Source of the DNA: Syntrophales bacterium
Lineage (GTDB): Bacteria > Desulfobacterota > Syntrophia > Syntrophales > UBA2192
Assembly: GCA_035450185.1 (NCBI GenBank)
Contig: DAOTMG010000004.1
Location: 10,046 to 74,045 of the forward strand
Direction of reading: 5' to 3'
Length of the DNA: 64,000 bases
The translations under genes were made by a program, and so were the position numbers. How positions within the stretch are numbered: position 1 is the stretch's first letter; each line of letters opens with the position of its first letter. Positions 1 through 64,000 of this stretch are shown in pieces. The notes beneath the pieces are model-generated. The model saw nothing but the letters and a program-made list of their open reading frames with translations. It searched no databases and was not told the DNA's origin.

Positions 1-332
1 CCGAGCACAAGCCAGCCGGTGACGATGACGAAGCCCGGGGTGAACGCAAGAAAGGGTAGGGTCAGAGAGAGGGGGGATGCTTTGAGGGCCTTCATATAGC
101 AGAAGAAGGCCGTGGCCTCCATCGGCAGGGCGATGAGAATGCAAAGGAAGAAAACCCCGTCCGGCCTGACCCAGGGGATGAAAAAGAGAGACAGAAGGAT
201 CCAGGGCAGAGCGCTCAGGAGCCTCACCAGCCCCATCTCGTAAGCCGAGGCGTCGCTGAAATATCTCTTCGTGACGGCGTCAGCCGTCGCGAGGCTCACG
301 GCAGAAAGGATTGCCGGGAAGAACCAGGCCAT
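1..332 (-). CDS. EamA/DMT-family membrane transporter, N-terminal portion (3' end outside window)
   Basis: Absent from the ORF track because it runs off the window edge. Manual minus-strand translation from ATG at 332-330 gives MAWFFPAILSAVSLATADAVTKRYFSDASAYEMGLVRLLSALPWILLSLFFIPW..., open to position 1, hydrophobic and multi-TM with an EamA-like N-terminus. Confidence 0.5.
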   Translation of the reverse strand, partial: MAWFFPAILSAVSLATADAVTKRYFSDASAYEMGLVRLLSALPWILLSLFFIPWVRPDGVFFLCILIALPMEATAFFCYMKALKASPLSLTLPFLAFTPGFVIVTGWLVL

Positions 333-486
333 ACTTTTTCTTTAATTTATCCAGAAAATCCTTGTATTTTCACAATCGGGCTTTTATATCGAGAGGCGTC
401 AGAGGCTTAAATAGGCCGGTATCGAGGAAATTACAAGGGGGAAAGATATTCTTTCTCCCGGATCTTTTCCCGGGAAGGAGGCATTT

Positions 487-1248
487 TTGAAACGGGATGC
501 GGGGGCTTTTGTCGGGTTTGTCATCGGCCTCAGCGCGGGTGCTTTCGGGGGGCTTGTCGGCATCGGCGGCGGCATGATCATGATCCCCCTGATGGCGATC
601 TTTCTCAAATTTACCCAGATCCAGGCCCACGGCACGAGCCTCGTAGCGGTTGTCTTTACGGGTATCGCCGGTGCCGCCACCTACGCCTTTTTTAAATCCG
701 TGAATCTGTGTGCGGCCCTTGTACTTGCTCTTTCGGCCGGGCTCACCGTTCCGTTCGGTGCCCGTCATGCCAGCAGTCTCCCCGAGAGGAAACTCAAGAA
801 AGCCTTCGGTATTTTCCTTATTGTCATTTCGATCTTCATGCTCATGAAGCCGTTTCTGACGGCCCTATCGGTATCCTCCCCCTCGGAGGCCGGAGGAATT
901 GTCGTTCTGCTCCTGACGGGGGCACTGACGGGCTTTCTTTCCGGGATGATGGGGATCGGCGGGGGCGGAATCATGATCGCGGCGCTTGTTCTTCTTCTGG
1001 ACACGAGCCAGCATACCGCCCAGGGGACGGCGCTGGCGGCCATGGTTCCCACGGCAATCATCGGGTCGTGGACCCATTTCAGGCTTGGCAACGTACGGCA
1101 GGACGCCCTGATCCCCCTGGTCGCAGGGATTCTGATCGGCTCCTATCTGGGCGGTGCCGCGGCGCACCTGGTGCCGGAGACGGAACTGCGGGTGCTTCTA
1201 TGCCTGGTCCTCCTGTGGATGGGTATCCGTTATGTGAGGACATCCTGA
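487..1248 (+). CDS. TSUP/TauE-SafE (DUF81) family anion permease
   Basis: 253-aa ORF with TTG start. Glycine-rich TM helices are duplicated (GGLVGIGGGMIMIPLM and GMMGIGGGGIMIAAL), which is typical of the TSUP family. Confidence 0.8.
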   Translation: MKRDAGAFVGFVIGLSAGAFGGLVGIGGGMIMIPLMAIFLKFTQIQAHGTSLVAVVFTGIAGAATYAFFKSVNLCAALVLALSAGLTVPFGARHASSLPERKLKKAFGIFLIVISIFMLMKPFLTALSVSSPSEAGGIVVLLLTGALTGFLSGMMGIGGGGIMIAALVLLLDTSQHTAQGTALAAMVPTAIIGSWTHFRLGNVRQDALIPLVAGILIGSYLGGAAAHLVPETELRVLLCLVLLWMGIRYVRTS

Positions 1249-1432
1249 GAGGAGGCGATTCGCTTGCCTTTCGCCGCGTCCCGGGATAAAGATATCAAAG
1301 GCAGCGTGACCGTTCTCTGCGTCAGGCGGGACGAATGCGTCGGCAAGGCCGCCATGGGGACGGGATACCCGGAAACGGGCGTTAAGGAGAAAGAAACTTC
1401 AGGGAGAGACCGGAAAGAAGAGGATCAGGAGC

Positions 1433-1987
1433 ATGAAAAGGGAAGAAGCTCTCGAACTGCTGAAGAGTTACGTCAAAAACGACAGGATGCTTGCTCACTG
1501 CTATGCAGCCGAGGCGGTGATGAGGGCTCTGGCCAAAAAACTCGGGAGGGACGAAGACAAGTGGGCCCTGGCGGGACTCCTTCACGATCTTGACGTGGAG
1601 GCCTGCAATGCCGACCTTCATGCCCACACGCTCGAGACGGAGCATGTTTTAAGGGAAAAGGGCGTTGACCCGGAGATCGTGAATGCCATCGCCATGCACA
1701 ACGAGGTGAACCGGGACCGGAAGCGAAGCACGGAATTCGAGCACGCCCTGGCGGCCGGAGAGACGATCACCGGCCTGATCATCGCGACCACTCTGGTGTA
1801 TCCCGATAAGAAAATCGCGAGTGTCAAGGCGAAGTCGGTCGTGAAACGGATGAAGGAAAAACAGTTCGCGGCCTCCGTCAACCGGGACATCATCATGGAA
1901 TGCGAGAAGATCGGTATTCCGCTGGAGGCCTTCGTGGAGTTGAGCCTGGACGCCATGCGCGGGATCAGCGAAGAGATCGGCCTTTAA
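1433..1987 (+). CDS. HD-domain metal-dependent phosphohydrolase
   Basis: 184-aa ORF with an H...HD signature (LAHCYAAEAV...GLLHDLD...AMHN), typical of small HD/HDIG hydrolases. Confidence 0.7.
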   Translation: MKREEALELLKSYVKNDRMLAHCYAAEAVMRALAKKLGRDEDKWALAGLLHDLDVEACNADLHAHTLETEHVLREKGVDPEIVNAIAMHNEVNRDRKRSTEFEHALAAGETITGLIIATTLVYPDKKIASVKAKSVVKRMKEKQFAASVNRDIIMECEKIGIPLEAFVELSLDAMRGISEEIGL

Positions 1988-2179
1988 CGAATCCATCCTT
2001 CCCTTTGTTCCTCCCCTCATGACCGGCAGGGCCGGCGAGCTTGGCGACGAAGCCTTTCGCCGTTACAGCGTCTCCATATCTATTTGATATTATTGGTATT
2101 TATTTTTGAGGGAAAAAAGAAGAGGCCCGTTCTGGGCCCTTTTGCCGATCTCAAGAAGCCTCTTCTAGATTGAAAGCGC

Positions 2180-2809
2180 TCAGATTTCGGGGAACCTGGA
2201 CAGGTTATCCCGGTACTGCTTCATGACTTCCTTCACGTAGCGCGTGTTGGGTGTCGGGTTTTTCGCGCGTTCTTCCCTCGCCCGGTTGTGGCCCACGTTG
2301 TAGGCGTAGATTACCTGCTTCAAGTTATTGAAATCCTTGTCGAGTTTCGCCAGATAATAGACACCGAGCTTTATGTTGTAATCGGGTTCGTGAAGATCTT
2401 CCTCAGCGGCTAATTTGATACCCACGTCCTTGGAGAGAAACTCCGCCAGTATGGGGCGAATTTGCATGATACCCCTTGCCCCCCTGCTCGACACGGCTTC
2501 ATGGTCGTAATTGCTCTCAGCTTCCATGATGGCGAGCACAAGACGGTAATCCACGTCGTGCTCGCGGGAGGCTTCGTAAAGGGTATTCGCGGTCAAATGG
2601 AGCTGATTCTCAGGCATCTTCGCGTTTTTGAGTTTCAGGTGCTGGGTGATCTGCCGGATGATCATATCCCGGCAATAACTGTCGTCAAAAAGGGCCTCGG
2701 GTACGACGCGTCCTGGGTACACGAGGAGAAAAATCACGAAAACCAGCACACACAATACTATGAATATTTTTGGTTTTTTCATCTTTTTCCCTCCATAAAT
2801 CCCGTTCAT
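2180..2809 (-). CDS. lytic transglycosylase (SLT domain), membrane-anchored
   Basis: 209-aa ORF with an N-terminal TM or signal segment (KIFIVLCVLVFVIFLLV). SLT catalytic block AIMEAESNYDHEAVSSRGARGIMQIRP...YNVG. The start may instead be the internal Met at 2782. Confidence 0.8.
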   Translation of the reverse strand: MNGIYGGKKMKKPKIFIVLCVLVFVIFLLVYPGRVVPEALFDDSYCRDMIIRQITQHLKLKNAKMPENQLHLTANTLYEASREHDVDYRLVLAIMEAESNYDHEAVSSRGARGIMQIRPILAEFLSKDVGIKLAAEEDLHEPDYNIKLGVYYLAKLDKDFNNLKQVIYAYNVGHNRAREERAKNPTPNTRYVKEVMKQYRDNLSRFPEI

Positions 2810-3355
2810 TCATCCACCTTAACTGTGAGACGTCCCTTACGTTCACATAAATCCAGCGAATAGAAATGAGTTGAATTAATTAAGACGGCTGGGGTGGGAA
2901 AAAACTATGAATAGGCTATGTACGGGTATTTGTCGGCGACGGAAATTCGTCCTCACATTCAGGGTAAAAAAAATTAAAACGTCAGCGTGTCTCGTGCCGT
3001 TGAATTAAGGTAGCCCCTATACACCATCCTGTCAAGTTTTTCAATTACCCCGTCCCTAGAATGATACCTTTTATCAGCTCACCATTCCATCCCGGGCGGG
3101 GAGAGGCTACTTCATCTATGGTCCACATTTTGTATGTCGATTGAACGATACCCCAAGATGTAGTACCTGTCAAGCGTTTTTATGTATCGTGGAAAACAAG
3201 GCCGGTCAAGGGATACATGGGCGGGGAGCGCTGAAATGTCTGGGGGACGGGGCTTGAGAATTTTTTTTCACACAGAGACGATGCGGTTCTTCAAGGCAAG
3301 GGTAATCACCGCCGTTGCCGGATCTGACCGGTCTCTGACGGGGTAAAAATTAATT

Positions 3356-4495
3356 TTATGTAATTATTACGATTGGTTGGTCCGTTATTTGGCGGTTGTC
3401 CCATGAGGGGTGGCTTGACCTGAGCTCCGGCCGAAAGTTTTTAAGTCTTTCGAAAGCCTGTTTTTTCTCCGAATGACCTATCGCGGCCGAATTGATCATC
3501 TCTTCGAGAAAGGTGATCGAACCGTCATAGGTTTCGCGGTCCAAGGGGTGGGGATGACCATCTTTGCCGCCGTGGGTGAAACTGAAACGGGCGGGATCAC
3601 GGAATGACCGCTTTGCACCATAGATGAGTTCAGCCATCAGTGAGAGGGCTCTCAGGGTCTTTGAACCAACCCCCTCAATCCCCAGGAGGCTCTCGAAACT
3701 CCCAGGCTGCTTATCGTAGGTCTTGAGAAGGATCCTGTGGAAGTACTCGGGACTGATCAGATCGGGTGTCACGTCATGGCGTTCCGGCAGCCTCAGTATC
3801 CTCATCTTCTTGAATTCCTCGATAATCCGTTCCGGGTGTTCCGAGGCGATCCCTGCGGAGATCTTCCGGTTCTCCTCCCCCTCGCGGGCAACGAGGTTCA
3901 GTGTCAGGGCCTTCCTTTCACAGCAGACGGCCCGATGGGGTTCGCAGACGAAATCAACCTTTTCGATTCCAAGCCAGTGGTAGCGCCTGGCATAGCGGTT
4001 TTCATCGTTGAGGCCCTGCTGGACCACGGCCCAGCGGCCGTGCCGGTCGAAGAAGAAGACGTGGTGATAGAGGTGATACCCGTCCTGGACGGCGGCGCTG
4101 TCCACCTTGGCCGACATCCTGCTTGCGTAGACAAGGGATTCGGGATTGACGGTGAGGTGCCTGCTGTGACCGAGAATTTCGTCGGGCGTCCGACGGGACA
4201 CCCGGCCTTTCCCGCCGGAGATGAAAAAACCGATCTCGTGCTCCATCCCCCGGAGCCCTTCCTTGAGGGCGCCGCAGGTTGTGGTGGTGAGTCCGCTGCT
4301 GTGCCAGTCGAAACCCAGTACGCACCCAAAGGCCTGGAACCAGAAGGGGTCGGAAAGACGCCTCAGAAGTTCTTCCGGGCCGAAATCGTAGAGAATGAGA
4401 CGGGCGATCTCCCGGGCAAGTTTTTTCATCCGGCCGAAGAGCCATGCCGGCGTCCGTCCGCCGTGAAGGGGAAGATGGGCGATCCCTGTTCTCAA
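3356..4495 (-). CDS. DUF763-family protein
   Basis: 379-aa ORF. N-terminus LPLHGGRTPAWLFGRMKKLAREI...LSDPFWFQAFGCVLGFDWHSSGLTTT matches my recollection of DUF763. It has a helix-hairpin-helix-like GIEGVGSKTLRAL segment. Family assignment is from memory, not from a search. Confidence 0.6.
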   Translation of the reverse strand: MRTGIAHLPLHGGRTPAWLFGRMKKLAREIARLILYDFGPEELLRRLSDPFWFQAFGCVLGFDWHSSGLTTTTCGALKEGLRGMEHEIGFFISGGKGRVSRRTPDEILGHSRHLTVNPESLVYASRMSAKVDSAAVQDGYHLYHHVFFFDRHGRWAVVQQGLNDENRYARRYHWLGIEKVDFVCEPHRAVCCERKALTLNLVAREGEENRKISAGIASEHPERIIEEFKKMRILRLPERHDVTPDLISPEYFHRILLKTYDKQPGSFESLLGIEGVGSKTLRALSLMAELIYGAKRSFRDPARFSFTHGGKDGHPHPLDRETYDGSITFLEEMINSAAIGHSEKKQAFERLKNFRPELRSSHPSWDNRQITDQPIVIIT

Positions 4496-4800
4496 TGCCC
4501 GTCCCTTTTCCTTGATTTCTCGAGTTCATCGGCATGGGCCGCGTCGAGGAGGGCCAGGAAGACGTCGTAATTGTCGCTTGCGGCCCGGGCCTGTTCGGCG
4601 GTCATCAGATCGGGGAATTCTTCGTGGAACTGGACGATGAGCCGTTCCATTTCGTTCTGCGCGTAGATGAGATCGGAGAGGTGTTCCGTCGAGAGGTTCT
4701 CATTCGTCATATGGGCGAGAACGCGTATCTGTTTGATCATTTCGAACCGGCTTATTTTCATCTCTACGGGATCCTCCTCATCCGGGGTCAGGCTTGACAT
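4492..4800 (-). CDS. hypothetical small acidic helical protein
   Basis: 102-aa ORF. Its stop overlaps the DUF763 start by 4 nt (ATGA), which suggests translational coupling. No family recognised. Confidence 0.45.
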   Translation of the reverse strand: MSSLTPDEEDPVEMKISRFEMIKQIRVLAHMTNENLSTEHLSDLIYAQNEMERLIVQFHEEFPDLMTAEQARAASDNYDVFLALLDAAHADELEKSRKRDGH

Positions 4801-4822
4801 CTTGACATTTATTTTTCTGATG

Positions 4823-5758
4823 TTAAAGCAGATCTCTTCTGAAATGTTCCATCATGTCCTTCAAGGATTGATCCTTCTCCGCCTTTTCAGCAAGTAGGGT
4901 TGCTGCCCTGCTCAGTCCCGAGATATCTTTTAGAAGTCTCTTGCTGAGCTCGGTGAGTGTCAGGTTTTTGGATTCGCGGACCAACCAACTCAGCATTGCT
5001 CGGGCTTTAGCTATTTTTTGATTCTTTCCCGTTTCGACCAGATCCTTTTCTTTCACCTCAAAGTGCCGACAGACCTGATGAATCATTTTTTCGATGTCGG
5101 AGGATTTGGTTGTCTTCTGATGAACCTTCTCCAGAGTTGCTTCGAGAAATCTGTCGTTACCCAAGATTCGCCCCTCCGCGGTCCCGCGGTGAAACTCGAT
5201 CCTGCGAGATTCGCCAAGTCCCTCGTGCAGAAATTTCTTGTATCGTTTTCTGGCATGACTGCGACTGTCCGAGAATTGCGATAGAAGACGATCTGTTGTG
5301 AGCCAAGGGTGCCGGACTTCTGCCGAGTAAGATTGTTCACTGCTCCAGGGATAATGCTCGGGAAGAGACGTAAGACCCGCCCGAACAGGGTTTAAATGGA
5401 CATAGCGGATAAGTTCGAGAAGGTAGGAGTCCGCGTCGATCAAAATGGCTTTGTAACGCCCCTGAAAGACGTGACCCGACTTTTCGTTTTTTCGATTGAA
5501 CCACGACGTATAACGCTGACTCAGATTCTGAATGATTCGCGACAACGGTATCTCCCCCACCTCAATCACAAGATGGACGTGATTGGGCATCAGGCAGAAT
5601 GCGTGAATGCGGTGCGCGTAACGTTTGTGACCCTCCTCGATCAGGCGATGAAACCTTAAATAATCCTGATCATCGCGGAAAACAGCTTGCCCTGCGTTTC
5701 CACGCAAGATCACATGATAGACAGCCCCGGGGAAATGAATGCGAGGTTTGCGAGCCAT
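4823..5758 (-). CDS. REP-associated tyrosine transposase (RAYT, IS200-like Y1 transposase) with C-terminal DnaA-C-like HTH
   Basis: 311-aa ORF with HUH motif (MPNHVHLVIE) and the GHVFQGRYKAILIDADSYLLELIRYVHLNPVRAGL block typical of RAYT/IS200 Y1 transposases. The C-terminal part (KNLTLTELSKRLLKDISGLSRA) resembles the DnaA C-terminal HTH. Confidence 0.8.
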   Translation of the reverse strand: MARKPRIHFPGAVYHVILRGNAGQAVFRDDQDYLRFHRLIEEGHKRYAHRIHAFCLMPNHVHLVIEVGEIPLSRIIQNLSQRYTSWFNRKNEKSGHVFQGRYKAILIDADSYLLELIRYVHLNPVRAGLTSLPEHYPWSSEQSYSAEVRHPWLTTDRLLSQFSDSRSHARKRYKKFLHEGLGESRRIEFHRGTAEGRILGNDRFLEATLEKVHQKTTKSSDIEKMIHQVCRHFEVKEKDLVETGKNQKIAKARAMLSWLVRESKNLTLTELSKRLLKDISGLSRAATLLAEKAEKDQSLKDMMEHFRRDLL

Positions 5759-5877
5759 GGAAAATGCATATCATAAAATGTCAAGATGTCAAGCCTGACC
5801 CCAAGTTTGTTTTGGCAGATGTGTTGCATGAATGAGGCCCGTAGAGAGAAGAGAAATCAATAGCGGACCGGTGGCAG

Positions 5878-6735
5878 ATGATGAGAAAAAATGCAAGTTG
5901 CATGGAATGGATGCCCGGGAAGGGATGGGCGGTGATCATGGCGGTCATCCTGGCCGCCGGTTTCGCCCACGGCCAGAGCTGCGGGGTGAAGCCGGGGGGT
6001 GTGGTGAAGGAATACCGCACCGGAGACGACGGGGTGGTCCGGGGCTGGACGGAGAAGGAATTCGACGACCGGGGCCGTCTCCGGAGAGAATCAAGTAAGG
6101 ACGGCAGCGGAAAGGTCATTCGCTCGAGGGAATGGAGCCATGACAAGGCGGGTCGTGTGACGAAGACCGTCGACAGGGATTCGAAAGGAGACGTCGTTTA
6201 CCTCCACGAGCGACTCTACAACGACGGCGGCAGATTGACAAAGGACTACACGGAAGAAAGAGGTCGGGTCACCCTGTGGACGGAGTATGCCTACGACGAC
6301 AAAGGGAATATGGCGGAAGAAATCCAGAGGGATCCATCCGGGTCTCTCGTCAAAATGTTTCAATACGATACAGGATGGAATCTCACGGAGGACGCAAAAG
6401 ACGCCGATCCTTTCAAGGCCTTCTACATCCGGTTCAAGTCCTCCAAAAAGTTCCAGCGCGACCACACCCGCTTTCCCCTCGAAGTGGTCATCTGCGGAGA
6501 CGGTGAGGGAAGGGATACGGCCCGAAGGAAAAAAATATCGAAAAAGGAATGGAGGTTCACCGATTTCAACGCTCCGGACTGGGAGGTCGCCGTCATGAAG
6601 ACGGACAGGGACGGTCCCGGTGAGTCGGCTCTCCGGTTGAGGGGAAAACGGGACAGCGGCGTTCTCGTCTACTACAGGTTCAAAAACATCAAGGAGAAAT
6701 GGACCCTCGTTGAGGTCGAGGATCGAAGCCGGTAA
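5878..6735 (+). CDS. secreted protein with YD/Rhs-like repeats
   Basis: 285-aa ORF with a signal-like N-terminus (WAVIMAVILAAGFAHGQ). Repeated G-R/K-hydrophobic-x-K/E...Y..YDDKGN units (GRLTKDYTEERGRVTLWTEYAYDDKGNMAEE). The C-terminal ~110 aa is unassigned. Exact start is uncertain. Confidence 0.5.
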   Translation: MMRKNASCMEWMPGKGWAVIMAVILAAGFAHGQSCGVKPGGVVKEYRTGDDGVVRGWTEKEFDDRGRLRRESSKDGSGKVIRSREWSHDKAGRVTKTVDRDSKGDVVYLHERLYNDGGRLTKDYTEERGRVTLWTEYAYDDKGNMAEEIQRDPSGSLVKMFQYDTGWNLTEDAKDADPFKAFYIRFKSSKKFQRDHTRFPLEVVICGDGEGRDTARRKKISKKEWRFTDFNAPDWEVAVMKTDRDGPGESALRLRGKRDSGVLVYYRFKNIKEKWTLVEVEDRSR

Positions 6736-6756
6736 TGGACCCCCACCCTCCGACCT

Positions 6757-8742
6757 CTACCGGACGCACCCCTGTGCCGCGGCCATGAACTGGCGGTCGT
6801 CATTGTCCAGGGCACCGTTTCTGTCCAGGTCGGCGCCGTCGCACCACCCGTTGCCGGCGGAGCACACCGCATTCGAACCAAAAAGGTTCCAGAGATAATC
6901 GAAGATCGCCATGTCGGCTCCGTCGACGGCGCCCGACCCGTCCAGGTCCGCCGGTGTGCATCCGAGCCTTGCCCATGAGCAGTCCAGGGTCTGCGGGGCC
7001 AGGCTGCACAGAGAGATTTCCTTCCAGAACTGAATGTCGCCGAACCAGAGATGGCGGGGATTTTCCGTCGGTATCCACCGGCCGTCGGGTCCGACGCATT
7101 CGTATCCTTCGCCCGCCCGCCGGACGGGGACGGAATCGCCGAATCGGTTTCGATACCGTTCCCGGATCCAGCGCTCTCGCTTCTCCAATGCGGTCATGAC
7201 CTTCTCGCGGATTTGCTCATCCGTCATGAGCGGGGAGGGAATAGTGTCTCCCGATTCGAGCCGGGATTCTATCGCCCGGATCCTGCCGTCGCCGGGTTCG
7301 AAGTTTCTGAGGTCCTCCAGCGGGGCGTCCATGTCGAACATCCGTGCGTACAGGGCGGCATGGTATGTCAGGTCTTCGTCGTTCAACAGACGGGCGATCC
7401 GGATCATGTTCCACAGGGTTTTCCTTGCTTCGTCGTAGAGCGCATTCTGCCGGGTCATCCCGGCGTAGTAACATAGGCCCGCCGCGCTCAACAGGATTTC
7501 CTTGAAATCATCCCGGACGCCGGAGGTGGCTTTTTTCAGCAGTTCCGGAGAGAGGTTCGCAAGCGTCTCCGCGATGGTGAGCACATCGCTCCAGCAGACA
7601 CCCATGACGGCATCGTCCATCGAGCGGCAGGTGGTCATCGCCGCCGGAAGTCTGATTTCCGGAAGCGGGTAGGTCAACCCCTCCGAAGAGATGGCCCTGG
7701 CCAGATAGGCCATCTGGCAGGAGACAAGGCTGCCCAGGTCCTGCGCCTCGGTGGTGCCGTCCGGCCGTCGCCGGCCGGCGGGTACAAGCATTGAGTAGTC
7801 GTGCCACTCGTCCACGGTCGTCAGGGTCATCCCCGCGGCCGCGATGGCGTCACAGGTTCGCCGTGCCGCCGCGGCGGCGCGGCCGGCGGCCTCCGCCAGG
7901 TCTGCCGGCAGGCCCGGTGTCGCGGCGGCCTCGACCGCCGCGAGGTAACCCATCGCGTAGTCGGGGAAATTGTCACGGGAGTTGTGATTTCCCCAGTAAG
8001 CCCCCTTCCACAATCCCGTCCGGGTCACCATCCAGGAGGAGCAGCAGTCGGAGATGCGCAGGAAGTCGGGCAGCACGTTGAATACAAAGGTGGTCGAGAA
8101 GTCTTCGAGCTCATTGACGGCCTTGAAATTGAAATAGTATTCTCCGGGGTCGTTGCGGTAGGTGAAAACGACACCATCGTAAAAGCGGTCAAGAATCTCC
8201 CTCTCAAGGAGAGAGCTGTAAGCCGCCGGCGGCGTCACGGAGCTACCGGACTTTGTGCGTGTGACCGTTTTGTTCACACCGTCCAGCGTCACGGTCCAGC
8301 CGGGCAGAGCTTCGCGGCACGTGAGACCCGGATGCCCCGAGACGTCTTCGTTGAAAGCCAGCCCCTCGAAAAGACGGATGAGGGTGAGCTCGAGGTCCCG
8401 CCCGCCGATGGCCTGATAACCCTTCCATGCCCCGAACACCGTCATTCCGATGGGATTGTTGTCGTTGGGGCCGGGTACGGACTCATACCGATTGCCCGAC
8501 CTGGCGATATAATTCTTGCCGAAGGCCGATGCGAAGACGGTGTCACCGGCGAGCCCGAATCGGTTGAGCGCAAGTACGGTCCGCTCGGCTCTCTCTCTGT
8601 AGAAGAGCTTGAAGGCCTCGGCTCTGGCATTCGGGTTGGCGGCGGGTGGGGGGATGGCGCCCGAAGGTATCTTGGTACAGCAGGCGGACAGCGACAATGG
8701 AACGGTGATGAGAACGGAAAGGAGGGTACTTTTTCGAATCAT
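6757..8742 (-). CDS. lipoprotein of unknown function with C-terminal dockerin/EF-hand-like Ca-binding repeat pair
   Basis: 661-aa ORF with a lipobox-like LSLSAC after a hydrophobic leader. The C-terminus has two DxDxDG-type loops (DLDGSGAVDGADMAIF and DLDRNGALDNDDRQF). Confidence 0.65.
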   Translation of the reverse strand: MIRKSTLLSVLITVPLSLSACCTKIPSGAIPPPAANPNARAEAFKLFYRERAERTVLALNRFGLAGDTVFASAFGKNYIARSGNRYESVPGPNDNNPIGMTVFGAWKGYQAIGGRDLELTLIRLFEGLAFNEDVSGHPGLTCREALPGWTVTLDGVNKTVTRTKSGSSVTPPAAYSSLLEREILDRFYDGVVFTYRNDPGEYYFNFKAVNELEDFSTTFVFNVLPDFLRISDCCSSWMVTRTGLWKGAYWGNHNSRDNFPDYAMGYLAAVEAAATPGLPADLAEAAGRAAAAARRTCDAIAAAGMTLTTVDEWHDYSMLVPAGRRRPDGTTEAQDLGSLVSCQMAYLARAISSEGLTYPLPEIRLPAAMTTCRSMDDAVMGVCWSDVLTIAETLANLSPELLKKATSGVRDDFKEILLSAAGLCYYAGMTRQNALYDEARKTLWNMIRIARLLNDEDLTYHAALYARMFDMDAPLEDLRNFEPGDGRIRAIESRLESGDTIPSPLMTDEQIREKVMTALEKRERWIRERYRNRFGDSVPVRRAGEGYECVGPDGRWIPTENPRHLWFGDIQFWKEISLCSLAPQTLDCSWARLGCTPADLDGSGAVDGADMAIFDYLWNLFGSNAVCSAGNGWCDGADLDRNGALDNDDRQFMAAAQGCVR

Positions 8743-8834
8743 GGACGTTCATTCCCTTGATGGGACCGGGAGACAAACCCGTCGGAAAGAAGACCTCTCC
8801 GCCGGCACCGTTTTCCTCAAGCCGTCCGGAGAGA

Positions 8835-9347
8835 CTACCTTTGAATTCCCCCTTTGTTTTTTTCGCCGGTCCGCTTCCTCGACTCGGGGAAGAGCACCCG
8901 GTTTCCCGGCCGGTCGTGGATCTCACGGACGCCGATGCAACGGAAGGTCCCTTTTTCGTCTATGACGAAGAGCGTCCGACCCGAGTGACCCTCTTTCTTC
9001 TTGACGGCGTATTTCTTTGCCGAGCCTCCCGGGGTGAAGTGTGAAATCGCTCAGTAGCGGAAAGGAAATCCCCCGAGACCCTCGACCCACGCCTTGAGGC
9101 AGGGGACAGGCTCTGCAGGGATGCCGGGGACCCGGGCATTCAGTCCCGCAAACTTGGCGCGTTTCGCCTCACGGGACGGGATCCGGTATGTTCGGATGGA
9201 CATCCACGCGAGCAGGAAGAAAGCGGGTACGATGGGCCCTTTCCCGCAGAGAGAGTTCAGCCTGACCGTCCGTCTCTGATGACCCGGCAGAACGAAATCC
9301 CGGTCCCTGCTTCCGACTCCCGGGTTCGTGTCTTCTTTCTCGCGAAA
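8835..9347 (-). pseudogene. decayed AhpC/TSA (redoxin/peroxiredoxin-like) gene
   Basis: Manual minus-strand translation gives ...DFVLPGHQRRTVRLNSLCGKGPIVPAFFLLAWMSIRTYR...GLNARVPGIPAEPVPCLKAWVEGLGGFPFRY*AISHFTPGGSAKKYAV...GRTLFVIDEKGTFRCIGVRE. The thioredoxin-fold order is conserved. However, there is no ATG/GTG/TTG start before the redoxin N-terminal block, an in-frame TGA at 9053-9051, and no Cys at the expected WCPxC/TxxC position (WMSIR). Confidence 0.5.
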
Positions 9348-10178
9348 CTACTTCAGGAAGTCGGGAAGATCCTTCGTGTCCTTTCCCTGGAAACTGCAGG
9401 GGATCGGGCAGGTTTTACAGGGTCCCTTCACGCCCGGTAGCGGCGGCTCCCCCTTGATCTTCTGTTCGATGAAATCGAGACAGCGGTTCACGTCCTCGTC
9501 GGGCCCCTCGACGATCAGCGTTACGGATCCCTCGGCGCCTCCCCAGCCGCCGGCGGCGTAACAGACGGCGTCGAGCCCGAAGAGGCTCTCGATGGCCTCG
9601 ATCTCCGTGAAAACCCTCCCGTCGGCGACACAGGCCAACCCCACCCGGGCGCCGATGGTCCGGCCCAGCGTGAGAGTGCCGCCGTAGCGGGCCGCCTCCT
9701 CGACGGAAGGGATGAGTTTTTCGAGACCGACGGGATAGATGATCTCGAGTCCCCGAGCCTTCATGGCCATGTAGAACTGCCCCATTGTGCCTCCCGCGGG
9801 GTTGGCCATGAGAACGCCCACGTTTCCGAAGGCGTCGACGGCATTGCCGCCCTTGATGACAATGTCGCCGCGGGAGAGCTTGTCCAGGACGGTGCCCGGT
9901 TCAACCGGGAGGACCTGCCCCTTGTGAAATGTTACGGGCTTGGCCCTCTCCTCGGCGCTCAGAACGCAGAGCACCCCCCGGATGACCTGCCCCGCCATGG
10001 CCCTCTCCTTGGCGACCTTCTCCCCCAGGAGCTCCTCGGCGACGTAGGCCGTCGTCGAGCCGCGGCTGATCAGGAGGTAGCCTTTCATCTTTGCGTTCTG
10101 GACCTCGGGCAGGGCCGCAAGGGCCTTGCCGAGGAGCCTCTTCGATTCCGCGGGCGTCAAGGTGAACAGTCCCTGCAT
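9348..10178 (-). CDS. conserved hypothetical protein (Cys-rich C-terminus CKTCPIPC)
   Basis: Long ORF 9348-10259. I place the start at ATG 10178 (MQGLFTLTPAE...) because AGGAGG lies 7 nt upstream. Composition is globular. No family recognised. Confidence 0.6.
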   Translation of the reverse strand: MQGLFTLTPAESKRLLGKALAALPEVQNAKMKGYLLISRGSTTAYVAEELLGEKVAKERAMAGQVIRGVLCVLSAEERAKPVTFHKGQVLPVEPGTVLDKLSRGDIVIKGGNAVDAFGNVGVLMANPAGGTMGQFYMAMKARGLEIIYPVGLEKLIPSVEEAARYGGTLTLGRTIGARVGLACVADGRVFTEIEAIESLFGLDAVCYAAGGWGGAEGSVTLIVEGPDEDVNRCLDFIEQKIKGEPPLPGVKGPCKTCPIPCSFQGKDTKDLPDFLK

Positions 10179-10280
10179 ATTCGGCCTCCTTTCCCTCATG
10201 GATGGTCTGTGCGATGGAAATGCATGAGACTCCCTATCAGAAAAAGCCCCCGAGAACAAGAATCCCCATCTTCCTCCGGT

Positions 10281-10685
10281 TCAGAGATTGTCGATTTCCG
10301 CGAGGAGTTCCCGGCCGGCCTCGAGGGGTTTCATGAAGTACCACCAGTTCTTCCTGGAGGACCAGCCCTCCGCCTCCGCGACCTCGTCTCCCCAGAGGCA
10401 CCGGCCCGCCGGGACAGCCGCTTTCTTCATTCGGGCATCGGCGCGATGCAGGCGATCGGCGTACATCCCCTTTTCCCTTGCAGGGGCGACGGCGAGGGCC
10501 TCCTCGAGAAGCTGCCTTCCATCCATATCGTTCAGATAATCATCCAATCCCAGGCTGTAGCCTTCTACGACGCACTCGACGACACTTTCCCAGTTCTCGA
10601 CGAGCCCCTTCAAGCCTCCCCGGACCACATGTTTCGGGCAGCCTCTCTCTTTCAGGAATTCGGAAACGGGATTTGTCTTTGCCAT
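10281..10685 (-). CDS. hypothetical cytoplasmic protein (possible partner of the upstream lipoprotein)
   Basis: ORF 10281-10757. The likely start is ATG 10685 (MAKTNPVSEF...) with AAAGGA upstream. It begins 28 nt after the stop of the 10714-11148 gene. Confidence 0.5.
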   Translation of the reverse strand: MAKTNPVSEFLKERGCPKHVVRGGLKGLVENWESVVECVVEGYSLGLDDYLNDMDGRQLLEEALAVAPAREKGMYADRLHRADARMKKAAVPAGRCLWGDEVAEAEGWSSRKNWWYFMKPLEAGRELLAEIDNL

Positions 10686-10713
10686 TTCGCCGTCCTTTCG
10701 GGGACAATCATTT

Positions 10714-11148
10714 TCAGCGGTACCGAAGGGCCTGGCGGCGGAAATAGGCTTCTCCATCGCTCGGCCGGAAGTAAGTCCGGATCACGCCGTCGGCATCGTA
10801 GGCGATGAAGTCGCCCGTTGCCCGGTCGAAGCGGGTGACGACGCCGTCGCGCCGGACACGCTCGAGGATGTTGCGGTCCGCCGGACGATCCCTGAGCTCC
10901 TGGGCTCTCAGCAGATACTGCTCTTTTGTAATCGACCCGAATTCACGACCGTGTTTCTGGTAATGATCGATCCATTTCCGGCGTGAGGCGAAGCCGACCT
11001 CCGGCTTTGCGGTCTTCGGTTTTTCGGCGAAAGCGGCGCCTGTTTCACTTCCCTGTGGCGCCGCGGGCGGCTCGGACGGGGACGTGCAGGCGAAGGCCAG
11101 AACAAGGAGAGCAACCGCCGGGACCACCCGCCGGAAGAAAAACCGCAT
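10714..11148 (-). CDS. lipoprotein with C-terminal domain carrying an HxxKHxxEF motif
   Basis: ORF 10714-11175. The likely start is Met at 11148 (MRFFFRRVVPAVALLVLAFAC, lipobox LAFAC). A low-complexity linker is followed by WIDHYQKHGREFGSITKEQYLLRAQEL.... Confidence 0.55.
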   Translation of the reverse strand: MRFFFRRVVPAVALLVLAFACTSPSEPPAAPQGSETGAAFAEKPKTAKPEVGFASRRKWIDHYQKHGREFGSITKEQYLLRAQELRDRPADRNILERVRRDGVVTRFDRATGDFIAYDADGVIRTYFRPSDGEAYFRRQALRYR

Positions 11149-11489
11149 CGCAGACCTGCATGGCGTACGGGTCATCGGGTTTGTCAGGGTCCTCCTTTCC
11201 TCGACGCCGGCACAGGACCCCTCGGCCGCGGTGCCCTTTCAGGGAGAACGCCGTCCGTCGAGGGGAGAGACGACGGAAAATTTTTTAGCACAGAAACCGT
11301 GACTGATCAACGGTGTTTCCCCGCAATGCGGCTCCTCCCATGGGGGTTTGTTTCCTCGGGTCCGCGGGCTTCCGCTGGAAGGGAATGGATGAAATTTCAG
11401 AACAGGTTGAAGAGGGTGCTTCCGGGTGGCTTGCGAGCGGATTCAGCCGGAAAAAGAGAGGGACAGGACCGTGAGAGGTTTCCGGCCTT

Positions 11490-13634
11490 TCAGACTTTTT
11501 GAATCGGGATGGATACCCGGAAGGTGCTTCCTGTGCCCGGTTCGCTCTGGACCGTGATTTTTCCGCCCATCTCCTGCACGAGATTATTGACGATGTACAA
11601 CCCGATACCCGTTCCCGTTCCATCTTTTTTTGTGGTGAAGAAGGGAAGGAAGGCATTGTTTCTTGTGTTTTCGTCCATGCCGCAGCCGTTATCCGACACT
11701 TCGATGTTGAGATATCTCCCGTTCTCTGTTTCGCGAAACGCCCTGAGCTTGATCCAGGAGTTTTTTTTGTCCGATGCGTGCGATGCATTGATCAGCAGGT
11801 TGATGAGCACCTGCTCGATCGCCTCAACATCCGCCATGATCGCGGGCAGATCTTCTTCGACCCGTATCTGGAAGTCCTTGACGGTTTTCTTGATCTCGTT
11901 CCTGCAGATGGCAACGGCCCGTTCGATCGGTTCTCCGGGATCCATGAGCTTGATGTCGCTGCCACCCCTCTTCCTAGCGAATCCCGTGAGTTTACTGATG
12001 GTCGCATGGATCCGCTGCGCGCCGTGTTCAATGTTGTCGATCAGTTTCAGCAGGTCTTCATGCAGGTCGATATAGGACATCCCCATGATCTCGGACTGCG
12101 GATTTCGGACAGCCTGTTGCTCGAGAAGAGGAAGGACGGCCTGGATGTAATCCTTCAGAATCGGTATGTTGAAAATGATAAAATTATTCGGGTTGTTCAG
12201 CTCATGGACGATGCTGGACACGAGAAGGCCCAGAGTGGCCAGTTTCTCCCGCTGAAGTATTTCTTTTTCGAGGTTCTTTTCCTTCGTGATGTCGGTGATC
12301 CGGATAATGGCGGATCCTAATTTTCTGTGATCCTCCTGTATGGGATAAATGACCGTCTTCTTGTGGGACCCGGGTTGCCTGGAGGATGAAGATTCAAGAC
12401 TTAGTTTTTGAAAGTCGACGATTGCTGATCGAATCGACTTGAGAGAGTTGTCGTCGTAGCAGCCTTCCACGAGAGATAGGAAAGGTTTTCCGAGAACCTC
12501 GAAATAATCGGCGAAATTGAAGTGGTCGAGAGTACTCCGGTTGGCCATCAGGATATTGAGGTGACTGTCCACCAGAATCAGCGGGTCCGAAATGCTGTCA
12601 AAGACCGAACGGAGGGTGTTTCTGCTCTGCTGCAGCATACCTTCCATGCGCAGGCGTTCCGCAAGCTCTTTCTTGAGCGTTGTGTTGGCATTCGCCAGTT
12701 CTTCGTTGCGTTTCTTGATACGGTCCTCCAGATCTGCATAGGCTTTCGAAAAGGCTCTCTCCGCTCTGCGTCGCTCGGTGACGTCCTCCAGACTCACGAT
12801 GTGATTTTTTTTACCTTCGACGGGCAGCACCTTGATGGTGATCTCCCTGCCGTTCCGGAGGCGAAAGGAGGGCGGGTTTCCGTTTTGCTGCTTCTGTTTT
12901 TTGATGGAGAAAAGCCCCGTCACGCTCGAGCGTTCCCCTTCCTCGAAGTGATCGGTCCACTTCGTTGAGATCAGATCTACCTCGGGCATGCCCAGTATCG
13001 AAACGGCCGTCCGGTTTGCGAAGACGATCTTTCCCTCCTCCGTCAGTTCCACGAGACCCTCCGTCGTGCTCACAATGACGGTTTCCAGATGCTCTCTCAC
13101 GGACAGGAGTTCGGAGACGACGCTTCGGACCGGCGTGCCGGTCGGGTCTGCCATTCGGGGTTTCTTCCTCCCGGACGTTTTGTATTCGAGCGTTGAAAGA
13201 GCCTCCGTGATTTGGCTGAAAGTCTGCGGGAAAGGCCCCTTGGCGATATAGTCGTCGGCCCCCAGGTCGCTGGATTCGACAACGGCTCCGTCGACGGCCG
13301 TGGCGGTTACGATGACGATATGGACATCCCTGACGGGAGAATCCATTTGACGAATCATCCTGCAGAGCCGCTCCCCGCTGGTGTTCGGCATGACCAGATC
13401 CAGAAGCACCGCATCGACCTTCGTGGTCTTCAAGATCTCCAGGGCCCCTGCGCCGTCTTCTGCGGTGAGCACCCCGTATCCCATTTTCCTGAGACCTTTC
13501 GCGACGAGCGAAAGAAACACGGCATCGTTGTCCACAGCCAGAATGGTTCTTCGCCTCGAATCCATCGCGCATTTCTTCCGGCTTTCTGTGTGGCGTGATC
13601 GACTTCGTTTTGCCTTAACAGGACTTTCTTTCAT
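11490..13634 (-). CDS. hybrid sensor histidine kinase (REC-PAS-PAS-HisKA-HATPase)
   Basis: 714-aa ORF with an N-terminal receiver (ILAVDNDAVF...DAVLLDLVMP), PAS-like segments, H-box (SSIVHELNNP), and N/G1/G2 boxes (LINLLINASHA, DNGCGM, GTGIGL). An alternative start is Met at 13565. Confidence 0.85.
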   Translation of the reverse strand: MKESPVKAKRSRSRHTESRKKCAMDSRRRTILAVDNDAVFLSLVAKGLRKMGYGVLTAEDGAGALEILKTTKVDAVLLDLVMPNTSGERLCRMIRQMDSPVRDVHIVIVTATAVDGAVVESSDLGADDYIAKGPFPQTFSQITEALSTLEYKTSGRKKPRMADPTGTPVRSVVSELLSVREHLETVIVSTTEGLVELTEEGKIVFANRTAVSILGMPEVDLISTKWTDHFEEGERSSVTGLFSIKKQKQQNGNPPSFRLRNGREITIKVLPVEGKKNHIVSLEDVTERRRAERAFSKAYADLEDRIKKRNEELANANTTLKKELAERLRMEGMLQQSRNTLRSVFDSISDPLILVDSHLNILMANRSTLDHFNFADYFEVLGKPFLSLVEGCYDDNSLKSIRSAIVDFQKLSLESSSSRQPGSHKKTVIYPIQEDHRKLGSAIIRITDITKEKNLEKEILQREKLATLGLLVSSIVHELNNPNNFIIFNIPILKDYIQAVLPLLEQQAVRNPQSEIMGMSYIDLHEDLLKLIDNIEHGAQRIHATISKLTGFARKRGGSDIKLMDPGEPIERAVAICRNEIKKTVKDFQIRVEEDLPAIMADVEAIEQVLINLLINASHASDKKNSWIKLRAFRETENGRYLNIEVSDNGCGMDENTRNNAFLPFFTTKKDGTGTGIGLYIVNNLVQEMGGKITVQSEPGTGSTFRVSIPIQKV

Positions 13635-13646
13635 CTGCCCCGGATC

Positions 13647-14099
13647 CTAAAGACTGCTTTCAATGACCTGTTTGAGATGTTTCATGGCAACGGGCTTCAT
13701 CAAGATTTTTTTTATTCCGAAAAAGGAGGCTTCCTCGGCTGAAATCAATTCGGTGTAGCCGGAGCAGAGGATGACGGAGATATCCGATCTGATCTGCCTC
13801 AAGTGATCGGCCAGGGTCAGGCCCGTCATGTACGGCATCGTCTGGTCCGTGATGACCACGTCATAATCATCCGGTCCGGCCCTGAAGGTTTCCAGAGCCT
13901 CTACACTGTTTGTTTTCATGTGAACCTGATGACCGAATTGCCGCAGCATCTCGGCGAGATGCAGACAGAATATTTCTTCATCGTCGACGAGGAGAATGCG
14001 CTTCTTTTTCCCTGCCGCAACGCGGTACAGGTTCACCGAACCTCCCGCGGCGTTTATTTCTGTCGAATCGGTTTTTTCGACATCCGGCATAACAGACAT
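13647..14099 (-). CDS. single-domain response regulator (receiver)
   Basis: 150-aa ORF with RILLVDDEE...DVVITDQTMPYMTG...SGY...KP receiver hallmarks. It lies immediately upstream of, and co-oriented with, the kinase. Confidence 0.8.
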   Translation of the reverse strand: MSVMPDVEKTDSTEINAAGGSVNLYRVAAGKKKRILLVDDEEIFCLHLAEMLRQFGHQVHMKTNSVEALETFRAGPDDYDVVITDQTMPYMTGLTLADHLRQIRSDISVILCSGYTELISAEEASFFGIKKILMKPVAMKHLKQVIESSL

Positions 14100-14383
14100 C
14101 TCCTTTATTCTTTCAGCGGTCGAAATCTCTATCCTTCGGGGGACATCAAGAGAATTTTCGCGAAATGTGTTTCAAGATCGCCGGCGCACGGCTGTCTTCT
14201 GATCCGATCGAGCAACACCCTCCACCGTATTATCGTAAATGTCGTGAAATACTTTAAATCCGGCACAATGGATAAAAGTCCGTTCATCGCGAATGGTCTG
14301 ATTTCTTTTTCATGGATTCGGAGGACGGTGAACAAAAAAGGACGGACTCAATCGGCGATGTTCCAACCCCCGGGTTTATCTCT

Positions 14384-14401
14384 GACCATTCCAAAATGGC
14401 A
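14384..14401 (+). promoter_or_regulatory. 18-nt conserved upstream motif GACCATTCCAAAATGGCA (candidate EBP binding site), copy 1
   Basis: Identical 18-mer recurs at 18970-18987. It contains the inverted repeat CCATT-N4-AATGG and lies 178 bp upstream of the -24 element at 14562. Confidence 0.45.
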
Positions 14402-14561
14402 TCCGGGCGCAAATCCTGTGATTTCATTCATTTTTGGGATGCTGTATCCCCAAACGGCACGGTTCGAATCCACCGATGCCGTACCGGTTACCGGAGGGCA
14501 TCTTTGTCCAACTAACGAATTATATTAAGCATTATTCTCCTCAGGGGTCTTATGCGGTCGC

Positions 14562-14576
14562 TGGCACGACCGGTGC
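14562..14576 (+). promoter_or_regulatory. sigma-54 (-24/-12) promoter candidate
   Basis: TGGCACGACCGGTGC fits TGGCAC-N5-TTGC with correct GG-N10-GC spacing. It is 79 nt upstream of ATG 14655 and nearly identical to the element at 19146. Confidence 0.6.
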
Positions 14577-14654
14577 CTAAGTCGAAGGCATTAGAACAGC
14601 CATAATGCCATTGGGCGGTAGCCCGGTGTAGAATCAGAGAAGGACCTCAATGCT

Positions 14655-15098
14655 ATGAAGAAAGTCAGCCTGAGAGGAAAAACAATCACCATCGTCGGGC
14701 CTTCGACCTATGAGACCTTTTTGAAAGCCCATTACCTCACACAGGAAACGGGTGTGACCTTTCGTTTTTTTCGTGGGGAGAAATCCGGACCCCCGCCCGG
14801 CAATGACCCGGTGAGTTCGTCGGTGATCGTGCTTGTCGACTGCCAGATGGAGAAGGTGGAAAACTGCCTGCCGACAATAAAGGCCGATTCGCAGCTGAAT
14901 GGTATTTTCCTGAAGCCTCTCGTGCTTTTTAACGTGGCTCCCGAGGATGTCCAGAAGGGAGAGGCGGTGAACGGCGTGATCAAGGGTCTCCTGTCCCCCT
15001 ATGCTTCGCCGGAGGTCTTCCTCGAGATGATCATTCATGTGGCCTGCGAGGAAAGAAGATCCGCAACGGCAGAATGTGGAGCTTTGAAGCAGACATGA
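14655..15098 (+). CDS. CsgD-type N-terminal (pseudo-receiver) domain protein lacking an HTH
   Basis: 147-aa ORF. It aligns by eye with the N-domains of the LuxR-type genes at 16288 and 19227 (ITIVGP / IIILGS / ICIIGP; VLVDC / FLIDC / FLIDS; LFNV / IFNT / LFNI; GVIKGLL / GVKGIFY / SVQGIFY) but ends before any LuxR HTH. Confidence 0.6.
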   Translation: MKKVSLRGKTITIVGPSTYETFLKAHYLTQETGVTFRFFRGEKSGPPPGNDPVSSSVIVLVDCQMEKVENCLPTIKADSQLNGIFLKPLVLFNVAPEDVQKGEAVNGVIKGLLSPYASPEVFLEMIIHVACEERRSATAECGALKQT

Positions 15099-15697
15099 AA
15101 AAAAGGCGACGGATGATCAAACAAGATGACCCGCATTGCCGGTTGCCGGGTCTTTCCACCCTTCGATCAAGCCGGTCTGTGCCCCCGATAACGTGCCGCG
15201 ACGGGTTCACCTTCATCGAGATCGTGGCGGTCATTGCCATCCTGGGAATTGTAGCGGCCATGGCGCTCCCCAAATATTTCAGCCTTATGAATGAAGCGAA
15301 GCACAAGGTCGCACAAGCGGCCGTCGCCGAGGGCAATGCGAGGGTCAACTTGTGGGGGGTGAGCCAGTATCTGAAAAACGGCGTCTGGCCGACGGTTGAT
15401 CAGTACGAGGCCGCAGCGGATACGATCGGCACCGACACGGGGGAATTTATTATCTCCTATACGAAGGAGGATGTGACCACCCTGAAGATTTCGGCACGGG
15501 GAAGGGCAGCGACGAATTTCGAGGGCATCGAGGCAACGCTTCGAGTCAATCCGCCCGGAAACAGCGGCCCATCGTTGTTTCAGCCCGGAGGAAGGGTTCA
15601 GATGATTCCGAAGAAGGGAAAAAACAAATACGCTGACTTTCGAACAGGAGGGGGAAATGTCCCCGAAATCGACGGAGTCCCTGTCGGGAACCTTTAA
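15095..15697 (+). CDS. type IV pilin-like protein (prepilin N-terminal cleavage/methylation domain)
   Basis: Class III signal G|FTFIEIVAVIAILGIVAAMALP with Glu at +5. ATG 15095 overlaps the upstream stop (ATGA). Alternative in-frame GTG at 15179 would give a 9-aa leader. Confidence 0.7.
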   Translation: MKKRRRMIKQDDPHCRLPGLSTLRSSRSVPPITCRDGFTFIEIVAVIAILGIVAAMALPKYFSLMNEAKHKVAQAAVAEGNARVNLWGVSQYLKNGVWPTVDQYEAAADTIGTDTGEFIISYTKEDVTTLKISARGRAATNFEGIEATLRVNPPGNSGPSLFQPGGRVQMIPKKGKNKYADFRTGGGNVPEIDGVPVGNL

Positions 15698-15890
15698 GGT
15701 GGTGATTGCGGCTGTGGTTTGGGAAAAGCGTTTTGCGAAATTCACCCGGACATTCTCCCGCGATGGAGAGGAGACCCCGGATTCGCAGTGGGTTCCCCTG
15801 GAGAAGAAACTGGAGAGTTATCGCATTGCCGTTCGCGGAAATTCGAAGGTTCTTAAGGGCGATCGCCTGAGCGGGTGCGTCTCCTGTTAG
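15657..15890 (+). CDS. hypothetical small protein
   Basis: 77-aa ORF with a strong SD (AGGAGGGGGAA-ATG). It overlaps the pilin 3' end by 41 nt. No family recognised. Confidence 0.35.
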   Translation: MSPKSTESLSGTFKVVIAAVVWEKRFAKFTRTFSRDGEETPDSQWVPLEKKLESYRIAVRGNSKVLKGDRLSGCVSC

Positions 15891-15929
15891 ACGGCACGGA
15901 ATGATAAGACGAATGAAAGGAAGTCTACG

Positions 15930-16229
15930 ATGATGGAACCGGTAACAAGCTCAGTTCCAGAGATCAACCTGGCCGGCCACAAGCCTTCCCTGATTCTCCA
16001 GAAAAGGATCGGGGTGAAGTATGCGCTGCAGCACAGGATCATCGTATTGAGCGAGTCTGCGGAGCGGATAGAGATGGTGATCGAAGGGACTTCACCCGTG
16101 ATCATGGACGAAATCAGGAAAATGATTCCCAGGGGGAAAGAGGCGGTCTTCTTCAGGGCGGATCCCCGGGAAATCGAAGCAGCCATAACGAAACTCTATG
16201 ACCCTTACGGTTTGTCCCGGTATTGCTGA
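15930..16229 (+). CDS. stand-alone T2SSE_N/MshEN-like domain protein
   Basis: 99-aa ORF. The pattern ...KYALQHRIIVLSESAERIEMVIEG...AVFFRADPREIEAAITKLY resembles N-terminal domains of GspE/PilB/MshE ATPases. Assignment is by eye only. Confidence 0.5.
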   Translation: MMEPVTSSVPEINLAGHKPSLILQKRIGVKYALQHRIIVLSESAERIEMVIEGTSPVIMDEIRKMIPRGKEAVFFRADPREIEAAITKLYDPYGLSRYC

Positions 16230-16287
16230 TCAAAAGGAATCCATTTCAGAGATAGCGATGGTAGTCTCAGAGAGACGGGGTACGATC

Positions 16288-17001
16288 ATGAGCGGTAAAG
16301 AAATTATCATTCTCGGAAGTCAGAACTATCAAAACGAGATTCTGGCCTATTATCTCGAGCATGAAAAGGGAATCGAGTGCCGGATCCTGCCGCCCGATTG
16401 CGGGCTCGCCACGGGACATTCAGGGGCAAACAGGGGGTCACGGCTGTTTCTCATCGACTGCAGTAAGGCCGATGTCGCAAGATATTTTATGCATCCTCCG
16501 CTGGACGGGGACCGTCCTGCCTTCCAGCACCCCGTCTCGATCTTCAATACCCGGCGTGACAGCGGGATCGAGGAAAGGGCCTTGCAGAGCGGCGTCAAAG
16601 GTATTTTTTACGAGGGGTTGCCTCTGAAGGAGTTGATCGAAGGCATCTTCGAGATTTTCAATGGCGGGATCTGGTATCCGGAAGACCTGATGGCCAGATG
16701 GATATCCCGTCATCGACGACGTGATGTCGTGCATGCAAAGGAGAGACCCTTTCTCTCATGTCGGGAAGTCGAAATCATCGGAAAGCTCGCCGAGGGGCTG
16801 ACCAATGACGAAATCGCGGAGCAATTGCACATCAGTCTTTTTACCGTAAAAACGCATCTTCAGAATATTTATCGAAAAATCAAGGCCACAAACAGAACAC
16901 AGGCGATCCTCTGGGCGTTCAAAAACCTTGCCGGAAGCCGGATAGACCCGTCGTGGCCGGGGGAGACAGGTGTCGAAAGAAAAGCTGTTGGCCATCATTA
17001 G
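16288..17001 (+). CDS. CsgD/LuxR-family transcriptional regulator (pseudo-receiver + LuxR HTH)
   Basis: C-terminal LuxR HTH (LSCREVEIIGKLAEGLTNDEIAEQLHISLFTVKTHLQNIYRKI). The N-domain is CsgD-like. The start is ambiguous (16198, 16258 or 16288); 16288 was chosen to avoid overlap with the upstream ORF. Confidence 0.8.
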   Translation: MSGKEIIILGSQNYQNEILAYYLEHEKGIECRILPPDCGLATGHSGANRGSRLFLIDCSKADVARYFMHPPLDGDRPAFQHPVSIFNTRRDSGIEERALQSGVKGIFYEGLPLKELIEGIFEIFNGGIWYPEDLMARWISRHRRRDVVHAKERPFLSCREVEIIGKLAEGLTNDEIAEQLHISLFTVKTHLQNIYRKIKATNRTQAILWAFKNLAGSRIDPSWPGETGVERKAVGHH

Positions 17002-17465
17002 AAAGATTCTGCAAACCGATGAGGATCTAAATTTCCTGCTTCGTCTCGACGACGGGGAACTCTGCAAACTTGTCGTGCTGATGAGACATAGACTCGATCG
17101 GCAGAGCAGCTCCTGAACCAATCCTCTCGCGCCTTTTATTATCGCGGTTAACAGCGGAAAATGACAGGTCATTGCCTGATTTTTGCATGAAACAAAAGGG
17201 GCGGTGATTGTCTGCTTCAAAATGGATTTCTCGTCACGTATCTAATTGAAATTGTTATATGATATCATAAACCCTTGTCGATGGGCGATCATGGCCCTCA
17301 AGGCTGTGCGGGGCGAGGTCTCGCCGGAGGCGGGTCGATCGATCAAAAAATTCGGTAACTCTGCAAAACGGAGACAGGCAGGCTCCGGGAAAAGGGTGTT
17401 TTCAAGGTGGTACCGCCCGATCACCCGAGTTCGGGCAAATCAGGCAGGGCAGACGAGCGACAGAG

Positions 17466-18860
17466 ATGACAAAAGAGCATGACATTTCGGCGGATGTGAC
17501 GATCCTCGCGATCGACGATGAGCAGGACTTTTTGGACAGCGTCAGACGGGGTCTGATCATGTCGGGATTCAAGAAAATCATCCTTTACAGTGACCCGAGA
17601 GATGCTGTGACGTTTCTGGAAAAGGGCGGCCGGGCGGATATCGCCCTCCTCGACATTTCCATGCCCTGGATGAAAGGCACGGAACTTCTCAAATACATCA
17701 AGGAGATCGATCCATCCATCGAGTGCATCATGGTGACGGCAATCGATGAAGCCCGATCGGCTGTGGACTGCCTGAAGGCCGGTGCCTACGACTACCTGGT
17801 CAAACCCTTGGTGAGGGATGACCTGCTCGCAGCGATCCATCGGGTCGCAGAAAAAAGAAAAATGATGGGGGCCCTTGCCCATTCCGAGTCGGGACAGTTG
17901 CCCCCGGGGATCCGCTCGGAGGTTTTCAAGACTATCATTACAGGCTCCGAAAGAATGATGCACATCCTGAAAGAAGCCGAACTTCATGCCCGGAGCGATG
18001 TGCCGGTTCTGATCACGGGGGAGAGCGGAACGGGAAAAGAGTTGCTCGCCAAAGCGATACATCTTGCGAGTCCCCGTGCCCGATCGCCCTTCCTATCCGT
18101 TAACATGGCGGCCCTGACGGGCAACCTCTTTGATGCGGAATTTTTCGGACACACGCGAGGAGCCTTCACCGGTGCGGAAAAGGACAGGATCGGTTACCTG
18201 GAAGCGACACACAGGGGTACGCTCTTCCTGGACGAAATCGGTGATCTGCCCGTCGAAGTCCAGGGGAAGCTCCTGAGAGTCCTTCAGGAAGGCGAATTCA
18301 TCAAACTCGGCACCAGCAAGACCATGAAGGTGGATGTCCGGTTCATCGCGGCGACGAATGCAGACATCGACCACCTGATGGCCAAAGGGGAATTCCGCAA
18401 AGATCTGTATTTTCGTCTGAAGGTCGCCCGGATCCATCTCCCGCCGCTCAGGGAAAGAAAAGAGGACATCCCCTTCCTCGTCGGCGATTTTTTGAAAGGC
18501 GGGCAAGACGGGTCCAGAGGTATCGACGTCGAGGAGAATGCGATGTCTCTCCTGATGGATTACGACTTTCCGGGCAACGTCCGGGAACTCCGATCCATCC
18601 TCCAGACTGCCGTGAATCTCTCACAGGGGAGACGTTTGGCATTGAGACACCTGCCGGACTATGTGAGGAAAGGCAGAAAAACCGCTTCGAAGACGGTTCT
18701 CCCCGATGGACGGTCCGTGATCTCCCTTTCGGAGACGGAAAAATCACACATCCTCAGGGTCTACAATGAAACCGGCGGCAACAAGATGAAGACGGCAAGG
18801 CTGCTTGGCATCGGTCTGAACACGCTTCGGAGAAAGCTGACATCCTATGGCATCAGTTGA
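17466..18860 (+). CDS. sigma-54-dependent response regulator (NtrC family: REC-AAA+-Fis HTH)
   Basis: 464-aa ORF with a receiver (ILAIDDEQDF...DIALLDISMP), Walker A GESGTGKE, GAFTGA loop (GAFTGAEKD), and a C-terminal HTH (GNKMKTARLLGIGLNTLRRKL). Confidence 0.9.
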   Translation: MTKEHDISADVTILAIDDEQDFLDSVRRGLIMSGFKKIILYSDPRDAVTFLEKGGRADIALLDISMPWMKGTELLKYIKEIDPSIECIMVTAIDEARSAVDCLKAGAYDYLVKPLVRDDLLAAIHRVAEKRKMMGALAHSESGQLPPGIRSEVFKTIITGSERMMHILKEAELHARSDVPVLITGESGTGKELLAKAIHLASPRARSPFLSVNMAALTGNLFDAEFFGHTRGAFTGAEKDRIGYLEATHRGTLFLDEIGDLPVEVQGKLLRVLQEGEFIKLGTSKTMKVDVRFIAATNADIDHLMAKGEFRKDLYFRLKVARIHLPPLRERKEDIPFLVGDFLKGGQDGSRGIDVEENAMSLLMDYDFPGNVRELRSILQTAVNLSQGRRLALRHLPDYVRKGRKTASKTVLPDGRSVISLSETEKSHILRVYNETGGNKMKTARLLGIGLNTLRRKLTSYGIS

Positions 18861-18969
18861 ACGTCGCTCGCTTCTGTTGAATATATTTCGGTATCCGGCC
18901 GGTCCCTTACCCGCCGGTTTTTTATATTGCCCGGTCTTCACCCCCCATTTCTTACGGCCTGCCTGAATC

Positions 18970-18987
18970 GACCATTCCAAAATGGCA
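18970..18987 (+). promoter_or_regulatory. 18-nt conserved upstream motif GACCATTCCAAAATGGCA, copy 2
   Basis: Identical to 14384-14401 and 176 bp upstream of the -24 element at 19146. Confidence 0.45.
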
Positions 18988-19145
18988 CAGTGCTTTTAAC
19001 TTACCGAACTCTCGCTGTTTTTAATCGAAGGCGTCCCGAGTCGGCACAGCGGCGGCGTGTCTTAAAAGGAAGAGTCCGAAAAGCAACATATTTTAACTAT
19101 ATAATAATATGAACGATTTTTCTTCAGGTGAGCCGCTGGCAAAGG

Positions 19146-19160
19146 TGGCACGTCCGGTGC
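19146..19160 (+). promoter_or_regulatory. sigma-54 (-24/-12) promoter candidate
   Basis: TGGCACGTCCGGTGC is 67 nt upstream of the preferred start ATG 19227. It differs from the 14562 element at one position. Confidence 0.6.
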
Positions 19161-19226
19161 TCATACAGTGTGCCATATGCGGGAGAACATCCCGAGGTGA
19201 CCGCAACCGATAAAGGACACCGTTAC

Positions 19227-19934
19227 ATGTCGACGGATGACAGTCAGAACAAGCAAATCTGCATTATCGGCCCCCTGAAGGTTCAGAACGATGCGCTGGC
19301 CCGCTATCTAGAGGAAAACCTGGGCGTCGAGTGCACGAAGCTCGCACTGGACGACGGTATGACGCTTCCGGAGAGAGTGCAGGGTAAAAAATCCGTTCTT
19401 TTTCTTATCGACAGTTTCGAAGCAAACCTCACGGCGAAGATATCAGCATTGAAAAACAGGTTCAGAGATGTCCTTTATGAATTCTACATCTGCCTGTTCA
19501 ATATCCGGCCGGATCGAAGCATGGCTGAAGAGACGTTAAACCGGTCGGTTCAGGGGATTTTTTATATCGATGACGATATCCAGAATCTCATCAGAGGCAT
19601 TCAGGCCGTATTCAACGGTGAGTTGTGGATATCCCGTCGGATCCTGACCCGATTGATTCAGAATCACGCGGCGGGACGGCAGGTCGAGGAGGTGAACGCG
19701 GATATTCTGACGGCGCGGGAGATCGAGATCCTGTACCTGCTCGCCACCGGCAAGGACCAGACCGCGATCGGGAATACCCTGTTCATCAGCCCTCACACGG
19801 TGAGAACACATCTTTCCAACGTGTTCAGAAAGATCGGGGTGAGGAACCGGATCGAGGCCAAGGTGTGGTTTGAGAAGAATCGCACGGCCCTGAGGCCGGA
19901 GACGAAAAGGGCCGGAGTCCGGATCGGGAAGTAA
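19227..19934 (+). CDS. CsgD/LuxR-family transcriptional regulator (pseudo-receiver + LuxR HTH)
   Basis: ORF 19128-19934. The start is set at ATG 19227 (MSTDDSQNKQICIIGP) so the promoter at 19146 is not inside the gene. HTH: LTAREIEILYLLATGKDQTAIGNTLFISPHTVRTHLSNVFRKI. Confidence 0.8.
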   Translation: MSTDDSQNKQICIIGPLKVQNDALARYLEENLGVECTKLALDDGMTLPERVQGKKSVLFLIDSFEANLTAKISALKNRFRDVLYEFYICLFNIRPDRSMAEETLNRSVQGIFYIDDDIQNLIRGIQAVFNGELWISRRILTRLIQNHAAGRQVEEVNADILTAREIEILYLLATGKDQTAIGNTLFISPHTVRTHLSNVFRKIGVRNRIEAKVWFEKNRTALRPETKRAGVRIGK

Positions 19935-20039
19935 GATGGAATGTTTTATTTTTCCCTGCCGGCTGCGGTGAACCGAAGAAGCGTAAAAAAGAGGCACCCT
20001 GCGGGCAGGGACAGGAAGCCTATCGAAGGGAAAGAGATA

Positions 20040-20192
20040 ATGACGATGTTCTCATGGTTATCGAGACCCTTTTTCTTCTACCTGCTCCTGTTGTTCATGA
20101 TCGCCTATTACATGTATGACATGGCCTTTGGTGCCGTCTCGGAAATTGCAGAGCACATTGGTGTGTCCGTCTGCCGGTCTATAGGGCCGTGA
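20040..20192 (+). CDS. possible small membrane protein
   Basis: Internal ATG of ORF 19941-20192 gives MTMFSWLSRPFFFYLLLLFMIAYYMY... with one TM. The RBS is weak and there is no homology signal. Confidence 0.3.
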   Translation: MTMFSWLSRPFFFYLLLLFMIAYYMYDMAFGAVSEIAEHIGVSVCRSIGP

Positions 20193-20619
20193 TGAACATT
20201 TTTCAGGACAAGCATTACGCCTGCTTTGAGATACGCAAGTTGAGCATCTGACCCCTTTGAAATTCCGGGTCCCGCTCTCGATCACGGGACCGGCTGTCAC
20301 CGTGCTCAATGTCGTCCTGCCACGTTGCCTCCATCACTTTGATCAGATCCGCCGAAATCCATTTCAGACGACTCTCCAGCGGCAAAATGAATGCAAGCTT
20401 CAGCCGGACCGGGGGAAAGCCGCCGGATCCCGTAGGAAAATTTTTTAGGGCCCTTCCAAGGGGTGCAGAGACAGCACGGAATCTGCAAAAGAACCGTTGA
20501 ATTGACTCATTCTTTCTGATATTTCACCGGATCAGTTCCTGAAAGGGTGATCGGGAAGCGGAATCACGTCGAAAGAGACGCCGTTCGCGCACGCGTCGAA
20601 TGGGCGGAAGAGGGGCGGC

Positions 20620-21663
20620 ATGACAGCGGTGCCAGATCTAGGTGAAGGCCTGAACTCGCTGAACGGGAAACAGAGAAAAAAGAAGATGGTCGTCTTTTCG
20701 GCGCTCGCGGTCTTCGTGGCCGTGATCATCGTGTCGTCGCTCCTTTATTTCCAGTACCGGAAGACTCACGTGAGCACCGACGACGCCTTCGTCGACGGTC
20801 GCGTTTATCTCGTCGCCTCGAAGATCCCGGGTACGGTGAAGGTCCTTCACGTCACGGACAACCAGATGGTGAAGAAGAATGACGTCCTTGTTGAAGTCGA
20901 CCCCGCCGACTACGATGTGAAGGTGCTGGAAGCACAGGCCGGCTTTGAGGCCGCGAAGAATCAGTTCGTCGAGTTCCAGGCCTCGCTCGAATCGGCCCGT
21001 GCCAACCTCGAAGCGCAGGAGTCCCTCCTCCACAAGGCCGAGATCGATTTCCAGAGGGCCGACTCCCTGGTCAGGGAAGACCTCGTGACGAAGGAATTTT
21101 TCGACCAGAAGAAAACCGGCCTCGATGTGGCCCGGGCTCAGGTCAAAGCCGCGAGGGAACTCGTGAGAAAGACGGAGGCATCCCTGGGAACGCAAAAGGC
21201 CGTCATCCGGCACGCCCGGTCCTCCCTCCAGGGAGCGACGCTGAATCAGAGTTACACGAAAATCTCGGCCCCCGCCGATGGGTACGTGACCAAGCGGAAC
21301 GTGGAGGTCGGGAATCGGGTTCAAACCGGCCAGCCCCTGCTCGCCGTTGTGTCGCTTTCGCCGGGGGATGTCTGGATCACGGCCAATTACAAGGAGACGG
21401 ATCTGACCCGGGTGAAACCCGGCCAGAAGGTCAGGGTCAAGGTGGATACCTATCCGGGCAGGGTTCTTCACGGGAGGGTGGAGAGCATCATGGCCGGCAC
21501 GGGATCCGCTTTTTCACTCTTCCCGCCTGAAAACGCCACGGGCAATTATGTGAAAGTGGTCCAGAGAATTCCCGTCAAAATCGTGCTGGACGAAGCGAAC
21601 CGGAAGGACCCGGTGCTCCGGATCGGCATGTCCGTCGTGCCGACGATTCTGACCGATCAGTGA
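20620..21663 (+). CDS. HlyD/EmrA-family membrane fusion protein
   Basis: 347-aa ORF with an N-terminal TM, then STDDAFVDGRVYLVASKIPGTV...VEVDPADY, a coiled-coil, and ...ITANYKETDL...VKVDTYPG, which is typical of EmrA. Confidence 0.85.
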   Translation: MTAVPDLGEGLNSLNGKQRKKKMVVFSALAVFVAVIIVSSLLYFQYRKTHVSTDDAFVDGRVYLVASKIPGTVKVLHVTDNQMVKKNDVLVEVDPADYDVKVLEAQAGFEAAKNQFVEFQASLESARANLEAQESLLHKAEIDFQRADSLVREDLVTKEFFDQKKTGLDVARAQVKAARELVRKTEASLGTQKAVIRHARSSLQGATLNQSYTKISAPADGYVTKRNVEVGNRVQTGQPLLAVVSLSPGDVWITANYKETDLTRVKPGQKVRVKVDTYPGRVLHGRVESIMAGTGSAFSLFPPENATGNYVKVVQRIPVKIVLDEANRKDPVLRIGMSVVPTILTDQ

Positions 21664-23228
21664 TCGAGGGTGCGGGTCGTATGAACAAGTGGCTCGTCGC
21701 CGTAACGGTCATGCTTCCCACCGTCGTCCAGATCATCGATACCTCCATCGTCAATGTCTCCCTCGATCACATCCGCGGGAGCCTCTCCGCAGGGGTCGAC
21801 GAATCCACCTGGGTCATCACGTCCTATCTCGCGGCCAATGCCATCGTCATCCCGATGACCGGGTGGCTGAGCCGGCTCTTCGGCAGGAAACGGTACCTGA
21901 TGGGTTCCGTCTTTTTCTTCACCCTGACCTCGTTGCTCTGCGGAATTTCCTGGAGTCTCCCCGCCCTCATCGTATTCAGGGTCTTCCAGGGCGCCGCCGG
22001 CGGCGCCCTTCAGCCTCTTTCACAGGCGATCCTGCTCGAAACGTTTCCACCCCGTCAGCACGGGATGGCCATGGCCATTTACGGCATGGGGGTGATGTTC
22101 GGGCCGATCATCGGGCCGCTCCTGGGCGGCTGGATCACGGACAACTGGTCGTGGCACTGGGTTTTCTTCATCAATGTCCCGATCGGGATCGTCTCCATTC
22201 TGATGACCTTCTCTTTCATCATCGATCCTCCCTATGTGGAGAAAAGAAAGATGAAGATCGACTACATGGGTCTGTCGCTTCTCACCGTCGGGATCGGCTG
22301 CCTGCAGATCATGCTGGACCGGGGGCAACGGGAAGACTGGTTTGCCTCCGGCTTCATATTCTGGTTATGCATCATTTCCTTCACGGCCCTTGCCGCCTTT
22401 GTCGTCAACGAGCTTTTCGCGGAGAACCCCGTCGTGCAGTTCAGGATCTTAAGAAACCCGGCCTTCACCGCCGGAAACATCATCGGATTTTTCACCTTTT
22501 TCTGTCTTTTCGGGAGCATCGTCCTTCTGCCGATCTATCTGCAGACCCTGATGGGCTACACGGCCTTCCTGGCCGGTCTCGTCCTGGGACCCGGTGGGCT
22601 CATGTCGATGATTGCCATGCCCATCGCCGGCAGGCTGGTCACGAAAATGAACCCCAGGGTTCTCCTCGGCTCCGGGGTGGCCATGACCGCCTTTTCGATA
22701 TTCATGATGGCGAAGTTCAGCCTCTTCGCCGATTTCGACGCCATCGTCTGGCCGCGGATCGTCATGGGCTTCGGAATGGGCCTGCTGATTGTCCCCCTGA
22801 TGACTCTCACCATGTCGTGGGTGAAGAAGGAGGACATGGGGAACGCCTCGTCCATCTTCAATTTCACCCGGATGCTCGGCGGGAGCTTCGGTGTGGCTTT
22901 TGCCTCCACGGTGCTCTCCCGCAGGGTACAGTTCCATCACTCCCATCTGGCAGGGAACATGAGCCTCCTGGACCGGAATTTTCAGGTGGCCCTGCCGCAG
23001 GTCTCTCAGACCCTTCAAGACCAGGGCTTCGCGCCGGCCCTGCTGGACCCCGGGAGTCTGGGCACCATTTACAAGGAACTGATGCGGCAGGCGACCATGC
23101 TGGCCTTCAACGACACCTTCTATGTCCTGGCGGTGGCGATGACCTGTTCTATCCTCCTTCTCCTGCTCATGCGGAGCAGCGAACATCAGGAGGAAGAGGG
23201 CGTAAGAAGGGAACTGATCCTCGAGTGA
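21660..23228 (+). CDS. MFS DHA2-family (EmrB/QacA-type, 14-TMS) efflux transporter
   Basis: 522-aa ORF overlapping the MFP stop. It has DHA2 motifs (LDHIRGSL, GWLSRLFGRKR, FRVFQGAAGGAL). An alternative ATG is at 21681. Confidence 0.85.
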   Translation: MIEGAGRMNKWLVAVTVMLPTVVQIIDTSIVNVSLDHIRGSLSAGVDESTWVITSYLAANAIVIPMTGWLSRLFGRKRYLMGSVFFFTLTSLLCGISWSLPALIVFRVFQGAAGGALQPLSQAILLETFPPRQHGMAMAIYGMGVMFGPIIGPLLGGWITDNWSWHWVFFINVPIGIVSILMTFSFIIDPPYVEKRKMKIDYMGLSLLTVGIGCLQIMLDRGQREDWFASGFIFWLCIISFTALAAFVVNELFAENPVVQFRILRNPAFTAGNIIGFFTFFCLFGSIVLLPIYLQTLMGYTAFLAGLVLGPGGLMSMIAMPIAGRLVTKMNPRVLLGSGVAMTAFSIFMMAKFSLFADFDAIVWPRIVMGFGMGLLIVPLMTLTMSWVKKEDMGNASSIFNFTRMLGGSFGVAFASTVLSRRVQFHHSHLAGNMSLLDRNFQVALPQVSQTLQDQGFAPALLDPGSLGTIYKELMRQATMLAFNDTFYVLAVAMTCSILLLLLMRSSEHQEEEGVRRELILE

Positions 23229-23291
23229 GCCGGATCGTCCCGTTCTCCGGCTCCACCGCCCGCGGCCGGGAACAGTTCCTTCTTCCCTCAA

Positions 23292-24260
23292 TCAGAACGC
23301 CCTGTAGATGATTTGATCCCGGCTTTTTATCTCTTCGATGACCCTTTCGTGCACAAGTTCGACGAGGTGGACATAGGTTTCGTTCAGGGCGAGGAAGCTG
23401 TCGAATTCGGGCAGGCCGTCACCGAAGATGTCCCTGGATACCTCGAAGGCGGTCTGTGGCCCCCTCCGGACGGATTCGCAAGCCAGCCCTTTCCGGATGT
23501 CGTGATGGGATTCGATCTCCCGGATCCTCTCGGCCAGATTCGGGAAAGGGTCCCCGTGCGCCGGATAGACTTTACCGACGGGGAGGGCCCGGATTCGTGA
23601 CAGCGAGTCGAGGAAGCTCCCGAGAGGCCGAAAATCAGGGAAGAAGATATCGGGGCTCAGGTTGGGTGTAATTTCCGGAAGCACGTGGTCTCCCGAGAGG
23701 AGAAGGCCCTCTTCGGGGAAGTAATAGGAGGTGTGGTCGCGGGTGTGCCCGGGGGTGGCGATAGCCTGAAATTCCGTTTTACCGACGATCTGGCTGGAAT
23801 CGGCACGGAAACACCGGTCGATCCGGAAGGGGCTCCCGGCGGTCTTGAAAGCCTGGAACAGCCGGATGACGAAATTCGTGGTCGATTCCGGGAGCCCGTG
23901 AATCAGGCAGAAGTCCCGGATGCGGCGGATGAGTTCCGTCTCGTCGCTCCGCGCCGAGAGCACTTCCCGGCTGATGTCCGACGCATGGATTTCCGCTCCC
24001 GACAGCCCCTTGATCCGTCCGGCCATCCCGCAGTGATCGAGATGATGATGAGTGATGTAGATCCGGGCGATGTCCCGAACGCCCCTGTGAAGGGTCCTCA
24101 GCGACTCATCGAGGATCACGACCGTCTCCGGTGTGTTGAGACCCGTGTCAAAGAGTGTGATCTCGCCGTTGTGGATGAGAACGAAGACATGCACGTGCCT
24201 CAGTCGGAACGGCATGGGGAGGGTGATCATGAAAAGGTCTTGGGAGATTTCTTCGATCAA
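23292..24260 (-). CDS. MBL-fold metallo-hydrolase
   Basis: HxHxDH motif (ITHHHLDHCG) and TPGHTRDH. The track ORF (to 24683) is an artefactual extension through the PaaI gene. I use the TTG at 24260, which overlaps the PaaI stop (TTGA). An alternative ATG is at 24240. Confidence 0.75.
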   Translation of the reverse strand: MIEEISQDLFMITLPMPFRLRHVHVFVLIHNGEITLFDTGLNTPETVVILDESLRTLHRGVRDIARIYITHHHLDHCGMAGRIKGLSGAEIHASDISREVLSARSDETELIRRIRDFCLIHGLPESTTNFVIRLFQAFKTAGSPFRIDRCFRADSSQIVGKTEFQAIATPGHTRDHTSYYFPEEGLLLSGDHVLPEITPNLSPDIFFPDFRPLGSFLDSLSRIRALPVGKVYPAHGDPFPNLAERIREIESHHDIRKGLACESVRRGPQTAFEVSRDIFGDGLPEFDSFLALNETYVHLVELVHERVIEEIKSRDQIIYRAF

Positions 24261-24694
24261 CGATGACGGCCTCCCTTTTCTTTTCTCACGATGCTGAAGG
24301 ACGCCGAGCCCTTGGCGATGAGCTTTTTTGTCTCGTCCAGTATTTCCGCCTCGGCGTGGGCCAGGCGCCTGCCGCGGTGGATCATCCTGCCGTAAGCCGT
24401 GAGTTCGCCGGGGCCTGCCGGCGCGAAATAATGCATCTGCAGGGACGTCGTGACGATCGTCTCGCCCGTGGCCAGAGACGGCAGCACGGAGATGCCGCAG
24501 GTGGAATCCGCAAGGGCTGCCAGCACTCCTCCATGAACCGTTCCCCAGAGGTTCTTGTGTTTCTGTCCCGCCTTCACCCTGACGACGGAACCTTCCGGAC
24601 CCGTCGAGAGCATCTTCATGGAGATGGTCTTGTAGAAAGGCGACTGGTTCACGTGTTTCCTGATGGCATCCGGGTCTCCCCATGCGTGTGTCAT
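24257..24694 (-). CDS. PaaI-family hotdog-fold thioesterase
   Basis: 145-aa ORF with NLWGTVHGGVLAALADSTCG...TTSLQMHYFAP...GRMIHRGRRLAHAEAEI, which is diagnostic of PaaI/4HBT thioesterases. Confidence 0.8.
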   Translation of the reverse strand: MTHAWGDPDAIRKHVNQSPFYKTISMKMLSTGPEGSVVRVKAGQKHKNLWGTVHGGVLAALADSTCGISVLPSLATGETIVTTSLQMHYFAPAGPGELTAYGRMIHRGRRLAHAEAEILDETKKLIAKGSASFSIVRKEKGGRHR

Positions 24695-24854
24695 TGGACT
24701 CCCCCTGTTCTTACGGTTTGACAGCCGCGGGAAAGTATAGGTCAGCCCTCACCGGCTGTAAAGACAAAAACCATTCCCTCGGGGCGTCATTTCCCGTTGA
24801 TTTCCCGAAAGGTTTCTGTCAAGACACACGGAAAGGAATCAGGGGGATCAAAGG

Positions 24855-25703
24855 ATGGACTGCCGCAGGGGAGAAGTCGGAATCGAGACCAAGGACGGTG
24901 TCGCAGCCGGTATAACGATTTTCACGGGGGATGTTCCCCCCGGGTCGCCCGTCCTGGTCTGCATGCCCGCCATGGGAGTGGCCGCGAAATTCTATGAACC
25001 TCTCGCGGAGCCGATGGTGAAAGAGGGCTGGCACCTCATCACGGCCGACCTGCGGGGAAACGGATTGAGTTCCCTGCGGGCCGCCCGGGGCGTTTCCTTC
25101 GGATTTCACGAGATGGTGGCCTATGACTGGCCCGCCGTTATGGAGACGGCGAAAGCACTCTTCCCCGGCTCTCCCCTTTATCTCCTGGGCCACAGCCTGG
25201 GGGGGCAGTTGAGTGCGCTCTATCTCGCCGCAAACCCCGGGACGGGTTCCGGTCTCGTTCTCGTTGCGGCACCATCGGTCCACTACCGGGGTTGGGGGTT
25301 TCCGCTGAACCTGGCCGTCCTGGCGGGGACACAGTCGGCCTGTCTGATCGCTCGAGCCCTGGGGTATTTCCCGGGCAGAAGGATCGGATTCGGCGGCACG
25401 GAGGCCAGGGGGGTGATCTGCGACTGGGCGCACACGGGTCGCACGGGTCGGTACGAACCGGCCGGGAGCGCCGTCGATTACGAAGGGCTCCTCGGGGAAA
25501 TGGAACTCCCTGTTCTGGCCGTTTCCTTCGAGGTGGATCTTCTTGCGCCCGAACGGGCCGTAGCGAACTTCTGCGCCAAGATGAAACGGTGCCGGATCAC
25601 CCATCATCATCTGTGGGACGAGGACCTGGGTCATCTCCAGTGGATGAGAAATCCCCGACCCGTCATCGAGAGGATCCGGGAGTGGCTGCAAAAAGAGGGA
25701 TGA
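24855..25703 (+). CDS. alpha/beta-fold hydrolase
   Basis: 282-aa ORF with nucleophile elbow GHSLGG and alpha/beta hydrolase order. Confidence 0.75.
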   Translation: MDCRRGEVGIETKDGVAAGITIFTGDVPPGSPVLVCMPAMGVAAKFYEPLAEPMVKEGWHLITADLRGNGLSSLRAARGVSFGFHEMVAYDWPAVMETAKALFPGSPLYLLGHSLGGQLSALYLAANPGTGSGLVLVAAPSVHYRGWGFPLNLAVLAGTQSACLIARALGYFPGRRIGFGGTEARGVICDWAHTGRTGRYEPAGSAVDYEGLLGEMELPVLAVSFEVDLLAPERAVANFCAKMKRCRITHHHLWDEDLGHLQWMRNPRPVIERIREWLQKEG

Positions 25704-25884
25704 CCAATATTCTGTAGAAAACAGCCCACGACCTGTAGTATTGAAAGCAGGAACCGAGCCCTGTCTGCCGGTGTTCCGATCTGCAGGGGGAACACAGGGA
25801 TCCAAGAGGGATGGCGGAGTTCATGAGGTGAAGCTCCCACAACAGGCCGTAATGGATTCGCCGGGCTTCAGCGGAGGGTGTCCG

Positions 25885-27699
25885 ATGACAAATTTCAAAG
25901 AAACATCCATGGGGGCCATATTCCAGAACAGGGTCCGGGAATACGGGGACAGGACGCTCGTGAAGTACAAAAACAGACAGGGGGTGTGGGAGGACATCTC
26001 CTGGAACGGGCTCAACGGCATGGTGCGGGAGATGGGCATGTTTTTGATCAACCGGGGGATCCGGCCCGGCGACAAGGTGGCCCTGTTTTCAGCCAACCGC
26101 TACGAATGGTGGGTCGGCGATCTGGCCATCATCTCCGTGGGTGCGGTGAACGTGCCCATCTATGCCACGAATTCCGCGGAAGAGGCCCGCTACATCATCG
26201 AACATTCGGACTCCCGGATGTGCTTCGTCGGCGCCCGGGAGCACATGGATAAAATCCTCCGGATCAAAGACAAACTTCCGTATCTGGGGGAGATCATCAT
26301 CTTCGACGATCTCGACGAACCTGTTCCCGGCGTGACCACGTTTCAGGATGCCTGCAGGGAGGGAAAGGCGGCCGGCAACCCGGACGAATTCGACAAACGT
26401 CTGACCCCCATCGACATCGACGACGTGGCCACCATCATTTACACCTCGGGCACCACCGGCAATCCAAAGGGCGTCATGCTGACCCACAAGAACTTCGTGG
26501 CCAATGTCAATCAGGTTCAGACGGCAGACCCCGAATTCTTCCTGGGTGACCACACATTCCTTTCATTCCTGCCGCTTGCGCACTCGTTGGAGAGAACGTG
26601 CGGATACTATCTCCCGATCTTTCTCGGCCACAAGGTCGCCTTCGCCGAGGGTCCGGAAAAGCTCCTAGAGAACTTCAATGAGATCAGGCCCACCTTCATC
26701 ATCAGTGTGCCGCGCATCTATGAGAAGATGCATTCGGGAATCCTCGCGAAGGTCGCCGGTGCACCCCCGGTCAAGAAAAGGCTTTTCAACTGGGCCATGG
26801 GCGTCGCAAAAGAGAACCTGCCCTATGTCTGCGAGAACAGGGAAAGGACCGGCCTGTTTGCCTTCAAGTACAATCTGGCGGACAGGCTCATCTTCAGCAA
26901 GCTCCGGGCGGCGATCGGCATGGACAGACTCTACTGTGCCGTCTCCGGCGGCGCTCCCCTGTCGGTCTCTGATGCGGAGTTCTTCATCGGCATGGGGATC
27001 AGGGTGATCGAGGGGTTCGGCCTCACCGAGACGACGCCGGTCACAAACGCCAACCTGCCCAGGCGCATCAAGCCGGGCACTGTGGGTCCCGCCGTGAAAG
27101 ACACCATCGTCAGAATCTCTGAAGACGGCGAAATCTTAATCAAGGGGCCCCAGATCATGAAGGGGTACTACAAGAACGAGACGGCAACCCGGGATGCCTT
27201 TACACCCGATGGCTTCTTCCGGACCGGGGATATCGGTGAAATCGACAGGGACGGCTATCTGAAGATCACCGGCAGGATGAAGGATCTCATTATTACATCC
27301 GGCGGCAAAAACATCTCCCCCCAGAATGTCGAGCAGGCCCTCCAGGCATCCCCCTTTATCGAGCAGCTCGCCGTCATCGGCGACAATCGCAAATACCTCT
27401 CGGCTCTTCTTGTCCCTTCCTATACGGCGCTGGAGAGCTGGGCGAGGCAGAACAACATTGCCTTCACCGGCCGAAAGGACCTGATCTCCCGAGACAAAGT
27501 CAGGCAGCTCTATCAGACCGAGATCGAGCGGTGCATGAAGGACTTCGCCCCCGTTGAGCAGGTCCGGAAGTTCGTGCTGCTGGAAACCGAATGGTCCCAG
27601 GATACGGGGGAGCTCACGCCCACCCTGAAGTTGAAGAGAAAGGTGATCAACCAGAAGTACGCTTCCCAGATCGAATCCATGTATCCGCCGGGGTCATAG
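25885..27699 (+). CDS. long-chain fatty-acid--CoA ligase (AMP-forming)
   Basis: ORF 25741-27699. The start is set at ATG 25885 (GGAGGG 7 nt upstream). AMP-binding motif IIYTSGTTGNPKGVMLTH, with TGD...GRxKD and ...KLKRK. Confidence 0.85.
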   Translation: MTNFKETSMGAIFQNRVREYGDRTLVKYKNRQGVWEDISWNGLNGMVREMGMFLINRGIRPGDKVALFSANRYEWWVGDLAIISVGAVNVPIYATNSAEEARYIIEHSDSRMCFVGAREHMDKILRIKDKLPYLGEIIIFDDLDEPVPGVTTFQDACREGKAAGNPDEFDKRLTPIDIDDVATIIYTSGTTGNPKGVMLTHKNFVANVNQVQTADPEFFLGDHTFLSFLPLAHSLERTCGYYLPIFLGHKVAFAEGPEKLLENFNEIRPTFIISVPRIYEKMHSGILAKVAGAPPVKKRLFNWAMGVAKENLPYVCENRERTGLFAFKYNLADRLIFSKLRAAIGMDRLYCAVSGGAPLSVSDAEFFIGMGIRVIEGFGLTETTPVTNANLPRRIKPGTVGPAVKDTIVRISEDGEILIKGPQIMKGYYKNETATRDAFTPDGFFRTGDIGEIDRDGYLKITGRMKDLIITSGGKNISPQNVEQALQASPFIEQLAVIGDNRKYLSALLVPSYTALESWARQNNIAFTGRKDLISRDKVRQLYQTEIERCMKDFAPVEQVRKFVLLETEWSQDTGELTPTLKLKRKVINQKYASQIESMYPPGS

Positions 27700-27722
27700 G
27701 TGAGCGCGCAGGGAAGAACCGG

Positions 27723-28841
27723 ATGACGGGGCTGAAAGATATTCATCAGATCCTCAGAGACCCCGTGGCTTACGGCAGAAGGTTGAAGGCCGAGGGCCGC
27801 AGGGTCGTGGGGTATTTCTGTTCCTACACGCCCGAGGAGATCATCCATGCCGCCGGCGCCCACCCTTTCCGGCTCTTCGGCACGGACGAAGCCATCCACC
27901 TTGCCGACGCCCACCTGCAGGCCTATTGCTGTTCCCTCGTCCGGGGCGCCCTGGAAGAGGCCCTGGCGGGGCGACTCGACTTTCTCGACGGCGCCGTCTT
28001 TCCTCACACCTGCGATTCGATCCAGAGGCTCTCCGACGTCTGGCGCATGAACGTGAAAGGCCCCTTTCATCTCGACGTGGTGCTCCCCGTGAAGCTGGAA
28101 GGGGAGAGCGCGAGAGTCTACATGACGGACGTCCTTCAGCGCTTCAGGATGGACCTGGAAGCCCGACTCGGAGTCACGATCAGCAAGGAAGCCCTGAAGG
28201 AAGCCGTCGGGACCTTCAGCCGAATCCGGAGATATCTGGGTCGGCTCTACGACATCAAGTCCGAGGACCCGGGCCTCATCAGCGGAAGCGATTTCCACGC
28301 GATCGTTAAGTCCTCGATGATCGTGGACCGGGGTCGCCTCCTGGAGATTCTTCCCGGTATCGTCGAGGACCTGGAGAAGAGGAAGGGACAGGGGAGGGTT
28401 CCCGGGGGAAAACGCCTCGTCCTGGCCGGCGGCCTGTGCAACCACCCCGACGTCTATCGGCTCGTCGAGGGGGCGGGCGGTGTCGTTGTGGGGGATGATC
28501 TCTGCACGGGTTCGCGATATTTTGAAGGCATTGTGGAAGGAAAGGATGATCCCGTCGCGTCGATCGCCGGTCGGTACAGGACACGCCCTCCCTGTCCGGC
28601 AAAGCACGCGGGTCTTTTCACGCGGGCCGGCCGTCTCGTGGACATTGTCCGGAAAAGAGAAGCCCGGGGAGTCGTTTTTATGCTTCTCAAGTTCTGCGAC
28701 CCCCACGCCTTTGACTACCCCTGCCTGAAGGAAACCCTCGACCGGGAGGGAATCCCCAGCCTGCTTCTGGAGGTGGAGGACCGGCTCCCGTCGGAGGGAC
28801 AGTTTCTGACGCGGCTTGAAACGTTCATCGAGATGCTTTAG
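27723..28841 (+). CDS. 2-hydroxyacyl-CoA dehydratase/benzoyl-CoA reductase BcrC-BadD-HgdB family subunit
   Basis: Start at ATG 27723 (MTGLKDIHQILRDPVAYGRRLKAEGRRVVGYFCSYTPEEIIHAAGAHPFRLFG), 372 aa, typical N-terminus of this family. Conserved Cys (CSL, CDS, CDP). Confidence 0.75.
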   Translation: MTGLKDIHQILRDPVAYGRRLKAEGRRVVGYFCSYTPEEIIHAAGAHPFRLFGTDEAIHLADAHLQAYCCSLVRGALEEALAGRLDFLDGAVFPHTCDSIQRLSDVWRMNVKGPFHLDVVLPVKLEGESARVYMTDVLQRFRMDLEARLGVTISKEALKEAVGTFSRIRRYLGRLYDIKSEDPGLISGSDFHAIVKSSMIVDRGRLLEILPGIVEDLEKRKGQGRVPGGKRLVLAGGLCNHPDVYRLVEGAGGVVVGDDLCTGSRYFEGIVEGKDDPVASIAGRYRTRPPCPAKHAGLFTRAGRLVDIVRKREARGVVFMLLKFCDPHAFDYPCLKETLDREGIPSLLLEVEDRLPSEGQFLTRLETFIEML

Positions 28842-28856
28842 GAACGGAAGGTCGGA

Positions 28857-30140
28857 ATGGCCCAGAAGAACGCAAGGCCGGCGAATCTCACGCGGGAAAT
28901 TCCGCTTTTTCTTCTCGCCCGAGTCCGGAAGGGTCTCCTTCGCTTCAGGAAGCAGAAGAAGATGAAGGACATCATGACGGTCTATTACCTCGAGGCCAAG
29001 AGTGCCCGTGTCGGCGGCAGGAAGGTTGCCTGGATCACGAGCGGCGGTCCCGTCGAGCCGCTCATCGCCATGAATGTCATCCCCGTTTATCCCGAAAATC
29101 ACGGGGCGATGATCGGGGCCAGCAGGATGGGAGCGGGCCTGTGCGAGCTGTCGGAATCCATGGGGTACTCGAGCGACCTCTGCTCCTACGCCCGTTCCGA
29201 TATCGCCTGCGCCACCGTGAACGGCGGCCCCATCGGGGGGCTGCCCCGCCCCGACATGCTGGTGTGCTGCAACAACATCTGCGGGACCGTGCTGAAGTGG
29301 TACGAGGTGCAGGCCCGCTATTTCAACGTGCCCCTCTTCATCTTCGACACACCCATCTGCCACGCGGGTTTCGGCGAGGAGGTCCGCCGTTACGTCCGCC
29401 GTCAGCTCGACGAGTACGTTCTCTTCTTGGAGGAAGCCTGCGGCAGGAAAATGGACCGGGAGCATCTGGCGACGGTGGGCAAGCTCTCCCTGGAGGCCCA
29501 GCGCCTGTGGCAGGCGGTGCTCGACACGGCGATCAACCGGCCCGCCCCCATGAGCGCCTTCGATGCCTTTTTCCACCTGGCACTGATCGTGACCCTCCGG
29601 GGAACGCCGGAGGCCGTCGATTATTACCGCCGGCTCCTGGAACGGATGAAGGACAGGGCCGCGCGGGGAATCGGCGTCATTGCCGATGAGAGGTATCGTC
29701 TCCTGTGGGACAACATTCCCGTCTGGCACCGGACGCGGTGGCTGTCGGAAAAATTCGCCTCCCACCATGCCTGCCTGGTGGCCGACACCTACACATCGGC
29801 ATGGTGCGGGTCCGTGAAATATATCGATGAGAACCGTTTCTTCGATTCCATGGCCGAGGCCTACACACGTATCTACCTCAACATCGGCGTGGACGAAATG
29901 GCGCGCTCGGTGCTCGCCATGGTGGACAAGTACGGGGTGGACGGCATCGTGATGCACTCGAACCGCAGCTGCAAGCCCTACTCCCTGGGGCAGTACGACA
30001 TCGCGAAGATCGTCGAGAGAGAGCGAAAAATCCCGTCGCTCATCATCGAGGCGGACATGGTGGACGAACGGAGTTTTTCCGAAAGTCAGGTCGCCACGCG
30101 CATCGACGCCTTTATGGAGATGATCAAGGCGGCAAAATAG
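28857..30140 (+). CDS. 2-hydroxyacyl-CoA dehydratase family subunit (HgdA-like)
   Basis: 427-aa ORF with VAWITSGGPVEPLIAMNVIPVYPENHGA...DLCSYARSD...CNNICGT.... Confidence 0.75.
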   Translation: MAQKNARPANLTREIPLFLLARVRKGLLRFRKQKKMKDIMTVYYLEAKSARVGGRKVAWITSGGPVEPLIAMNVIPVYPENHGAMIGASRMGAGLCELSESMGYSSDLCSYARSDIACATVNGGPIGGLPRPDMLVCCNNICGTVLKWYEVQARYFNVPLFIFDTPICHAGFGEEVRRYVRRQLDEYVLFLEEACGRKMDREHLATVGKLSLEAQRLWQAVLDTAINRPAPMSAFDAFFHLALIVTLRGTPEAVDYYRRLLERMKDRAARGIGVIADERYRLLWDNIPVWHRTRWLSEKFASHHACLVADTYTSAWCGSVKYIDENRFFDSMAEAYTRIYLNIGVDEMARSVLAMVDKYGVDGIVMHSNRSCKPYSLGQYDIAKIVERERKIPSLIIEADMVDERSFSESQVATRIDAFMEMIKAAK

Positions 30141-30187
30141 TGGAGAGTGGTGAGAGGGATTAGAAAGACCAGAAAGACCAGAAAGAC

Positions 30188-30958
30188 ATGATCACCGCCG
30201 GAATCGACATCGGATCCGTTTCGACCAAGGCCGCCGTTCTCTCGGAGGGAAAACTCCTCGGCACCCGGGTTATCTTCACCGGATACAATGCGGAGGTCGC
30301 GGGGCGGCGTGCCTTCGAGGATCTTCTGAAAGAACTGGGGCTGGAGCACTCGGCCGTCCGCAGGGTGATATCCACCGGCTACGGGAGAAACAGCGTCAGG
30401 TTCGTCGACAAGGCCGTCACGGAGATTACCTGCCACGGCGCCGGGGCGCACTACCTGGACCCCCGGGTTCGATCCATCATCGACATCGGCGGACAGGACA
30501 GCAAAGCCATTGTCATCGATCAGAAAGGGAAAGTGAAGAACTTCGCCATGAACGACAAGTGTGCCGCCGGGACCGGCCGGTTCCTGGAGGTCATGGCAAG
30601 GGCCCTGGAAGTCGACCTCGAAGGATTCGGCGCCCTGTCGCTTAAGGCCCGGAATCCATCGAAAATCAGCAGCCTCTGCACGGTCTTCGCCGAGTCGGAG
30701 GTCATTTCGCTCATCTCCGGGGGCGAGGGCCGCGAAAACATCATTGCCGGCATCCACGAATCCATCGCGGCGAGGGTGGGAGCCATGGCAAACCGCGTGG
30801 GTATGGTGCCGCCTCTCGTCATGACGGGCGGTGTGGCCAAGAACGCCGGGGTGGTCAGAGCATTGGAGAAGAAACTCGGGATATCCATCCGGGTCTCGCA
30901 ATACGCCCAGGTCAACGGGGCCATCGGCGCCGCCGTGCTGGCGGCGGCGCTGAGATAG
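30188..30958 (+). CDS. 2-hydroxyacyl-CoA dehydratase activator ATPase (BcrAD/BadFG/HgdC family)
   Basis: 256-aa ORF with ITAGIDIGSVSTKAAVL, DIGGQDSK, NDKCAAGTGRFLEVMA, CTVFAESEVISL. These are ASKHA-fold ATPase features with the cluster-bridging Cys. Confidence 0.85.
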   Translation: MITAGIDIGSVSTKAAVLSEGKLLGTRVIFTGYNAEVAGRRAFEDLLKELGLEHSAVRRVISTGYGRNSVRFVDKAVTEITCHGAGAHYLDPRVRSIIDIGGQDSKAIVIDQKGKVKNFAMNDKCAAGTGRFLEVMARALEVDLEGFGALSLKARNPSKISSLCTVFAESEVISLISGGEGRENIIAGIHESIAARVGAMANRVGMVPPLVMTGGVAKNAGVVRALEKKLGISIRVSQYAQVNGAIGAAVLAAALR

Positions 30959-31016
30959 CGGTTGCGGCGGGGACTGCTGTTCGTGCCTGTGAAGGAAACA
31001 GCGAAGGGGGATCGCA

Positions 31017-31558
31017 ATGAAGAAGGGAAAGAAAGTACTCGTCCTGCCGGGCAGTCCCCGACGAAAGGGCACAGCGCCACCCTGGCAAGGAAAATCGCTG
31101 AGGACGCGAGGTCGTCGGGCGCAAGCGTGATGACCGCCTTCCTGCACGGCCTGCTACGCCTGCCGGAAACGGAAGAGCAGGGACTGCGTGACCGACGATG
31201 ACATGCAGCCCCTCTACCGGGTGATGCTGGAGGCCGACGCCCGGGTGATCGCAAGCCCCGTTTACGGGTTCACCCTGTCGGCCCAGGTGAAACTCCGGAT
31301 GGATCGTTGCCTGGCCTTCCCGGCATACGGCAGGGATCCCTTCGAGGGGAAGCGGGTCGCCGTCGCCATGACCTACGGAGCGAGGACCCCTACGACTGGG
31401 GGTGCATAAACGGTCTGCAAACCTTTCAGGATGCGTACAACGATGTCGGTGCCGACATCGTCGGCATGGTCTACGGCAGTGCCATGAAGTCCGGCGACAT
31501 CCGGTCGAACAGGGCCCTCTTGCGGGAGGCCGGGGAACCGGGGCAAAAGCTCGTGTAG
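31017..31558 (+). pseudogene. NADPH-dependent FMN reductase / iron-sulfur flavoprotein-like gene with three frameshifts
   Basis: Pieces in three frames join into a canonical sequence: MKKGKKVLVLPGSPRRKG | HSATLARKIAEDARSSGASV... | ACYACRKRKSRDCVTDDDMQPLYRVMLEADARVIASPVYGFTLSAQVK...KRVAVAMTYGA | EDPYDWGCINGLQTFQDAY...GDIRSNRALLREAGEPGQKLV. Shifts are near 31065, 31134-31150 and 31380. Confidence 0.6.
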
Positions 31559-31629
31559 AGAGCCTGAAATCACGCCGTTTTTTTTGGGCGAATTCCATGA
31601 ACCGGGGGATGATCTGATCGGCGGCGATC

Positions 31630-32235
31630 ATGCCGCCGATGGAACGGAGGCGAACCATGGAGACAGGGACCGATTTCAGTTTCGAAAAATGGTTTGTGGA
31701 TGCGATGATGAATCTAGCACCGGACCCGGCCGGCATTCAGGTGGACGGTGCGCCGAAAGATATGACGGATTTTGCCTCCAACAAGGCTTTTTCCGTCAGT
31801 TTTGCCTCGGGCGTCATGCCGGGGCCCTTCGGGATGGCAACCATCCTGCCGGAGCTTGCCGCCGTCACGAAAATCCAGATGGATCTCATCTACAAGATCG
31901 CAAAGTATCATCAAAAAGTCGACCGGGTGAACCGGTCGCTCGTCCTTTGCGTGTTTGCCGGGGCTTTGGGTGTGACGGCCGGACGCATCCTGGTGCAGTG
32001 GATCGGCAGCCGGATGATCATCAAGACACTGAGTACCCAGGCGGCGCAGAAAATAGCGGGTGCCATCGGTACCCGGATCGGCTCCGCCGTCGTCCAGAGA
32101 AGTGTCGGCCGCTGGCTTTCGTTTGCCACGGCCCCCGTTTTTGCCTATTTCTCCAGGAAGATGACGGAGAAAATCGGTCAATACGCCGACGAGCTTTTGA
32201 GCGAGGATATCGAGATCGAGCGGCCCGGCGAATGA
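31630..32235 (+). CDS. hypothetical protein (possibly EcsC-like)
   Basis: 201-aa ORF with coding-like composition and amphipathic or hydrophobic segments. Family assignment is uncertain. An alternative start is at 31657. Confidence 0.5.
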   Translation: MPPMERRRTMETGTDFSFEKWFVDAMMNLAPDPAGIQVDGAPKDMTDFASNKAFSVSFASGVMPGPFGMATILPELAAVTKIQMDLIYKIAKYHQKVDRVNRSLVLCVFAGALGVTAGRILVQWIGSRMIIKTLSTQAAQKIAGAIGTRIGSAVVQRSVGRWLSFATAPVFAYFSRKMTEKIGQYADELLSEDIEIERPGE

Positions 32236-32309
32236 AACAGAATTTTTGAATGTCGCCCCCGGGATACCCGCAGGGCCGCTGCACGGGTTTCCGTTGAACG
32301 AGAAAAAAA

Positions 32310-32341
32310 GAAGGCAGGTCACTTCTCTGTGACCTGCCTTC
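32310..32341 (-). terminator. rho-independent terminator between convergent genes
   Basis: Perfect 13-bp stem GAAGGCAGGTCAC / GTGACCTGCCTTC with a 6-nt loop. On the minus strand it is followed by TTTTTTTCT, downstream of the satP-like gene. Confidence 0.75.
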
Positions 32342-32378
32342 TTGGCTGGAGATAAGAAACAGGGTTAGAGGATTCCCG

Positions 32379-32972
32379 TTATTTCACGAAAGGTGCGGGA
32401 ATCGGGTAGATGACCTTGCCGTAGACGGTGTTGCAGACCACGGCGCCGGCAAGATACACTCCGATCCAGCCGGAAACAATCAGGAGCCAGCCGACGATCG
32501 GCTTGCCGATCGCGGGATCCATCTTGCCCAGGTCGAGACCGACGATGCACCACAGCACGATGTCGATCAGGACAACGAGGATGAAAATGAGCTTGTTGCC
32601 CTTCGCGTAAGCAGGGGTCACGGCGGTGAGGAAGCCGGCCCCGGCCATCCAGGTCCATCCCTCAACGTAGGCGTGAGGAGCCATGCCGAACTTGATCATG
32701 AAGAACTTGGAGAGAACGCTGAGAGAGGCACCGAACATGAAGAAGGCGGAGAAGAACAGGAAGACGTTTCCGCCGGTGACGTTGTGGTCTTTGAGCTCGA
32801 TGACGGCCGTGGTGTACTGGACGACACCGCCGCCGATGAGCCAGGCTGTCAGGATGGGCAGGCCTTCTACCTTTACCCAGCCAAGAAATACTGCGGCGAA
32901 ACCAAAGCAGGCTACTGCGAGAGCCCCGAGTCCCGCAGGAGCGGGAGTTGCAAAGCTATGTTCATGTGCCAT
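32379..32972 (-). CDS. GPR1/FUN34/YaaH-family acetate (succinate-acetate) channel, SatP-like
   Basis: Start at ATG 32972 (AGGAGG 7 nt upstream). Six TM segments and an N-terminal FATPAPAGLGALA variant of the NPAPLGL signature. Confidence 0.8.
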   Translation of the reverse strand: MAHEHSFATPAPAGLGALAVACFGFAAVFLGWVKVEGLPILTAWLIGGGVVQYTTAVIELKDHNVTGGNVFLFFSAFFMFGASLSVLSKFFMIKFGMAPHAYVEGWTWMAGAGFLTAVTPAYAKGNKLIFILVVLIDIVLWCIVGLDLGKMDPAIGKPIVGWLLIVSGWIGVYLAGAVVCNTVYGKVIYPIPAPFVK

Positions 32973-33113
32973 AAAAAATCCTCCTTTTTTGTGGGTCAAT
33001 GAACAAGTAAGAACGGTGGAATGTCAAGACGCTGTATCCTCTTGAAAAACTTTTTCACACCTCCTTTCTCTGTGGAATAGACGCCTTGCCTAAAAAAAAC
33101 ACAATACTCCCCG

Positions 33114-33129
33114 AGCAACCATTCCGCCC
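33114..33129 (-). promoter_or_regulatory. weak sigma-54 -24/-12 candidate upstream of the satP-like gene
   Basis: The minus strand reads GGGCGGAATGGTTGCT (GGC-N8-TTGCT with correct GG-N10-GC spacing), about 143 nt upstream of ATG 32972. The -24 half is degenerate. Confidence 0.3.
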
Positions 33130-33248
33130 AGGCAGGTATTGCCGATGAAATGAAAGACTAAAACAAAAGGGTGGAAAAGCGACATCCTCCTTATGGTTTC
33201 CTTCTCGCCCGGTGGAACCTCTTTCCCATCCTTTAAGCATTCACAGGT

Positions 33249-33285
33249 TGTGCAGGACCCACGGGGGTTTGAGGCATCCTGCACA
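33249..33285. promoter_or_regulatory. inverted repeat TGTGCAGGA-N19-TCCTGCACA (candidate EBP upstream activating sequence)
   Basis: Perfect 9-bp inverted repeat in the 580-nt gap between the EBP gene and the satP-like gene, about 120-170 bp upstream of the candidate -24/-12 element. Confidence 0.35.
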
Positions 33286-33554
33286 GCCCTTTCGGAAGAT
33301 CTTTGGCGCATGATCTTCTTGTAGCGCATTCTATCTACAGCAAAGGAGATGCCATCGATGTACACGCCTCTGACTCGACCGACCGGAGCAATGCAGGGAG
33401 GTTGAGGGAAACAAAAGAGCCGGTCATTCGGCAAAAAAAACAAAGACTTCCCGAGATAGAACAAGTGAAGACAGGGTTTGCGGTATGGACAGGAAAAATC
33501 GGATGATGAAAGAAAAGCGTTAAAAATATCAGCATCTGTTGAGAAAACGAACGT

Positions 33555-34949
33555 TCATTTCTTTAACAATCCAAGACGTTTCATCTGATGGTAGAGGGCA
33601 AGGCGGGGCAGGCCGAGAAAACGGGCCGCCTCCGTCTTGTTTCCGTGGCTCCTCTCCAGAGCCCTCCGGATCAGCCCTGTCTGGAACTCTCTCGTCAGTT
33701 CTTCATAGTTCGCGGCGGATTTTTCATCCAGGAAATCTGCCGGGTCGGGAACCGGAATACTTCTCCCATTGCCGCTCCGCGTCAGGATTTCCGCCGGTAG
33801 ATTCTCCGGCCGGATGACGTTTCCATCCTCCAGGATCATGATCCGCTCGATGGTGTTGAGCAATTCTCGGACATTCCCGGGCCAGTCATAGCGAACGAGG
33901 AGGTCCCTTGCTTCATCGGAGACGGTCTTGAGCGGCTTGCGGAATTCCCTGCTGTAGAGGTGTGTGAAGTGCTCGACGAGGGGCATGATGTCCGCCTTCC
34001 GTTCCCGCAACGTCGGCAGGTGGATGTTGACGACGTTCAGCCGGTAGTAGAGGTCTTCCCGGAACGTGCCGTTCGTGATGGCCGACCTCAAATCCTTGTT
34101 GGTCGCGGCGATGATGCGGACATCCACCTCCATGTTTTTCGTCCCGCCGACACGCCGGAAGGTCTTCTCCTCGAGCACCTGCAACACCTTGGACTGAAGC
34201 GCCGGGTGCATCTCACCGATTTCGTCGAGAAAGATCGTCCCGCCGTGGGCCAGTTCCACAAGCCCCTTCTTGGGTCTCTTTGCGTCCGTGAAGGCACCGG
34301 CCTCGTAGCCGAAGAGCTCGGTCTCGAGCAGGGTGGGGGGAATGGATGCGCAACTGATCTCGACAAAGGGCTGGAAGGCCCGCAGACCGTTGTAGTGAAG
34401 GCATTTGGCAACCAGGCTTTTTCCGGTGCCGCTCGCCCCTTCGATGAGGATCGTGACCGACTCGCTGCTGGCCGCCCGGGTAAGGACCTCGAGGACGTGC
34501 TGGAGAGCCTCGCTCCTTCCGATGATGTTGTGGTAGCCGTAGCGTTGCTTGTTCTTGTGGATGATCTTCCGGAATTCGGGTCGCAGGCAGCGCATTTCAA
34601 GGGCTGTCTTGACGATACAGGCAATGGTCTTCCTCTTGACGGGCTTGTGGATGAAATCAAAGGCACCCATCTCGAGGGCTTCACGGGTCGATTCTACATC
34701 ACCGAAGGCGGTCATGATGATCACAGTGGCATCGTGATGATGTTCCATCAGGTTCTGAAGGACTTCGATGCCGCTCATGTCGGGGAGGCGCATGGCAAGG
34801 AGCGTCAGGTCGAATTCCTCGTTCCTCGTCTTTTCGAGACACTCCAGGCCGCTTCCGGCAAGGACGACGCTGTACCCTTCGCCGGCGAGGGTATCCTTCA
34901 GTGATTCGCGAAGATCCCTTTCTCCGTCGGTGATCAGTATTTTGTTCAT
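33555..34949 (-). CDS. sigma-54-dependent response regulator (NtrC/AtoC family)
   Basis: Start at Met 34949 (MNKILITDGERDL). Receiver (DLTLLAMRLPDMSG), GASGTGKS Walker A, ELFGYEAGAFTDA, and a C-terminal HTH (GNKTEAARFLGLPRLALYHQMKRL). Confidence 0.9.
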   Translation of the reverse strand: MNKILITDGERDLRESLKDTLAGEGYSVVLAGSGLECLEKTRNEEFDLTLLAMRLPDMSGIEVLQNLMEHHHDATVIIMTAFGDVESTREALEMGAFDFIHKPVKRKTIACIVKTALEMRCLRPEFRKIIHKNKQRYGYHNIIGRSEALQHVLEVLTRAASSESVTILIEGASGTGKSLVAKCLHYNGLRAFQPFVEISCASIPPTLLETELFGYEAGAFTDAKRPKKGLVELAHGGTIFLDEIGEMHPALQSKVLQVLEEKTFRRVGGTKNMEVDVRIIAATNKDLRSAITNGTFREDLYYRLNVVNIHLPTLRERKADIMPLVEHFTHLYSREFRKPLKTVSDEARDLLVRYDWPGNVRELLNTIERIMILEDGNVIRPENLPAEILTRSGNGRSIPVPDPADFLDEKSAANYEELTREFQTGLIRRALERSHGNKTEAARFLGLPRLALYHQMKRLGLLKK

Positions 34950-35203
34950 GGGAACCGTGCCTCGAGCCGCCTGCACGTTCCGGCGGCATCACAGCAACAC
35001 AAACGAGGAACCCCGCTCACAGGGGTGGCGGGGTCGTTTTCACGTTTCATGACGTTCTCCGGACGAACAGAAAGAGCCTCTTTGTCTTCAGCGACGCGTG
35101 GATAACACGTAAAGGTGCGAAGTCACGCCCTGTGGACAGATTTATAAAAACACCAGGAACGAAAAATGTCAAATCAAATTGAGGTGCCGGCGGAAAGAGA
35201 CGG

Positions 35204-35509
35204 TCAGCAGTAGATGTCGATGCGGCGGCGCGCCGGCGGGGCTTCCGATTTGCTGCGGCGATAATCGTCGAGCGTCCGGTCTTTCAGGGCAAAGATCCTG
35301 CGGTTGAGGGCTCTCCGTTCCATACCCGGGTAAAGGCTTCTCTCCCTCCGGATCGCGAGAAGGGTTTTCCCCACCCACCGGCCTTCGGAAGGACGGTAGA
35401 GCTCTCGTATCTTTTTTGAGGATATCAGCTCGTTCAGGGTCGTGTCGTCAACGTATTCCTCCCTGTCGGACAGGTACCTGACCTTGACGAGATTGCGTGC
35501 CTCCATCAC
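35204..35509 (-). CDS. small conserved hypothetical protein
   Basis: 101-aa ORF. The pattern VKVRYLSDREEYVDDTTLNELISSKKIRELYRPSEGRWV...ERR resembles small proteins I recall near EBP genes in Geobacter-like genomes. This is unverified. Confidence 0.45.
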   Translation of the reverse strand: MMEARNLVKVRYLSDREEYVDDTTLNELISSKKIRELYRPSEGRWVGKTLLAIRRERSLYPGMERRALNRRIFALKDRTLDDYRRSKSEAPPARRRIDIYC

Positions 35510-35580
35510 AGGACGTCTCTCCTCCCTGGGCCTGACTCCACTATAGGGGGAAAAAGACGCGGGAACAATACGACGAATTC

Positions 35581-36042
35581 ATGATTTTTCCTACGAAAAA
35601 GGGATTAAGAAGCAGGAGCGGTTCAGCCGTCACGTCCTTGCCGGGGAGTTGCCGATCACCCTGGATAGGACGTCCTGTGTGGAAGCCCCGGGAAAAGCAT
35701 GAATTATTTCCAAACCGGAGATTTCAGGGGATACAGTTTACGGCAGCGGATTTCATCAGTCCTCTCGAAAAGAACAGTATCCGAATCAGCATGGACGGCC
35801 GAGGTCGGCTCTACGGCAACATCCGAGCTGAGAGGCTCTGGAGAACCGTCAAGGACGAAGAGGTTTATTTTCATGATTATTTGAGTGTTTCGGGCGTCCG
35901 CTTTCGCCCGACCGCCTATTTGCAATTATACTGCAGGGAGCGGATCCATGAGGCATTAGGATACCGGACGCCCTACGAGGTCTATTCCGGCAGACCGTTT
36001 AATTTGAACCCACGTGCAGGCTTACCCGGCCATGCACCTTAA
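35581..36042 (+). mobile_element. IS3-family transposase remnant (C-terminal rve/integrase-core fragment only)
   Basis: ...QFTAADFISPLEKNSIRISMDGRGRLYGNIRAERLWRTVKDEEVYFHDYLSVSGVRFRPTAYLQLYCRERIHEALGYRTPYEVYSG matches the end of IS3 OrfB. There is no DDE N-terminal half, no OrfA and no recognisable inverted repeats. Confidence 0.65.
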
Positions 36043-36242
36043 ACGAGCTCATTTTCTGCCTTGACTGCGGAGAGAGGTTTATGTAGTGCTGGAATACAGC
36101 ATGATCCAACAGCACGGATCATTGAAGTATCGAGACCCGCCGCCGGAGACACGGCTGAACAGAAAAACATAAAAAATGGCAGAACTTTGAATCAGCGTAT
36201 GATTCATAATCCGCAGACAGGTTAAGTTGCGCGGCTATCCCT

Positions 36243-37130
36243 ATGAAAAATCGAAAGTTTGGCCGCATCACGTGCATCGCCGGAGAGAATGGATCTCGAT
36301 ACCCTTACTGTAATTCTCTCTATATTGATGACGAAAAGAAGGTTCTGATTGATCCGGGTTCCGATGAGACGGTGCTGAGGCGTTTGTCCTCAAGTCAAAG
36401 GGTGGACATCATTATTGCAAGCCACTACCATGAGGATCACGGATGTTATCATTATCTCTTTGAGCACTCGGAACTCTGGGTCCACGAAAGAGAAGCTCCC
36501 TGTTATCGGTCCTATGATACCTACCTGGAGTATTCCGGTCTTGTGGATAGCCCCTATCAGAAAGAGTGGCATGATCTGTTGGTAAGGAGATGCAACTTTC
36601 GGGAACGCAATCCCACGAGTGAATTCAAAGACGGCGATATCCTGGATTTCGGTCAGACGATGGTTCAAGTCATCCATACGCCGGGGCACTCGCCCGGACA
36701 CTGCTCTTTTTACTTCCCAAACGAAGGGATTCTCTTTCTTTCGGACATGGATTTATCCCCCTTCGGGCCATGGTATGGAGACCGGTTTTCCGACATCGAT
36801 CAGACCCGATCCTCGATGAATCGTCTGCTGGAACTTTCAGCCGATATCTACATTACCTCTCATGAAATCGGTGTTGTCGAGGGGGATATAACCCGTCTCG
36901 CGGCGCAATACTTGGAGGTGATCGATCAACGGGAGAAAAGACTGATCAAATTTCTCGAGCAGCCGAGAACGATGAAAGAAATCGTCAATCGCTGGCTCAT
37001 ATATGGTAGGGAGCGTAAACCTCGTTTCTTCTTCGAATTTGGAGAGAGGGCCATGATCAGAAAGCACTTGGAACGCCTCATGAAGGAGGGTCGGGTGCAA
37101 GAAAAAAATGATCGTTTTGTCCTGATGTGA
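36243..37130 (+). CDS. MBL-fold metallo-hydrolase
   Basis: 295-aa ORF with HxHxDH motif (ASHYHEDHG), TPGHSPGH and a later D/H. Confidence 0.75.
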   Translation: MKNRKFGRITCIAGENGSRYPYCNSLYIDDEKKVLIDPGSDETVLRRLSSSQRVDIIIASHYHEDHGCYHYLFEHSELWVHEREAPCYRSYDTYLEYSGLVDSPYQKEWHDLLVRRCNFRERNPTSEFKDGDILDFGQTMVQVIHTPGHSPGHCSFYFPNEGILFLSDMDLSPFGPWYGDRFSDIDQTRSSMNRLLELSADIYITSHEIGVVEGDITRLAAQYLEVIDQREKRLIKFLEQPRTMKEIVNRWLIYGRERKPRFFFEFGERAMIRKHLERLMKEGRVQEKNDRFVLM

Positions 37131-37191
37131 GGTCGTGCAGACCCTTTCTTACAGAAGCTGAGACAAAAGAGAAATAAAAAAGAGAGTTACG

Positions 37192-40100
37192 CTAAACCTC
37201 AGCGACAGAATCCAGAACCGTTTTGTTTTGTTTAACCCTGATGCCGAGTTTCTTCATTCGGTGAATTAGGGTTGTTCGGTTTAACCCTAGAAGTGTGGCG
37301 GCGCCGTCTTTTCCGCCGACTTTCCCACCGGTTTTTTTCAGTGCCTCAAGAATACGTGTTCGTTCGAGATCTTTGAGTTTTCCACTATCATCGATAAATG
37401 ACTCCCTGATCCTCACGCCTTCCAATTCCGGAAACCTGATTTTCGGTCCGCCCATGATGACGGCTCGCTCAATCATGTTTGAGAGTTCCCGAATGTTGCC
37501 GGGCCAGGTGTATGATTGCAATTTTTTCATCTCCGACTCCGGGATACCTGAATAATCTTTCTTTAAATGAGAATTATAGAGTTTAAGGAAATGAATGGCG
37601 AGATGCGGGATGTCTTCGGTTCTTTCTCTCAGGGGCGGAACGAAAATCGGAAACACATTTAATCGAAAAAGAAGGTCCGCCCGGAATTTTCCCTCGACGA
37701 CGGCCTGATTCAAATCTTTGTTCGTGGCAGTGATCAGCCGGAAATCGGACCGTAAGGTTTTCGTCCCGCCGACGCGTTGAAATTCTTTTTCTTGAAGAAT
37801 CCGCAGCAGTCTGCTCTGCGAGGAATGGGGGAGTTCAGACACTTCGTCCAAAAATATGGTGCCTCCATGGGCTAATTCGAATCGGCCCTCTTTGGTCTTC
37901 GTTGCTCCCGTAAATGCTCCCTTTTCGTAGCCGAAGAGCTCGCTGTCGATCAGCGTGTCTGGAAGTGCGGCACAGTTTACCCGGATAAACGGGCCATCTT
38001 TTCTCGGGCTTTCTCGATGAATCGCCCTGGCGACGAGTTCTTTCCCGACTCCGGTCTCCCCGTGGATGAGGACGGTAGACTGGGTGGGAGCAACCTTCTG
38101 GATAAGGCGGTGCACGTTCAGTATAGCGTTGCTTGTACCGATGATGTCACCAAAGGGCTGGAGTTCTTCCATCTCCTCGAGGTAATAAAGGTTTTCCTGG
38201 ATGAGTCTTTTGTTCAATTGAGCGATTTCATCATAGGCCTGTGCACGGTCGATGGATACGGCGATCTGTGAGGCGATGGCGGAAAGAAGCTTGATTTGAT
38301 CTGGGCCGACATCGAAAGTGAAAAATCGGCTGTCCTGATAGAGGACACCGATGATCCGCATCCCCAACTTTAAAGGTACGATGATAACGCGACGGAAATC
38401 CGCAGATCCCGCTCCGCTCGTTTCATATTGGACGATCTTTCCATTCTCGGAATCCGCGGCGGACCGGATATTCTGAAGAATACCTTCGAACAGGGGGCCT
38501 TCGATCTCCTCTTTCAAGAGGTTCCTTGAAGCAACCATTTTGAGATCTGATGTCCCCTCGCTTTTGATGAAGAGGGCTACGCGTTCCGATCCCATGAGTC
38601 GTGATATGGAGGTGGTGATACTTGTGAGAAGTATCTCGATATTTTCCTGATTGGTTAAGGCTTCACCCATTTCGACGATCAGGTCGAACAACCGGTCATC
38701 CTTTTGCCGTCTGTCCTGAGGAACCAGGTGTTGCAGATCCGGGGGGTAACAATCCCTGGCAATGGGGCTGAAAAACTCATAGGCCTTTCTGGCACAGCTT
38801 TCAGCTTTCTGCCACTCGCTCATCTGGAGAAAAAGTCTTGCCAGCTCAATTCTGATCTTCGCCAATTCGAAGGTCGCGCCCATTTGTTCGACTGTTTTTT
38901 CGAGACCGGCGAGTAGGCTGATTTTTTCCGCCATCGGTGTCTTATTTTCAATGAGACCGAGCTGAAGGCGTTGGATCATTCCATATATAAGAGGATTCAC
39001 CTCCTCCTTTTTAAGATGGTAAAGAAAATCAAAGACGGGCCTCAAATCGATGGGGGAAACGCCTTTGGAATGTAAAATGTATCCGGTATCGAGCAGGGGG
39101 TAGAAATTAAGAATATGATACCAGCTTGACTTCTTGATTTTCCAGAGCGCTTTATAGTGTTCCGCTGCTTGACCGAAGTTCCCTTCCTGACACTCAATGC
39201 CTGCCAGGCCTATCCCTGCCAGGACCTCCACCATCGGGATGTTTTCGTTCCGGGCAAACTCGAGGGCCTTTTCAAAATAAGAGCGGCTGTTCTTCCATTG
39301 TTTGATTTCCAGAAGAATAATACCCGCCGTCACGAGAGCGTAGGACAGCAGAGGAAGATTCGCGTTTTTCCGACAGTGGTACTGAATCGTTTCCGTGATA
39401 CCCAGGCCTCGCTGAGGCATACCGACCTGGGTATAGCAAAGGGCCATATTCAGGGCGATGAGCTGATGGAAATCGCTTTTGTCGGTGGACTCCAGTTTCC
39501 CCAGGGATTGCTCGTAGGCTTCAATGGCTTTAAAAAATTGTCCTTTGATGATGTATGTCAAGCCCTGAACCTTCAAGCCCCGCTTGTACAATTCTTCGTC
39601 TTCGATCTCTTTGATAATGTCCCAGCCCCGGCTGAAATGCTGAACGGCCTGTTCATACTGGAAATACATCCAGTCGTTCTGCCCGATCAGCAGCTCGAGA
39701 GAAGCCTCTGCTTTTAAATCATGAAGGCGTTGGGCTGCGCCGAGGGCAGCCCGCAGATACCGATTGATTTTTTTCAAGTCGGGATAAAAAAGTGAAAGGG
39801 ATGCTCGACGCTCGATGGCCTTTATAAAGATGAACCACATACTGTCCGACACCACCTGATTTTCGTCGACCATAAATGTTTCCACGAATTCCAGTATGGC
39901 GTCATAGAGGTGAATGGCGGACGAAATCTTGTGGCTTTGCTCTTCAAGATTCGCCGCCTTCAGGATGAAGTCAAGATCCTCTTCTCTCAACCCGACCAGA
40001 AGGCATTGTCGGGCAATGGTGAGGATCATGCCATCATCGAGGAGGGCGTTCTCTAACAAAATGGCGATCGCCTTTCGGTAACGCTTCGACAGATCATCAG

Positions 40101-40344
40101 GCGGTATCAGGTCCGTCAATTCATGCCGGGGAAAATCTGAAGACCATGCATAGCATCCCTGATCTCCCGGCTTCGGCGTGATCCACTCTTCTTTCATGAG
40201 TAATTGGATTACAGACATCAATCTCGACGGCGGGTAGAAAGATAACCAATCCACAGAGAAAAAATCTGGAAAGGCCGCAAAATCATAAAGGACATGCCTC
40301 TCATCTACGGACATTCCGGTCACGACATTTTCGATTTTTGACAT
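37192..40344 (-). CDS. large sigma-54-dependent activator (TPR/MalT-like N-region, GAF, AAA+, Fis HTH; no receiver)
   Basis: ORF 37192-40383. The start is set at ATG 40344 (GGAGGG 6 nt upstream). AAA+ core [32 protein letters not shown]-like block precedes it and a long helical-repeat N-terminus is present. C-terminal HTH: [24 protein letters not shown]. Confidence 0.85.
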
Positions 40345-40408
40345 CGTCACCCTCCATTCGGGCACACCGAATCTCATATCCATATCTCACAATGGAACAA
40401 GCCTGTCA

Positions 40409-40470
40409 ACATCTGTTCAATAATTAACAGATGTCAATTTAATTTTATTGACATTATAAAAATTGACATT
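40409..40470. promoter_or_regulatory. cluster of repeats in the divergent promoter region (candidate EBP sites)
   Basis: Inverted repeat ACATCTGTT-N8-AACAGATGT (40409-40434). Three copies of ATTGACAT: 40431-40438 inverted, then 40447-40454 and 40462-40469 direct, 15 bp apart. Confidence 0.4.
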
Positions 40471-40512
40471 TCTATATGCTTGTAATTAATGCGAATTTTA
40501 CATATCAGCATC

Positions 40513-40527
40513 TGGCATGACTTTTGT
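40513..40527 (+). promoter_or_regulatory. sigma-54 (-24/-12) promoter candidate for the thiolase operon
   Basis: TGGCATGACTTTTGT has correct GG-N10-G(T) spacing, with TTGT instead of TTGC at -12. It is 41 nt upstream of ATG 40568, which has a GAGG RBS. Confidence 0.55.
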
Positions 40528-40567
40528 TCATATAAATTGTTACTTTCACTGATTGTGAGGTGAAAAA

Positions 40568-41791
40568 ATGAAAGAAGAAAACGATGTCGTAATCGTGAGT
40601 GCTGTGCGAACACCCTTCGGCCGTTTCGATGGCGTTCTCAAAACGGTACTCAGCATGGACCTCGGCGTTCTGGCTCTGAAAGAGGCCGTCCGTCGTATCA
40701 ACCTCGATCCGCGACACGTGAACGAAGTGTATTACGGCACATGCATCCCCGCGGAATATGCCATCTACACAAACGTACCGGCCCGGCAGATCACGCTGTT
40801 AGCCGGTTTTCCTGAAAACAACATTTCACTTACCATCGACAGGGCCTGCTGCTCCTCCATGACGGCCTTGCGCCTGGGTTACCGGGCCATCAAGTCAGGC
40901 GATGCCGAAATTGTTGTCGCCTCGGGAGCGGAGAATATGGGTAACGTACCCCTGATTGCCTCAGCCGAAAAGACGCGCTGGGGAAGCCGTCTGGGTCATG
41001 TGGCATTGGAAGATGTCCTATTCGAACTGGGCTACAGCCGAAAGGGGTTTGCCCCGGTGGCCACAGACGCCGGACATGTGGCCGTGGAGTTCGGCGTCAG
41101 CCGGGAGAAACAGGATACTTGGGCGCTTTCCAGCCACGAGAAGTACCACGCCGCCTATAAAGCGGGGAAGTTCGACATCGGTGGGGAGCTGATGCGTCTG
41201 GAAATCCCCGGGAAGAAGGTGCCCATTGTCCTGGAGAGGGACGAGTCTCCCCGGGACAACCTCAGCATGGAGAAGATGGCCGCCCTGAAGCCCGTGTACG
41301 GAAGCCCCACGGTGACGGCCGGAAACGCGCCGGGCCTCAATTCTGGCGCTTCGGCGGTGGTCATCATGTCCCGGAAGAGAGCGGAGTCGCTCGGCCTGAA
41401 GCCGCTGGCGACGATCGAGGCCTGCGAGGCCGCGGCGGGCAGCCCAAAGTACATGGCCTGTGTTCCCGCCCAGGCCATCGAAAAGATGTTCGCCAGGACG
41501 GGCCATCGGATCGACGACATGAGCCTCATCGAGATCAATGAGGCCTTTGCCGCCGTGACGCTGGTGTCGCTCAAGATGCTGGCCAAGGATGATTCGACGA
41601 AGTGGCAGGTCCTTCAGGACAAGACGAATGTCAACGGCGGAGCCATTGCCATCGGGCACCCCGTGGGCGCGAGCGGTGCCCGGATCACGATGACGATGAT
41701 GTACGAACTCATGCGGCGCGGCGGCGGTCTGGGCGTTGCGGCCATTTGCGGCGGTCTGTCCCAGGGCGAGGCGATCCTGATCCGGGTTTGA
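40568..41791 (+). CDS. acetyl-CoA C-acyltransferase (thiolase II type)
   Basis: 407-aa ORF with DRACCSSMTAL (active-site Cys), NVNGGAIAIGHPVGASGARI and AAICGGLSQGEA. Confidence 0.9.
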   Translation: MKEENDVVIVSAVRTPFGRFDGVLKTVLSMDLGVLALKEAVRRINLDPRHVNEVYYGTCIPAEYAIYTNVPARQITLLAGFPENNISLTIDRACCSSMTALRLGYRAIKSGDAEIVVASGAENMGNVPLIASAEKTRWGSRLGHVALEDVLFELGYSRKGFAPVATDAGHVAVEFGVSREKQDTWALSSHEKYHAAYKAGKFDIGGELMRLEIPGKKVPIVLERDESPRDNLSMEKMAALKPVYGSPTVTAGNAPGLNSGASAVVIMSRKRAESLGLKPLATIEACEAAAGSPKYMACVPAQAIEKMFARTGHRIDDMSLIEINEAFAAVTLVSLKMLAKDDSTKWQVLQDKTNVNGGAIAIGHPVGASGARITMTMMYELMRRGGGLGVAAICGGLSQGEAILIRV

Positions 41792-41835
41792 TCCATGCTA
41801 TCAGCAATCAATGAAAAGGATATCGGAGGGGAATC

Positions 41836-42309
41836 ATGACTGAATGGCTGAAAGAGGTGGAACCTTTGACCCTGAAGGGTCAGATCGCCGTTCCCTATGC
41901 CTGGTGGGTCGGGGATGTAGGGAGCCGATTTTTGGTGGCCCTTCGGGACGAACAAAAGATTCTCGGATCAAAGTGCGGGAAGTGCGGGAAGGTGTACGTG
42001 CCGCCCCGCAAGAACTGCGGCCGATGCTTTGTTGACATCGATGAATGGGTGGAAGTTGCCTCCGAGGGGACCATAGAGGCCTATACGATCGTGCATTACA
42101 GCTACGCCGTACAGCCGGTGAAGCCGCCCTTTGCCTACGCGTTGATCAGGTTGGACGGGGCGGACGTCGGTTTTCTGCACCTGATCAAGAAAGACCTGGG
42201 CAAGATTAGAAACGGTCTCAGAGTGAAGGCGGTATTCAGGAAGAAGCGCGTTGGTCAGGTCTTGGATATTGACTCCTTCGAGCTCATTGAGCCCCTCCGG
42301 AGGACGTGA
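41836..42309 (+). CDS. DUF35 OB-fold / Zn-ribbon acyl-CoA-associated protein
   Basis: 157-aa ORF with Zn ribbon CGKCGKVYVPPRKNCGRC followed by an OB-fold segment. Confidence 0.8.
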   Translation: MTEWLKEVEPLTLKGQIAVPYAWWVGDVGSRFLVALRDEQKILGSKCGKCGKVYVPPRKNCGRCFVDIDEWVEVASEGTIEAYTIVHYSYAVQPVKPPFAYALIRLDGADVGFLHLIKKDLGKIRNGLRVKAVFRKKRVGQVLDIDSFELIEPLRRT

Positions 42310-43454
42310 AAATGAACAAAGCAGCAATTATCGGTGTGGCACAGACCAAATATGAGCGAAGAAAAAAGGATCAGATCTTCGCAGACATGGTGTTCGATGT
42401 AACTCGTGCAGCTCTGGATGATGCGGGTCTTGTGCTTGATGACATCGACAGTGTCGTCACAGTGTCAAACGACTTTTTTGATGGTCGGACCATCTCGGGC
42501 ATGTCCGTCGGCGACGCTTCCGGCGGGCAGGACAAAAACATCTCGACCGTGTCAGGGGACGGCACATTCGGTGCCTTTTACGGCCTTATGAGGGTTCTTT
42601 CCGGATATCAAGCTACCATCGTGGTCGCCCACTACAAGGGTAGCGAAAGTGATGTGAAAATAACGACCAACGGAATGTTCGACCCCATTTTTCACCGCCT
42701 CTTGGGCATCGAGATGATCTCGGCGGCGGCGCTCCAGGCGAACGCCTACATGAACCGGTACGGCATCGGCGAAGAAGCGTTTGCCGAGGTTTCCGTCAAG
42801 AATCACGGCAATGCCCAAAACAATCCCTTTGCCCAGCTTCCAATGAAAATCACGGTGAAGGACGTCATGAAGTCAAGAAAGATCGCGGAGCCTCTGAAGC
42901 TCCTGGACTGCGGCCCCATCAGCGACGGGGCGGCGGCGATTGTTATCGCCGATGAAAAAATCGCAGCTCGTGGGAAAAAGAAACCCGTTTGGATCAAAGG
43001 TGTGGCGCACTGTTGCGAGGACTACTTCCTGGGGGATCGAGACCTTGCAAGCCCCGTGGCGCTCCGCGAAGCGGCAATGAAGGCATACGCCATGGCTGGC
43101 ATCAAGACCCCTTTGAAAGAGATCGACGTGGCGGAGGTGCTGGAGCCTTACAGTTACATGGAGCCTTTGTGGCTTGAGGGGCTGGGGTTCTGCGAACCCG
43201 GGGAGGGCGGAACACTGATCGGGAAAGGGATCACGACCATGGACGGCAAACTGCCCGTCAACGCCTCCGGTGGAGCGCTCTCGTCAAACCCCATCCTGGT
43301 GGCCGGCCTGGCCAGGCTGATTGAAGCGGTCTTGCAGGTTCGCGGCGAGGCCGGGGCGAGGCAGGTGAAAAAAGTCAATACGGCACTGGCACACGGCTTT
43401 AACGGAGCCTGCGGCCAGAGTCACTGTGTGTGGATCGTCGGCGGAAAGAAGTGA
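42306..43454 (+). CDS. thiolase-domain protein (SCP-x/nsLTP-type)
   Basis: 382-aa ORF overlapping the upstream stop. It has ...NASGGALSSNPILVAGL... and the thiolase fold order. Confidence 0.8.
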   Translation: MKMNKAAIIGVAQTKYERRKKDQIFADMVFDVTRAALDDAGLVLDDIDSVVTVSNDFFDGRTISGMSVGDASGGQDKNISTVSGDGTFGAFYGLMRVLSGYQATIVVAHYKGSESDVKITTNGMFDPIFHRLLGIEMISAAALQANAYMNRYGIGEEAFAEVSVKNHGNAQNNPFAQLPMKITVKDVMKSRKIAEPLKLLDCGPISDGAAAIVIADEKIAARGKKKPVWIKGVAHCCEDYFLGDRDLASPVALREAAMKAYAMAGIKTPLKEIDVAEVLEPYSYMEPLWLEGLGFCEPGEGGTLIGKGITTMDGKLPVNASGGALSSNPILVAGLARLIEAVLQVRGEAGARQVKKVNTALAHGFNGACGQSHCVWIVGGKK

Positions 43455-43462
43455 GGTGAGAT

Positions 43463-44626
43463 ATGGGAAGAAGAGTAGCGATCGTGGGAACGGGACAGAC
43501 ATATCACAAAAGCCACAGGCCCGATGTGACGTCGAAGGAGATGATCTATGAGGCCGTCACGGCGGCCCTTGCGGATGCCGAACTGGCCATCCGGGACATC
43601 GACGCTATCGTGATCGGGAACATGGACCATTTTGAGTCCATCAACTATGTGGATGCATACAGCGTCGAGGGTTCCGGCGCCTTCATGAAGCCCATCATGA
43701 AAGTCACGACGGGCGGCACGACGGGTACGACGGTGGCGATTGCGGCCTATTATCATGTGGCCTCGGGGCTTTTTGACCGGGTGATGGCCATCGGGTTCGA
43801 GAAGAACTCCGAGAGCGATACGACCGGGGCCATCATCACCTGCTCGGATGCGATATGGGACCGGTTTTCCTATTCAGGGGCGATCCCGAGCCTGGCGACG
43901 GAAGCGACCGCGTACATGGAGAAGTACGGTGCCACCCAGGAGGACGCCGCACTGATTGGAGAGCGGGATCGAAATCACGCCCTGAACAACCCCTATGCGC
44001 ATCTGCAGAAGCCCCTGACGGTGGCAGACATCATGGGTTCGCCCATGCTGGCCTACCCGATCAAGCTAGGCGACATCTGCCCGCGCAGCGACGGCGCCTG
44101 CGCCTGCATCATGGCGGCGGACGGGATTGCCCAGAAGCTCACCCGGAAGCCGGCCTGGTTCAAGGCGGCATCGGTCAGGCACACGTACACATGGTTCGGG
44201 GACTCTACAGACTACAACAAGGGGCTCGTTTCGTTGCAGCGGGCATCGAAGGAAGCCTATGATCAAGCGGGGATCACGAACCCCGTGGAGGAGATCGACG
44301 TGGCCGAGCTCTATCTCCCCTACACTTGGGCGGGACTAAAATGGATCGAGGACATCGGTTTCTGCGGGCCCGGAAAAGCGGCGAGGTTTGTGGGGGATCG
44401 GAATACCCACATGGGCGGGAAGCTTCCGATCAACCCGTCGGGAGGCGTGATCTCCACGAACTGCATCGGCGCCACGGCGCTGCTGCGGGTTGCGGAGGCG
44501 GCAATCCAGATCATGGGCAAGGGCGGCAAGAGGCAGGTGCCCGACGTAAAGAACGCGCTTGCTACAGGATTCGGGGGCTGCTTCTGGTCGGATGTCGTCA
44601 TCTTGAGCTCCGAGAGGCCGGCATAG
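43463..44626 (+). CDS. thiolase-domain protein (SCP-x/nsLTP-type), second paralog
   Basis: 387-aa ORF with ...INPSGGVISTNCIGATAL.... It is paralogous to 42306-43454. Confidence 0.8.
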   Translation: MGRRVAIVGTGQTYHKSHRPDVTSKEMIYEAVTAALADAELAIRDIDAIVIGNMDHFESINYVDAYSVEGSGAFMKPIMKVTTGGTTGTTVAIAAYYHVASGLFDRVMAIGFEKNSESDTTGAIITCSDAIWDRFSYSGAIPSLATEATAYMEKYGATQEDAALIGERDRNHALNNPYAHLQKPLTVADIMGSPMLAYPIKLGDICPRSDGACACIMAADGIAQKLTRKPAWFKAASVRHTYTWFGDSTDYNKGLVSLQRASKEAYDQAGITNPVEEIDVAELYLPYTWAGLKWIEDIGFCGPGKAARFVGDRNTHMGGKLPINPSGGVISTNCIGATALLRVAEAAIQIMGKGGKRQVPDVKNALATGFGGCFWSDVVILSSERPA

Positions 44627-44643
44627 GGAAAGGGGGAGTCGCC

Positions 44644-45123
44644 ATGCCAAAAGACAATGCACCGATCGAGCGACTGGAAACAACATTCACGTACCCGATG
44701 CCCTACGAATGGTCCGTCGGACTGTACGGGAGCCGGTTTTTTCAGGAGATCAAGAAACGCAGGCGTTTCATCGGGATCAAATGCGAAGGCTGCGGGAAGA
44801 TCTACGTGCCACCGCGGCGGGTGTGCGGCCCCTGTTTCAGGGAGCTCCATGAGCTGGTGCCGCTTTCGGACACCGGAGTCATCACGGCCTTCTCGGTGGT
44901 GAACTACCCCTTCATCGATCCGAACACGGGGAAGCAGCGCCCCATCCCCTACACCTACGGATACATCCGGCTCGACGGTGCGGACAACATCTTTTCTCAT
45001 ATTATTAACGAGATGGATTTGAACAAAATCAAGGTAGGTATGAAAGTCCGGGCCGTCTTCAAGGACAGGGAGGACATGAAAGGCAACACGGAGGACATTA
45101 AATATTTTGAAATTGTCAGGTAG
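44644..45123 (+). CDS. DUF35 OB-fold / Zn-ribbon protein, second copy
   Basis: Start at ATG 44644 (GGGGGAG upstream). Zn ribbon CEGCGKIYVPPRRVCGPC, then an OB-fold. Confidence 0.8.
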   Translation: MPKDNAPIERLETTFTYPMPYEWSVGLYGSRFFQEIKKRRRFIGIKCEGCGKIYVPPRRVCGPCFRELHELVPLSDTGVITAFSVVNYPFIDPNTGKQRPIPYTYGYIRLDGADNIFSHIINEMDLNKIKVGMKVRAVFKDREDMKGNTEDIKYFEIVR

Positions 45124-45152
45124 GACTGACGTAACAGGAAGTATGTAAGGAA

Positions 45153-46981
45153 ATGTTGCAGAAAAGACTGACGGAGAACAGGTGGTACAAGTCGACGGTG
45201 CAGGAACTTTTCTGCGAAACGTGTCAGCTGAAAAAGGACAAGAATACGATTTTTTTCAATGACCGGTGGATCAGTTACGGGGAGCTTCAGTCCAGCGTCC
45301 ATCAACACGCCCAGACCTTGATCAAATTGGGAGTCAAACGCGGCGACCGTGTGGTGATGATGCCGAGCCCCTGCCCTGGATTCACCGCTCTGCATTTCGC
45401 GACCCTGCAGATCGGTGCTGTGATCAACCCGCTGAATCTGCTTTGGGGCGTTATTGAGTTTACAGGCATCTTCCAGAGAAACGACCCGAAGGTCATCGTG
45501 ACGGTCGACAGGTACGGCGGCAGGGATTACATCAAACTGATCCGCAAGTCCATCCCGGATCTCCAGGTCGAGGGATCTTCCGTATCCGCCGGGAAAATAC
45601 CGACCCTGACGCACCTGATCAGCCTCAGCAGGCAGGGGGGAAAACACGAAGGTTTCATCGATTTCGGGGAGTTTCTGAAAAACGGCTCGGGGTACAGCGA
45701 GAAAGAGATGGCCGCCCTCACGAAGTCCGGGAAGAGCACGGACATCCAGTTCATCTGCCAGACTTCGGTCAGTACCGGTCTGTCCAAGAGCGCACTCTGG
45801 GATAACCGCCCGCCCCTTTCGACGGCCCATTTCGGCATCCGCTTTATGAACTTCACCGAGGAGGACACCTACATCAACCTCGCCCCCTATTATCACAACA
45901 GCGGCATATTTGCCCTGAACGTCGTGATTGCTCTTAGCGGCGCCCTTCTCTTTTTGAACGAAGTCTTCGATCCCAAGAAAGCCGTAGAACTCACCGACCA
46001 ATACGGCACTACGTCCAGTTTCGGCTTCGACCCTCACTGGCAGGCAATGAGAAAAGTTCTCGGCACCGGCAATTACAAGTTTACTATCCGGAAGGCCTGT
46101 ACGGCCATTACCCCGAAGACCTTTGATATGGTTCACGATGACATGTGTAAAACGAGGGACGTCAACATCGTGCAGCTTTATGCCCAGACGGAGAACGATC
46201 CCGCTGTCACGTTCGTGGAACCGGATTGCGTTCTATATGACATACGGAAATACACGAACGGCAGGCCGCTCGCCGGTGTGGAACTGGTGATCAAGGACAC
46301 CGAAACCGGAGAGAAGCTTCCACCCAATATGCAAGGTGAAATCTGCTACAGGAGCCCCTACCTCTTCAAGGGCTATTACAAGCAGGAGGGAGAGACGAGG
46401 AAGCAGTTTGACGAAGAGGGCTATTTCCCCAGCGGGGATTACGGAATCTCTGACAACGGATATGTGACCTTTCTCGGGCGTTTCGGCGGTGTCGTTAAGT
46501 CAGACGGCGAAAATGTCTCCACGACTTACGTGAACTCGCTGCTCCTCGACATATTCCCCGACGAGTTTGCGACGCTCAGACGTTCGGGGTACCCGACCCT
46601 TACTGGGGAACCAAGATCATTTCATGGGTGCGTCTGAAACCCGGGAAGGAATTGCGGCCTCTCAAAGAAATCAGGGAGAGGTGCAAAGGCAAGATGACGG
46701 AATACGAGGTTCCGAGAGAAATTCTGAAGTGGGAAGGGCAGTGGCCGATGCATTCCTCGGGTAAAATAGACGCAAAGGCCCTCCTGGAGGAAATGAAAAA
46801 AGCCTTGGGTATTTACAGGGCAGCGATCAAGCGAAAATCGATGGAAGGAAGGAAACCGGATGCCGGAACAAAAGGTCTTGATTCAGAAGAAAGAGCCCCT
46901 CTGCACGTTCACCATGAACGCCCCGAAGAAGATGAATGCTCTGGCTCGGGAGATGCTCCTGTCCCTCGAAGCCGACTTTAA
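45153..46981 (+). pseudogene. AMP-dependent acyl-CoA ligase interrupted by a frameshift near 46563-46568
   Basis: The N-terminal 470 aa are in one frame. The conserved C-terminus (CDAQTFGVPDPYWGTKIISWVRLKPGKELRPLKEIRERCKGKMTEYEVPREI...SSGKIDAKAL) continues in the +2 frame. One extra T in the TTT at 46566-46568 would restore it. The divergent P-loop (QTSVSTGLSKS) and a 122-nt overlap with the next gene are also odd. Confidence 0.6.
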
Positions 46982-47628
46982 TGATGTGGTGGCTGACAGG
47001 AATAGCCGGGTTGTCGTCCTTGAAGGAGCCGGTGGGAACTTCTGCTCGGGTGCGGAACTTTCTCTTCTCGGTTCAGGCATCACCGCGGAGGATGCCTACA
47101 GGGAGATGCTGCGCATCGGCCGGTTGATCAAGTCCATGCGAGAAATCCCTCAGCCCGTCATATGCAGGGTGCGGAGCGTTGCCAATGGCGGTGGAGCGAA
47201 CCTGGCCCTCGCCGGGGATTTCGTCGTGGCCTCCCATGAGGCGCGGATCAGCCAGTCGTTTGTCAACATCGGCATAACCCTGGACTGCGGGGGGAGCTAT
47301 TTTCTTCCGAGGCTGGTCGGCATGGCCGGGGCGAGGGCCCTCGCCTTATTGGGCGAAGAGATCGACGGGAAAACGGCTGTCGCCATAGGGCTTATCTATA
47401 AATCCGCTGCGGCCGATGAACTCGATGGCGAGGTCGACACCCTGGCGTCGGTTCTGGCCCGGAAATCCATCACGGCCCTGTCGGTCATAAAAAAAGAGCC
47501 TGAACGAGAGTTTCGACATGACGCTGGCGGAGGCCCTCGAACGGGAGGCCGCGAATCAGTCCATCGTTCTGCCGGGTGAAGAATTTAAAAGGGCTTTGCG
47601 AAGGCTGCTCCGGTCGAAAAGGAATTGA
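46860..47628 (+). pseudogene. enoyl-CoA hydratase/isomerase with a frameshift in an A7 run (47489-47495)
   Basis: The crotonase fold is intact to ...ALSVIKK. The conserved C-terminus (SLNESFDMTLAEALEREAANQSIVLPGEEFKRAL...) is in the +1 frame. Six instead of seven A would restore a 255-aa protein ending at 47628. Confidence 0.6.
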
Positions 47629-47670
47629 TGACTTTTTCATAACCAATTTTCCGTCTTTGGAGGACGAAAG

Positions 47671-48804
47671 GTGTACCAGGAATATTTCGAAGAAGAACAC
47701 AATATATTGAGGGACAGTGTCAGGCGTTTCGTTGAGAAAGAAATCAAGCCCCATGTCGAAGAATGGGAGGAAAAGGAAATGTTCCCCAGGGAACTTTACA
47801 AGAAAGCAGGCGATGCGGGCTATCTGGGGCTGGAGTATCCGGAGGAATTGGGGGGAACACCCGCCGACAAATTCATGTTCGTCGCCTATGTGGAGGAACT
47901 GGTACGCTGCGGTTCCCTGGGGGTGTCCATCGGCCTTTCGACCCACCACATCTCGATGCCGCACATCCTGAAGCTCGGGACGGATGAACAGAAAAAGCGG
48001 TTTATCGTACCCGTTCTGAAAGGGGAAAAAATCGGCGCACTGGGTGTCACGGAGCCCAATGCCGGCTCGGACGTGGCAAACATCCTCACGCGAGCCGTCC
48101 GGGATGGCGACCATTACGTTGTCAATGGATCCAAAACATTTATCTCGAGCGGCACCCGCGCCAATTTCATTACAACGGCCGTAAGAACAGGAGGGCCCGG
48201 ACATAAGGGCGTGAGCCTCTTGGTGATCGATTCATCCACCCCGGGCTTTAAGGTTGCCAAGAAACTCCGCAAAATGGGCTGGAATGCTTCGGACACGGCG
48301 GAATTGAGTTTTGAGGACTGCCGGGTTCCCGTGGAGAATCTACTGGGAAAAGAGGGTGACGGTTTCAAGGGACTGATGGTCAATTTCCAGAATGAAAGGC
48401 TTGAGCTGGCCGTGACCGCCCATGCCTGCGCCCAACTGGCTCTCGAAGAATCCATAAAATATGCCAAGAGCCGTGAAGCCTTTGGAAAACCTATTTTTGG
48501 ATTGCAGGTCATTGCGCACAAACTCGCGGATATGGCAACAAGGGTCGAGGTCGCAAAAGAGTTCAATTACCGTGTGGCGGCCATGATGGATGCAGGCAAA
48601 GACGCGACCCGGGAAGTTTCCATGGCCAAAAACTTCGCCTGCGAGGCCTGCGACAAGGTGGTCTTTGATGCGGTCCAGATACACGGCGGTTACGGGTACG
48701 CACGGGAATACCTGGTTGAGAGGCTCTATCGAGACTCGCGCGTTCTCAGTATCGGGGGCGGTACCACGGAGATCATGAAAGAGGTCATCAGCAAAATGAT
48801 TTGA
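47671..48804 (+). CDS. acyl-CoA dehydrogenase
   Basis: 377-aa ORF with GTG start and GGAGGA RBS. ACAD signatures: GVTEPNAGSD, ...QIHGGYGYAREYLVERLYRDSRVLSIGGGTTEI. Confidence 0.9.
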   Translation: MYQEYFEEEHNILRDSVRRFVEKEIKPHVEEWEEKEMFPRELYKKAGDAGYLGLEYPEELGGTPADKFMFVAYVEELVRCGSLGVSIGLSTHHISMPHILKLGTDEQKKRFIVPVLKGEKIGALGVTEPNAGSDVANILTRAVRDGDHYVVNGSKTFISSGTRANFITTAVRTGGPGHKGVSLLVIDSSTPGFKVAKKLRKMGWNASDTAELSFEDCRVPVENLLGKEGDGFKGLMVNFQNERLELAVTAHACAQLALEESIKYAKSREAFGKPIFGLQVIAHKLADMATRVEVAKEFNYRVAAMMDAGKDATREVSMAKNFACEACDKVVFDAVQIHGGYGYAREYLVERLYRDSRVLSIGGGTTEIMKEVISKMI

Positions 48805-48884
48805 AGACTCGAGGAAAAGCACTTTCAAAACGATTAAAAAAATCGCGCAGACGGCGCGAAGAAAGGGAAGAGAGGTAAGACAAC

Positions 48885-50294
48885 ATGGCAGCTTATCCAG
48901 GGAAACCAAAAGTTGTAAGCGAGTTCGGGAAATTTCTTTACAAGTCTCAGGACGAAATCCGGGCAGTGCAGAATGCAAAGCTGAAGCATCAGATGACACT
49001 GCTCGAAAAGTACAGTCCCTATTATGGAAAGAAGTTCAAGGAATGGGGGATTGCCCCTGCCGACGTTCAGGGTGTGGACGACCTGCAGAAGATTCCCCTC
49101 CTTTACAAGAAGGATTACATGGCGGATCCCATGAGTTTCAGGCTGGCAATCCCGCCCGATGCGCCGGTTCAGCCCCATGAGCGGATCCTCTGGGGTGTTC
49201 ATTACACAACGGGCACCACCTCCGGTATCCCCACGCCTTTTTTCTCCAACACCCACGATTATTTCGGAAATCTCGTGCAGCTGGCCCGCATGGATGAAGT
49301 GGGCACGATCGGTCCCGGCGACACGGTGGCCAACATCTTCCCCTTGACGCCTGTTCCGCACATCGGGTTCTGGAAAACGGTCGATTACTCCATCGCCTGC
49401 GGCGCCAAGGTCTGCAACGCCCTGACGGGTGCAGCCTATTCTCCTTTTCCTATACACCGCCCCCTGGACTATGCCGTGGACATGGTCGTGAAAAACAAAG
49501 CCACCGTCCTTTCCGGTATTGTTTCCTTCGTGCGACGGACCATCATGCGGGCTGAGGAACTGGACAAGGACTTTTCCAGTGTCCGCATGTGCTTCGTTCT
49601 CGGCGAGGCCTGTCCCGAGGGAATGCGCACCGACATGAAGCAACGGCTCATCAAGATGGGGGCCAAAGATCCTTTTATCTGCAGCGGACTCGGCTTCACG
49701 GAGATGCAGGGGACGACTCTCGAGTGCACAGAGCGCGGGGGGATGCACCTCTGCGCACCTGATCTTCACTTCCTCGAGATCGTGGATGAGAAAACGGGCA
49801 AGAGGTTGCCGGACGGTGAAAAGGGGCTTCTGACCATTACCCACGTGGACCGACGGGGTACCTGCTTTCTGCGCTATGTCGTCGGGGACATCACCACCCT
49901 GACTCACGAAACATGTCCCCACTGCGGACGGAATGACGCACGCGTAGTCATGCAGCCCATCCGGACGATGGAACTGGTCAACATCAAGGGGACGCTGATT
50001 AACCCGGATATCCTGAAGACGGAGATCACCCAGATTAAGGGCATCGACGAGTACCAGATCGTCTTCACGAAGGAGGACTTGAAGGATCCCTTTTCGCTGG
50101 ATAAGCTGCAAATTCTGGTGGCCGCGGCAGCCGGCACCGATCGGGAAAAGGTGAAGAAGGAGGTCATCGAGCGGGCGCGTCGTGCCGTTGAGATGACGCC
50201 GGATGTGGTTTTCGTTGAGATGGTCGAGATTTTCGATACCTCCAAGACGCTGAAGAGCGTCCGCGTGGTAGATAAAAGACCCAAGGTGGATTAA
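48885..50294 (+). CDS. phenylacetate-CoA ligase-like (PaaK/F390-synthetase family) adenylate-forming enzyme
   Basis: 469-aa ORF with N-terminal ...QNAKLKHQMTLLEKYSPYYGKKFKEWGI...LQKIPLLYKKDY and HYTTGTTSGIPTPFF. Confidence 0.75.
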   Translation: MAAYPGKPKVVSEFGKFLYKSQDEIRAVQNAKLKHQMTLLEKYSPYYGKKFKEWGIAPADVQGVDDLQKIPLLYKKDYMADPMSFRLAIPPDAPVQPHERILWGVHYTTGTTSGIPTPFFSNTHDYFGNLVQLARMDEVGTIGPGDTVANIFPLTPVPHIGFWKTVDYSIACGAKVCNALTGAAYSPFPIHRPLDYAVDMVVKNKATVLSGIVSFVRRTIMRAEELDKDFSSVRMCFVLGEACPEGMRTDMKQRLIKMGAKDPFICSGLGFTEMQGTTLECTERGGMHLCAPDLHFLEIVDEKTGKRLPDGEKGLLTITHVDRRGTCFLRYVVGDITTLTHETCPHCGRNDARVVMQPIRTMELVNIKGTLINPDILKTEITQIKGIDEYQIVFTKEDLKDPFSLDKLQILVAAAAGTDREKVKKEVIERARRAVEMTPDVVFVEMVEIFDTSKTLKSVRVVDKRPKVD

Positions 50295-50392
50295 TCGCTA
50301 ACGAGGCGTGACCGGGGGTTGCAGGTCGTTATTCCGGCTGGACCGGAGCCCTGTGACTTCGGGGAGGCCGATGCAGAGATTGAGGAGGAGAC

Positions 50393-51805
50393 GTGATGTC
50401 AGACAAAAAAAGCAAATACGACGTAATCATTGTGGGCGCCGGCATTGCCGGACTAGGCCTGGGCGCAATTCTGTCAAAGGAAGGCAAACAGAAGGTTTTG
50501 GTCCTGGACCGCTACCCCAAGGCGGGCGGAAGGACGATGAGCTATGACGGCTATCCCGGGAAGGGATGGCGGGTGGATATCGGTCTGCATCTGATAGAGT
50601 TGGGAGAGAAATCAGCCTGTACGGAACTCAACGCCCGCGTCGGAAAGAAGGTCGCCTGGGGCCCCTTCAGCGAAACCGTTGATATCTGGAATGGTGAAAA
50701 GTTCATGAACGTCGCAGAACTGGTCCCCATGTCCCAGGAGGACAAGATAGCCTTCCGGGAGTTGCTCGGGAGGATTGCCGCTTTGAGTGAAGAGGAGATC
50801 GAGAAGTGGGACAATCGCTCCCTTGAGGAATGGCTCCACGAGAACGTACCCCAGCCCGCCGTTCGTGAGCTTCTGACCGACCTGGGGATGATCATGACCA
50901 CGATACCCCATGCCATTGACATGGCGGCCGGTGAGGTTCTCTGGATTGCGAAGCACAATCTCCTCAAGGTCCGCCAGGCGCTCCAGGCCAGTTATCCGAT
51001 CGACGGGATGGACGGTATCACGCGGGGCCTGGTGGAAGTCATCCGGGAAAACAATGGAGAGATCCGGTTGAACTGTGATGTTCAGGAAGTCGTCATCAGG
51101 GACAAAAGGGCGGTAGGTGTAAGAGTGCCCTCGAAGAGGCATATTTATGAAGAAGAGTACCGCATGTACGAGACGGAGTTTATCGAGGCCGAACGTGTCA
51201 TCTGCGCTCTGCCTATTTACAAGCTGGCGGAAATCATTGACTTCAATCCGCAGACCAGCCCGCTTCCTCGGTGGTGGGTCAAGCGGATCGAGGATATTCA
51301 GTGCGAGAGAACGGGGTTGATCGGGTATGTCTTCGGGACAAAGGAGCACCTCGTGGACCCGAGGAAAAGGGTTTTTTACAGTGCCTTGAAGCTGAAACGC
51401 AGCGGTTTCCCGTTCCAGGCTTGTCCGGTATCGAATTTTTCCAGCGCGGTGGCCCCTGAAGGCAAGCAGCTCTTCCACACAGACATCGTGGTGGAGCATG
51501 CCCAGGCTTCGGACAAATTCGAGCGGGAACGTCTTCTGGCGCTGATGTGGGAAGATATGAAGGAAATGTTTCCCGGGCTCGAGAAAAAGCTCGAATGGCG
51601 TCTTCCTTACTACGTTGACGGGTGTGACGGTCTGGCGCGGCAGCCGGGCCTTGTCGGAAACTTCAAACCGGGTTTGCAAGCTCCCGGTATCCCTAACCTC
51701 TATTTTGCCGGCGACACCTATGTGGGCCGGGGGTTGGCCGTCAACGGTGCGTCGTTGAGTGCCATGATGTGCGCGGATCTGATTCTCAAGGAACTGAAGA
51801 AATAA
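50393..51805 (+). CDS. FAD-dependent oxidoreductase (phytoene desaturase/CrtI-like family)
   Basis: 470-aa ORF with dinucleotide fold YDVIIVGAGIAGLGLGAILSKEGKQKVLVLDRYPKAGGR and a C-terminal FAGDTYVGRG. Confidence 0.75.
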   Translation: MMSDKKSKYDVIIVGAGIAGLGLGAILSKEGKQKVLVLDRYPKAGGRTMSYDGYPGKGWRVDIGLHLIELGEKSACTELNARVGKKVAWGPFSETVDIWNGEKFMNVAELVPMSQEDKIAFRELLGRIAALSEEEIEKWDNRSLEEWLHENVPQPAVRELLTDLGMIMTTIPHAIDMAAGEVLWIAKHNLLKVRQALQASYPIDGMDGITRGLVEVIRENNGEIRLNCDVQEVVIRDKRAVGVRVPSKRHIYEEEYRMYETEFIEAERVICALPIYKLAEIIDFNPQTSPLPRWWVKRIEDIQCERTGLIGYVFGTKEHLVDPRKRVFYSALKLKRSGFPFQACPVSNFSSAVAPEGKQLFHTDIVVEHAQASDKFERERLLALMWEDMKEMFPGLEKKLEWRLPYYVDGCDGLARQPGLVGNFKPGLQAPGIPNLYFAGDTYVGRGLAVNGASLSAMMCADLILKELKK

Positions 51806-51852
51806 GCGCTCTTTCTGCGGAGCAGGAGCGATAAGTCCATCAGGAATCGGGC

Positions 51853-52814
51853 ATGTTTGAGAACGTCTATGCCCCTCTGGCAAAACACCTGGACCGCCTG
51901 TCCGTAGCCTATCCCTCAACCGGGTCCGGCGTCGAACTCCGGATCGTGGAGCACTGATTCACGGAGGAGACGAAAGCAGCACTCGTCATACGGGGTCAGC
52001 CCGAACCCGTGGCGGCCACCGCCGGGCGCCTGAAGATGGCCCCGGAAACCCTGTCGCCGATTTTGTATCACATGTCGACGAAGGGATGGATTTTTCGCTC
52101 TCTGCGGAGACAGGAACACCGCTACAACATTATTCCCTTAGCAGGAGGGGGGTGGGAGTTTCATATCTAATCGATGACCCCGGAAGATCTGAACGACCTC
52201 AGTGCCTATTTCATGGAGAAAAGCTGGTACGGGACCGAGACGTCGTAGCACCGGGTTATACCGGTGATGCAGGCCTGTCACCGGAAATGGAGATTCTGTC
52301 TTATGAGCGGACGAAAGAGGTGATCCGCTCCCTGTCGGGAATCGCCGTCACCCAGTGTATCTGCAGAAAATAAAGCAGGGTGATGGGAAAGGGATGTGAA
52401 CATCCCCTCGAGGTCTGCATGGCCTTCGGCACGTGGGCTCACTTTTACATCGAGAACGGGGTTGGAAGGGAAATCTCAGGAAGAAGCCTTGAAGACCCTG
52501 AAAGAGACCATGGATGCCGGGCTTGTGCTGCAGCCCGGGAACGGCCGAAAGACCTGGAGTATCTGCATGTGCTGGGGTTGCGGCTGTCTGCTTCTCAAAG
52601 CGCTGAAGAAAATGGAGAAGTCTGCTCAGGTGGCCCACACCAGCTTTTATGCCGACGCACGGCTGACGAATGCAACGCCTGCGGCTTCTGTGAGGATCGC
52701 TGTCCCATGGGGGCCATCCAGGTGGAGGCTGCCGCCGGTATGAATGGAGAACGGTGTATCGGTTGCAGTGTCTGCGTGGGAGCCTGTCCGACGAGGGCCA
52801 TCAGACTCCGATAG
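51853..52814 (+). pseudogene. 4Fe-4S dicluster protein (winged-helix N-terminus + Cys-rich + ferredoxin domain), heavily disrupted
   Basis: The reading frame is reconstructable across three frames: MFENVYAPLAKHLDRL...IVEH*FTEE...WEFHI*SMTPEDL...TS*HRVIPV / DAGLSPEMEILSYERTKEVIRSLSGIAVTQCICRK*SRVMGKGCEHPLEVCMAFG...GREIS / QEEALKTLKETMDAGLVLQPGN...CMCWGCGCLLLKAL... / DECNACGFCEDRCPMGAIQ...CIGCSVCVGACPTRAI. In-frame stops are at 51955 (TGA), 52168 (TAA), 52246 (TAG) and 52371 (TAA). There are also three frameshifts. Confidence 0.65.
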
Positions 52815-52967
52815 AAGGGCAAGCAGGAGCGCTATGCCCCGCCGAAAGATATCTCGGACATGAAGGTCCGAATAGCCGGGGAACGGGGGATCCTGTAAGG
52901 GTCGTCGAGGAAACGCGATGTCGGTATGGTCGGGTCAATCATTCTTTAGAAAGGAAAGGCAGGAGCA

Positions 52968-53816
52968 ATGATCAAGAAACTGTGCGTCATCGGTGCAGGC
53001 ACGATGGGGGCGGGTATAGCCCAGGTGGCCGTGGAGAGCGGCATCGAAACCACCCTGCGGGATGTAGAAGACCGCTTTGTCCAGCGCGGGCTGGACACCA
53101 TCAAGACCTTTGTCGGAAAGAAGCTGGAAAAGGGGAAGCTGACTCAGGCGGAACACGATCAAATCCTGGGTCGCCTGAGAGGGACCCGCAGCATGGAAGA
53201 GGCCGTTGCCGGGGTGGATATGGTGATTGAGGCGGTCTTCGAGGACATGAAGCTGAAACAAAGCGTCTTCGCGGAGCTCGATGACCTGTGCCCGAGGGAA
53301 ACCATCCTGTCATCGAACACATCGACGCTGAGCATTTCCAAAATTGCCTCCGTCACTAAAAACCCTCACCGTGTGATCGGGACTCATTTCTTCAGCCCCG
53401 TGCCGCTGATGCGGCTGGTGGAGGTCATCCAGGGGGAGCGCACCGACGAAGCCATTGTCAAGACCGTCGTGGATTTCTGCAAGGCCATCGGGAAAACGCC
53501 TATCCTGGCGAAGGACGTTCCGGGATTCATAGTGAACCGCTTTCTTTGCCTGCTGTACAACGAGGCGGCCGATCAGATCTACAAGGGTTACGCCACGTCG
53601 CAGGACATCGACCTCGGGTTGAAACTGGGCTCCAACCATCCCATGGGGCCGGTGGAAATCATGGATATGGCCGGTGTGGACGTGGTTTTCAACGCCCTCA
53701 AGGCGCTCTATGAGATGACCGGAGAAGAGCGTTACAAACCATCCCCTCTCTTCGAAAAGATGATCAAGGAAAACCGCCTGGGACGGAAAACCAAACGGGG
53801 ATTCTATGAATACTAG
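52968..53816 (+). CDS. 3-hydroxyacyl-CoA (3-hydroxybutyryl-CoA) dehydrogenase
   Basis: 282-aa ORF with KKLCVIGAGTMGAGIAQV, ...SNTSTLSI..., ...GFIVNR.... Confidence 0.9.
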   Translation: MIKKLCVIGAGTMGAGIAQVAVESGIETTLRDVEDRFVQRGLDTIKTFVGKKLEKGKLTQAEHDQILGRLRGTRSMEEAVAGVDMVIEAVFEDMKLKQSVFAELDDLCPRETILSSNTSTLSISKIASVTKNPHRVIGTHFFSPVPLMRLVEVIQGERTDEAIVKTVVDFCKAIGKTPILAKDVPGFIVNRFLCLLYNEAADQIYKGYATSQDIDLGLKLGSNHPMGPVEIMDMAGVDVVFNALKALYEMTGEERYKPSPLFEKMIKENRLGRKTKRGFYEY

Positions 53817-53879
53817 AGCGGGATTGGAATATCTGTAAAAAGGCAAAAGCACTCCAGTCCCGAAAGATGCCCTGGGTTT

Positions 53880-54734
53880 ATGAATGCAGTTTGGGTCAAT
53901 GAATGCAGTCGGGCCGTGAAATTCGCCGGGCTCTTTGGCGCAAGATTGAGGTCCGGTAATATCGGGCACAGCCCGGCGGGAGTGGGTGATACCATTCTCA
54001 TCGATCTGGCGAAGGGGTTTTTCGCCGTGGGCGACAGTTCGGACAGGGAGCCCCGTGCCGCCCGGGTTTTCATGAGTCAGTTTTCTCGTTTGCTTGCGGA
54101 TATTTCAGTCCTTTCCCCCCGTACGGTGATACCGGATGATCAGCTCGAATGCCTGCAGACGGAAATCATCTCGAGGTCGAGCGAGATGTTGCGCCGGGAG
54201 TCTTTTCGGGGTACCAGCACCTTTACGGGTCTTCTGCTTATCAGGACGGATCGTCGAATCAGGGCGGTCATATTTCACGCGGGCGATTCCGTTTTGTACG
54301 CCTATCACCCGCGGAGCGGCATACGCAAGCTCACAGAAAGTAATTTATGGTTGATTGGAAAAGTCCGCGAATTCTACCAGATTGAGTTTTTAGATCTCGA
54401 GCCTGGAGAGAGATTTCTACTGGCAACAGACGGTTTGCATGATCTGTCGCCGCCGGTGGGTAAAGGATTGGACGAATACCTTGCGGAACTGATCCGGCGA
54501 CATCCCGTTGAAGATGTCCCGGACATCCTGATAGACGGCTGTGAGTCCTGCAAATCGAAGAGAGATGACCTCGCTCTCCTGGTGCTTGCTCCGGATGGAC
54601 CCTTTCCTGAAGCCTGTGAGATCCTTTTCGGGGGCGTCACTGCAGAAACGGAAGCAAAGAGACTTCTCCGCCTGCAAAATCCGGCCGGCGAATACATGAT
54701 GTGGGAGTCTTTTGTGAACCGGGAAGACTTTTGA
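53880..54734 (+). CDS. PP2C-like (SpoIIE/PPM-type) protein phosphatase domain protein
   Basis: 284-aa ORF with ...FAVGDSSD..., ...TFTGLLL...AVIFHAGDSVLY..., ...LLATDGLHD..., ...DDLALLVL. These are PPM-like metal-binding Asp blocks. Assignment is by eye. Confidence 0.55.
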   Translation: MNAVWVNECSRAVKFAGLFGARLRSGNIGHSPAGVGDTILIDLAKGFFAVGDSSDREPRAARVFMSQFSRLLADISVLSPRTVIPDDQLECLQTEIISRSSEMLRRESFRGTSTFTGLLLIRTDRRIRAVIFHAGDSVLYAYHPRSGIRKLTESNLWLIGKVREFYQIEFLDLEPGERFLLATDGLHDLSPPVGKGLDEYLAELIRRHPVEDVPDILIDGCESCKSKRDDLALLVLAPDGPFPEACEILFGGVTAETEAKRLLRLQNPAGEYMMWESFVNREDF

Positions 54735-54771
54735 GTACCTGGGCCCGAAGGGCCTCTGAAGGAGGAAGAAA

Positions 54772-55917
54772 ATGGATTTCATTTTGAACGAAGACCAAAA
54801 AATGTTGAGAGATACCGTGCGCCGGATTGCTCAAGAAAAGTTTGCTCCCATCGCCGCGGAGATCGACGAGAAGGAGGTTTTTCCGTCCGAGTCGGTGAAG
54901 GTCTTGGCGGAAAACGGGCTTTTGGGTATCCAGATCCCCGAGACATACGGCGGCGCGGGCGCGGGGATGCTGGCGATGGTTCTCGCTGTGGAGGAGATCG
55001 CCCGTGTCTGCTGCTCCACCTCCGTCATCCTGACGACCCAGGCGCTGGCGAGCGATCCCCTGCTTCTGGTCGGCACGGAGGACCAGAGGAGGAATTATCT
55101 CTACCGTATGGCCTCGGGGGAGTGCCTCGGTGCATGCGCGATCACCGAGCCGGGGGCAGGTTCCGACGTGTCGGGAATGAAGACGGTGGCGAAGAAAGTG
55201 GACGGTGGCTACATCCTGGACGGCGCAAAGATTTTCATCACCAACGGAGGTGAGGCGGAAATCGTGACGGTTCTGGCCTATACGGACCGGGAAAAGGGCA
55301 ACCGGGGCATCAGTATGTTCATCCTGGAGAAAGGCGAGCCTGGGTTCACCGTGGGGAAGAAAGAGCACAAGATGGGCCTTCACGGATCGGATACCCGTGA
55401 GCTTGTATTTGAAAATGTGTTTGTTCCCGCGAACCGGCTGCTGGGTACTGAGGGCGGCGGGTTCCGGACCCTCATGACGACGTTCAACTACACGCGACCC
55501 GCCGTGGGTGGACAGGCCCTGGGAATCGCCCAAGGGGCGCTCGATGCGTCGATCCGGTATGCCAAGGAGCGGGTGCAGTTCGGCAAGCCCCTTGCCTCCT
55601 TCCAGGGGATACAGTGGATGCTCGCCGAGATGGCCCTTTCCGTGGAGACGGCGCGGTCCATCGTGTACAGGGCCGCTTCGATGATCGACACCGAACCGGA
55701 ATCACCGGACCAGCCGAAGATAGCCTCCATGGCCAAGTGGTACGCCTCGGATGTGGCGATGAAGGTAACCACGGATGCGGTCCAGATTTTCGGAGGGTAC
55801 GGCTACATCCGGGAATATCCCGTGGAGCGGATGATGCGAGACGCGAAGATCACCCAGATCTACGAGGGGACGAATCAGATCCAGCGCACCATCGTTGCCG
55901 GACAGATACTGAAATAA
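54772..55917 (+). CDS. acyl-CoA dehydrogenase (short/medium-chain type)
   Basis: 381-aa ORF with [10 protein letters not shown], ...[35 protein letters not shown]. Confidence 0.9.
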
Positions 55918-56028
55918 AAGTGCTTTGGTCTGCAGCCATGACTGGTAAAGGCTTACAAGACGGATGTTTATGCAAAAAAATGAAAACGCCTTAAGAAAAT
56001 CTGAAAACCATAAAGGAAGAGAGCCATC

Positions 56029-56944
56029 ATGGCCGGAATCACCAAGGCGGATACCGTATGGAGAACGTCAGCCCCCCCTCAAAGCGATGCCCGATCGGAC
56101 GGGTTTCATTGATGCGGGGAAAGAAATCAGCTTCAGAGAGATGGATCAAATTACGGACCGGGTGGATTGGGGTTTTTGAAAATGGATTTCAAGAGAGGCG
56201 ACCGGATCGGGGTTATCGCGTTGAATGAGCATAATGTCCGGATCGTCATTACGGGGGAGCCAGCGCGGACCCCGATCTTCTGAAAAAAATCAATGAATCT
56301 TTTCCCAGCGCGACCATAATGAATCTTTACGGACCGAGTGAATCCTCGGGTGCAGTCATCCTGAGTCCGTGGGACATCGATTTCGACACAACCGTTAGAA
56401 GCATCGGGAAACCCATCGGGAACTTTAAGGTCAACGTGGTCGATTCGGGGGTAAAGATCTCCCCGCCGGACAAACGGGGGAGCTCTGCGTCAGGAGCGAT
56501 GCGGTTATCAAGCGTTACTTCCACATGGAAAAGGAAACCGAGGAATCGTTTAAAGGCGGCCGGCTTCATACGGGAGACATGGCTTACATTGACGATAACG
56601 GCAACGTCACCCTCATGGGCCGCAAGAAGGAAATGTATGTCCAGGGAGGATTTAATGTTCACCCCGTGGAAATTGAAAATATCCTGTCCAAGCACCCCAA
56701 GATCCTGATGGTGGCCGGAATCGGGGTTCCGGACCCTGTGCTGGGAGAAGTCGGTCGTTATTATATCATTCCCAAACCGGGCATGGAACTCACAGAGAAA
56801 GAGATCAAGGAATACTGCCGTCAGAATATGGCAGATTGCAAAGTTCCCCGGCAGATCGCTTTCAGGCGCGAACTTCCATTGAGCCCTGCTGGAAAGGTCA
56901 TGAAAACCGCTCTAAAGGAAGAGTACGAGAAGACAGGGAAGTGA
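56029..56944 (+). pseudogene. AMP-dependent acyl-CoA ligase remnant (internal deletion plus several frameshifts)
   Basis: Fragments in order: MAGITKADT / ...AMPDRTGFIDAGKEISFREMDQITDRV / FKRGDRIGVIALNE then directly VRIVITGEPA...INESFPSATIMNLYGPSESSG...PPDKRG / ELCVRSDAVIKRYFHMEKETEESFKGGRLHTGDMAY...KVPRQIAFRRELPLSPAGKVMK. The central part, including the P-loop, is missing. The last shift lies in the G5 run at 56476-56480. Confidence 0.7.
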
Positions 56945-57121
56945 AACACGTCATGAGATAATTCGTTATCAGATCGTCTCGTCAGCACGGAGGTCTGGAA
57001 GAAACGCCTTGGAGAGGATTGATTCATTGTCGAACATAAAGTCCAGGCGGATCTTCGCGGGCTCTCAGCGATTCCGGCCGGCTGTAACCCTGAATCGGTG
57101 GAATAAGGAAGGAGCAAACAT

Positions 57122-58042
57122 ATGTCGAAAACAAACAAAAGGATTGTCAGCTGCGCCATCACGGGTTCGATTCACACGCCCAGTCTGTCACCCTATTTGC
57201 CCTGGAAGCCGAAGGACATTGCCCGGCAGGCCATTGATGCTGCCAAAGCCGGTGCGGCCTCTGTGCACCTCCATGCCCGCGACCCGAAAGACGGACGCCC
57301 CAGCGCAGATCTAAATATTTTCCGGGAAATTGTCGACATGGTCCGTGCGGAATCGGATGTCAATATCTGCTGCACGACGGGGGGCGGCGTCGGCATGACC
57401 GTAGAACAGCGGGTTTCCGTCGTTCCGGCCTTCAAGCCCGAGCTGGCCTCGATGAATGCCGGAAGCATCAACTTCGGTCTGTTCCCCATGGCCAGTATGC
57501 TAAAGGATGGAAAATTCGAATGGGAAAAGCCCCTTCTGGAATCCACGTACGATTTTGTCTTCGCCAACACCTTCAAGACCATGGAAGGGATGTGTCGGAT
57601 CATGAAGGAAAACGGCACGAAGCCGGAACTGGAAATCTATGATGTCGGCCATCTTTACAATGTCCGGTATCTCCTGAACGCCGGCGTGCTGGAAGAGCCT
57701 GTGTTCCTTCAGTTCGTCACCGGGATTCTCGGAGGCATCGGGGGTACGATTTACGATCTAATGACCCTCCACCAGACTGCCGACCGAATCTTCGGCGCGG
57801 GAAAGTACAACTGGTCCGTATTGAGCGCCGGCCGGATGGAGTTTCCCATGGCCACGACGGCCCTCTTTCTCGGGGGAAACGCGAGGGTCGGCATGGAAGA
57901 CAATCTCTATCTTTCAAAAGGGGTCCTCTGCAAGAGCAACGCTGAACTCGTGGAGAAGATGGTGCGCATCATGCGCGAATATGACTTCGAACCTGCCACG
58001 CCGGCCGAGGCCCGGGAAATTCTTAAGCTGAAGCGACGGTAG
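57122..58042 (+). CDS. 3-keto-5-aminohexanoate cleavage enzyme family (BKACE/DUF849)
   Basis: 306-aa ORF with IVSCAITGSIHTPSLSPYLPWKPKDIARQAIDAAKAGAASVHLHARDPKDGRPS, the family-typical N-terminus. Confidence 0.8.
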   Translation: MSKTNKRIVSCAITGSIHTPSLSPYLPWKPKDIARQAIDAAKAGAASVHLHARDPKDGRPSADLNIFREIVDMVRAESDVNICCTTGGGVGMTVEQRVSVVPAFKPELASMNAGSINFGLFPMASMLKDGKFEWEKPLLESTYDFVFANTFKTMEGMCRIMKENGTKPELEIYDVGHLYNVRYLLNAGVLEEPVFLQFVTGILGGIGGTIYDLMTLHQTADRIFGAGKYNWSVLSAGRMEFPMATTALFLGGNARVGMEDNLYLSKGVLCKSNAELVEKMVRIMREYDFEPATPAEAREILKLKRR

Positions 58043-58256
58043 TTTCCATATTTTGAAACTGCGAAGGAATAGACTGAAAAAGGGATAAGCGAAGGAATGG
58101 GAATGAACAAGTGATCAACGGGAGGGTTCGAGCGGGCGGTTTTCTCCCTCCTTTTACCGCCCGCTTTCTCCCGATATGGTTTAACGGACTTGCCATGAGT
58201 GTTCTTTATCGGTAGAGGGGTCAAAATTTCATTCGGAAAGGAAAGATGGAAGAAAG

Positions 58257-59042
58257 ATGGAAAGAAAATACGTGAATTACGCGATTGAAAACCGTCTTGC
58301 CGTTGTCACGATCGATAACCCGAAGATGAATGCCCTGAGTGATGAGGTCATGGATGAACTCGACGCGGTATTTGATGAGTTGGAAGCCCGCACGGAAATC
58401 GGTGTGGCCATCATTACCGGCGGCGGAACAAAGGCTTTTGTAGCCGGTGCCGACATCAAGGGTTTCGAGAAACTCATGGGGAACCGCCAGGGAGCCATCA
58501 ACGACTCACGCAGAATGCAGGCTGTTTTCTCAAAAATTGAAAATTCGCGTCTGGTTGTGATTGCCGCTATCAACGGCTTGGCCCTCGGCGGCGGCTGTGA
58601 GCTAGCGATTGCATGCGACATACGGGTCGCAGGCGACAGCATTGTGATCGGCGTGCCTGAAGTCAAGCTCGGCCTCATTCCGGGTGCGGGGGGGACGCAG
58701 CGTCTTGTCCGCCTGCTGGGAAAAGGACCTGCCAAATACATGATTTTCACAGGAGAATTTTTGAATGCCCAAGAGGCTTATCGATTGGGGCTCGTGGACA
58801 GGGTGGTGCCGGAGAAGGATGTTCTTGCAGCAGCGAAGAAGATTGCCGCTACAATCCTGGGCAACGCGCCCCTGGCCGTCGAGGCGGGCAAGCGCGCCAT
58901 AAACCGGGGTGTTGAAATGTCTCTTGAAGATGGATTGATGTATGAGGCGAAACTCGAGGGCGATCTTTTCCTGACGAAAGATCTGGCGGAAGGGGTAAGT
59001 GCTTTTATTGAAAAACGGACTCCGATTTTCAGGCGCAGATGA
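58257..59042 (+). CDS. enoyl-CoA hydratase (crotonase family)
   Basis: 261-aa ORF with ...ITGGGTKAFVAGADI..., ...AAINGLALGGGCELAIACDIR..., ...PEVKLGLIPGAGGTQRL. Confidence 0.85.
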   Translation: MERKYVNYAIENRLAVVTIDNPKMNALSDEVMDELDAVFDELEARTEIGVAIITGGGTKAFVAGADIKGFEKLMGNRQGAINDSRRMQAVFSKIENSRLVVIAAINGLALGGGCELAIACDIRVAGDSIVIGVPEVKLGLIPGAGGTQRLVRLLGKGPAKYMIFTGEFLNAQEAYRLGLVDRVVPEKDVLAAAKKIAATILGNAPLAVEAGKRAINRGVEMSLEDGLMYEAKLEGDLFLTKDLAEGVSAFIEKRTPIFRRR

Positions 59043-59061
59043 CGGCATACTGGAGACGCAG

Positions 59062-59712
59062 GTGGGGAGATCTGAATTGAGAATCGCGGCCGAAGATAAA
59101 ATCAACGATTCTAGCTTCATAACGGGGTACACCATTTACCCTGGATATATCATTGTCGTCAGCAGACACAGCCTGATGATCGAGACTGGTTTGAACAGCC
59201 TTGGACCGCGCTATTTGAAAACGTCGCAATATTTTGGCGGAATGGCACTGGATGAGATAAACGCGGATGAGGTCAAGCTCGGCGACGTGAAATTTTTCGA
59301 TCCACAGCGCGAAGGCGATGCCATCGATCTGGGAGACTGCTCCTGCGAGGTGATCTCAACGTCCGGCCACACCACAGGCCACCTCTCTTTTTTTCTGCGG
59401 GAGCCGGGGATCCCCTTTCTGAGGGAGGCGCTGAGAAATATGACTATGGAGCGGGAAGATCTGGTCAAGGTCGAATGCTTCATCTCTTTCCCGGACGTTG
59501 TGAGATCCATCGAAAAGTTGATGACGCTCAAGCCCTTCGTGAAAGTCATCGCCGTGTTCTATCTTTACTTTTACACGGACGGAGACGTACCGCGCCTCAT
59601 GGATATGGCCATCAGGGACGCCAATGCGTACCGGTCGCTGATCGAATCCTGCCTGAATACGGAAAACGGGGATGTCGAGAAGACGGCGGCTGCCCTGTCT
59701 TCCCTCCCATAG
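59062..59712 (+). CDS. degenerate MBL-fold-like protein lacking the HxHxDH motif (possibly a pseudogene)
   Basis: It retains LMIETG and ...GDAIDLGDCSCEVISTSGHTTGHLSFF blocks of the MBL fold. The ~60-aa segment that should hold HxHxDH is replaced by about 30 unrelated residues. The start is uncertain (GTG 59062 with GGAG upstream, or TTG 59077). Confidence 0.4.
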   Translation: MGRSELRIAAEDKINDSSFITGYTIYPGYIIVVSRHSLMIETGLNSLGPRYLKTSQYFGGMALDEINADEVKLGDVKFFDPQREGDAIDLGDCSCEVISTSGHTTGHLSFFLREPGIPFLREALRNMTMEREDLVKVECFISFPDVVRSIEKLMTLKPFVKVIAVFYLYFYTDGDVPRLMDMAIRDANAYRSLIESCLNTENGDVEKTAAALSSLP

Positions 59713-59807
59713 GCGGCGATGGGATGGCCCTGCGCGCAGATGTTTCGAAATCAAAAAGTATTTGTACGAATCCGGACAGACCCATTAAAAAGAGGAGTTA
59801 AGACGAT

Positions 59808-60575
59808 ATGGTGAACACAGATGTTGTGCTCTACGAAAAGAGGGATTCCATCGCTTTCCTGACGATCAACCGTCCGGAAGCTCTGAATGCTCTCAACACG
59901 GAAGTAAATCTCAAACTGATCCAACGGCTCGACCAGGCGGAGGCGGACAACGAGGTGCGGGTCATCATCCTGAAGGGAGCGGGAGACAAGGCCTTCATAG
60001 CGGGGGGCGATATAAAGGAAATGATCCACAAGAACGCCATGGAGGCCAGGGATTACGCCCTGGCTGCCAAGCGGGTTATAGACAGGATCTGGAACCTGAA
60101 AAAGCCGGTCATTGCAGCTATTCAGGGTCTCTGTCTCGGCGGGGGGCTTGAATACGCCATGGCCTGCGATCTGCGGACGGCTTCGGAGAAAGCACGCTTC
60201 GGGCAGCCGGAGATCAATATCGGGATCATGCCCGGCAGCGCCGGCACGCAGCGCCTGTCCCGCCTGATCGGTGTCACCAAGGCCAAGCAGCTCTGTTTCA
60301 CCGGCGACATGATTGAGGCAGAGGAGGCGTTGGCTCTCGGCCTGATCAATGAAATTCATCCGGCGGATTCACTCATGGACAAGACGATCGAACTGGCGAA
60401 GAAGATTGCCTCGAAAAGTGCGCCGGCACTCACGTTGATCAAATCGGCCATCAACAGGGGCACCGGTATGGACCTGGAGTCGGCGTCGCTTTTTGAGATC
60501 GACTGCTTCGGACTGTGCTTCGCCACGGAGGAGCAGAAAGAGAAGATGCTTGCTTTCGTCAATAAAAAGAGATGA
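59808..60575 (+). CDS. enoyl-CoA hydratase (crotonase family)
   Basis: 255-aa ORF with ...LKGAGDKAFIAGGDI..., ...AAIQGLCLGGGLEYAMACDLR..., ...PEINIGIMPGSAGTQRL. Confidence 0.85.
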   Translation: MVNTDVVLYEKRDSIAFLTINRPEALNALNTEVNLKLIQRLDQAEADNEVRVIILKGAGDKAFIAGGDIKEMIHKNAMEARDYALAAKRVIDRIWNLKKPVIAAIQGLCLGGGLEYAMACDLRTASEKARFGQPEINIGIMPGSAGTQRLSRLIGVTKAKQLCFTGDMIEAEEALALGLINEIHPADSLMDKTIELAKKIASKSAPALTLIKSAINRGTGMDLESASLFEIDCFGLCFATEEQKEKMLAFVNKKR

Positions 60576-60634
60576 TGAAGTCGGCCGCGCATAGGTTGCC
60601 GCAGTTTAAATGAACTGTTGAGGGAGAGGAGCAT

Positions 60635-61789
60635 ATGGGCACAGGATATTTTTTTTCAGATGAGCAAAACGCCTTCAGGGATATGATGCAGCGGTTTGTT
60701 CAAAAGGAGATCAAGCCGAACGCCGAGAAATGGGAAGAGCAGGGTTGTTACGACAAGGCGATCTTCAAGCGCATGGGGGAGCTGGGTCTTCTCGGCATAA
60801 ATTATCCGGTGGAGTATGGCGGGCAGGGTGCGGATCTCAAGACTCATCTCGTCTTCTGGGAAGAGCTCTGCCGCAGCGGAATCTCCGGCTTTGCCATGAG
60901 TGTCATGGTTCACACAGATTATGGCAGCGCCTCTCTCGTACATGCGGGCAGTTCGGCATTGAAAGAGAAGTATCTGAAGGACGTCTGCAGCGGGGAGAGG
61001 CTTTTTGCGATAGGTATCACGGAACCGAATCACGGTTCCGATGTGGCCGCCATTGAAACGAGGGCCACATTGGAGGGAGATCATTATCGCATCTCGGGGT
61101 CGAAGATGTTCATCACCAACGGGACACAGGCGGATGTGGTCAACACCGTTGTCCGGACGGGAGGCCCCGGCGCCAAGGGGATCAGCCTTATCCTTGTGGA
61201 TACCGACACGAAAGGCTTCTCCGTCGGACGGAGACTTCACAAAATGGGAATGCTTTCATCCGACACGGCGGAGCTTGTCTATGAAGATTGTCTTGTGCCG
61301 AAAGAAAATCTGATCGGTAAGGAAGGGCAGGGCTTCTACTACCTCATGGCAGGGCTGGAAAGAGAGCGTCTGTCCGGAGCGGTTCTTAGTTATAGTATGG
61401 CAGAACTCGCCCTTGAGGATTCGATTGAGTATGCAAAGACAAGGATCCAATTCGGCACACCGATCATTGGTTTTCAGGCGATCAGTCACATGATCGCCGA
61501 AATGGCCACGGAAATTGAGGCCGGCCGGCAGCTGGCTTATCATGCGGTGTCGTTGATGAATGCGGGTATTCGATGCAACAAGGAAGCGTCCATGGCGAAG
61601 TATTGGTGTGCCGAGATGTTGCTTCGCGTCGTTGATAAGGCTGTTCAGATTCATGGCGGCTATGGATTCATCAGAGAGTATCGAGTCGAGCGGCTTTACC
61701 GGGATGCAAAGCTCCAGACCATTGGCGGCGGAACAAACCAGATTCTGAGGAACGTCATTGTTGCGGAGATGGGACTCCGCGTAAAATAG
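60635..61789 (+). CDS. acyl-CoA dehydrogenase
   Basis: 384-aa ORF with GITEPNHGSD, ...QIHGGYGFIREYRVERLYRDAKLQTIGGGTNQI. Confidence 0.9.
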   Translation: MGTGYFFSDEQNAFRDMMQRFVQKEIKPNAEKWEEQGCYDKAIFKRMGELGLLGINYPVEYGGQGADLKTHLVFWEELCRSGISGFAMSVMVHTDYGSASLVHAGSSALKEKYLKDVCSGERLFAIGITEPNHGSDVAAIETRATLEGDHYRISGSKMFITNGTQADVVNTVVRTGGPGAKGISLILVDTDTKGFSVGRRLHKMGMLSSDTAELVYEDCLVPKENLIGKEGQGFYYLMAGLERERLSGAVLSYSMAELALEDSIEYAKTRIQFGTPIIGFQAISHMIAEMATEIEAGRQLAYHAVSLMNAGIRCNKEASMAKYWCAEMLLRVVDKAVQIHGGYGFIREYRVERLYRDAKLQTIGGGTNQILRNVIVAEMGLRVK

Positions 61790-61987
61790 TGGAAGCTGTC
61801 AACCCGATCGTAAGCCCCCGAAGGCCAAAAGGACTGGAATCCTTGGAGTTGTAATCCCATGATTTTCCGGTGCCGGAAGTCGGAGTTGAACGGGCATGCA
61901 CCTGCGGGATGGGGGATTTTGATGCGAAAAAGCCCGTAAACCAGGAGAGATATCTAAAATATCAATCGTAACCCTACGGGCGTGAAC

Positions 61988-62022
61988 AAAAAAGAGTCAG
62001 GATGGATCCTGACTCTTTTTTT
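61988..62022. terminator. bidirectional rho-independent terminator
   Basis: AAAAAAGAGTCAGGA-TGGA-TCCTGACTCTTTTTTT has a 9-10 bp GC-containing stem flanked by an A-run and a T-run, so a U-tract follows the hairpin on either strand. Confidence 0.75.
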
Positions 62023-62633
62023 GTGCGTCCGGCATGAACGCGGTCTTGGAGGTGGAAGTCCTCCCGTGAGTTGACCACGACAAAGAAAGCGAAGTGCAAC
62101 TAACTGAAGGTGACCGATCGTGGGAGAAGGTGTGGAGAAAAACTGCGGGTCGACGAACAGAAACCGGGGCCCGGCAGGACGAGCAAGCCAATAACCGCAA
62201 AACTCTCGTGGTTCGGTCCGAGACTGCGTAAATTCGGCGGCCGCGCGGGGAGGGGTTGTGTCCTTATCGGTGTAAATCTCGTCTTGCGTCTGAAAGACTG
62301 ACGCGGCGATGCAGAGCGAGGAGTCGGCAGGAACCGCATTAGACGGGAGACGAGGAGCCGACGGAACAAGAGGAGACGTCCTCTGATTTTGGATAAGGAA
62401 TGCCTCAGATGTGCGCAGCGTGAAGCTCGCCGGCATCCGGGCGGGGTGAATCTCGAACGGAGCGGCGACGAAGAACCGAACCCGGCGAAACGGAGACAAG
62501 CAACACCGGGCGACGCACCGGGAAAATCACAAGCGCACGGATCTCAACGGCTCCGAAGGCTCCACCGTGAGTCCGCATGCCGGGCGGTGTGGCGGGGAGC
62601 GGCGGGGATTACCCGCCGCCCCTGTGCCGATTC

Positions 62634-62709
62634 TGGCGTCCCCACGGGGATTCGAACCCCGGTTACCGGCGTGAAAGGCCGGTGTCCTGGGCCTCTAGAC
62701 GATGGGGAC
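62634..62709 (-). tRNA. tRNA-Glu (anticodon UUC), CCA encoded
   Basis: The minus strand reads GTCCCCATCGTCTAGAGGCCCAGGACACCGGCCTTTCACGCCGGTAACCGGGGTTCGAATCCCCGTGGGGACGCCA. It is 76 nt and folds as a cloverleaf (acceptor GTCCCCA/TGGGGAC, anticodon loop CTTTCAC, T-loop TTCGAAT). It is near-identical in architecture to E. coli tRNA-Glu. Confidence 0.92.
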
Positions 62710-62782
62710 GCTCTGTGGTCTGTCAAAAAACAAAGCCGGAAAGCTTTTTTTACGGCTTTACCGGTCTTAAGAAAGAGCCGCT

Positions 62783-62811
62783 TTTATATCTGCATGGGGG
62801 GGTGATGTCAA
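62783..62811 (-). promoter_or_regulatory. near-consensus sigma-70 promoter upstream of tRNA-Glu
   Basis: The minus strand reads TTGACA-17 nt-TATAAA, followed by a GC-rich discriminator (AGCGGC). It is about 70 nt upstream of the tRNA 5' end. Confidence 0.5.
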
Positions 62812-62826
62812 GAGACAAATTAATAG

Positions 62827-62849
62827 GCGGGACGGCATGCCCGTCCCGC
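62827..62849 (-). terminator. hairpin downstream of the helicase gene (possible terminator)
   Basis: Perfect 9-bp stem GCGGGACGG / CCGTCCCGC with a 5-nt loop, 79 nt after the helicase stop. It is followed on the minus strand by CTATTAATTTG, which is only moderately U-rich. Confidence 0.4.
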
Positions 62850-62927
62850 AATTTTGAATGATAAGTGTTGAGTTATGAATGAAAAATAAGTCTCAGAAGC
62901 CCTCTATCGAATAAAAACTCCGGCGAT

Positions 62928-64000
62928 TTATTCGAAGACGACGGGCTCTCTCAGGATGGCCTCGCGGGCCTTCGACGCGAGTTCGGCCACCCGGGGATGA
63001 GTGTCCCTCAGCGAGGCGATCTGTCGCAGGTTGTCGGCCGTACGGGAGACGAGCATGGCCATGTCCCCGTCGGCGATCCCCCGCTCCCCGATGATCTCGT
63101 CCCAGTCCCGTCCCCGGGCCCATTCATAAATGACAACGGCGGGCCAGAGGGGGAGGGGATCCACGTGGAACCCCGCGGACTCCAGCCTCTTTGCCACGGG
63201 ACGGATGCAATCGAAGATTTCATCGCAGGCGCGGACGAGTTTTTTCGCCAGGAGTTTCCGTGTGACGCTGATGTCCTGCCCCCGGTCGTACACGAAGGGT
63301 GCGATCACCGCGGCGAGCAGGGCTTCATTTTCGAGGGGTAGAGCGTTCTCCCGGAGGCACTCGGCGATGAGGACGGGTTGGTCCAGCCGGAGCTTGGATG
63401 CCCACAGGCCGTCTGCGGTCAGCCGGCTATCCACGTCCACAAAGCCTTCCGATTTCAGAAAATCGAGATGCCTCCCGAAATCACGCCAGAGCTCCGCCTC
63501 GACATTCTCTCTCCCCTTTTTTGCTTTTCCCGCCTGCTGGTAAGCGGCGAGCGAGTTCTCGAAGATGTGCCGTATGTCGTCCAGTTTCTGTGAGAGCAGG
63601 AGGTTCAGGACCATCGAGAAGTCGTTCTTGATCCGGCTTTCGATGTCTTCGGGTCTCGAGAACAGGAGGCGCTTGACGTGAAGGACATCCATGAAACGAC
63701 CCGGGACGAGCAGCATGAAACCGATCCGATCCTGGCCCCGCCGGCCCGCCCGTCCCGTCATCTGATGGAAGGCCGTGGCGTCGAGGGGGACGCATTCGTG
63801 ACCGTTGTAGTAGTCCGAGTTGAAGAGCACGATGGTCCTGGCCGGGAAGTTCACGCCTGCCGCGACGGTCGAGGTGGCGAAGATGGCGTCGAGGTAACCT
63901 TTCTTCATCATGGTCTCGATGAGAAACTTCCAGGCCGGAAGCTGCCCCCCATGGTGAGACCCCACGCGGTGGGTGAGAAGTGCTCTGAGCTGCCGGTGAG
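62928..64000 (-). CDS. Ski2/HelY-like DExH-box helicase, C-terminal portion (5' end outside window)
   Basis: The ORF is open to the window edge. Helicase motifs V-VI (ATSTVAAGVNFPARTIV, QMTGRAGRRGQD) are followed by an arch/DSHCT-like C-terminal region. Confidence 0.8.
   Translation of the reverse strand, partial: HRQLRALLTHRVGSHHGGQLPAWKFLIETMMKKGYLDAIFATSTVAAGVNFPARTIVLFNSDYYNGHECVPLDATAFHQMTGRAGRRGQDRIGFMLLVPGRFMDVLHVKRLLFSRPEDIESRIKNDFSMVLNLLLSQKLDDIRHIFENSLAAYQQAGKAKKGRENVEAELWRDFGRHLDFLKSEGFVDVDSRLTADGLWASKLRLDQPVLIAECLRENALPLENEALLAAVIAPFVYDRGQDISVTRKLLAKKLVRACDEIFDCIRPVAKRLESAGFHVDPLPLWPAVVIYEWARGRDWDEIIGERGIADGDMAMLVSRTADNLRQIASLRDTHPRVAELASKAREAILREPVVFE

Follow-up and report, generated by a model that had tools for sequence, protein, structure and literature searches.

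The window (the whole 64,000-nucleotide stretch that was analysed, from a Syntrophales bacterium) contains a gene for an NtrC-family enhancer-binding protein (EBP) that lies between two sets of genes with sigma-54-type promoters, and a sensor kinase and a receiver protein are encoded on the opposite strand (Table 1). The earlier note had put such an activator gene between both of its targets, and the Pfam assignment of the product (REC + Sigma54_activat + HTH_8) holds; the hybrid kinase plus receiver that it described divergently at 11490-14099 were confirmed by Pfam as two genes, 11490-13634 and 13647-14099.

Table 1 Coordinates of genes and sequence elements at the locus (positions in the window)
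Feature	Position	Strand	Remarks
Sensor kinase, 714 aa	11490..13634	-	Pfam REC-PAS-PAS-HisKA-HATPase; candidate EBP input
Single-domain receiver protein, 150 aa	13647..14099	-	Pfam Response_reg; co-oriented with kinase; conserved in orthologous loci
Sigma-70-like promoter of divergent receiver/kinase operon (putative)	14229..14258	-	TTTAAA-18-GATAAT; consensus scan
Enhancer site 1, promoter 1 (putative)	14384..14401	+	18-mer; core dyad TTCCAAAATGGCA at 14389-14401
Enhancer site 2, promoter 1 (putative)	14447..14459	+	TCCCCAAACGGCA; 58 bp past site 1 core; conserved block
AT-rich spacer, promoter 1, possible bending site	14510..14538	+	AT content 0.7-0.8; partly conserved
Sigma-54 -24/-12 element, promoter 1	14562..14576	+	TGGCACGACCGGTGC; TGGCAC and TGC invariant in orthologues
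Operon 1 gene 1, 147 aa, without HTH	14655..15098	+	Remotely like VpsT-type receiver domain
Operon 1 gene 2, prepilin-type protein	15194..15697	+	Pfam N_methyl; NCBIfam GspG/IV_pilin_GFxxxE; start codon uncertain
Operon 1 gene 3, 77 aa, function unassigned	15657..15890	+	ORF list; called in most related contigs
Operon 1 gene 4, 99 aa, stand-alone MshEN/T2SSE_N-like	15930..16229	+	Pfam MshEN 30.3 bits, cutoff 23.1
Operon 1 gene 5, CsgD/VpsT-family LuxR-type regulator, 237 aa	16288..17001	+	Pfam GerE
Operon 1 gene 6, 48-aa ORF	16970..17116	+	Called in L007-L009; no family match
NtrC-family EBP	17466..18860	+	REC, AAA+ with GAFTGA at residue 232, Walker A GESGTGK, HTH_8
Intrinsic terminator of EBP gene	18895..18924	+	GC-rich hairpin then T run; read from sequence
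Enhancer site 1, promoter 2 (putative)	18960..18987	+	18-mer (18970-18987) and conserved upstream extension TGCCTGAATC
Enhancer site 2, promoter 2 (putative)	19034..19046	+	TCCCGAGTCGGCA; 59 bp past site 1 core
AT-rich spacer, promoter 2	19086..19124	+	AT content up to 0.95; partly conserved
Sigma-54 -24/-12 element, promoter 2	19146..19160	+	TGGCACGTCCGGTGC; conserved in L007-L009
VpsT-like regulator, 235 aa	19227..19934	+	Pfam VpsT-like_REC (42.4 bits, cutoff 27) and GerE
83-aa ORF after VpsT-like gene	19941..20192	+	ORF list

The receiver domain of the EBP is N-terminal and its Fis-type helix-turn-helix (HTH) is C-terminal, and by these domain criteria (Pfam Response_reg, Sigma54_activat with E = 1.1e-64, and HTH_8) it is classed as a predicted response-regulator EBP. 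The best NCBIfam model was AtoC (374.8 bits, cutoff 714), and the protein was below the cutoff of every named equivalog (AtoC, NtrC, ZraR, LuxO and GlrR). A homologue of the sigma-70-dependent VpsR type was ruled out, because GAFTGA is intact and the EBP should therefore not be VpsR-like in mechanism. The other EBPs of the window have recognition helices that differ from LGIGLNTLRRKL, the helix discussed below. The EBP gene ends in a terminator whose hairpin arms and T run are kept in four orthologues, so promoter 2 would be a separate unit. The position of the kinase, divergent from operon 1, is kept in three orthologous loci (L007, L008 and L009, with EBPs 83-86% identical to that of the window), and the block that holds the sigma-70-like promoter is conserved among the window, L007 and L009. 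In the window the kinase gene is not next to the EBP gene, and in L130, L131, L133 and L134 the two are adjacent; the divergent PAS kinase may be the cognate kinase of the EBP.

Promoter 1 is likely to serve an operon of six genes, with the LuxR-type gene in fifth place, and promoter 2 is likely to drive the VpsT-like gene directly. The claim that both promoters front CsgD/LuxR-type loci thus needs correction at promoter 1, where the first gene encodes the 147-aa protein without HTH. This protein had zero matches in Pfam or NCBIfam, and BLASTP gave 21% identity (E = 2e-4) to the VpsT-like protein. The prepilin-type protein carries the N-terminal methylation motif G|FTFIE. The two regulators are paralogues, 34% identical over the full length, and their family matches assign both to the CsgD/VpsT subfamily of LuxR-type proteins, although both fall under the NCBIfam CsgD equivalog cutoff (99.9 bits for operon 1 gene 5, cutoff 250). 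The top solved-structure match of the VpsT-like protein was V. cholerae VpsT 3KLN (E = 8.6e-24). The c-di-GMP-binding motif of this subfamily is W[F/L/M][T/S]R (PMC10333796); WISR in the VpsT-like protein aligns to WLTR of VpsT, its orthologues read WIPR there and in the paralogue the residues are WYPE or WFPE, so the strict motif is absent from the source protein, the orthologues and the paralogue. The small ORF behind the VpsT-like gene was called in exact-match contigs, L007 and L008, and not in L009.

The criterion for the promoters was a distance of 10 nt between the GG and GC dinucleotides of TGGCAC-N5-TTGCW. Both elements have this distance, as a -24/-12 element requires, with GTGC instead of TTGC at -12, and they are the only exact matches of TGGCAC-N6-TGC in the window. 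From the start of an 18-mer to the start of the -24/-12 element there are 178 bp at promoter 1 and 176 bp at promoter 2, so the near-identical elements reported earlier at these distances were borne out by coordinates and by the exact-match scan. The AT-rich tracts claimed between 18-mer and promoter were also recovered, with AT peaks of 0.8 and 0.95, both just upstream of the -24 elements. The strict IHF consensus (WATCAANNNNTTR) was not found between enhancer and promoter, where there were only 2-mismatch matches. A third sigma-54-like element of the window is without the two-box operator described below. Neither rpoN nor ihf lies in the 64 kb, and the presence of three EBP genes in the window suggests that the source genome has rpoN.

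The 18-mer GACCATTCCAAAATGGCA occurs on the + strand at 14384-14401 and 18970-18987. As the earlier note had it, these are two copies, and they are the sole matches in the 64-kb window even if 3 mismatches are allowed (expected 0.07). Its symmetry was seen as CCATT-N4-AATGG, but relatives conserve a 13-bp dyad instead, T[G/T]CCAAA[A/T]TGG[C/G]A. The earlier note is further refined in that the enhancer would be bipartite, with the 18-mer and a second box 58-59 bp downstream; in the source lineage the second boxes match the dyad at just 9/13 positions. At promoter 1, site 1 in L007-L009 differs by 1-3 changes, and site 2 in orthologues is TTCCCAAATGGCA, TCCCCGAATGGCA or TCCCTGAATGGCA. At promoter 2, CCTGAATCGACC is invariant in the alignment of orthologous loci, TCGGCAC in site 2 is kept across it, and the upstream extension of site 1 resembles TGCCAAAATAGACC of Desulfobacterales units. 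We predict CCAAAATGG in the fragments 14384-14459 and 18960-19046 to be the EBP-binding sequence.

Motif and spacing are retained at both promoters in all three orthologous loci: L007-L009 keep the 18-mer, the second box at 58-59 bp, the AT-rich block and the -24/-12 element, and the distance from 18-mer to promoter is 178/178/178 bp at promoter 1 and 176/174/174 bp at promoter 2. Inside the -24/-12 element the spacer varies and TGGCAC and TGC are fixed. Mean intergenic column identity in these alignments was 59-73%, and the flanking DNA diverges around the kept elements. Between the 18-mer and the -12 element, the upstream regions of promoters 1 and 2 also align with hardly a gap. As the two regulators that follow share just 34% identity, the matching blocks appear to be held by selection.

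The EBP is one of a large subfamily of Desulfobacterota proteins whose close homologues run into the thousands, and 100 of the 120 top homologues have the recognition helix LGIGLNTLRRKL. The close orthologue group of the EBP (82-93% identity) is separated by a clear gap from the next matches (≤65%). Six distant members were sampled, and in four of them the two-box operator and a sigma-54 promoter adjoin the EBP: at L130 and L133, and twice each at L131 and L132, where one of the two L132 copies stands before the EBP gene itself. The EBPs of these four are 62-65% identical to that of the window and share its recognition helix. L129 is an orphan subfamily member with no operator nearby, and the neighbouring EBP at L061 differs in its recognition helix. 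Some Desulfobacterales loci carry the operator without an EBP in the 8-kb stretch examined, so EBP and operator do not always lie side by side, and the operator might be bound by a paralogue. A scan of 185,579 genomes gave 119 matches to the 18-mer, of which 20 have a sigma-54 element 153-191 bp downstream, and all 20 are in Desulfobacterota (about 0.3 expected by chance). The layout of enhancer, AT-rich spacer and sigma-54 promoter set out in the earlier note recurs beside distant subfamily members as well as in orthologues, and EBP relatives adjoin Flp/Tad and type IV pilus genes.

We consider it probable that the two sigma-54 promoters are co-regulated, share one bipartite enhancer and are driven by the EBP encoded between them. 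The prediction that the local EBP binds the 18-mer is well supported by comparison, because the layout is kept in orthologues and beside distant subfamily members with the shared helix. The receiver domain of the EBP would be phosphorylated; the divergent PAS kinase is the likely donor, and the single-domain receiver protein may be an intermediate. In the next step the EBP would assemble on site 1 (the 18-mer with core TTCCAAAATGGCA) and on site 2, and would loop across the AT-rich spacer, perhaps with help of IHF, to reach the sigma-54 holoenzyme. The latter would be bound at the -24/-12 element, some 175 bp past site 1, and ATP hydrolysis would open the promoter. One output would be the six-gene cluster (the VpsT-receiver-like, prepilin-type, two small and MshEN-like proteins and the CsgD/VpsT-family regulator), and the other the VpsT-like regulator gene. 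Since these outputs include LuxR-type regulators, which would in turn act on further targets, the EBP would stand atop a cascade of two tiers.

Among the alternatives, the one that survives best keeps the enhancer/promoter pair as real but gives it to another member of the EBP subfamily, encoded at some other place in the genome, so that the local EBP would have other targets. The very large size of the subfamily with its common helix, the operator in loci without a nearby EBP, and the orphan L129 would all fit. We still judge it unlikely, since the EBP gene adjoins operator-bearing promoters in all four orthologues as well as in the distant members mentioned above, and the orthologue group stands clearly apart from the next matches. 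It is more improbable again that the 18-mer is an operator of the CsgD/VpsT-like regulators themselves. LuxR-type proteins do bind short dyads, and both units encode such regulators, but elsewhere in Desulfobacterota the operator fronts Hdr-like, MetF, PilZ and receiver/Flp-pilus genes at equal distance, with no VpsT-like gene seen in the examined DNA of those genomes; the operator also tracks the EBP subfamily, and about 175 bp upstream is a typical enhancer position. A relic of old duplication or a small repeat family without regulatory function, which the paralogy of the two regulators might suggest, is hardly credible, because neutral DNA at 34% protein identity would keep no exact 18-mer, only two copies exist in 64 kb, conservation falls in discrete blocks across species while flanks diverge, and the layout recurs across orders.

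Beyond the proposed control of the two promoters by the local EBP, a wider reading is tentative, and we put it somewhat short of an even chance. It would define an undescribed EBP subfamily spanning Desulfobacterota, with the fixed helix LGIGLNTLRRKL, a fixed two-box operator (the 13-bp dyad, with about 59 bp from box to box and about 165-190 bp to the sigma-54 promoter) and lineage-specific outputs, and the window would hold a truly sigma-54-dependent counterpart of VpsR->VpsT. If it is true, the Syntrophales-type outputs would be components of surface behaviour and second-messenger systems (VpsT-like regulators, PilZ and MshEN-like proteins, Flp/type IV pili), and those of Desulfobacterales would be Hdr-like and MetF energy-metabolism operons.

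The locus reveals no new mechanism, and it is well supported as a textbook kind of switch with an unusual target set. The NtrC operator is TGCACC-N5-GGTGCA. Like NtrB/NtrC (e.g. at glnAp2), the system here has a response-regulator EBP of REC-AAA+-Fis-type HTH order and tandem dyads over 100 bp ahead of a GG-N10-GC promoter with a putatively bendable region between, but the dyad differs from that of NtrC, the sites are further upstream (about 115 and 173 bp), and regulators and pilin-like proteins take the place of nitrogen genes as targets. PilS/PilR->pilA likewise combines a kinase, an EBP and a sigma-54 promoter before a cluster with a prepilin-type gene; here, however, the pilin-like gene takes second place in the operon, after the VpsT-receiver-like gene, and a PilS-like membrane domain was not detected in the kinase, a soluble PAS-type protein. 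In Burkholderia cenocepacia, BerB with RpoN turns on BerA, so a sigma-54 EBP activates a second-tier biofilm transcription factor (PMC5552954), which is the order proposed here, although BerB is a c-di-GMP effector and BerA is CRP-like, whereas the window has a phospho-receiver EBP and a LuxR/VpsT-like second tier. Comparative reconstruction of Desulfovibrio vulgaris EBP regulons found EBP genes co-localised with sigma-54 promoters, lineage-conserved upstream motifs and small regulons, often of one to four operons (PMC4641369); that study concerns Desulfovibrionales, and the EBP subfamily here is from Syntrophales and Desulfobacterales. No description of sigma-54 control of a csgD or vpsT homologue was found in the open-access literature, so within it the remark that such control of CsgD-type regulators is uncommon stands.

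The locus thus offers a testable regulatory map (sensor kinase, EBP, two sigma-54 promoters, two CsgD/VpsT-type regulators and pilin-like proteins) for an uncultured syntrophic Syntrophales bacterium, common in anaerobic digesters, and its operator and promoter layout can be searched across Desulfobacterota for regulon prediction of the very abundant and hitherto anonymous 'AtoC/NtrC-like' proteins. There is also a likeness to V. cholerae VpsR->VpsT, where an NtrC-family response regulator also stands above a VpsT/CsgD-family regulator. VpsR is without the residues for sigma-54 contact and works with sigma-70 polymerase and c-di-GMP (PMC6158489), whereas the cascade here would be truly sigma-54-dependent, because GAFTGA is intact and the promoters are of the -24/-12 type. 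This comparison suggests that Vibrio is not alone in setting an NtrC-family protein over a VpsT-like regulator, and that the arrangement in the window works by the canonical sigma-54 mechanism.

The 18-mer GACCATTCCAAAATGGCA was found twice in the window, each copy upstream of a -24/-12 element as the earlier note had described, with 178 bp (promoter 1) and 176 bp (promoter 2) from the start of the 18-mer to the start of the element. No third copy was present in the 64-kb window even with up to 3 mismatches, and dinucleotide-preserving shuffles gave a chance expectation of 0.07 matches on average. The two elements, TGGCACGACCGGTGC and TGGCACGTCCGGTGC, were the sole exact matches to TGGCAC-N6-TGC in the window, and the distance from GG to GC was 10 nt in both, which meets the sigma-54 requirement. 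The -12 element of both promoters was GTGC; TTGC is commoner at this position. The AT-rich tracts noticed earlier between 18-mer and -24 were borne out by the measured AT content, which peaked at 0.8 and 0.95 immediately 5' of the -24 elements. Several other candidates were rejected. No strict IHF site lay between enhancer and promoter (the matches there carried 2 mismatches), and the TGGCA of the 18-mer could not be taken as a second -24 element, since it had no GC at the correct spacing and nothing of the kind was conserved. The inverted repeats 14291/14381 and 18982/19166 were not kept in the orthologues and are probably chance, and no Rfam family or riboswitch matched the leaders within 14-19.4 kb. 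The palindrome TGCCT-N7-AGGCA, which shares bases with the -12 element of promoter 1 and with its predicted transcription start, was kept in 4/4 orthologues and has no counterpart at promoter 2; it may act as a hairpin in the leader or bind a repressor.

The two upstream regions were then aligned with each other, and the alignment was near-gapless from the 18-mer through the -12 element. Besides the 18-mer and the -24/-12 element there were three extra matching blocks: a T-tract, a box TCCC.A..CGGCAC.G located 58-59 bp after the 18-mer core (second box), and the AT-rich block AACTA...AAT.ATAT.AA..ATT.TTCT. The LuxR-type proteins behind the two promoters are paralogues with only 34% identity over their full length, and neutral DNA that old would keep nothing, so the common blocks are held by selection.

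The identical NtrC-family enhancer-binding protein (EBP) occurred on at least 22 contigs and was indexed in 33 collection blocks, MAG GCA_964408505.1 among them, and its homologues formed a close group of 82-93% identity, with the next at 65% or less. Three close-group loci (L007, L008 and L009; EBP identity 83-86%) showed complete synteny with the window from the kinase to the VpsT-like gene. Conservation of motif and spacing, a check suggested in the earlier note, was found at both promoters in 3/3 loci: the 18-mer was kept with 0-3 changes and was followed by the -24/-12 element at 178/178/178 bp (promoter 1) and 176/174/174 bp (promoter 2), that is, 174-178 bp. The mean column identity of the four-way upstream alignments was only 59% and 73%, and the conserved columns clustered in four places: the block holding the 18-mer, the second box, a portion of the AT-rich stretch, and the -24/-12 element. 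In this last element TGGCAC and TGC were fixed and the five-base spacer changed (GACCG, ATCCG, GGTGG, AGTGG), which, judged from sequence, is the pattern expected for a sigma-54 promoter. The second box of promoter 1 in the orthologues (TTCCCAAATGGCA, TCCCCGAATGGCA, TCCCTGAATGGCA) repeated the 13 bases that make up the right-hand part of the 18-mer. Within the 18-mer itself, positions 5-7 varied (ATT, GTT, ATC, ACC, ACT) without compensating change on the other side; therefore the CCATT-N4-AATGG symmetry first pointed out is not a conserved feature. The transporter genes after the VpsT-like unit were present in the source and L007 and absent from L008 and L009, where an aldo-keto reductase gene directly follows that unit, so they are probably outside the conserved unit. 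The L007 locus is also bordered by a Y1 transposase gene.

Features of the window (gene layout from Pfam and NCBIfam scans)
Feature	Position	Strand	Remarks
IS200-like Y1 transposase	4823-5758	-	fused to DnaA C-terminal HTH
Kinase	11490-13634	-	REC-PAS-PAS-HisKA-HATPase (Pfam)
Single-domain receiver protein	13647-14099	-	Pfam
Sigma-70-like promoter	14229-14258	-	TTTAAA-18-GATAAT; block conserved in window, L007, L009
Enhancer fragment 1	14384-14459		predicted EBP sites
18-mer, first copy	14384-14401	+
AT peak 1	14510-14538		AT 0.8
Promoter 1, -24/-12	14562	+	TGGCACGACCGGTGC
Palindrome	14574-14590		TGCCT-N7-AGGCA
Operon 1 gene 1		+	147 aa; no family match
Operon 1 gene 2	15194-15697	+	prepilin-type, G|FTFIE
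Operon 1 gene 3		+	77-aa ORF
Operon 1 gene 4	15930-16229	+	99 aa, MshEN/T2SSE_N-like
Operon 1 gene 5	16288-17001	+	LuxR-type regulator
Operon 1 gene 6		+	48-aa ORF
Block TTGCCYGATTTTTGCAT	17172-17188
Block TTGAAAT	17247-17253
EBP gene	17466-18860	+	REC, Sigma54_activat, AAA_lid, HTH_8
EBP gene terminator	18895-18924	+	GC-rich hairpin then T run; conserved in orthologues
Enhancer fragment 2	18960-19046		predicted EBP sites
Partial operator copy	18960-18972		TGCCTGAATCGAC
18-mer, second copy	18970-18987	+
AT peak 2	19086-19124		AT 0.95
Promoter 2, -24/-12	19146	+	TGGCACGTCCGGTGC
VpsT-like gene	19227-19934	+	VpsT-like_REC + GerE; behind promoter 2
ORF after VpsT-like gene		+	83 aa
Transporter genes	20620-23311		HlyD-type membrane-fusion, MFS
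Membrane protein	32379-32999	-	206 aa
Third sigma-54-like element	33354-33340	-	TGGCATCTCCTTTGC (consensus)
Second EBP gene	33555-34976	-
Third EBP	37192-40383		TPR and GAF domains
Group II intron domain fragment	62104-62262
tRNA	62637-62709

Behind promoter 1 there were six closely packed ORFs with short gaps and no convincing internal terminator within the cluster, and this layout indicates that promoter 1 likely serves a six-gene operon with the LuxR gene 1.7 kb away. The product of its first gene shows remote similarity (21% identity, E = 2e-4) to the receiver-like half of the VpsT-like protein. The terminator after the EBP gene is conserved, and therefore promoter 2 is a separate transcription unit. 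Both LuxR-type proteins had CsgD as best NCBIfam match, below its cutoff, so the description of two CsgD/LuxR-type loci stood for the regulators and had to be amended for promoter 1, with its distant LuxR gene and likely operon. The closest solved structure to the VpsT-like protein was V. cholerae VpsT (3KLN, E = 8.6e-24). The window's VpsT-like protein carries WISR at the position of VpsT WLTR, its orthologues carry WIPR and the paralogue WYPE or WFPE; the published c-di-GMP motif is W[F/L/M][T/S]R (PMC10333796). The divergent receiver/kinase operon is probably transcribed from the sigma-70-like promoter and would then escape control by the sigma-54 enhancer. In the ~350-bp intergenic region before the EBP gene, TTGCCYGATTTTTGCAT and TTGAAAT were invariant in 4/4 orthologues and the rest diverged. 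These blocks fit neither a sigma-54 nor a clean sigma-70 promoter, and could represent a promoter for the EBP gene or an operator used by another factor.

The EBP has GAFTGA at residue 232 and the Walker A motif GESGTGK. All its NCBIfam scores were under cutoff (best AtoC, 375 bits vs 714), so it was not assigned to a named equivalog. Of its 120 best homologues (at least 58% identity), 100 carry exactly the same recognition helix, LGIGLNTLRRKL; the helices differ in the window's two other EBPs and in the EBP of L061, a locus from the operator scan. Six subfamily members of 60-65% identity (L129-L134) were looked up in their own contigs. In L130, ~350 bp after the EBP gene, there is a two-box operator whose site 1 lies 165 bp from a sigma-54 element; the next genes encode a PAS-REC protein and a GerE regulator. 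L131 has the same arrangement downstream of its EBP, and a second such promoter before an MshEN-like gene and then a GerE regulator, echoing operon 1 of the window. In L133, TGCCAAAATGGCA comes after the EBP gene, with TTCCATATTGGCA 59 bp further on and then TGGCACGATAGGTGC, ahead of a receiver gene and a Flp/Tad pilus cluster. L132 has two such promoters, one before a receiver-kinase/Hpt/CheA-like operon and one before the EBP gene itself, a position (autoregulation) where the window lineage has no operator. L129 and L134 had no clear operator. Because of this repeated adjacency in different gene contexts and the conserved helix, a comparative argument, the EBP is predicted to bind the 18-mer. 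There was no operator at the third sigma-54-like element, which lies 200 bp downstream of the second EBP gene and upstream of the gene for the membrane protein.

A scan for GACCRYYCCAAAATGGCA over 185,579 species (one genome per species) gave at least 119 loci. Among the matches listed, 14 loci had TGGCAY-N5-NTGC 153-191 bp 3' of the motif and 6 more had the variant CGGCAY-N5-TTGC at 177-190 bp, and we estimated from pattern information content that ~0.3 loci would have such an element by chance. All 20 were labelled Desulfobacterales, Desulfobacteraceae, Syntrophaceae or delta-proteobacterium, and the remaining ~100 listed loci, from many phyla, had no such element. The second box in these units came 57-63 bp after the first and was often palindromic, perfectly or nearly so (TGCCAAATTGGCA or TTCCAAATTGGGA), so the core operator was defined as the 13-bp dyad T[G/T]CCAAA[A/T]TGG[C/G]A; in the 18-mer, GACCN is followed by a single copy of this dyad, which forms the end. 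Many units had a further partial copy, TGCCAAAATAGAC, 15 bp upstream, and promoter 2 retains a recognisable version of it that is invariant in the orthologues. A metagenome-contig scan for the dyad, with a sigma-54 element required 145-175 bp further 3', gave 119 loci, with a good second box in 44 (background chance scores are 6-9 of 13). The 40 units with a good second box at the right offset were used, and ~75 loci with a site 2 score of 9 or less were set aside as looking like chance matches. Genes in first position behind these promoters included those for PilZ-domain proteins, an EBP, Hdr-like proteins and MetF, and also single-domain receiver genes with Flp pilin next in line. Across the compiled units, the distances from site 1 to -24 clustered at about 153, 165, 174-179 and 188-191 bp; successive clusters differ by ~11-12 bp, a hint, from few independent lineages, that helical phasing may be preserved.

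The genes behind the operator in Desulfobacterales were not VpsT-like. They formed Hdr-like operons (4Fe-4S protein, CCG-domain protein, 1011-aa flavoprotein) and also MTHFR + HdrA-like operons, and this gene content suggests that the EBP subfamily may control energy-metabolism genes there. The MAG loci with two-box operator and sigma-54 element before MTHFR + HdrA-like and Hdr-like operons were L010, L036, L059, L068, L110, L114 and L011, L048, L067, L071, L074, L080, L089, L106, L107, L117, L128. With tblastn against the operator-bearing Desulfobacterales loci, the window proteins matched L061 only, so those loci are not syntenic with the window. The HdrA-like gene has an in-frame TGA in L010 (5000-5233), L068 (2303-2536), L110 (6327-6560) and L114 (7190-7423; coordinates on the motif-bearing strand), aligned exactly with a Cys of the L071 homologue (DCSMCMISPK vs DCAM*IISPK), which is consistent with a selenocysteine codon.

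The sequence finding is thus real, and its interpretation as a sigma-54 enhancer/promoter pair holds with refinements. In the proposed mechanism, a signal would reach the PAS kinase and, possibly via the single-domain receiver, lead to phosphorylation of the EBP receiver domain. Phosphorylated EBP would assemble on sites 1 and 2, the DNA would loop over the AT-rich spacer, and the sigma-54 closed complex would be opened with ATP at both promoters. The co-induced output would be two CsgD/VpsT-family regulators together with VpsT-receiver-like, prepilin-type and MshEN-like proteins.

The gain is an operator and a promoter layout, both now defined, for an EBP subfamily of Desulfobacterota that is unnamed and very abundant, together with an unusual class of targets. 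In a search of limited reach, open-access papers described no sigma-54 promoter for a csgD/vpsT homologue. In design, the system follows the classical NtrC-type enhancer/sigma-54 arrangement. The nearest functional analogy to the cascade is VpsR to VpsT in Vibrio, but VpsR does not have the residues for sigma-54 contact and functions with sigma-70 (PMC6158489), whereas the window EBP has an intact GAFTGA and its promoters have intact -24/-12 elements. BerB/RpoN to BerA in Burkholderia (PMC5552954) and PilS/PilR to pilA are further analogues.

Follow-up and report, generated by a model that had tools for sequence, protein, structure and literature searches.

What does a lone type IV pilin gene do in an operon with CsgD-type regulators and a stand-alone relative of a pilus-motor domain? 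This question is raised by a locus in the window analysed here, a stretch of 64,000 nucleotides from a Syntrophales bacterium. A sequence-only reading had noted five consecutive genes in it, starting at 14655, 15095, 15657, 15930 and 16288, and had proposed that they constitute a c-di-GMP-responsive surface or adhesion switch. All five open reading frames (ORFs) were found on the plus strand at these coordinates, and the arrangement was confirmed not to be due to chance. That reading was right about the domains, the operon, the pseudo-receivers and the conservation of gene order, but it did not hold for the 99-aa protein as a c-di-GMP receptor. Our analysis adds sigma-54 promoters, a conserved gene for a 48-aa protein, and a kinase and a sigma-54 response regulator encoded alongside. 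The genes of the locus are as follows:

11490-13634, minus strand: soluble hybrid histidine kinase, REC-PAS-PAS-HisKA-HATPase (Pfam)
13647-14099, minus strand: stand-alone canonical receiver domain protein (Response_reg, 73.9 bits)
14655-15098, plus strand: gene A, a 147-aa CsgD/VpsT-type pseudo-receiver domain without a DNA-binding domain (BLASTP, hhalign)
15095-15697, plus strand: type IV pilin (N_methyl, TIGR02532, homologue alignment)
15657-15890, plus strand: small conserved protein of no known family, 77 aa (conserved block, pN/pS)
15930-16229, plus strand: stand-alone GSPII/T2SSE_N alpha/beta subdomain of the MshEN_C type, 99 aa (PF05157, AF2, Foldseek)
16288-17001, plus strand: gene E, a CsgD-type LuxR regulator with pseudo-receiver and GerE HTH (Pfam)
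16970-17116, plus strand: conserved 48-aa ORF with a GTG start, MSKEKLLAII... (orthologues, pN/pS)
17466-18860, plus strand: NtrC/AtoC-type sigma-54-dependent response regulator with REC, AAA+ and Fis-type HTH (Pfam)
19227-19934, plus strand: gene F, a VpsT-like LuxR regulator (Pfam, VpsT alignment)

Gene A and the genes for the pilin, the small protein, the GSPII alpha/beta protein, E and the 48-aa protein form a tightly packed six-gene operon, whose members overlap or are separated by short gaps. The ATGA coupling between the stop codon of gene A and the ATG of the pilin is present in the sequence, as had been described, and was seen again in the orthologous loci L013 and L014. The hybrid kinase and the receiver lie on one side, while A, the pilin, the small ORF, the MshEN-like protein, E, the 48-aa ORF and the sigma-54 response regulator follow on the other; this order was common to every sufficiently long related locus (the window and seven distinct lineages, with protein identities of 41-96%). 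Since at least seven diverged Syntrophales lineages share the order, the possibility that the set is syntenic in no relative can be set aside. The profiles N_methyl, PF05157 and GerE each scored above their curated thresholds. A scan of the genes called less than ~10 kb from the operon, together with most of the larger ORFs elsewhere in the window, turned up no assembly gene for a pilus or a type II secretion system, in agreement with the earlier remark that none is nearby.

Three proteins of the locus, A, E and F, carry CsgD-type N-domains. These read ITIVGPSTYE, IIILGSQNYQ and ICIIGPLKVQ, respectively, with GP or GS in place of the acidic pair, which is therefore absent from all three, as previously noticed. 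The acceptor-position Asp, invariant as D62 in the A family, is the only feature of a canonical phosphorylatable receiver that is retained; in an alignment with NarL, F has Asn and Ile at the positions of the conserved Ser and Lys. Judged by these residues, the N-domains of A, E and F are phosphorylation-defective pseudo-receivers. Gene A proved to be, as proposed, an N-domain without HTH. Its protein had no Pfam match; it aligned with the N-domain of E (BLASTP 6e-8), and a profile of its family matched that of the E/F family (hhalign, 98.5% probability, E 3e-15), which identifies it as a truncated paralogue. Its 14 homologues are 54-83% identical and keep an invariant LxDC; the AF2 model (pLDDT 54) was too poor to confirm the fold.

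The CsgD/LuxR regulator recognized at 16288 scored 70.2 bits with GerE, 100 bits with the CsgD model (under its cut-off) and only 14.2 bits with PF21155. The longest ORF containing gene E begins at 16198; E is 63-74% identical to its orthologues and 34% identical to F. The latter passes both parts of the VpsT-like pseudo-receiver plus GerE architecture (VpsT-like_REC, PF21155, 42.1 bits with a cut-off of 27; GerE, 62.2 bits), whereas A has neither domain by Pfam and is linked to this architecture by hhalign alone. The best solved relative of F is VpsT (3kln, 1.2e-23), with an alignment at the level of residues. E and F thus share their architecture with VpsT of Vibrio cholerae and CsgD of enterobacteria. 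However, A, E and F all fall under the CsgD equivalog cut-off and, unlike either regulator, are embedded in the pilin operon locus of a Desulfobacterota-type syntroph.

The c-di-GMP motif of VpsT is reportedly W[F/L/M][T/S]R with Arg134, as attributed to Krasteva et al. in 2010. The VpsT substitution R134A abolishes binding of the nucleotide (PMC3359988). In contrast to VpsT, E has WYPE at this site (WFPE in its orthologues), with Glu replacing Arg134, while A, which has no HTH, stops just short of the motif position. Among the three proteins, only F, which lies outside the coordinates covered by the sequence-only reading, has a near-motif: it aligns with VpsT across the W-x-[ST]-R site, reading WISR for W-L-T-R134 (Ile, not F/L/M; WIPR in its orthologues), and has Ile at the I141 position.

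The 99-aa protein had been described as a stand-alone MshEN-like domain, and only part of this description stood. The T2SSE_N alpha/beta fold is well represented: PF05157 matched with 30.3 bits (cut-off 23.1), the AF2 model (pLDDT 78.9) has an alpha-alpha-beta-beta-alpha-beta-alpha layout, and the top 19 Foldseek matches in the PDB were all GSPII, MshEN, PilB-N or XpsE-N domains (query TM 0.57-0.69; ~0.65 when normalised to the query against ~0.45 on the 140-aa targets). Among the best of them is the N-terminal domain of PilB in complex with PilZ. On the other hand, neither the AF2 model nor Foldseek revealed the four-helix MshEN_N subdomain, and in the model the alpha/beta unit is preceded by only ~20 residues, most of them without structure. 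As modelled, the protein is only the C-terminal (MshEN_C) half of the domain, without the c-di-GMP-binding four-helix bundle. In MshEN, most of the c-di-GMP binding is done by MshEN_N through two 24-residue motifs, to which MshEN_C adds a single contact (Wang et al. 2016, PMC5013675). The motif is RLGxx(L/V/I)(L/V/I)xxG(L/V/I)(L/V/I)xxxxLxxxLxxQ, in tandem, and a relaxed form has also been given (PMC5013675). Contrary to the earlier expectation, no strict or relaxed match was found in the 99-aa protein, in three orthologues or in any frame of 14000-20000, an outcome that the sequence-only reading had itself named as refuting it. A practical caution follows: as the Pfam "MshEN" match spans the alpha/beta subdomain only, by itself it is silent on c-di-GMP binding.

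Relatives of the 99-aa protein are scarce, with only 42 at E<=1e-3 among 1.84 billion representatives. The nearest are small or fused to signalling domains and are not motor ATPases. Some non-ATPase relatives adjoin pilin/PilX_N genes or T2SSE ATPase genes, and others are fused to GAF, DUF4388 or GGDEF domains.

These data bear directly on the adhesion switch originally proposed, in which the MshEN-like and CsgD/VpsT-type proteins would sense c-di-GMP and control the pilin. The near-motif, the Ile and the VpsT-like_REC score of F are in its favour, as are relatives such as P0040 and P0061, where a relaxed MshEN motif comes before the domain shared with the 99-aa protein, and P0049, which is fused to GGDEF. 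However, the 99-aa protein and the three orthologues tested lack both motifs and the four-helix subdomain, which makes almost all of the ligand contacts (PMC5013675); E carries Glu for Arg134, A ends too early, and the orthologues of F have Pro for Thr/Ser. Moreover, no GGDEF, EAL, HD-GYP or PilZ domain was detected among the locus proteins scanned, and there is no c-di-GMP riboswitch. With the c-di-GMP-binding part missing from the half-size domain, a switch of this kind at the pilin operon is largely unsupported and, in our judgement, unlikely.

Two nearly identical, conserved sigma-54 promoters, which have upstream sites in common, lie in front of the operon and of gene F:

14384-14401, plus strand: upstream site 1 of the operon promoter, GACCATTCCAAAATGGCA (conservation)
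14447-14462, plus strand: upstream site 2, TCCCCAAACGGCACGG (conserved block in alignments A1 and A7)
14562-14577, plus strand: sigma-54-type -24/-12 promoter of the operon, TGGCACGACCGGTGCC, GG-N10-GC (sequence, conservation)
18970-18987, plus strand: upstream site 1 of the F promoter, the same 18-mer as at 14384-14401 (sequence)
19146-19161, plus strand: second sigma-54-type -24/-12 promoter, TGGCACGTCCGGTGCT, upstream of F (sequence, conservation)

The operon element lies 78 nt upstream of gene A. Its TGGCAC and TGCC blocks are invariant in four lineages, against a mean column identity of 58% over the intergenic region, and the window has two copies of the 15-mer TGGCACGNCCGGTGC, against none in 100 shuffles. 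The F promoter is identical at 15/16 bases in three lineages. Upstream site 1 is found 171 nt (operon) and 169 nt (F) upstream of the -24 element; CCAAAATGGCA occurs in the window only at 14391 and 18977, and is kept in the orthologous intergenic regions. Site 2 is located ~115 nt before the operon -24 element, with a counterpart at 19034-19049, ~112 nt before that of F. The features of a sigma-54 promoter are present, namely a well-placed, conserved GG-N10-GC and an activator gene close by. Site 1 is a candidate enhancer-binding site; E or F might just as well be the proteins that bind the upstream sites.

Encoded between the two promoters, the NtrC/AtoC-type response regulator (Sigma54_activat 217.6 bits, Response_reg 82.8 bits, HTH_8 40.2 bits) is presumed to activate both. 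It has a canonical receiver, and no other protein of the locus is as well conserved (83-96% identity, pN/pS 0.06-0.17); no specific NCBIfam equivalog was reached. The hybrid kinase, a candidate for the sensor of the module, is encoded divergently from the operon and is syntenic in all related loci (68-74% identity). It has no membrane domain by Pfam, and its closest NCBIfam model is AtoS-like, under the cut-off. The stand-alone receiver has its DD, D, S and K catalytic residues complete and is likewise syntenic across related loci.

The identification of the 15095 product as a type IV pilin was upheld by N_methyl (PF07963, 26.2 bits, cut-off 21.2) and TIGR02532 (27.7 bits), and by a cleavage/methylation site G|FTFIE with Glu5 and a hydrophobic N-terminal helix (RDG|FTFIEIVAVIAILGIVAAMALP). 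Type IVa pilins have a leader of less than ~10 aa and a C-terminal disulphide-bonded loop. Neither hallmark is found here: the leader, counted from the conserved ATG, has 31-37 aa, an unusual length in a type IVa-like pilin, and is poorly conserved (a GTG nine codons before the cleavage site may be an alternative start), and the mature protein has no cysteine, and hence no such loop. The mature core of ~121 aa resembles type IVa major pilins. Among solved structures, Neisseria PilE and PilA come closest (2e-6 over 88 residues), with a similarity that reaches the globular domain; the best NCBIfam match is the GspG N-terminus.

Such features could also suit a purely regulatory cassette, where the pilin-like protein builds no filament but is an inner-membrane-anchored signalling or autoregulatory part, or a secretion pseudopilin, and the locus mainly controls other genes via E and F. 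Signalling proteins (Pfam) account for five of the ~9 locus genes, assembly genes were not found nearby among the ORFs scanned, and the leader, the missing disulphide and the GspG match would all be compatible with this view. However, the similarity to major pilins such as PilE goes past the N-terminal helix, the globular part of the pilin is under purifying selection (pilin pN/pS 0.33-0.39), and the kinase has no membrane domain with which to sense a membrane pilin pool. We consider this explanation improbable.

The two small genes of the operon behave as coding sequences. The 77-aa protein (91-95 aa in orthologues) had no match in Pfam, NCBIfam or the PDB, and it contains a conserved WVPLDETLxxY..RGxSxVxKxD block; its residue pattern suggests a beta-rich fold. 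Its pN/pS is 0.50-0.60 in frame and ~1.0-1.5 in the other frames. The 48-aa ORF overlaps the 3' end of gene E by 32 nt and is present in all orthologous loci (65-82% identity), with a pN/pS of 0.29-0.70 in frame and 1.5-3.4 in the others; NCBIfam and other family searches returned no match. The coding signature of both is confined to their own frame.

In the window species, the loss of a stop codon has given the pilin a 42-residue C-terminal extension, unique among 11 aligned homologues, and a frameshift at an A6 run splits the ancestral start of the small ORF from its body; these changes could reflect a relaxed function. That the locus is a decaying, now functionless remnant of a former pilus locus, as both changes might be taken to indicate, is nevertheless very improbable, given that order and reading frames are retained in at least seven lineages, that every gene is under purifying selection (pN/pS < 1, lowest in the true frame), that the promoter cores are invariant, and that the altered pilin/small-ORF junction has a new strong Shine-Dalgarno and ATG and is identical across 10 independent assemblies.

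The reading that we favour, and to which we give about an even chance, is that uncultured Syntrophales possess a lineage-restricted accessory pilin module under two-component control through sigma-54. The hybrid kinase would phosphorylate the NtrC-type regulator, which would bind the shared upstream sites and turn on both promoters, as PilR does at pilA elsewhere. The pilin would be processed by the prepilin peptidase of the cell, and type IV pilus machinery from other parts of the genome would assemble it; since no assembly genes were found in the scanned parts of the window, this assembly is assumed. The module resembles the PilS-PilR/sigma-54 control of pilA in Pseudomonas, Myxococcus and Geobacter in having the pilin behind a GG-N10-GC promoter, with an NtrC-type regulator and a kinase adjoining. 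In contrast to that system, the pilin is the second of six operon genes and a VpsT-like regulator has its own promoter of this type. Two further differences speak against our reading, as do the long leader and the missing disulphide loop of the pilin: the kinase is a soluble PAS-containing hybrid, whereas PilS is membrane-bound, and the response regulator has no specific equivalog. pilS and pilR have been reported in Syntrophus aciditrophicus (bioRxiv 10.1101/479683).

Within this accessory pilin module, roles may be proposed by analogy for the 99-aa protein, A, the small ORF and the 48-aa ORF. In motor ATPases the alpha/beta half mediates protein docking, and the 99-aa GSPII-type protein probably docks onto the pilus machinery. 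It would represent the protein-docking half of a pilus-ATPase N-domain without the nucleotide site. At the motor or platform it might serve as an adaptor or a competitor and so shift the machinery in favour of this pilin or against it. Its alpha/beta fold, a three-stranded sheet with helices, is that of the MshEN/GSPII domains of MshE, PilF, PilB and XpsE (5htl, 8pdk, 9g1w, 7lko, 2d28; PMC5013675); unlike them, it stands alone, with neither the ATPase domain nor the four-helix MshEN_N and its 24-residue motifs. E and F would be phosphorylation-independent LuxR regulators setting downstream surface or biofilm genes, and c-di-GMP, if involved at all, would enter through F only. Gene A, a copy of the N-domain of E devoid of DNA binding, could modulate E or F through heterodimerisation. 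Some truncated LuxR-family paralogues poison their full-length partner, as TrlR does with TraR in Agrobacterium. A is similarly a regulatory-domain-only copy of a LuxR-type regulator from the same operon, but its domain is a pseudo-receiver, not an autoinducer-binding one, and heterodimerisation is in its case a proposal.

If true, this would represent a compact case of a second, separately regulated pilin added to a shared pilus machine. It would also imply that one half of the pilus-ATPase N-domain, the one used for docking, can serve as a free regulator, and that CsgD/VpsT-type pseudo-receivers are separable from their own DNA-binding domain.

A broader extension of the accessory pilin module is speculative, and we doubt that it will hold as a whole. 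Small non-ATPase GSPII/MshEN-type proteins beside pilin genes might be unrecognised accessory factors of type IV filaments that couple signals to the motor or platform; the Syntrophales factor would have been pared to the docking subdomain and wired, together with A, into a sigma-54 autoregulatory module; and this module would time the deployment of an aromatic-rich pilin, through which cells in syntrophic consortia would make contact and possibly exchange electrons. F/Y/W make up 9.1% of the pilin core, with aromatics at positions 1, 24, 25 and 50 and no aromatic-free gap > 24 residues. The host group consists of fatty-acid-degrading syntrophs that are uncultured and appear in many metagenome assemblies, and pili have been argued to matter to syntrophs both in contacting a partner and in electron transfer (bioRxiv 10.1101/479683).

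Two other non-coding elements flank the response-regulator gene:

17172-17187, plus strand: 16-nt element, TTGCCTGATTTTTGCA, between the 48-aa ORF and the response-regulator gene (conservation)
18895-18925, plus strand: GC-rich hairpin and T-run after the response-regulator gene (alignment)

In five orthologous loci TTGCCTGATTTTTGCA is invariant except for one T/C position, within a spacer otherwise poorly conserved; it does not contain the GG of a sigma-54 -24 box and overlaps a weak terminator-like hairpin. Downstream of the gene, CCGGCCGG...CCGCCGG followed by TTTTTT, read from the alignment and absent from the consensus scan, is conserved in three lineages and looks like an intrinsic terminator.

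The coding and promoter features of the locus were arranged as follows, A being a CsgD/VpsT-type protein without a helix-turn-helix domain and E and F two LuxR-type regulators (F at 19227-19934):

14562-14577, + strand: GG-N10-GC element TGGCACGACCGGTGCC, 78 nt upstream of A
14655-15098, + strand: A, 147 aa
15095-15697, + strand: pilin gene, its ATG overlapping the stop codon of A (ATGA)
15657-15890, + strand: small ORF, 77 aa
15930-16229, + strand: 99-aa ORF
16288-17001, + strand: E, LuxR-type gene
16970-17116, + strand: 48-aa ORF (MSKEKLLAII...), GTG start, 32-nt overlap with the 3' end of E
17172-17187, + strand: 16-nt element TTGCCTGATTTTTGCA, in the spacer that precedes the sigma-54 regulator gene
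19146-19161, + strand: near-identical GG-N10-GC element TGGCACGTCCGGTGCT, upstream of F

The five ORFs from A to E described in the sequence-only reading were all recovered at these positions on the + strand, and three of its domain guesses scored above the curated Pfam cut-offs: N_methyl (26.2 bits), PF05157 'MshEN' (30.3 bits) and GerE (70.2 bits). NCBIfam added a GFxxxE pilin domain, its CsgD matches being sub-threshold, and A matched nothing in the Pfam and NCBIfam libraries. The N-domain of E aligned with A at 6e-8 and that of F at 1e-4, and a profile of 14 A homologues matched the E/F protein profile with 98.5% probability over 126 columns (hhalign). The fold of A was assigned from this comparison, because its AlphaFold2 model was poor (pLDDT 54), Foldseek found nothing significant with that model (the CsgD receiver 5xp0 came only seventh, E-value 0.25) and a PDB profile search gave noise only. 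The N-domain motifs had been quoted correctly, the acidic pair being absent in A, E and F; in an alignment with NarL, its conserved Ser and Lys correspond to Asn and Ile in F, and the Asp at the acceptor position is the sole catalytic residue kept in these N-domains. The N-domains of A, E and F are pseudo-receivers.

The locus was present in 10 independent metagenome assemblies at 99.8-100% identity, gave one match among 185,579 species representatives and was retrieved as nine loci in a metagenome scan with the A family; the clade that carries it is narrow. More distant relatives encode the hybrid kinase and the receiver on one strand, in the gene order of the window, and on the other A, the pilin, the small ORF, the 99-aa protein, E, the 48-aa ORF and the sigma-54 response regulator. 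This order was kept in every sufficiently long locus, namely L011/L025 (GCA_900174595.1), L012, L013, L014/L023/L024 (a Syntrophales MAG), L021, L022 and L027. As it persists in diverged loci, the objection that the gene set might not be syntenic in any relative falls away. Protein identity to the window was 83-96% for the response regulator, about 70% for the kinase and E, 65-82% for the 48-aa ORF, 51-64% for the pilin, A and the 99-aa protein, and 41-50% for the small ORF.

Both A and F are preceded by a promoter of the sigma-54 type. The loose GG-N10-GC consensus alone was not enriched within the window; the 15-mer common to both elements occurs twice in it and in none of 100 shuffles. Across lineages, both elements keep invariant core blocks, and the flanking intergenic DNA has diverged. 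Aligned to each other, the two promoter regions showed a common layout: the 18-mer GACCATTCCAAAATGGCA, found at no other place in the window, lies 171 (A) and 169 nt (F) upstream of the -24 box, and a second conserved block lies about 115 (A) and 112 nt (F) upstream of it, with an AT-rich spacer next. Between both promoters sits the gene of a canonical NtrC/AtoC-type sigma-54-dependent response regulator, followed at its 3' side by a conserved hairpin and T-run, and divergently upstream of the operon are encoded a soluble kinase (REC-PAS-PAS) and a single receiver of canonical type. Regulator and kinase both fell short of a specific NCBIfam equivalog. From the position and conservation of these elements, and from the general behaviour of such activators, we infer that this response regulator drives both promoters. 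The element at 17172-17187 is invariant save one T/C position in five orthologous loci, within an otherwise poorly conserved spacer; a reading as a third promoter of the sigma-54 type was rejected for want of the -24/-12 GG, and the element may bind a regulator or open a tiny ORF on the minus strand (MQKSG...).

We propose that the locus is a sigma-54/two-component-controlled pilin module, an overall picture that we hold with moderate confidence. The kinase and the receiver would feed the sigma-54 regulator, which would activate both promoters from the common upstream sites, and machinery from elsewhere in the genome would assemble the pilin. At the pilus motor or platform, the 99-aa docking subdomain might serve as an adaptor or a competitor. 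Both E and F would act as phosphorylation-independent LuxR regulators, and A may modulate either of them through heterodimerization, for which truncated LuxR-family paralogues offer an analogy.

The sequence-only reading had proposed a c-di-GMP-responsive surface or adhesion switch, on the grounds that the pilin co-occurs with MshEN-like and CsgD-type proteins. A word-indexed homologue search with the 99-aa protein returned only itself, a PDB sequence search gave no match, and an exhaustive HMMER search of 1.84 billion representatives brought up no more than 42 relatives at E<=1e-3. The best of these, one orthologue aside, are short proteins or carry the region as a C-terminal domain behind GAF, DUF4388 or GGDEF modules; true T2SSE ATPases made up two of the 10 multi-domain relatives scanned with Pfam. 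An AlphaFold2 model built with the relatives' alignment was usable (pLDDT 78.9), with the order helix-helix-strand-strand-helix-strand-helix. Its top 19 Foldseek matches in the PDB were all GSPII/MshEN-type domains, among them PilF GSPII-A and GSPII-B, the PilB N-domain bound to PilZ, MshE with c-di-GMP and the XpsE N-domain. The TM score was about 0.65 when normalised to the query and only about 0.45 on the 140-residue targets, so the predicted T2SSE_N fold was confirmed for the C-terminal half of the domain only. Among non-ATPase relatives on readable contigs, P0029 adjoins a 119-aa N_methyl pilin and a 405-aa PilX_N protein, P0036 a 381-aa protein with a faint PilX_N match, and P0044 and P0030 T2SSE ATPase genes, and a receiver gene comes next after P0028 (the contigs of P0025, P0027 and P0033 were too short to be informative). 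This tie to pilus genes, in four of the five informative cases, is a small sample that points the same way.

In MshEN, the N-terminal four-helix bundle binds c-di-GMP via two 24-residue motifs, and the C-terminal subdomain makes a single contact (PMC5013675). Neither the strict motif nor the relaxed form given in that paper was found in the 99-aa protein, in three orthologues or in any frame of 14000-20000; the MshEN c-di-GMP site is thus absent from this protein, which is the very result that the sequence-only reading had named as speaking against itself. In two relatives the relaxed motif is present about 50 residues ahead of the stretch that corresponds to the 99-aa protein, so the Pfam model called 'MshEN' covers only the alpha/beta part; its 90 positions match that subdomain alone in P0029, P0040, P0041 and the window protein (15930-16229). 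A PF05157 match, which leaves the c-di-GMP motifs on its upstream side, therefore does not by itself predict c-di-GMP binding.

The VpsT-type proteins would be a second route to the nucleotide. F aligned to VpsT (3kln) at 1.2e-23, with its W-I-S-R opposite W-L-T-R134 and an Ile opposite I141. The generalised motif, reportedly put forward by Krasteva et al. in 2010, is said to be W[F/L/M][T/S]R. F orthologues have WIPR at this site, E has WYPE (WFPE in its orthologues), with an acidic residue at the VpsT Arg position, and A terminates immediately before the site. In VpsT, R134A abolished c-di-GMP binding and I141E the c-di-GMP-dependent dimer (PMC3359988). No GGDEF, EAL, HD-GYP or PilZ domain was detected among the locus proteins scanned, nor any Rfam family, riboswitches included, in 13600-20700, even at E<=1. 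By its aligned residues, F would be the only remaining handle for c-di-GMP, and it lies outside the interval originally described. We regard the c-di-GMP switch as improbable, its most attractive part having failed the MshEN motif test.

The mature pilin begins with FTFIEIVAVIAILGIVAAMALP, including Glu5. Among solved structures its best matches are major pilins of type IVa (Neisseria PilE, 2e-6), the PilE alignment extending 88 residues into the globular domain across a common YLxxGxWP segment. In contrast to typical type IVa pilins, its leader is long (31-37 residues), set by a conserved ATG that overlaps or closely follows the A stop while the leader sequence itself is hardly constrained, and the mature protein contains no cysteine and hence no cysteine pair. 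No gene for the assembly of a pilus or a type II secretion system was found among the window ORFs scanned. A purely regulatory or non-filament role for the pilin, which has to be weighed between these departures and the likeness to major pilins, is in our view unlikely. The mature core (15206-15568) contains 9.1% F/Y/W, with aromatics at positions 1, 24, 25, 50, 55 and 61 and a largest aromatic-free gap of 24 residues; by sequence alone, these values come near the empirical 'e-pilin' criteria used for syntroph pilins (bioRxiv 10.1101/479683).

In the window species alone, the pilin stop codon has been lost, adding 42 C-terminal residues. The extended ORF (junction 15560-15700) runs across the ancestral Shine-Dalgarno and ATG (15602) of the small ORF, whose body, past an A6 run (15619-15624), is shifted by one base into another frame, and which here has a new AGGAGG and ATG at 15657. 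This junction is not an assembly error, since all ten assemblies have it in identical form; the A6 run may be a site of frameshifting or slippage. The pN/pS of the small ORF was 0.50-0.60 in frame versus about 1.0-1.5 in the other two frames, and that of the 48-aa ORF, found in all orthologous loci, 0.29-0.70 versus 1.5-3.4 out of frame; on this pattern of constraint, both are real genes. With one stop codon lost on one side, and this constraint and the kept gene order on the other, it is most improbable that the locus is a decaying remnant. Pfam, NCBIfam and the PDB gave no match for the small ORF, and it was rejected as PilZ-like, its RxxxR being unconserved among orthologues and D/NxSxxG absent. 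The 48-aa ORF matched no known family or solved structure, its only hit, to DUF2443, being below threshold.

Turning back to the proposed pilin module, pilin genes under sigma-54 and two-component control are a classical arrangement, and the related Syntrophus aciditrophicus is reported to carry pilS, pilR and pilA (bioRxiv 10.1101/479683). Both GSPII domains and regulators of the CsgD/VpsT type are likewise familiar. What is unusual is that pilin, GSPII-type and CsgD/VpsT-type elements are joined in one conserved operon, with a GSPII domain cut down to its free alpha/beta subdomain and a CsgD-type domain without the DNA-binding part. To a specialist this architecture is curious, not startling, and its function is a proposal only.

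Six nt after F, an 83-aa ORF (19941-20192, +) encodes a hydrophobic, aromatic-rich segment, and an ORF was called at this position in related loci too. Outside the locus, the window consists mainly of acyl-CoA and beta-oxidation genes and further sigma-54 activators. Two of the latter, an NtrC-type response regulator and a 1063-aa TPR-GAF-AAA+ protein (33555-34976 and 37192-40383, both on the minus strand), flank an acyl-CoA/beta-oxidation cluster; the organism makes heavy use of sigma-54. Two overlapping genes at 10281-11175 (-) encode a lipoprotein of 144-153 aa, with the lipobox LAFAC and an HYQKHGREFG... segment, and, downstream, an acidic cytoplasmic protein of 134-158 aa; relatives keep both in synteny, neither matched Pfam, and the pair looks like a secreted toxin with its immunity protein. 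A 661-aa lipoprotein without Pfam matches (6757-8742, -) has at its C-terminal end two repeats rich in Asp and Gly that resemble dockerins or EF hands, DLDGSGAVDGAD and DLDRNGALDNDD, and adjoins the gene of a 285-aa secreted protein with RHS repeats (5878-6735, +); both also lie beside the locus in relatives. In the 311-aa ORF at 4823-5758 (-), a Y1 transposase domain of the IS200-like type is joined to a DnaA C-terminal helix-turn-helix domain. Towards its right end, the window contains a group II intron D1-D4 match (62104-62262, +, 37.4 bits) and a tRNA gene (62637-62709, -).
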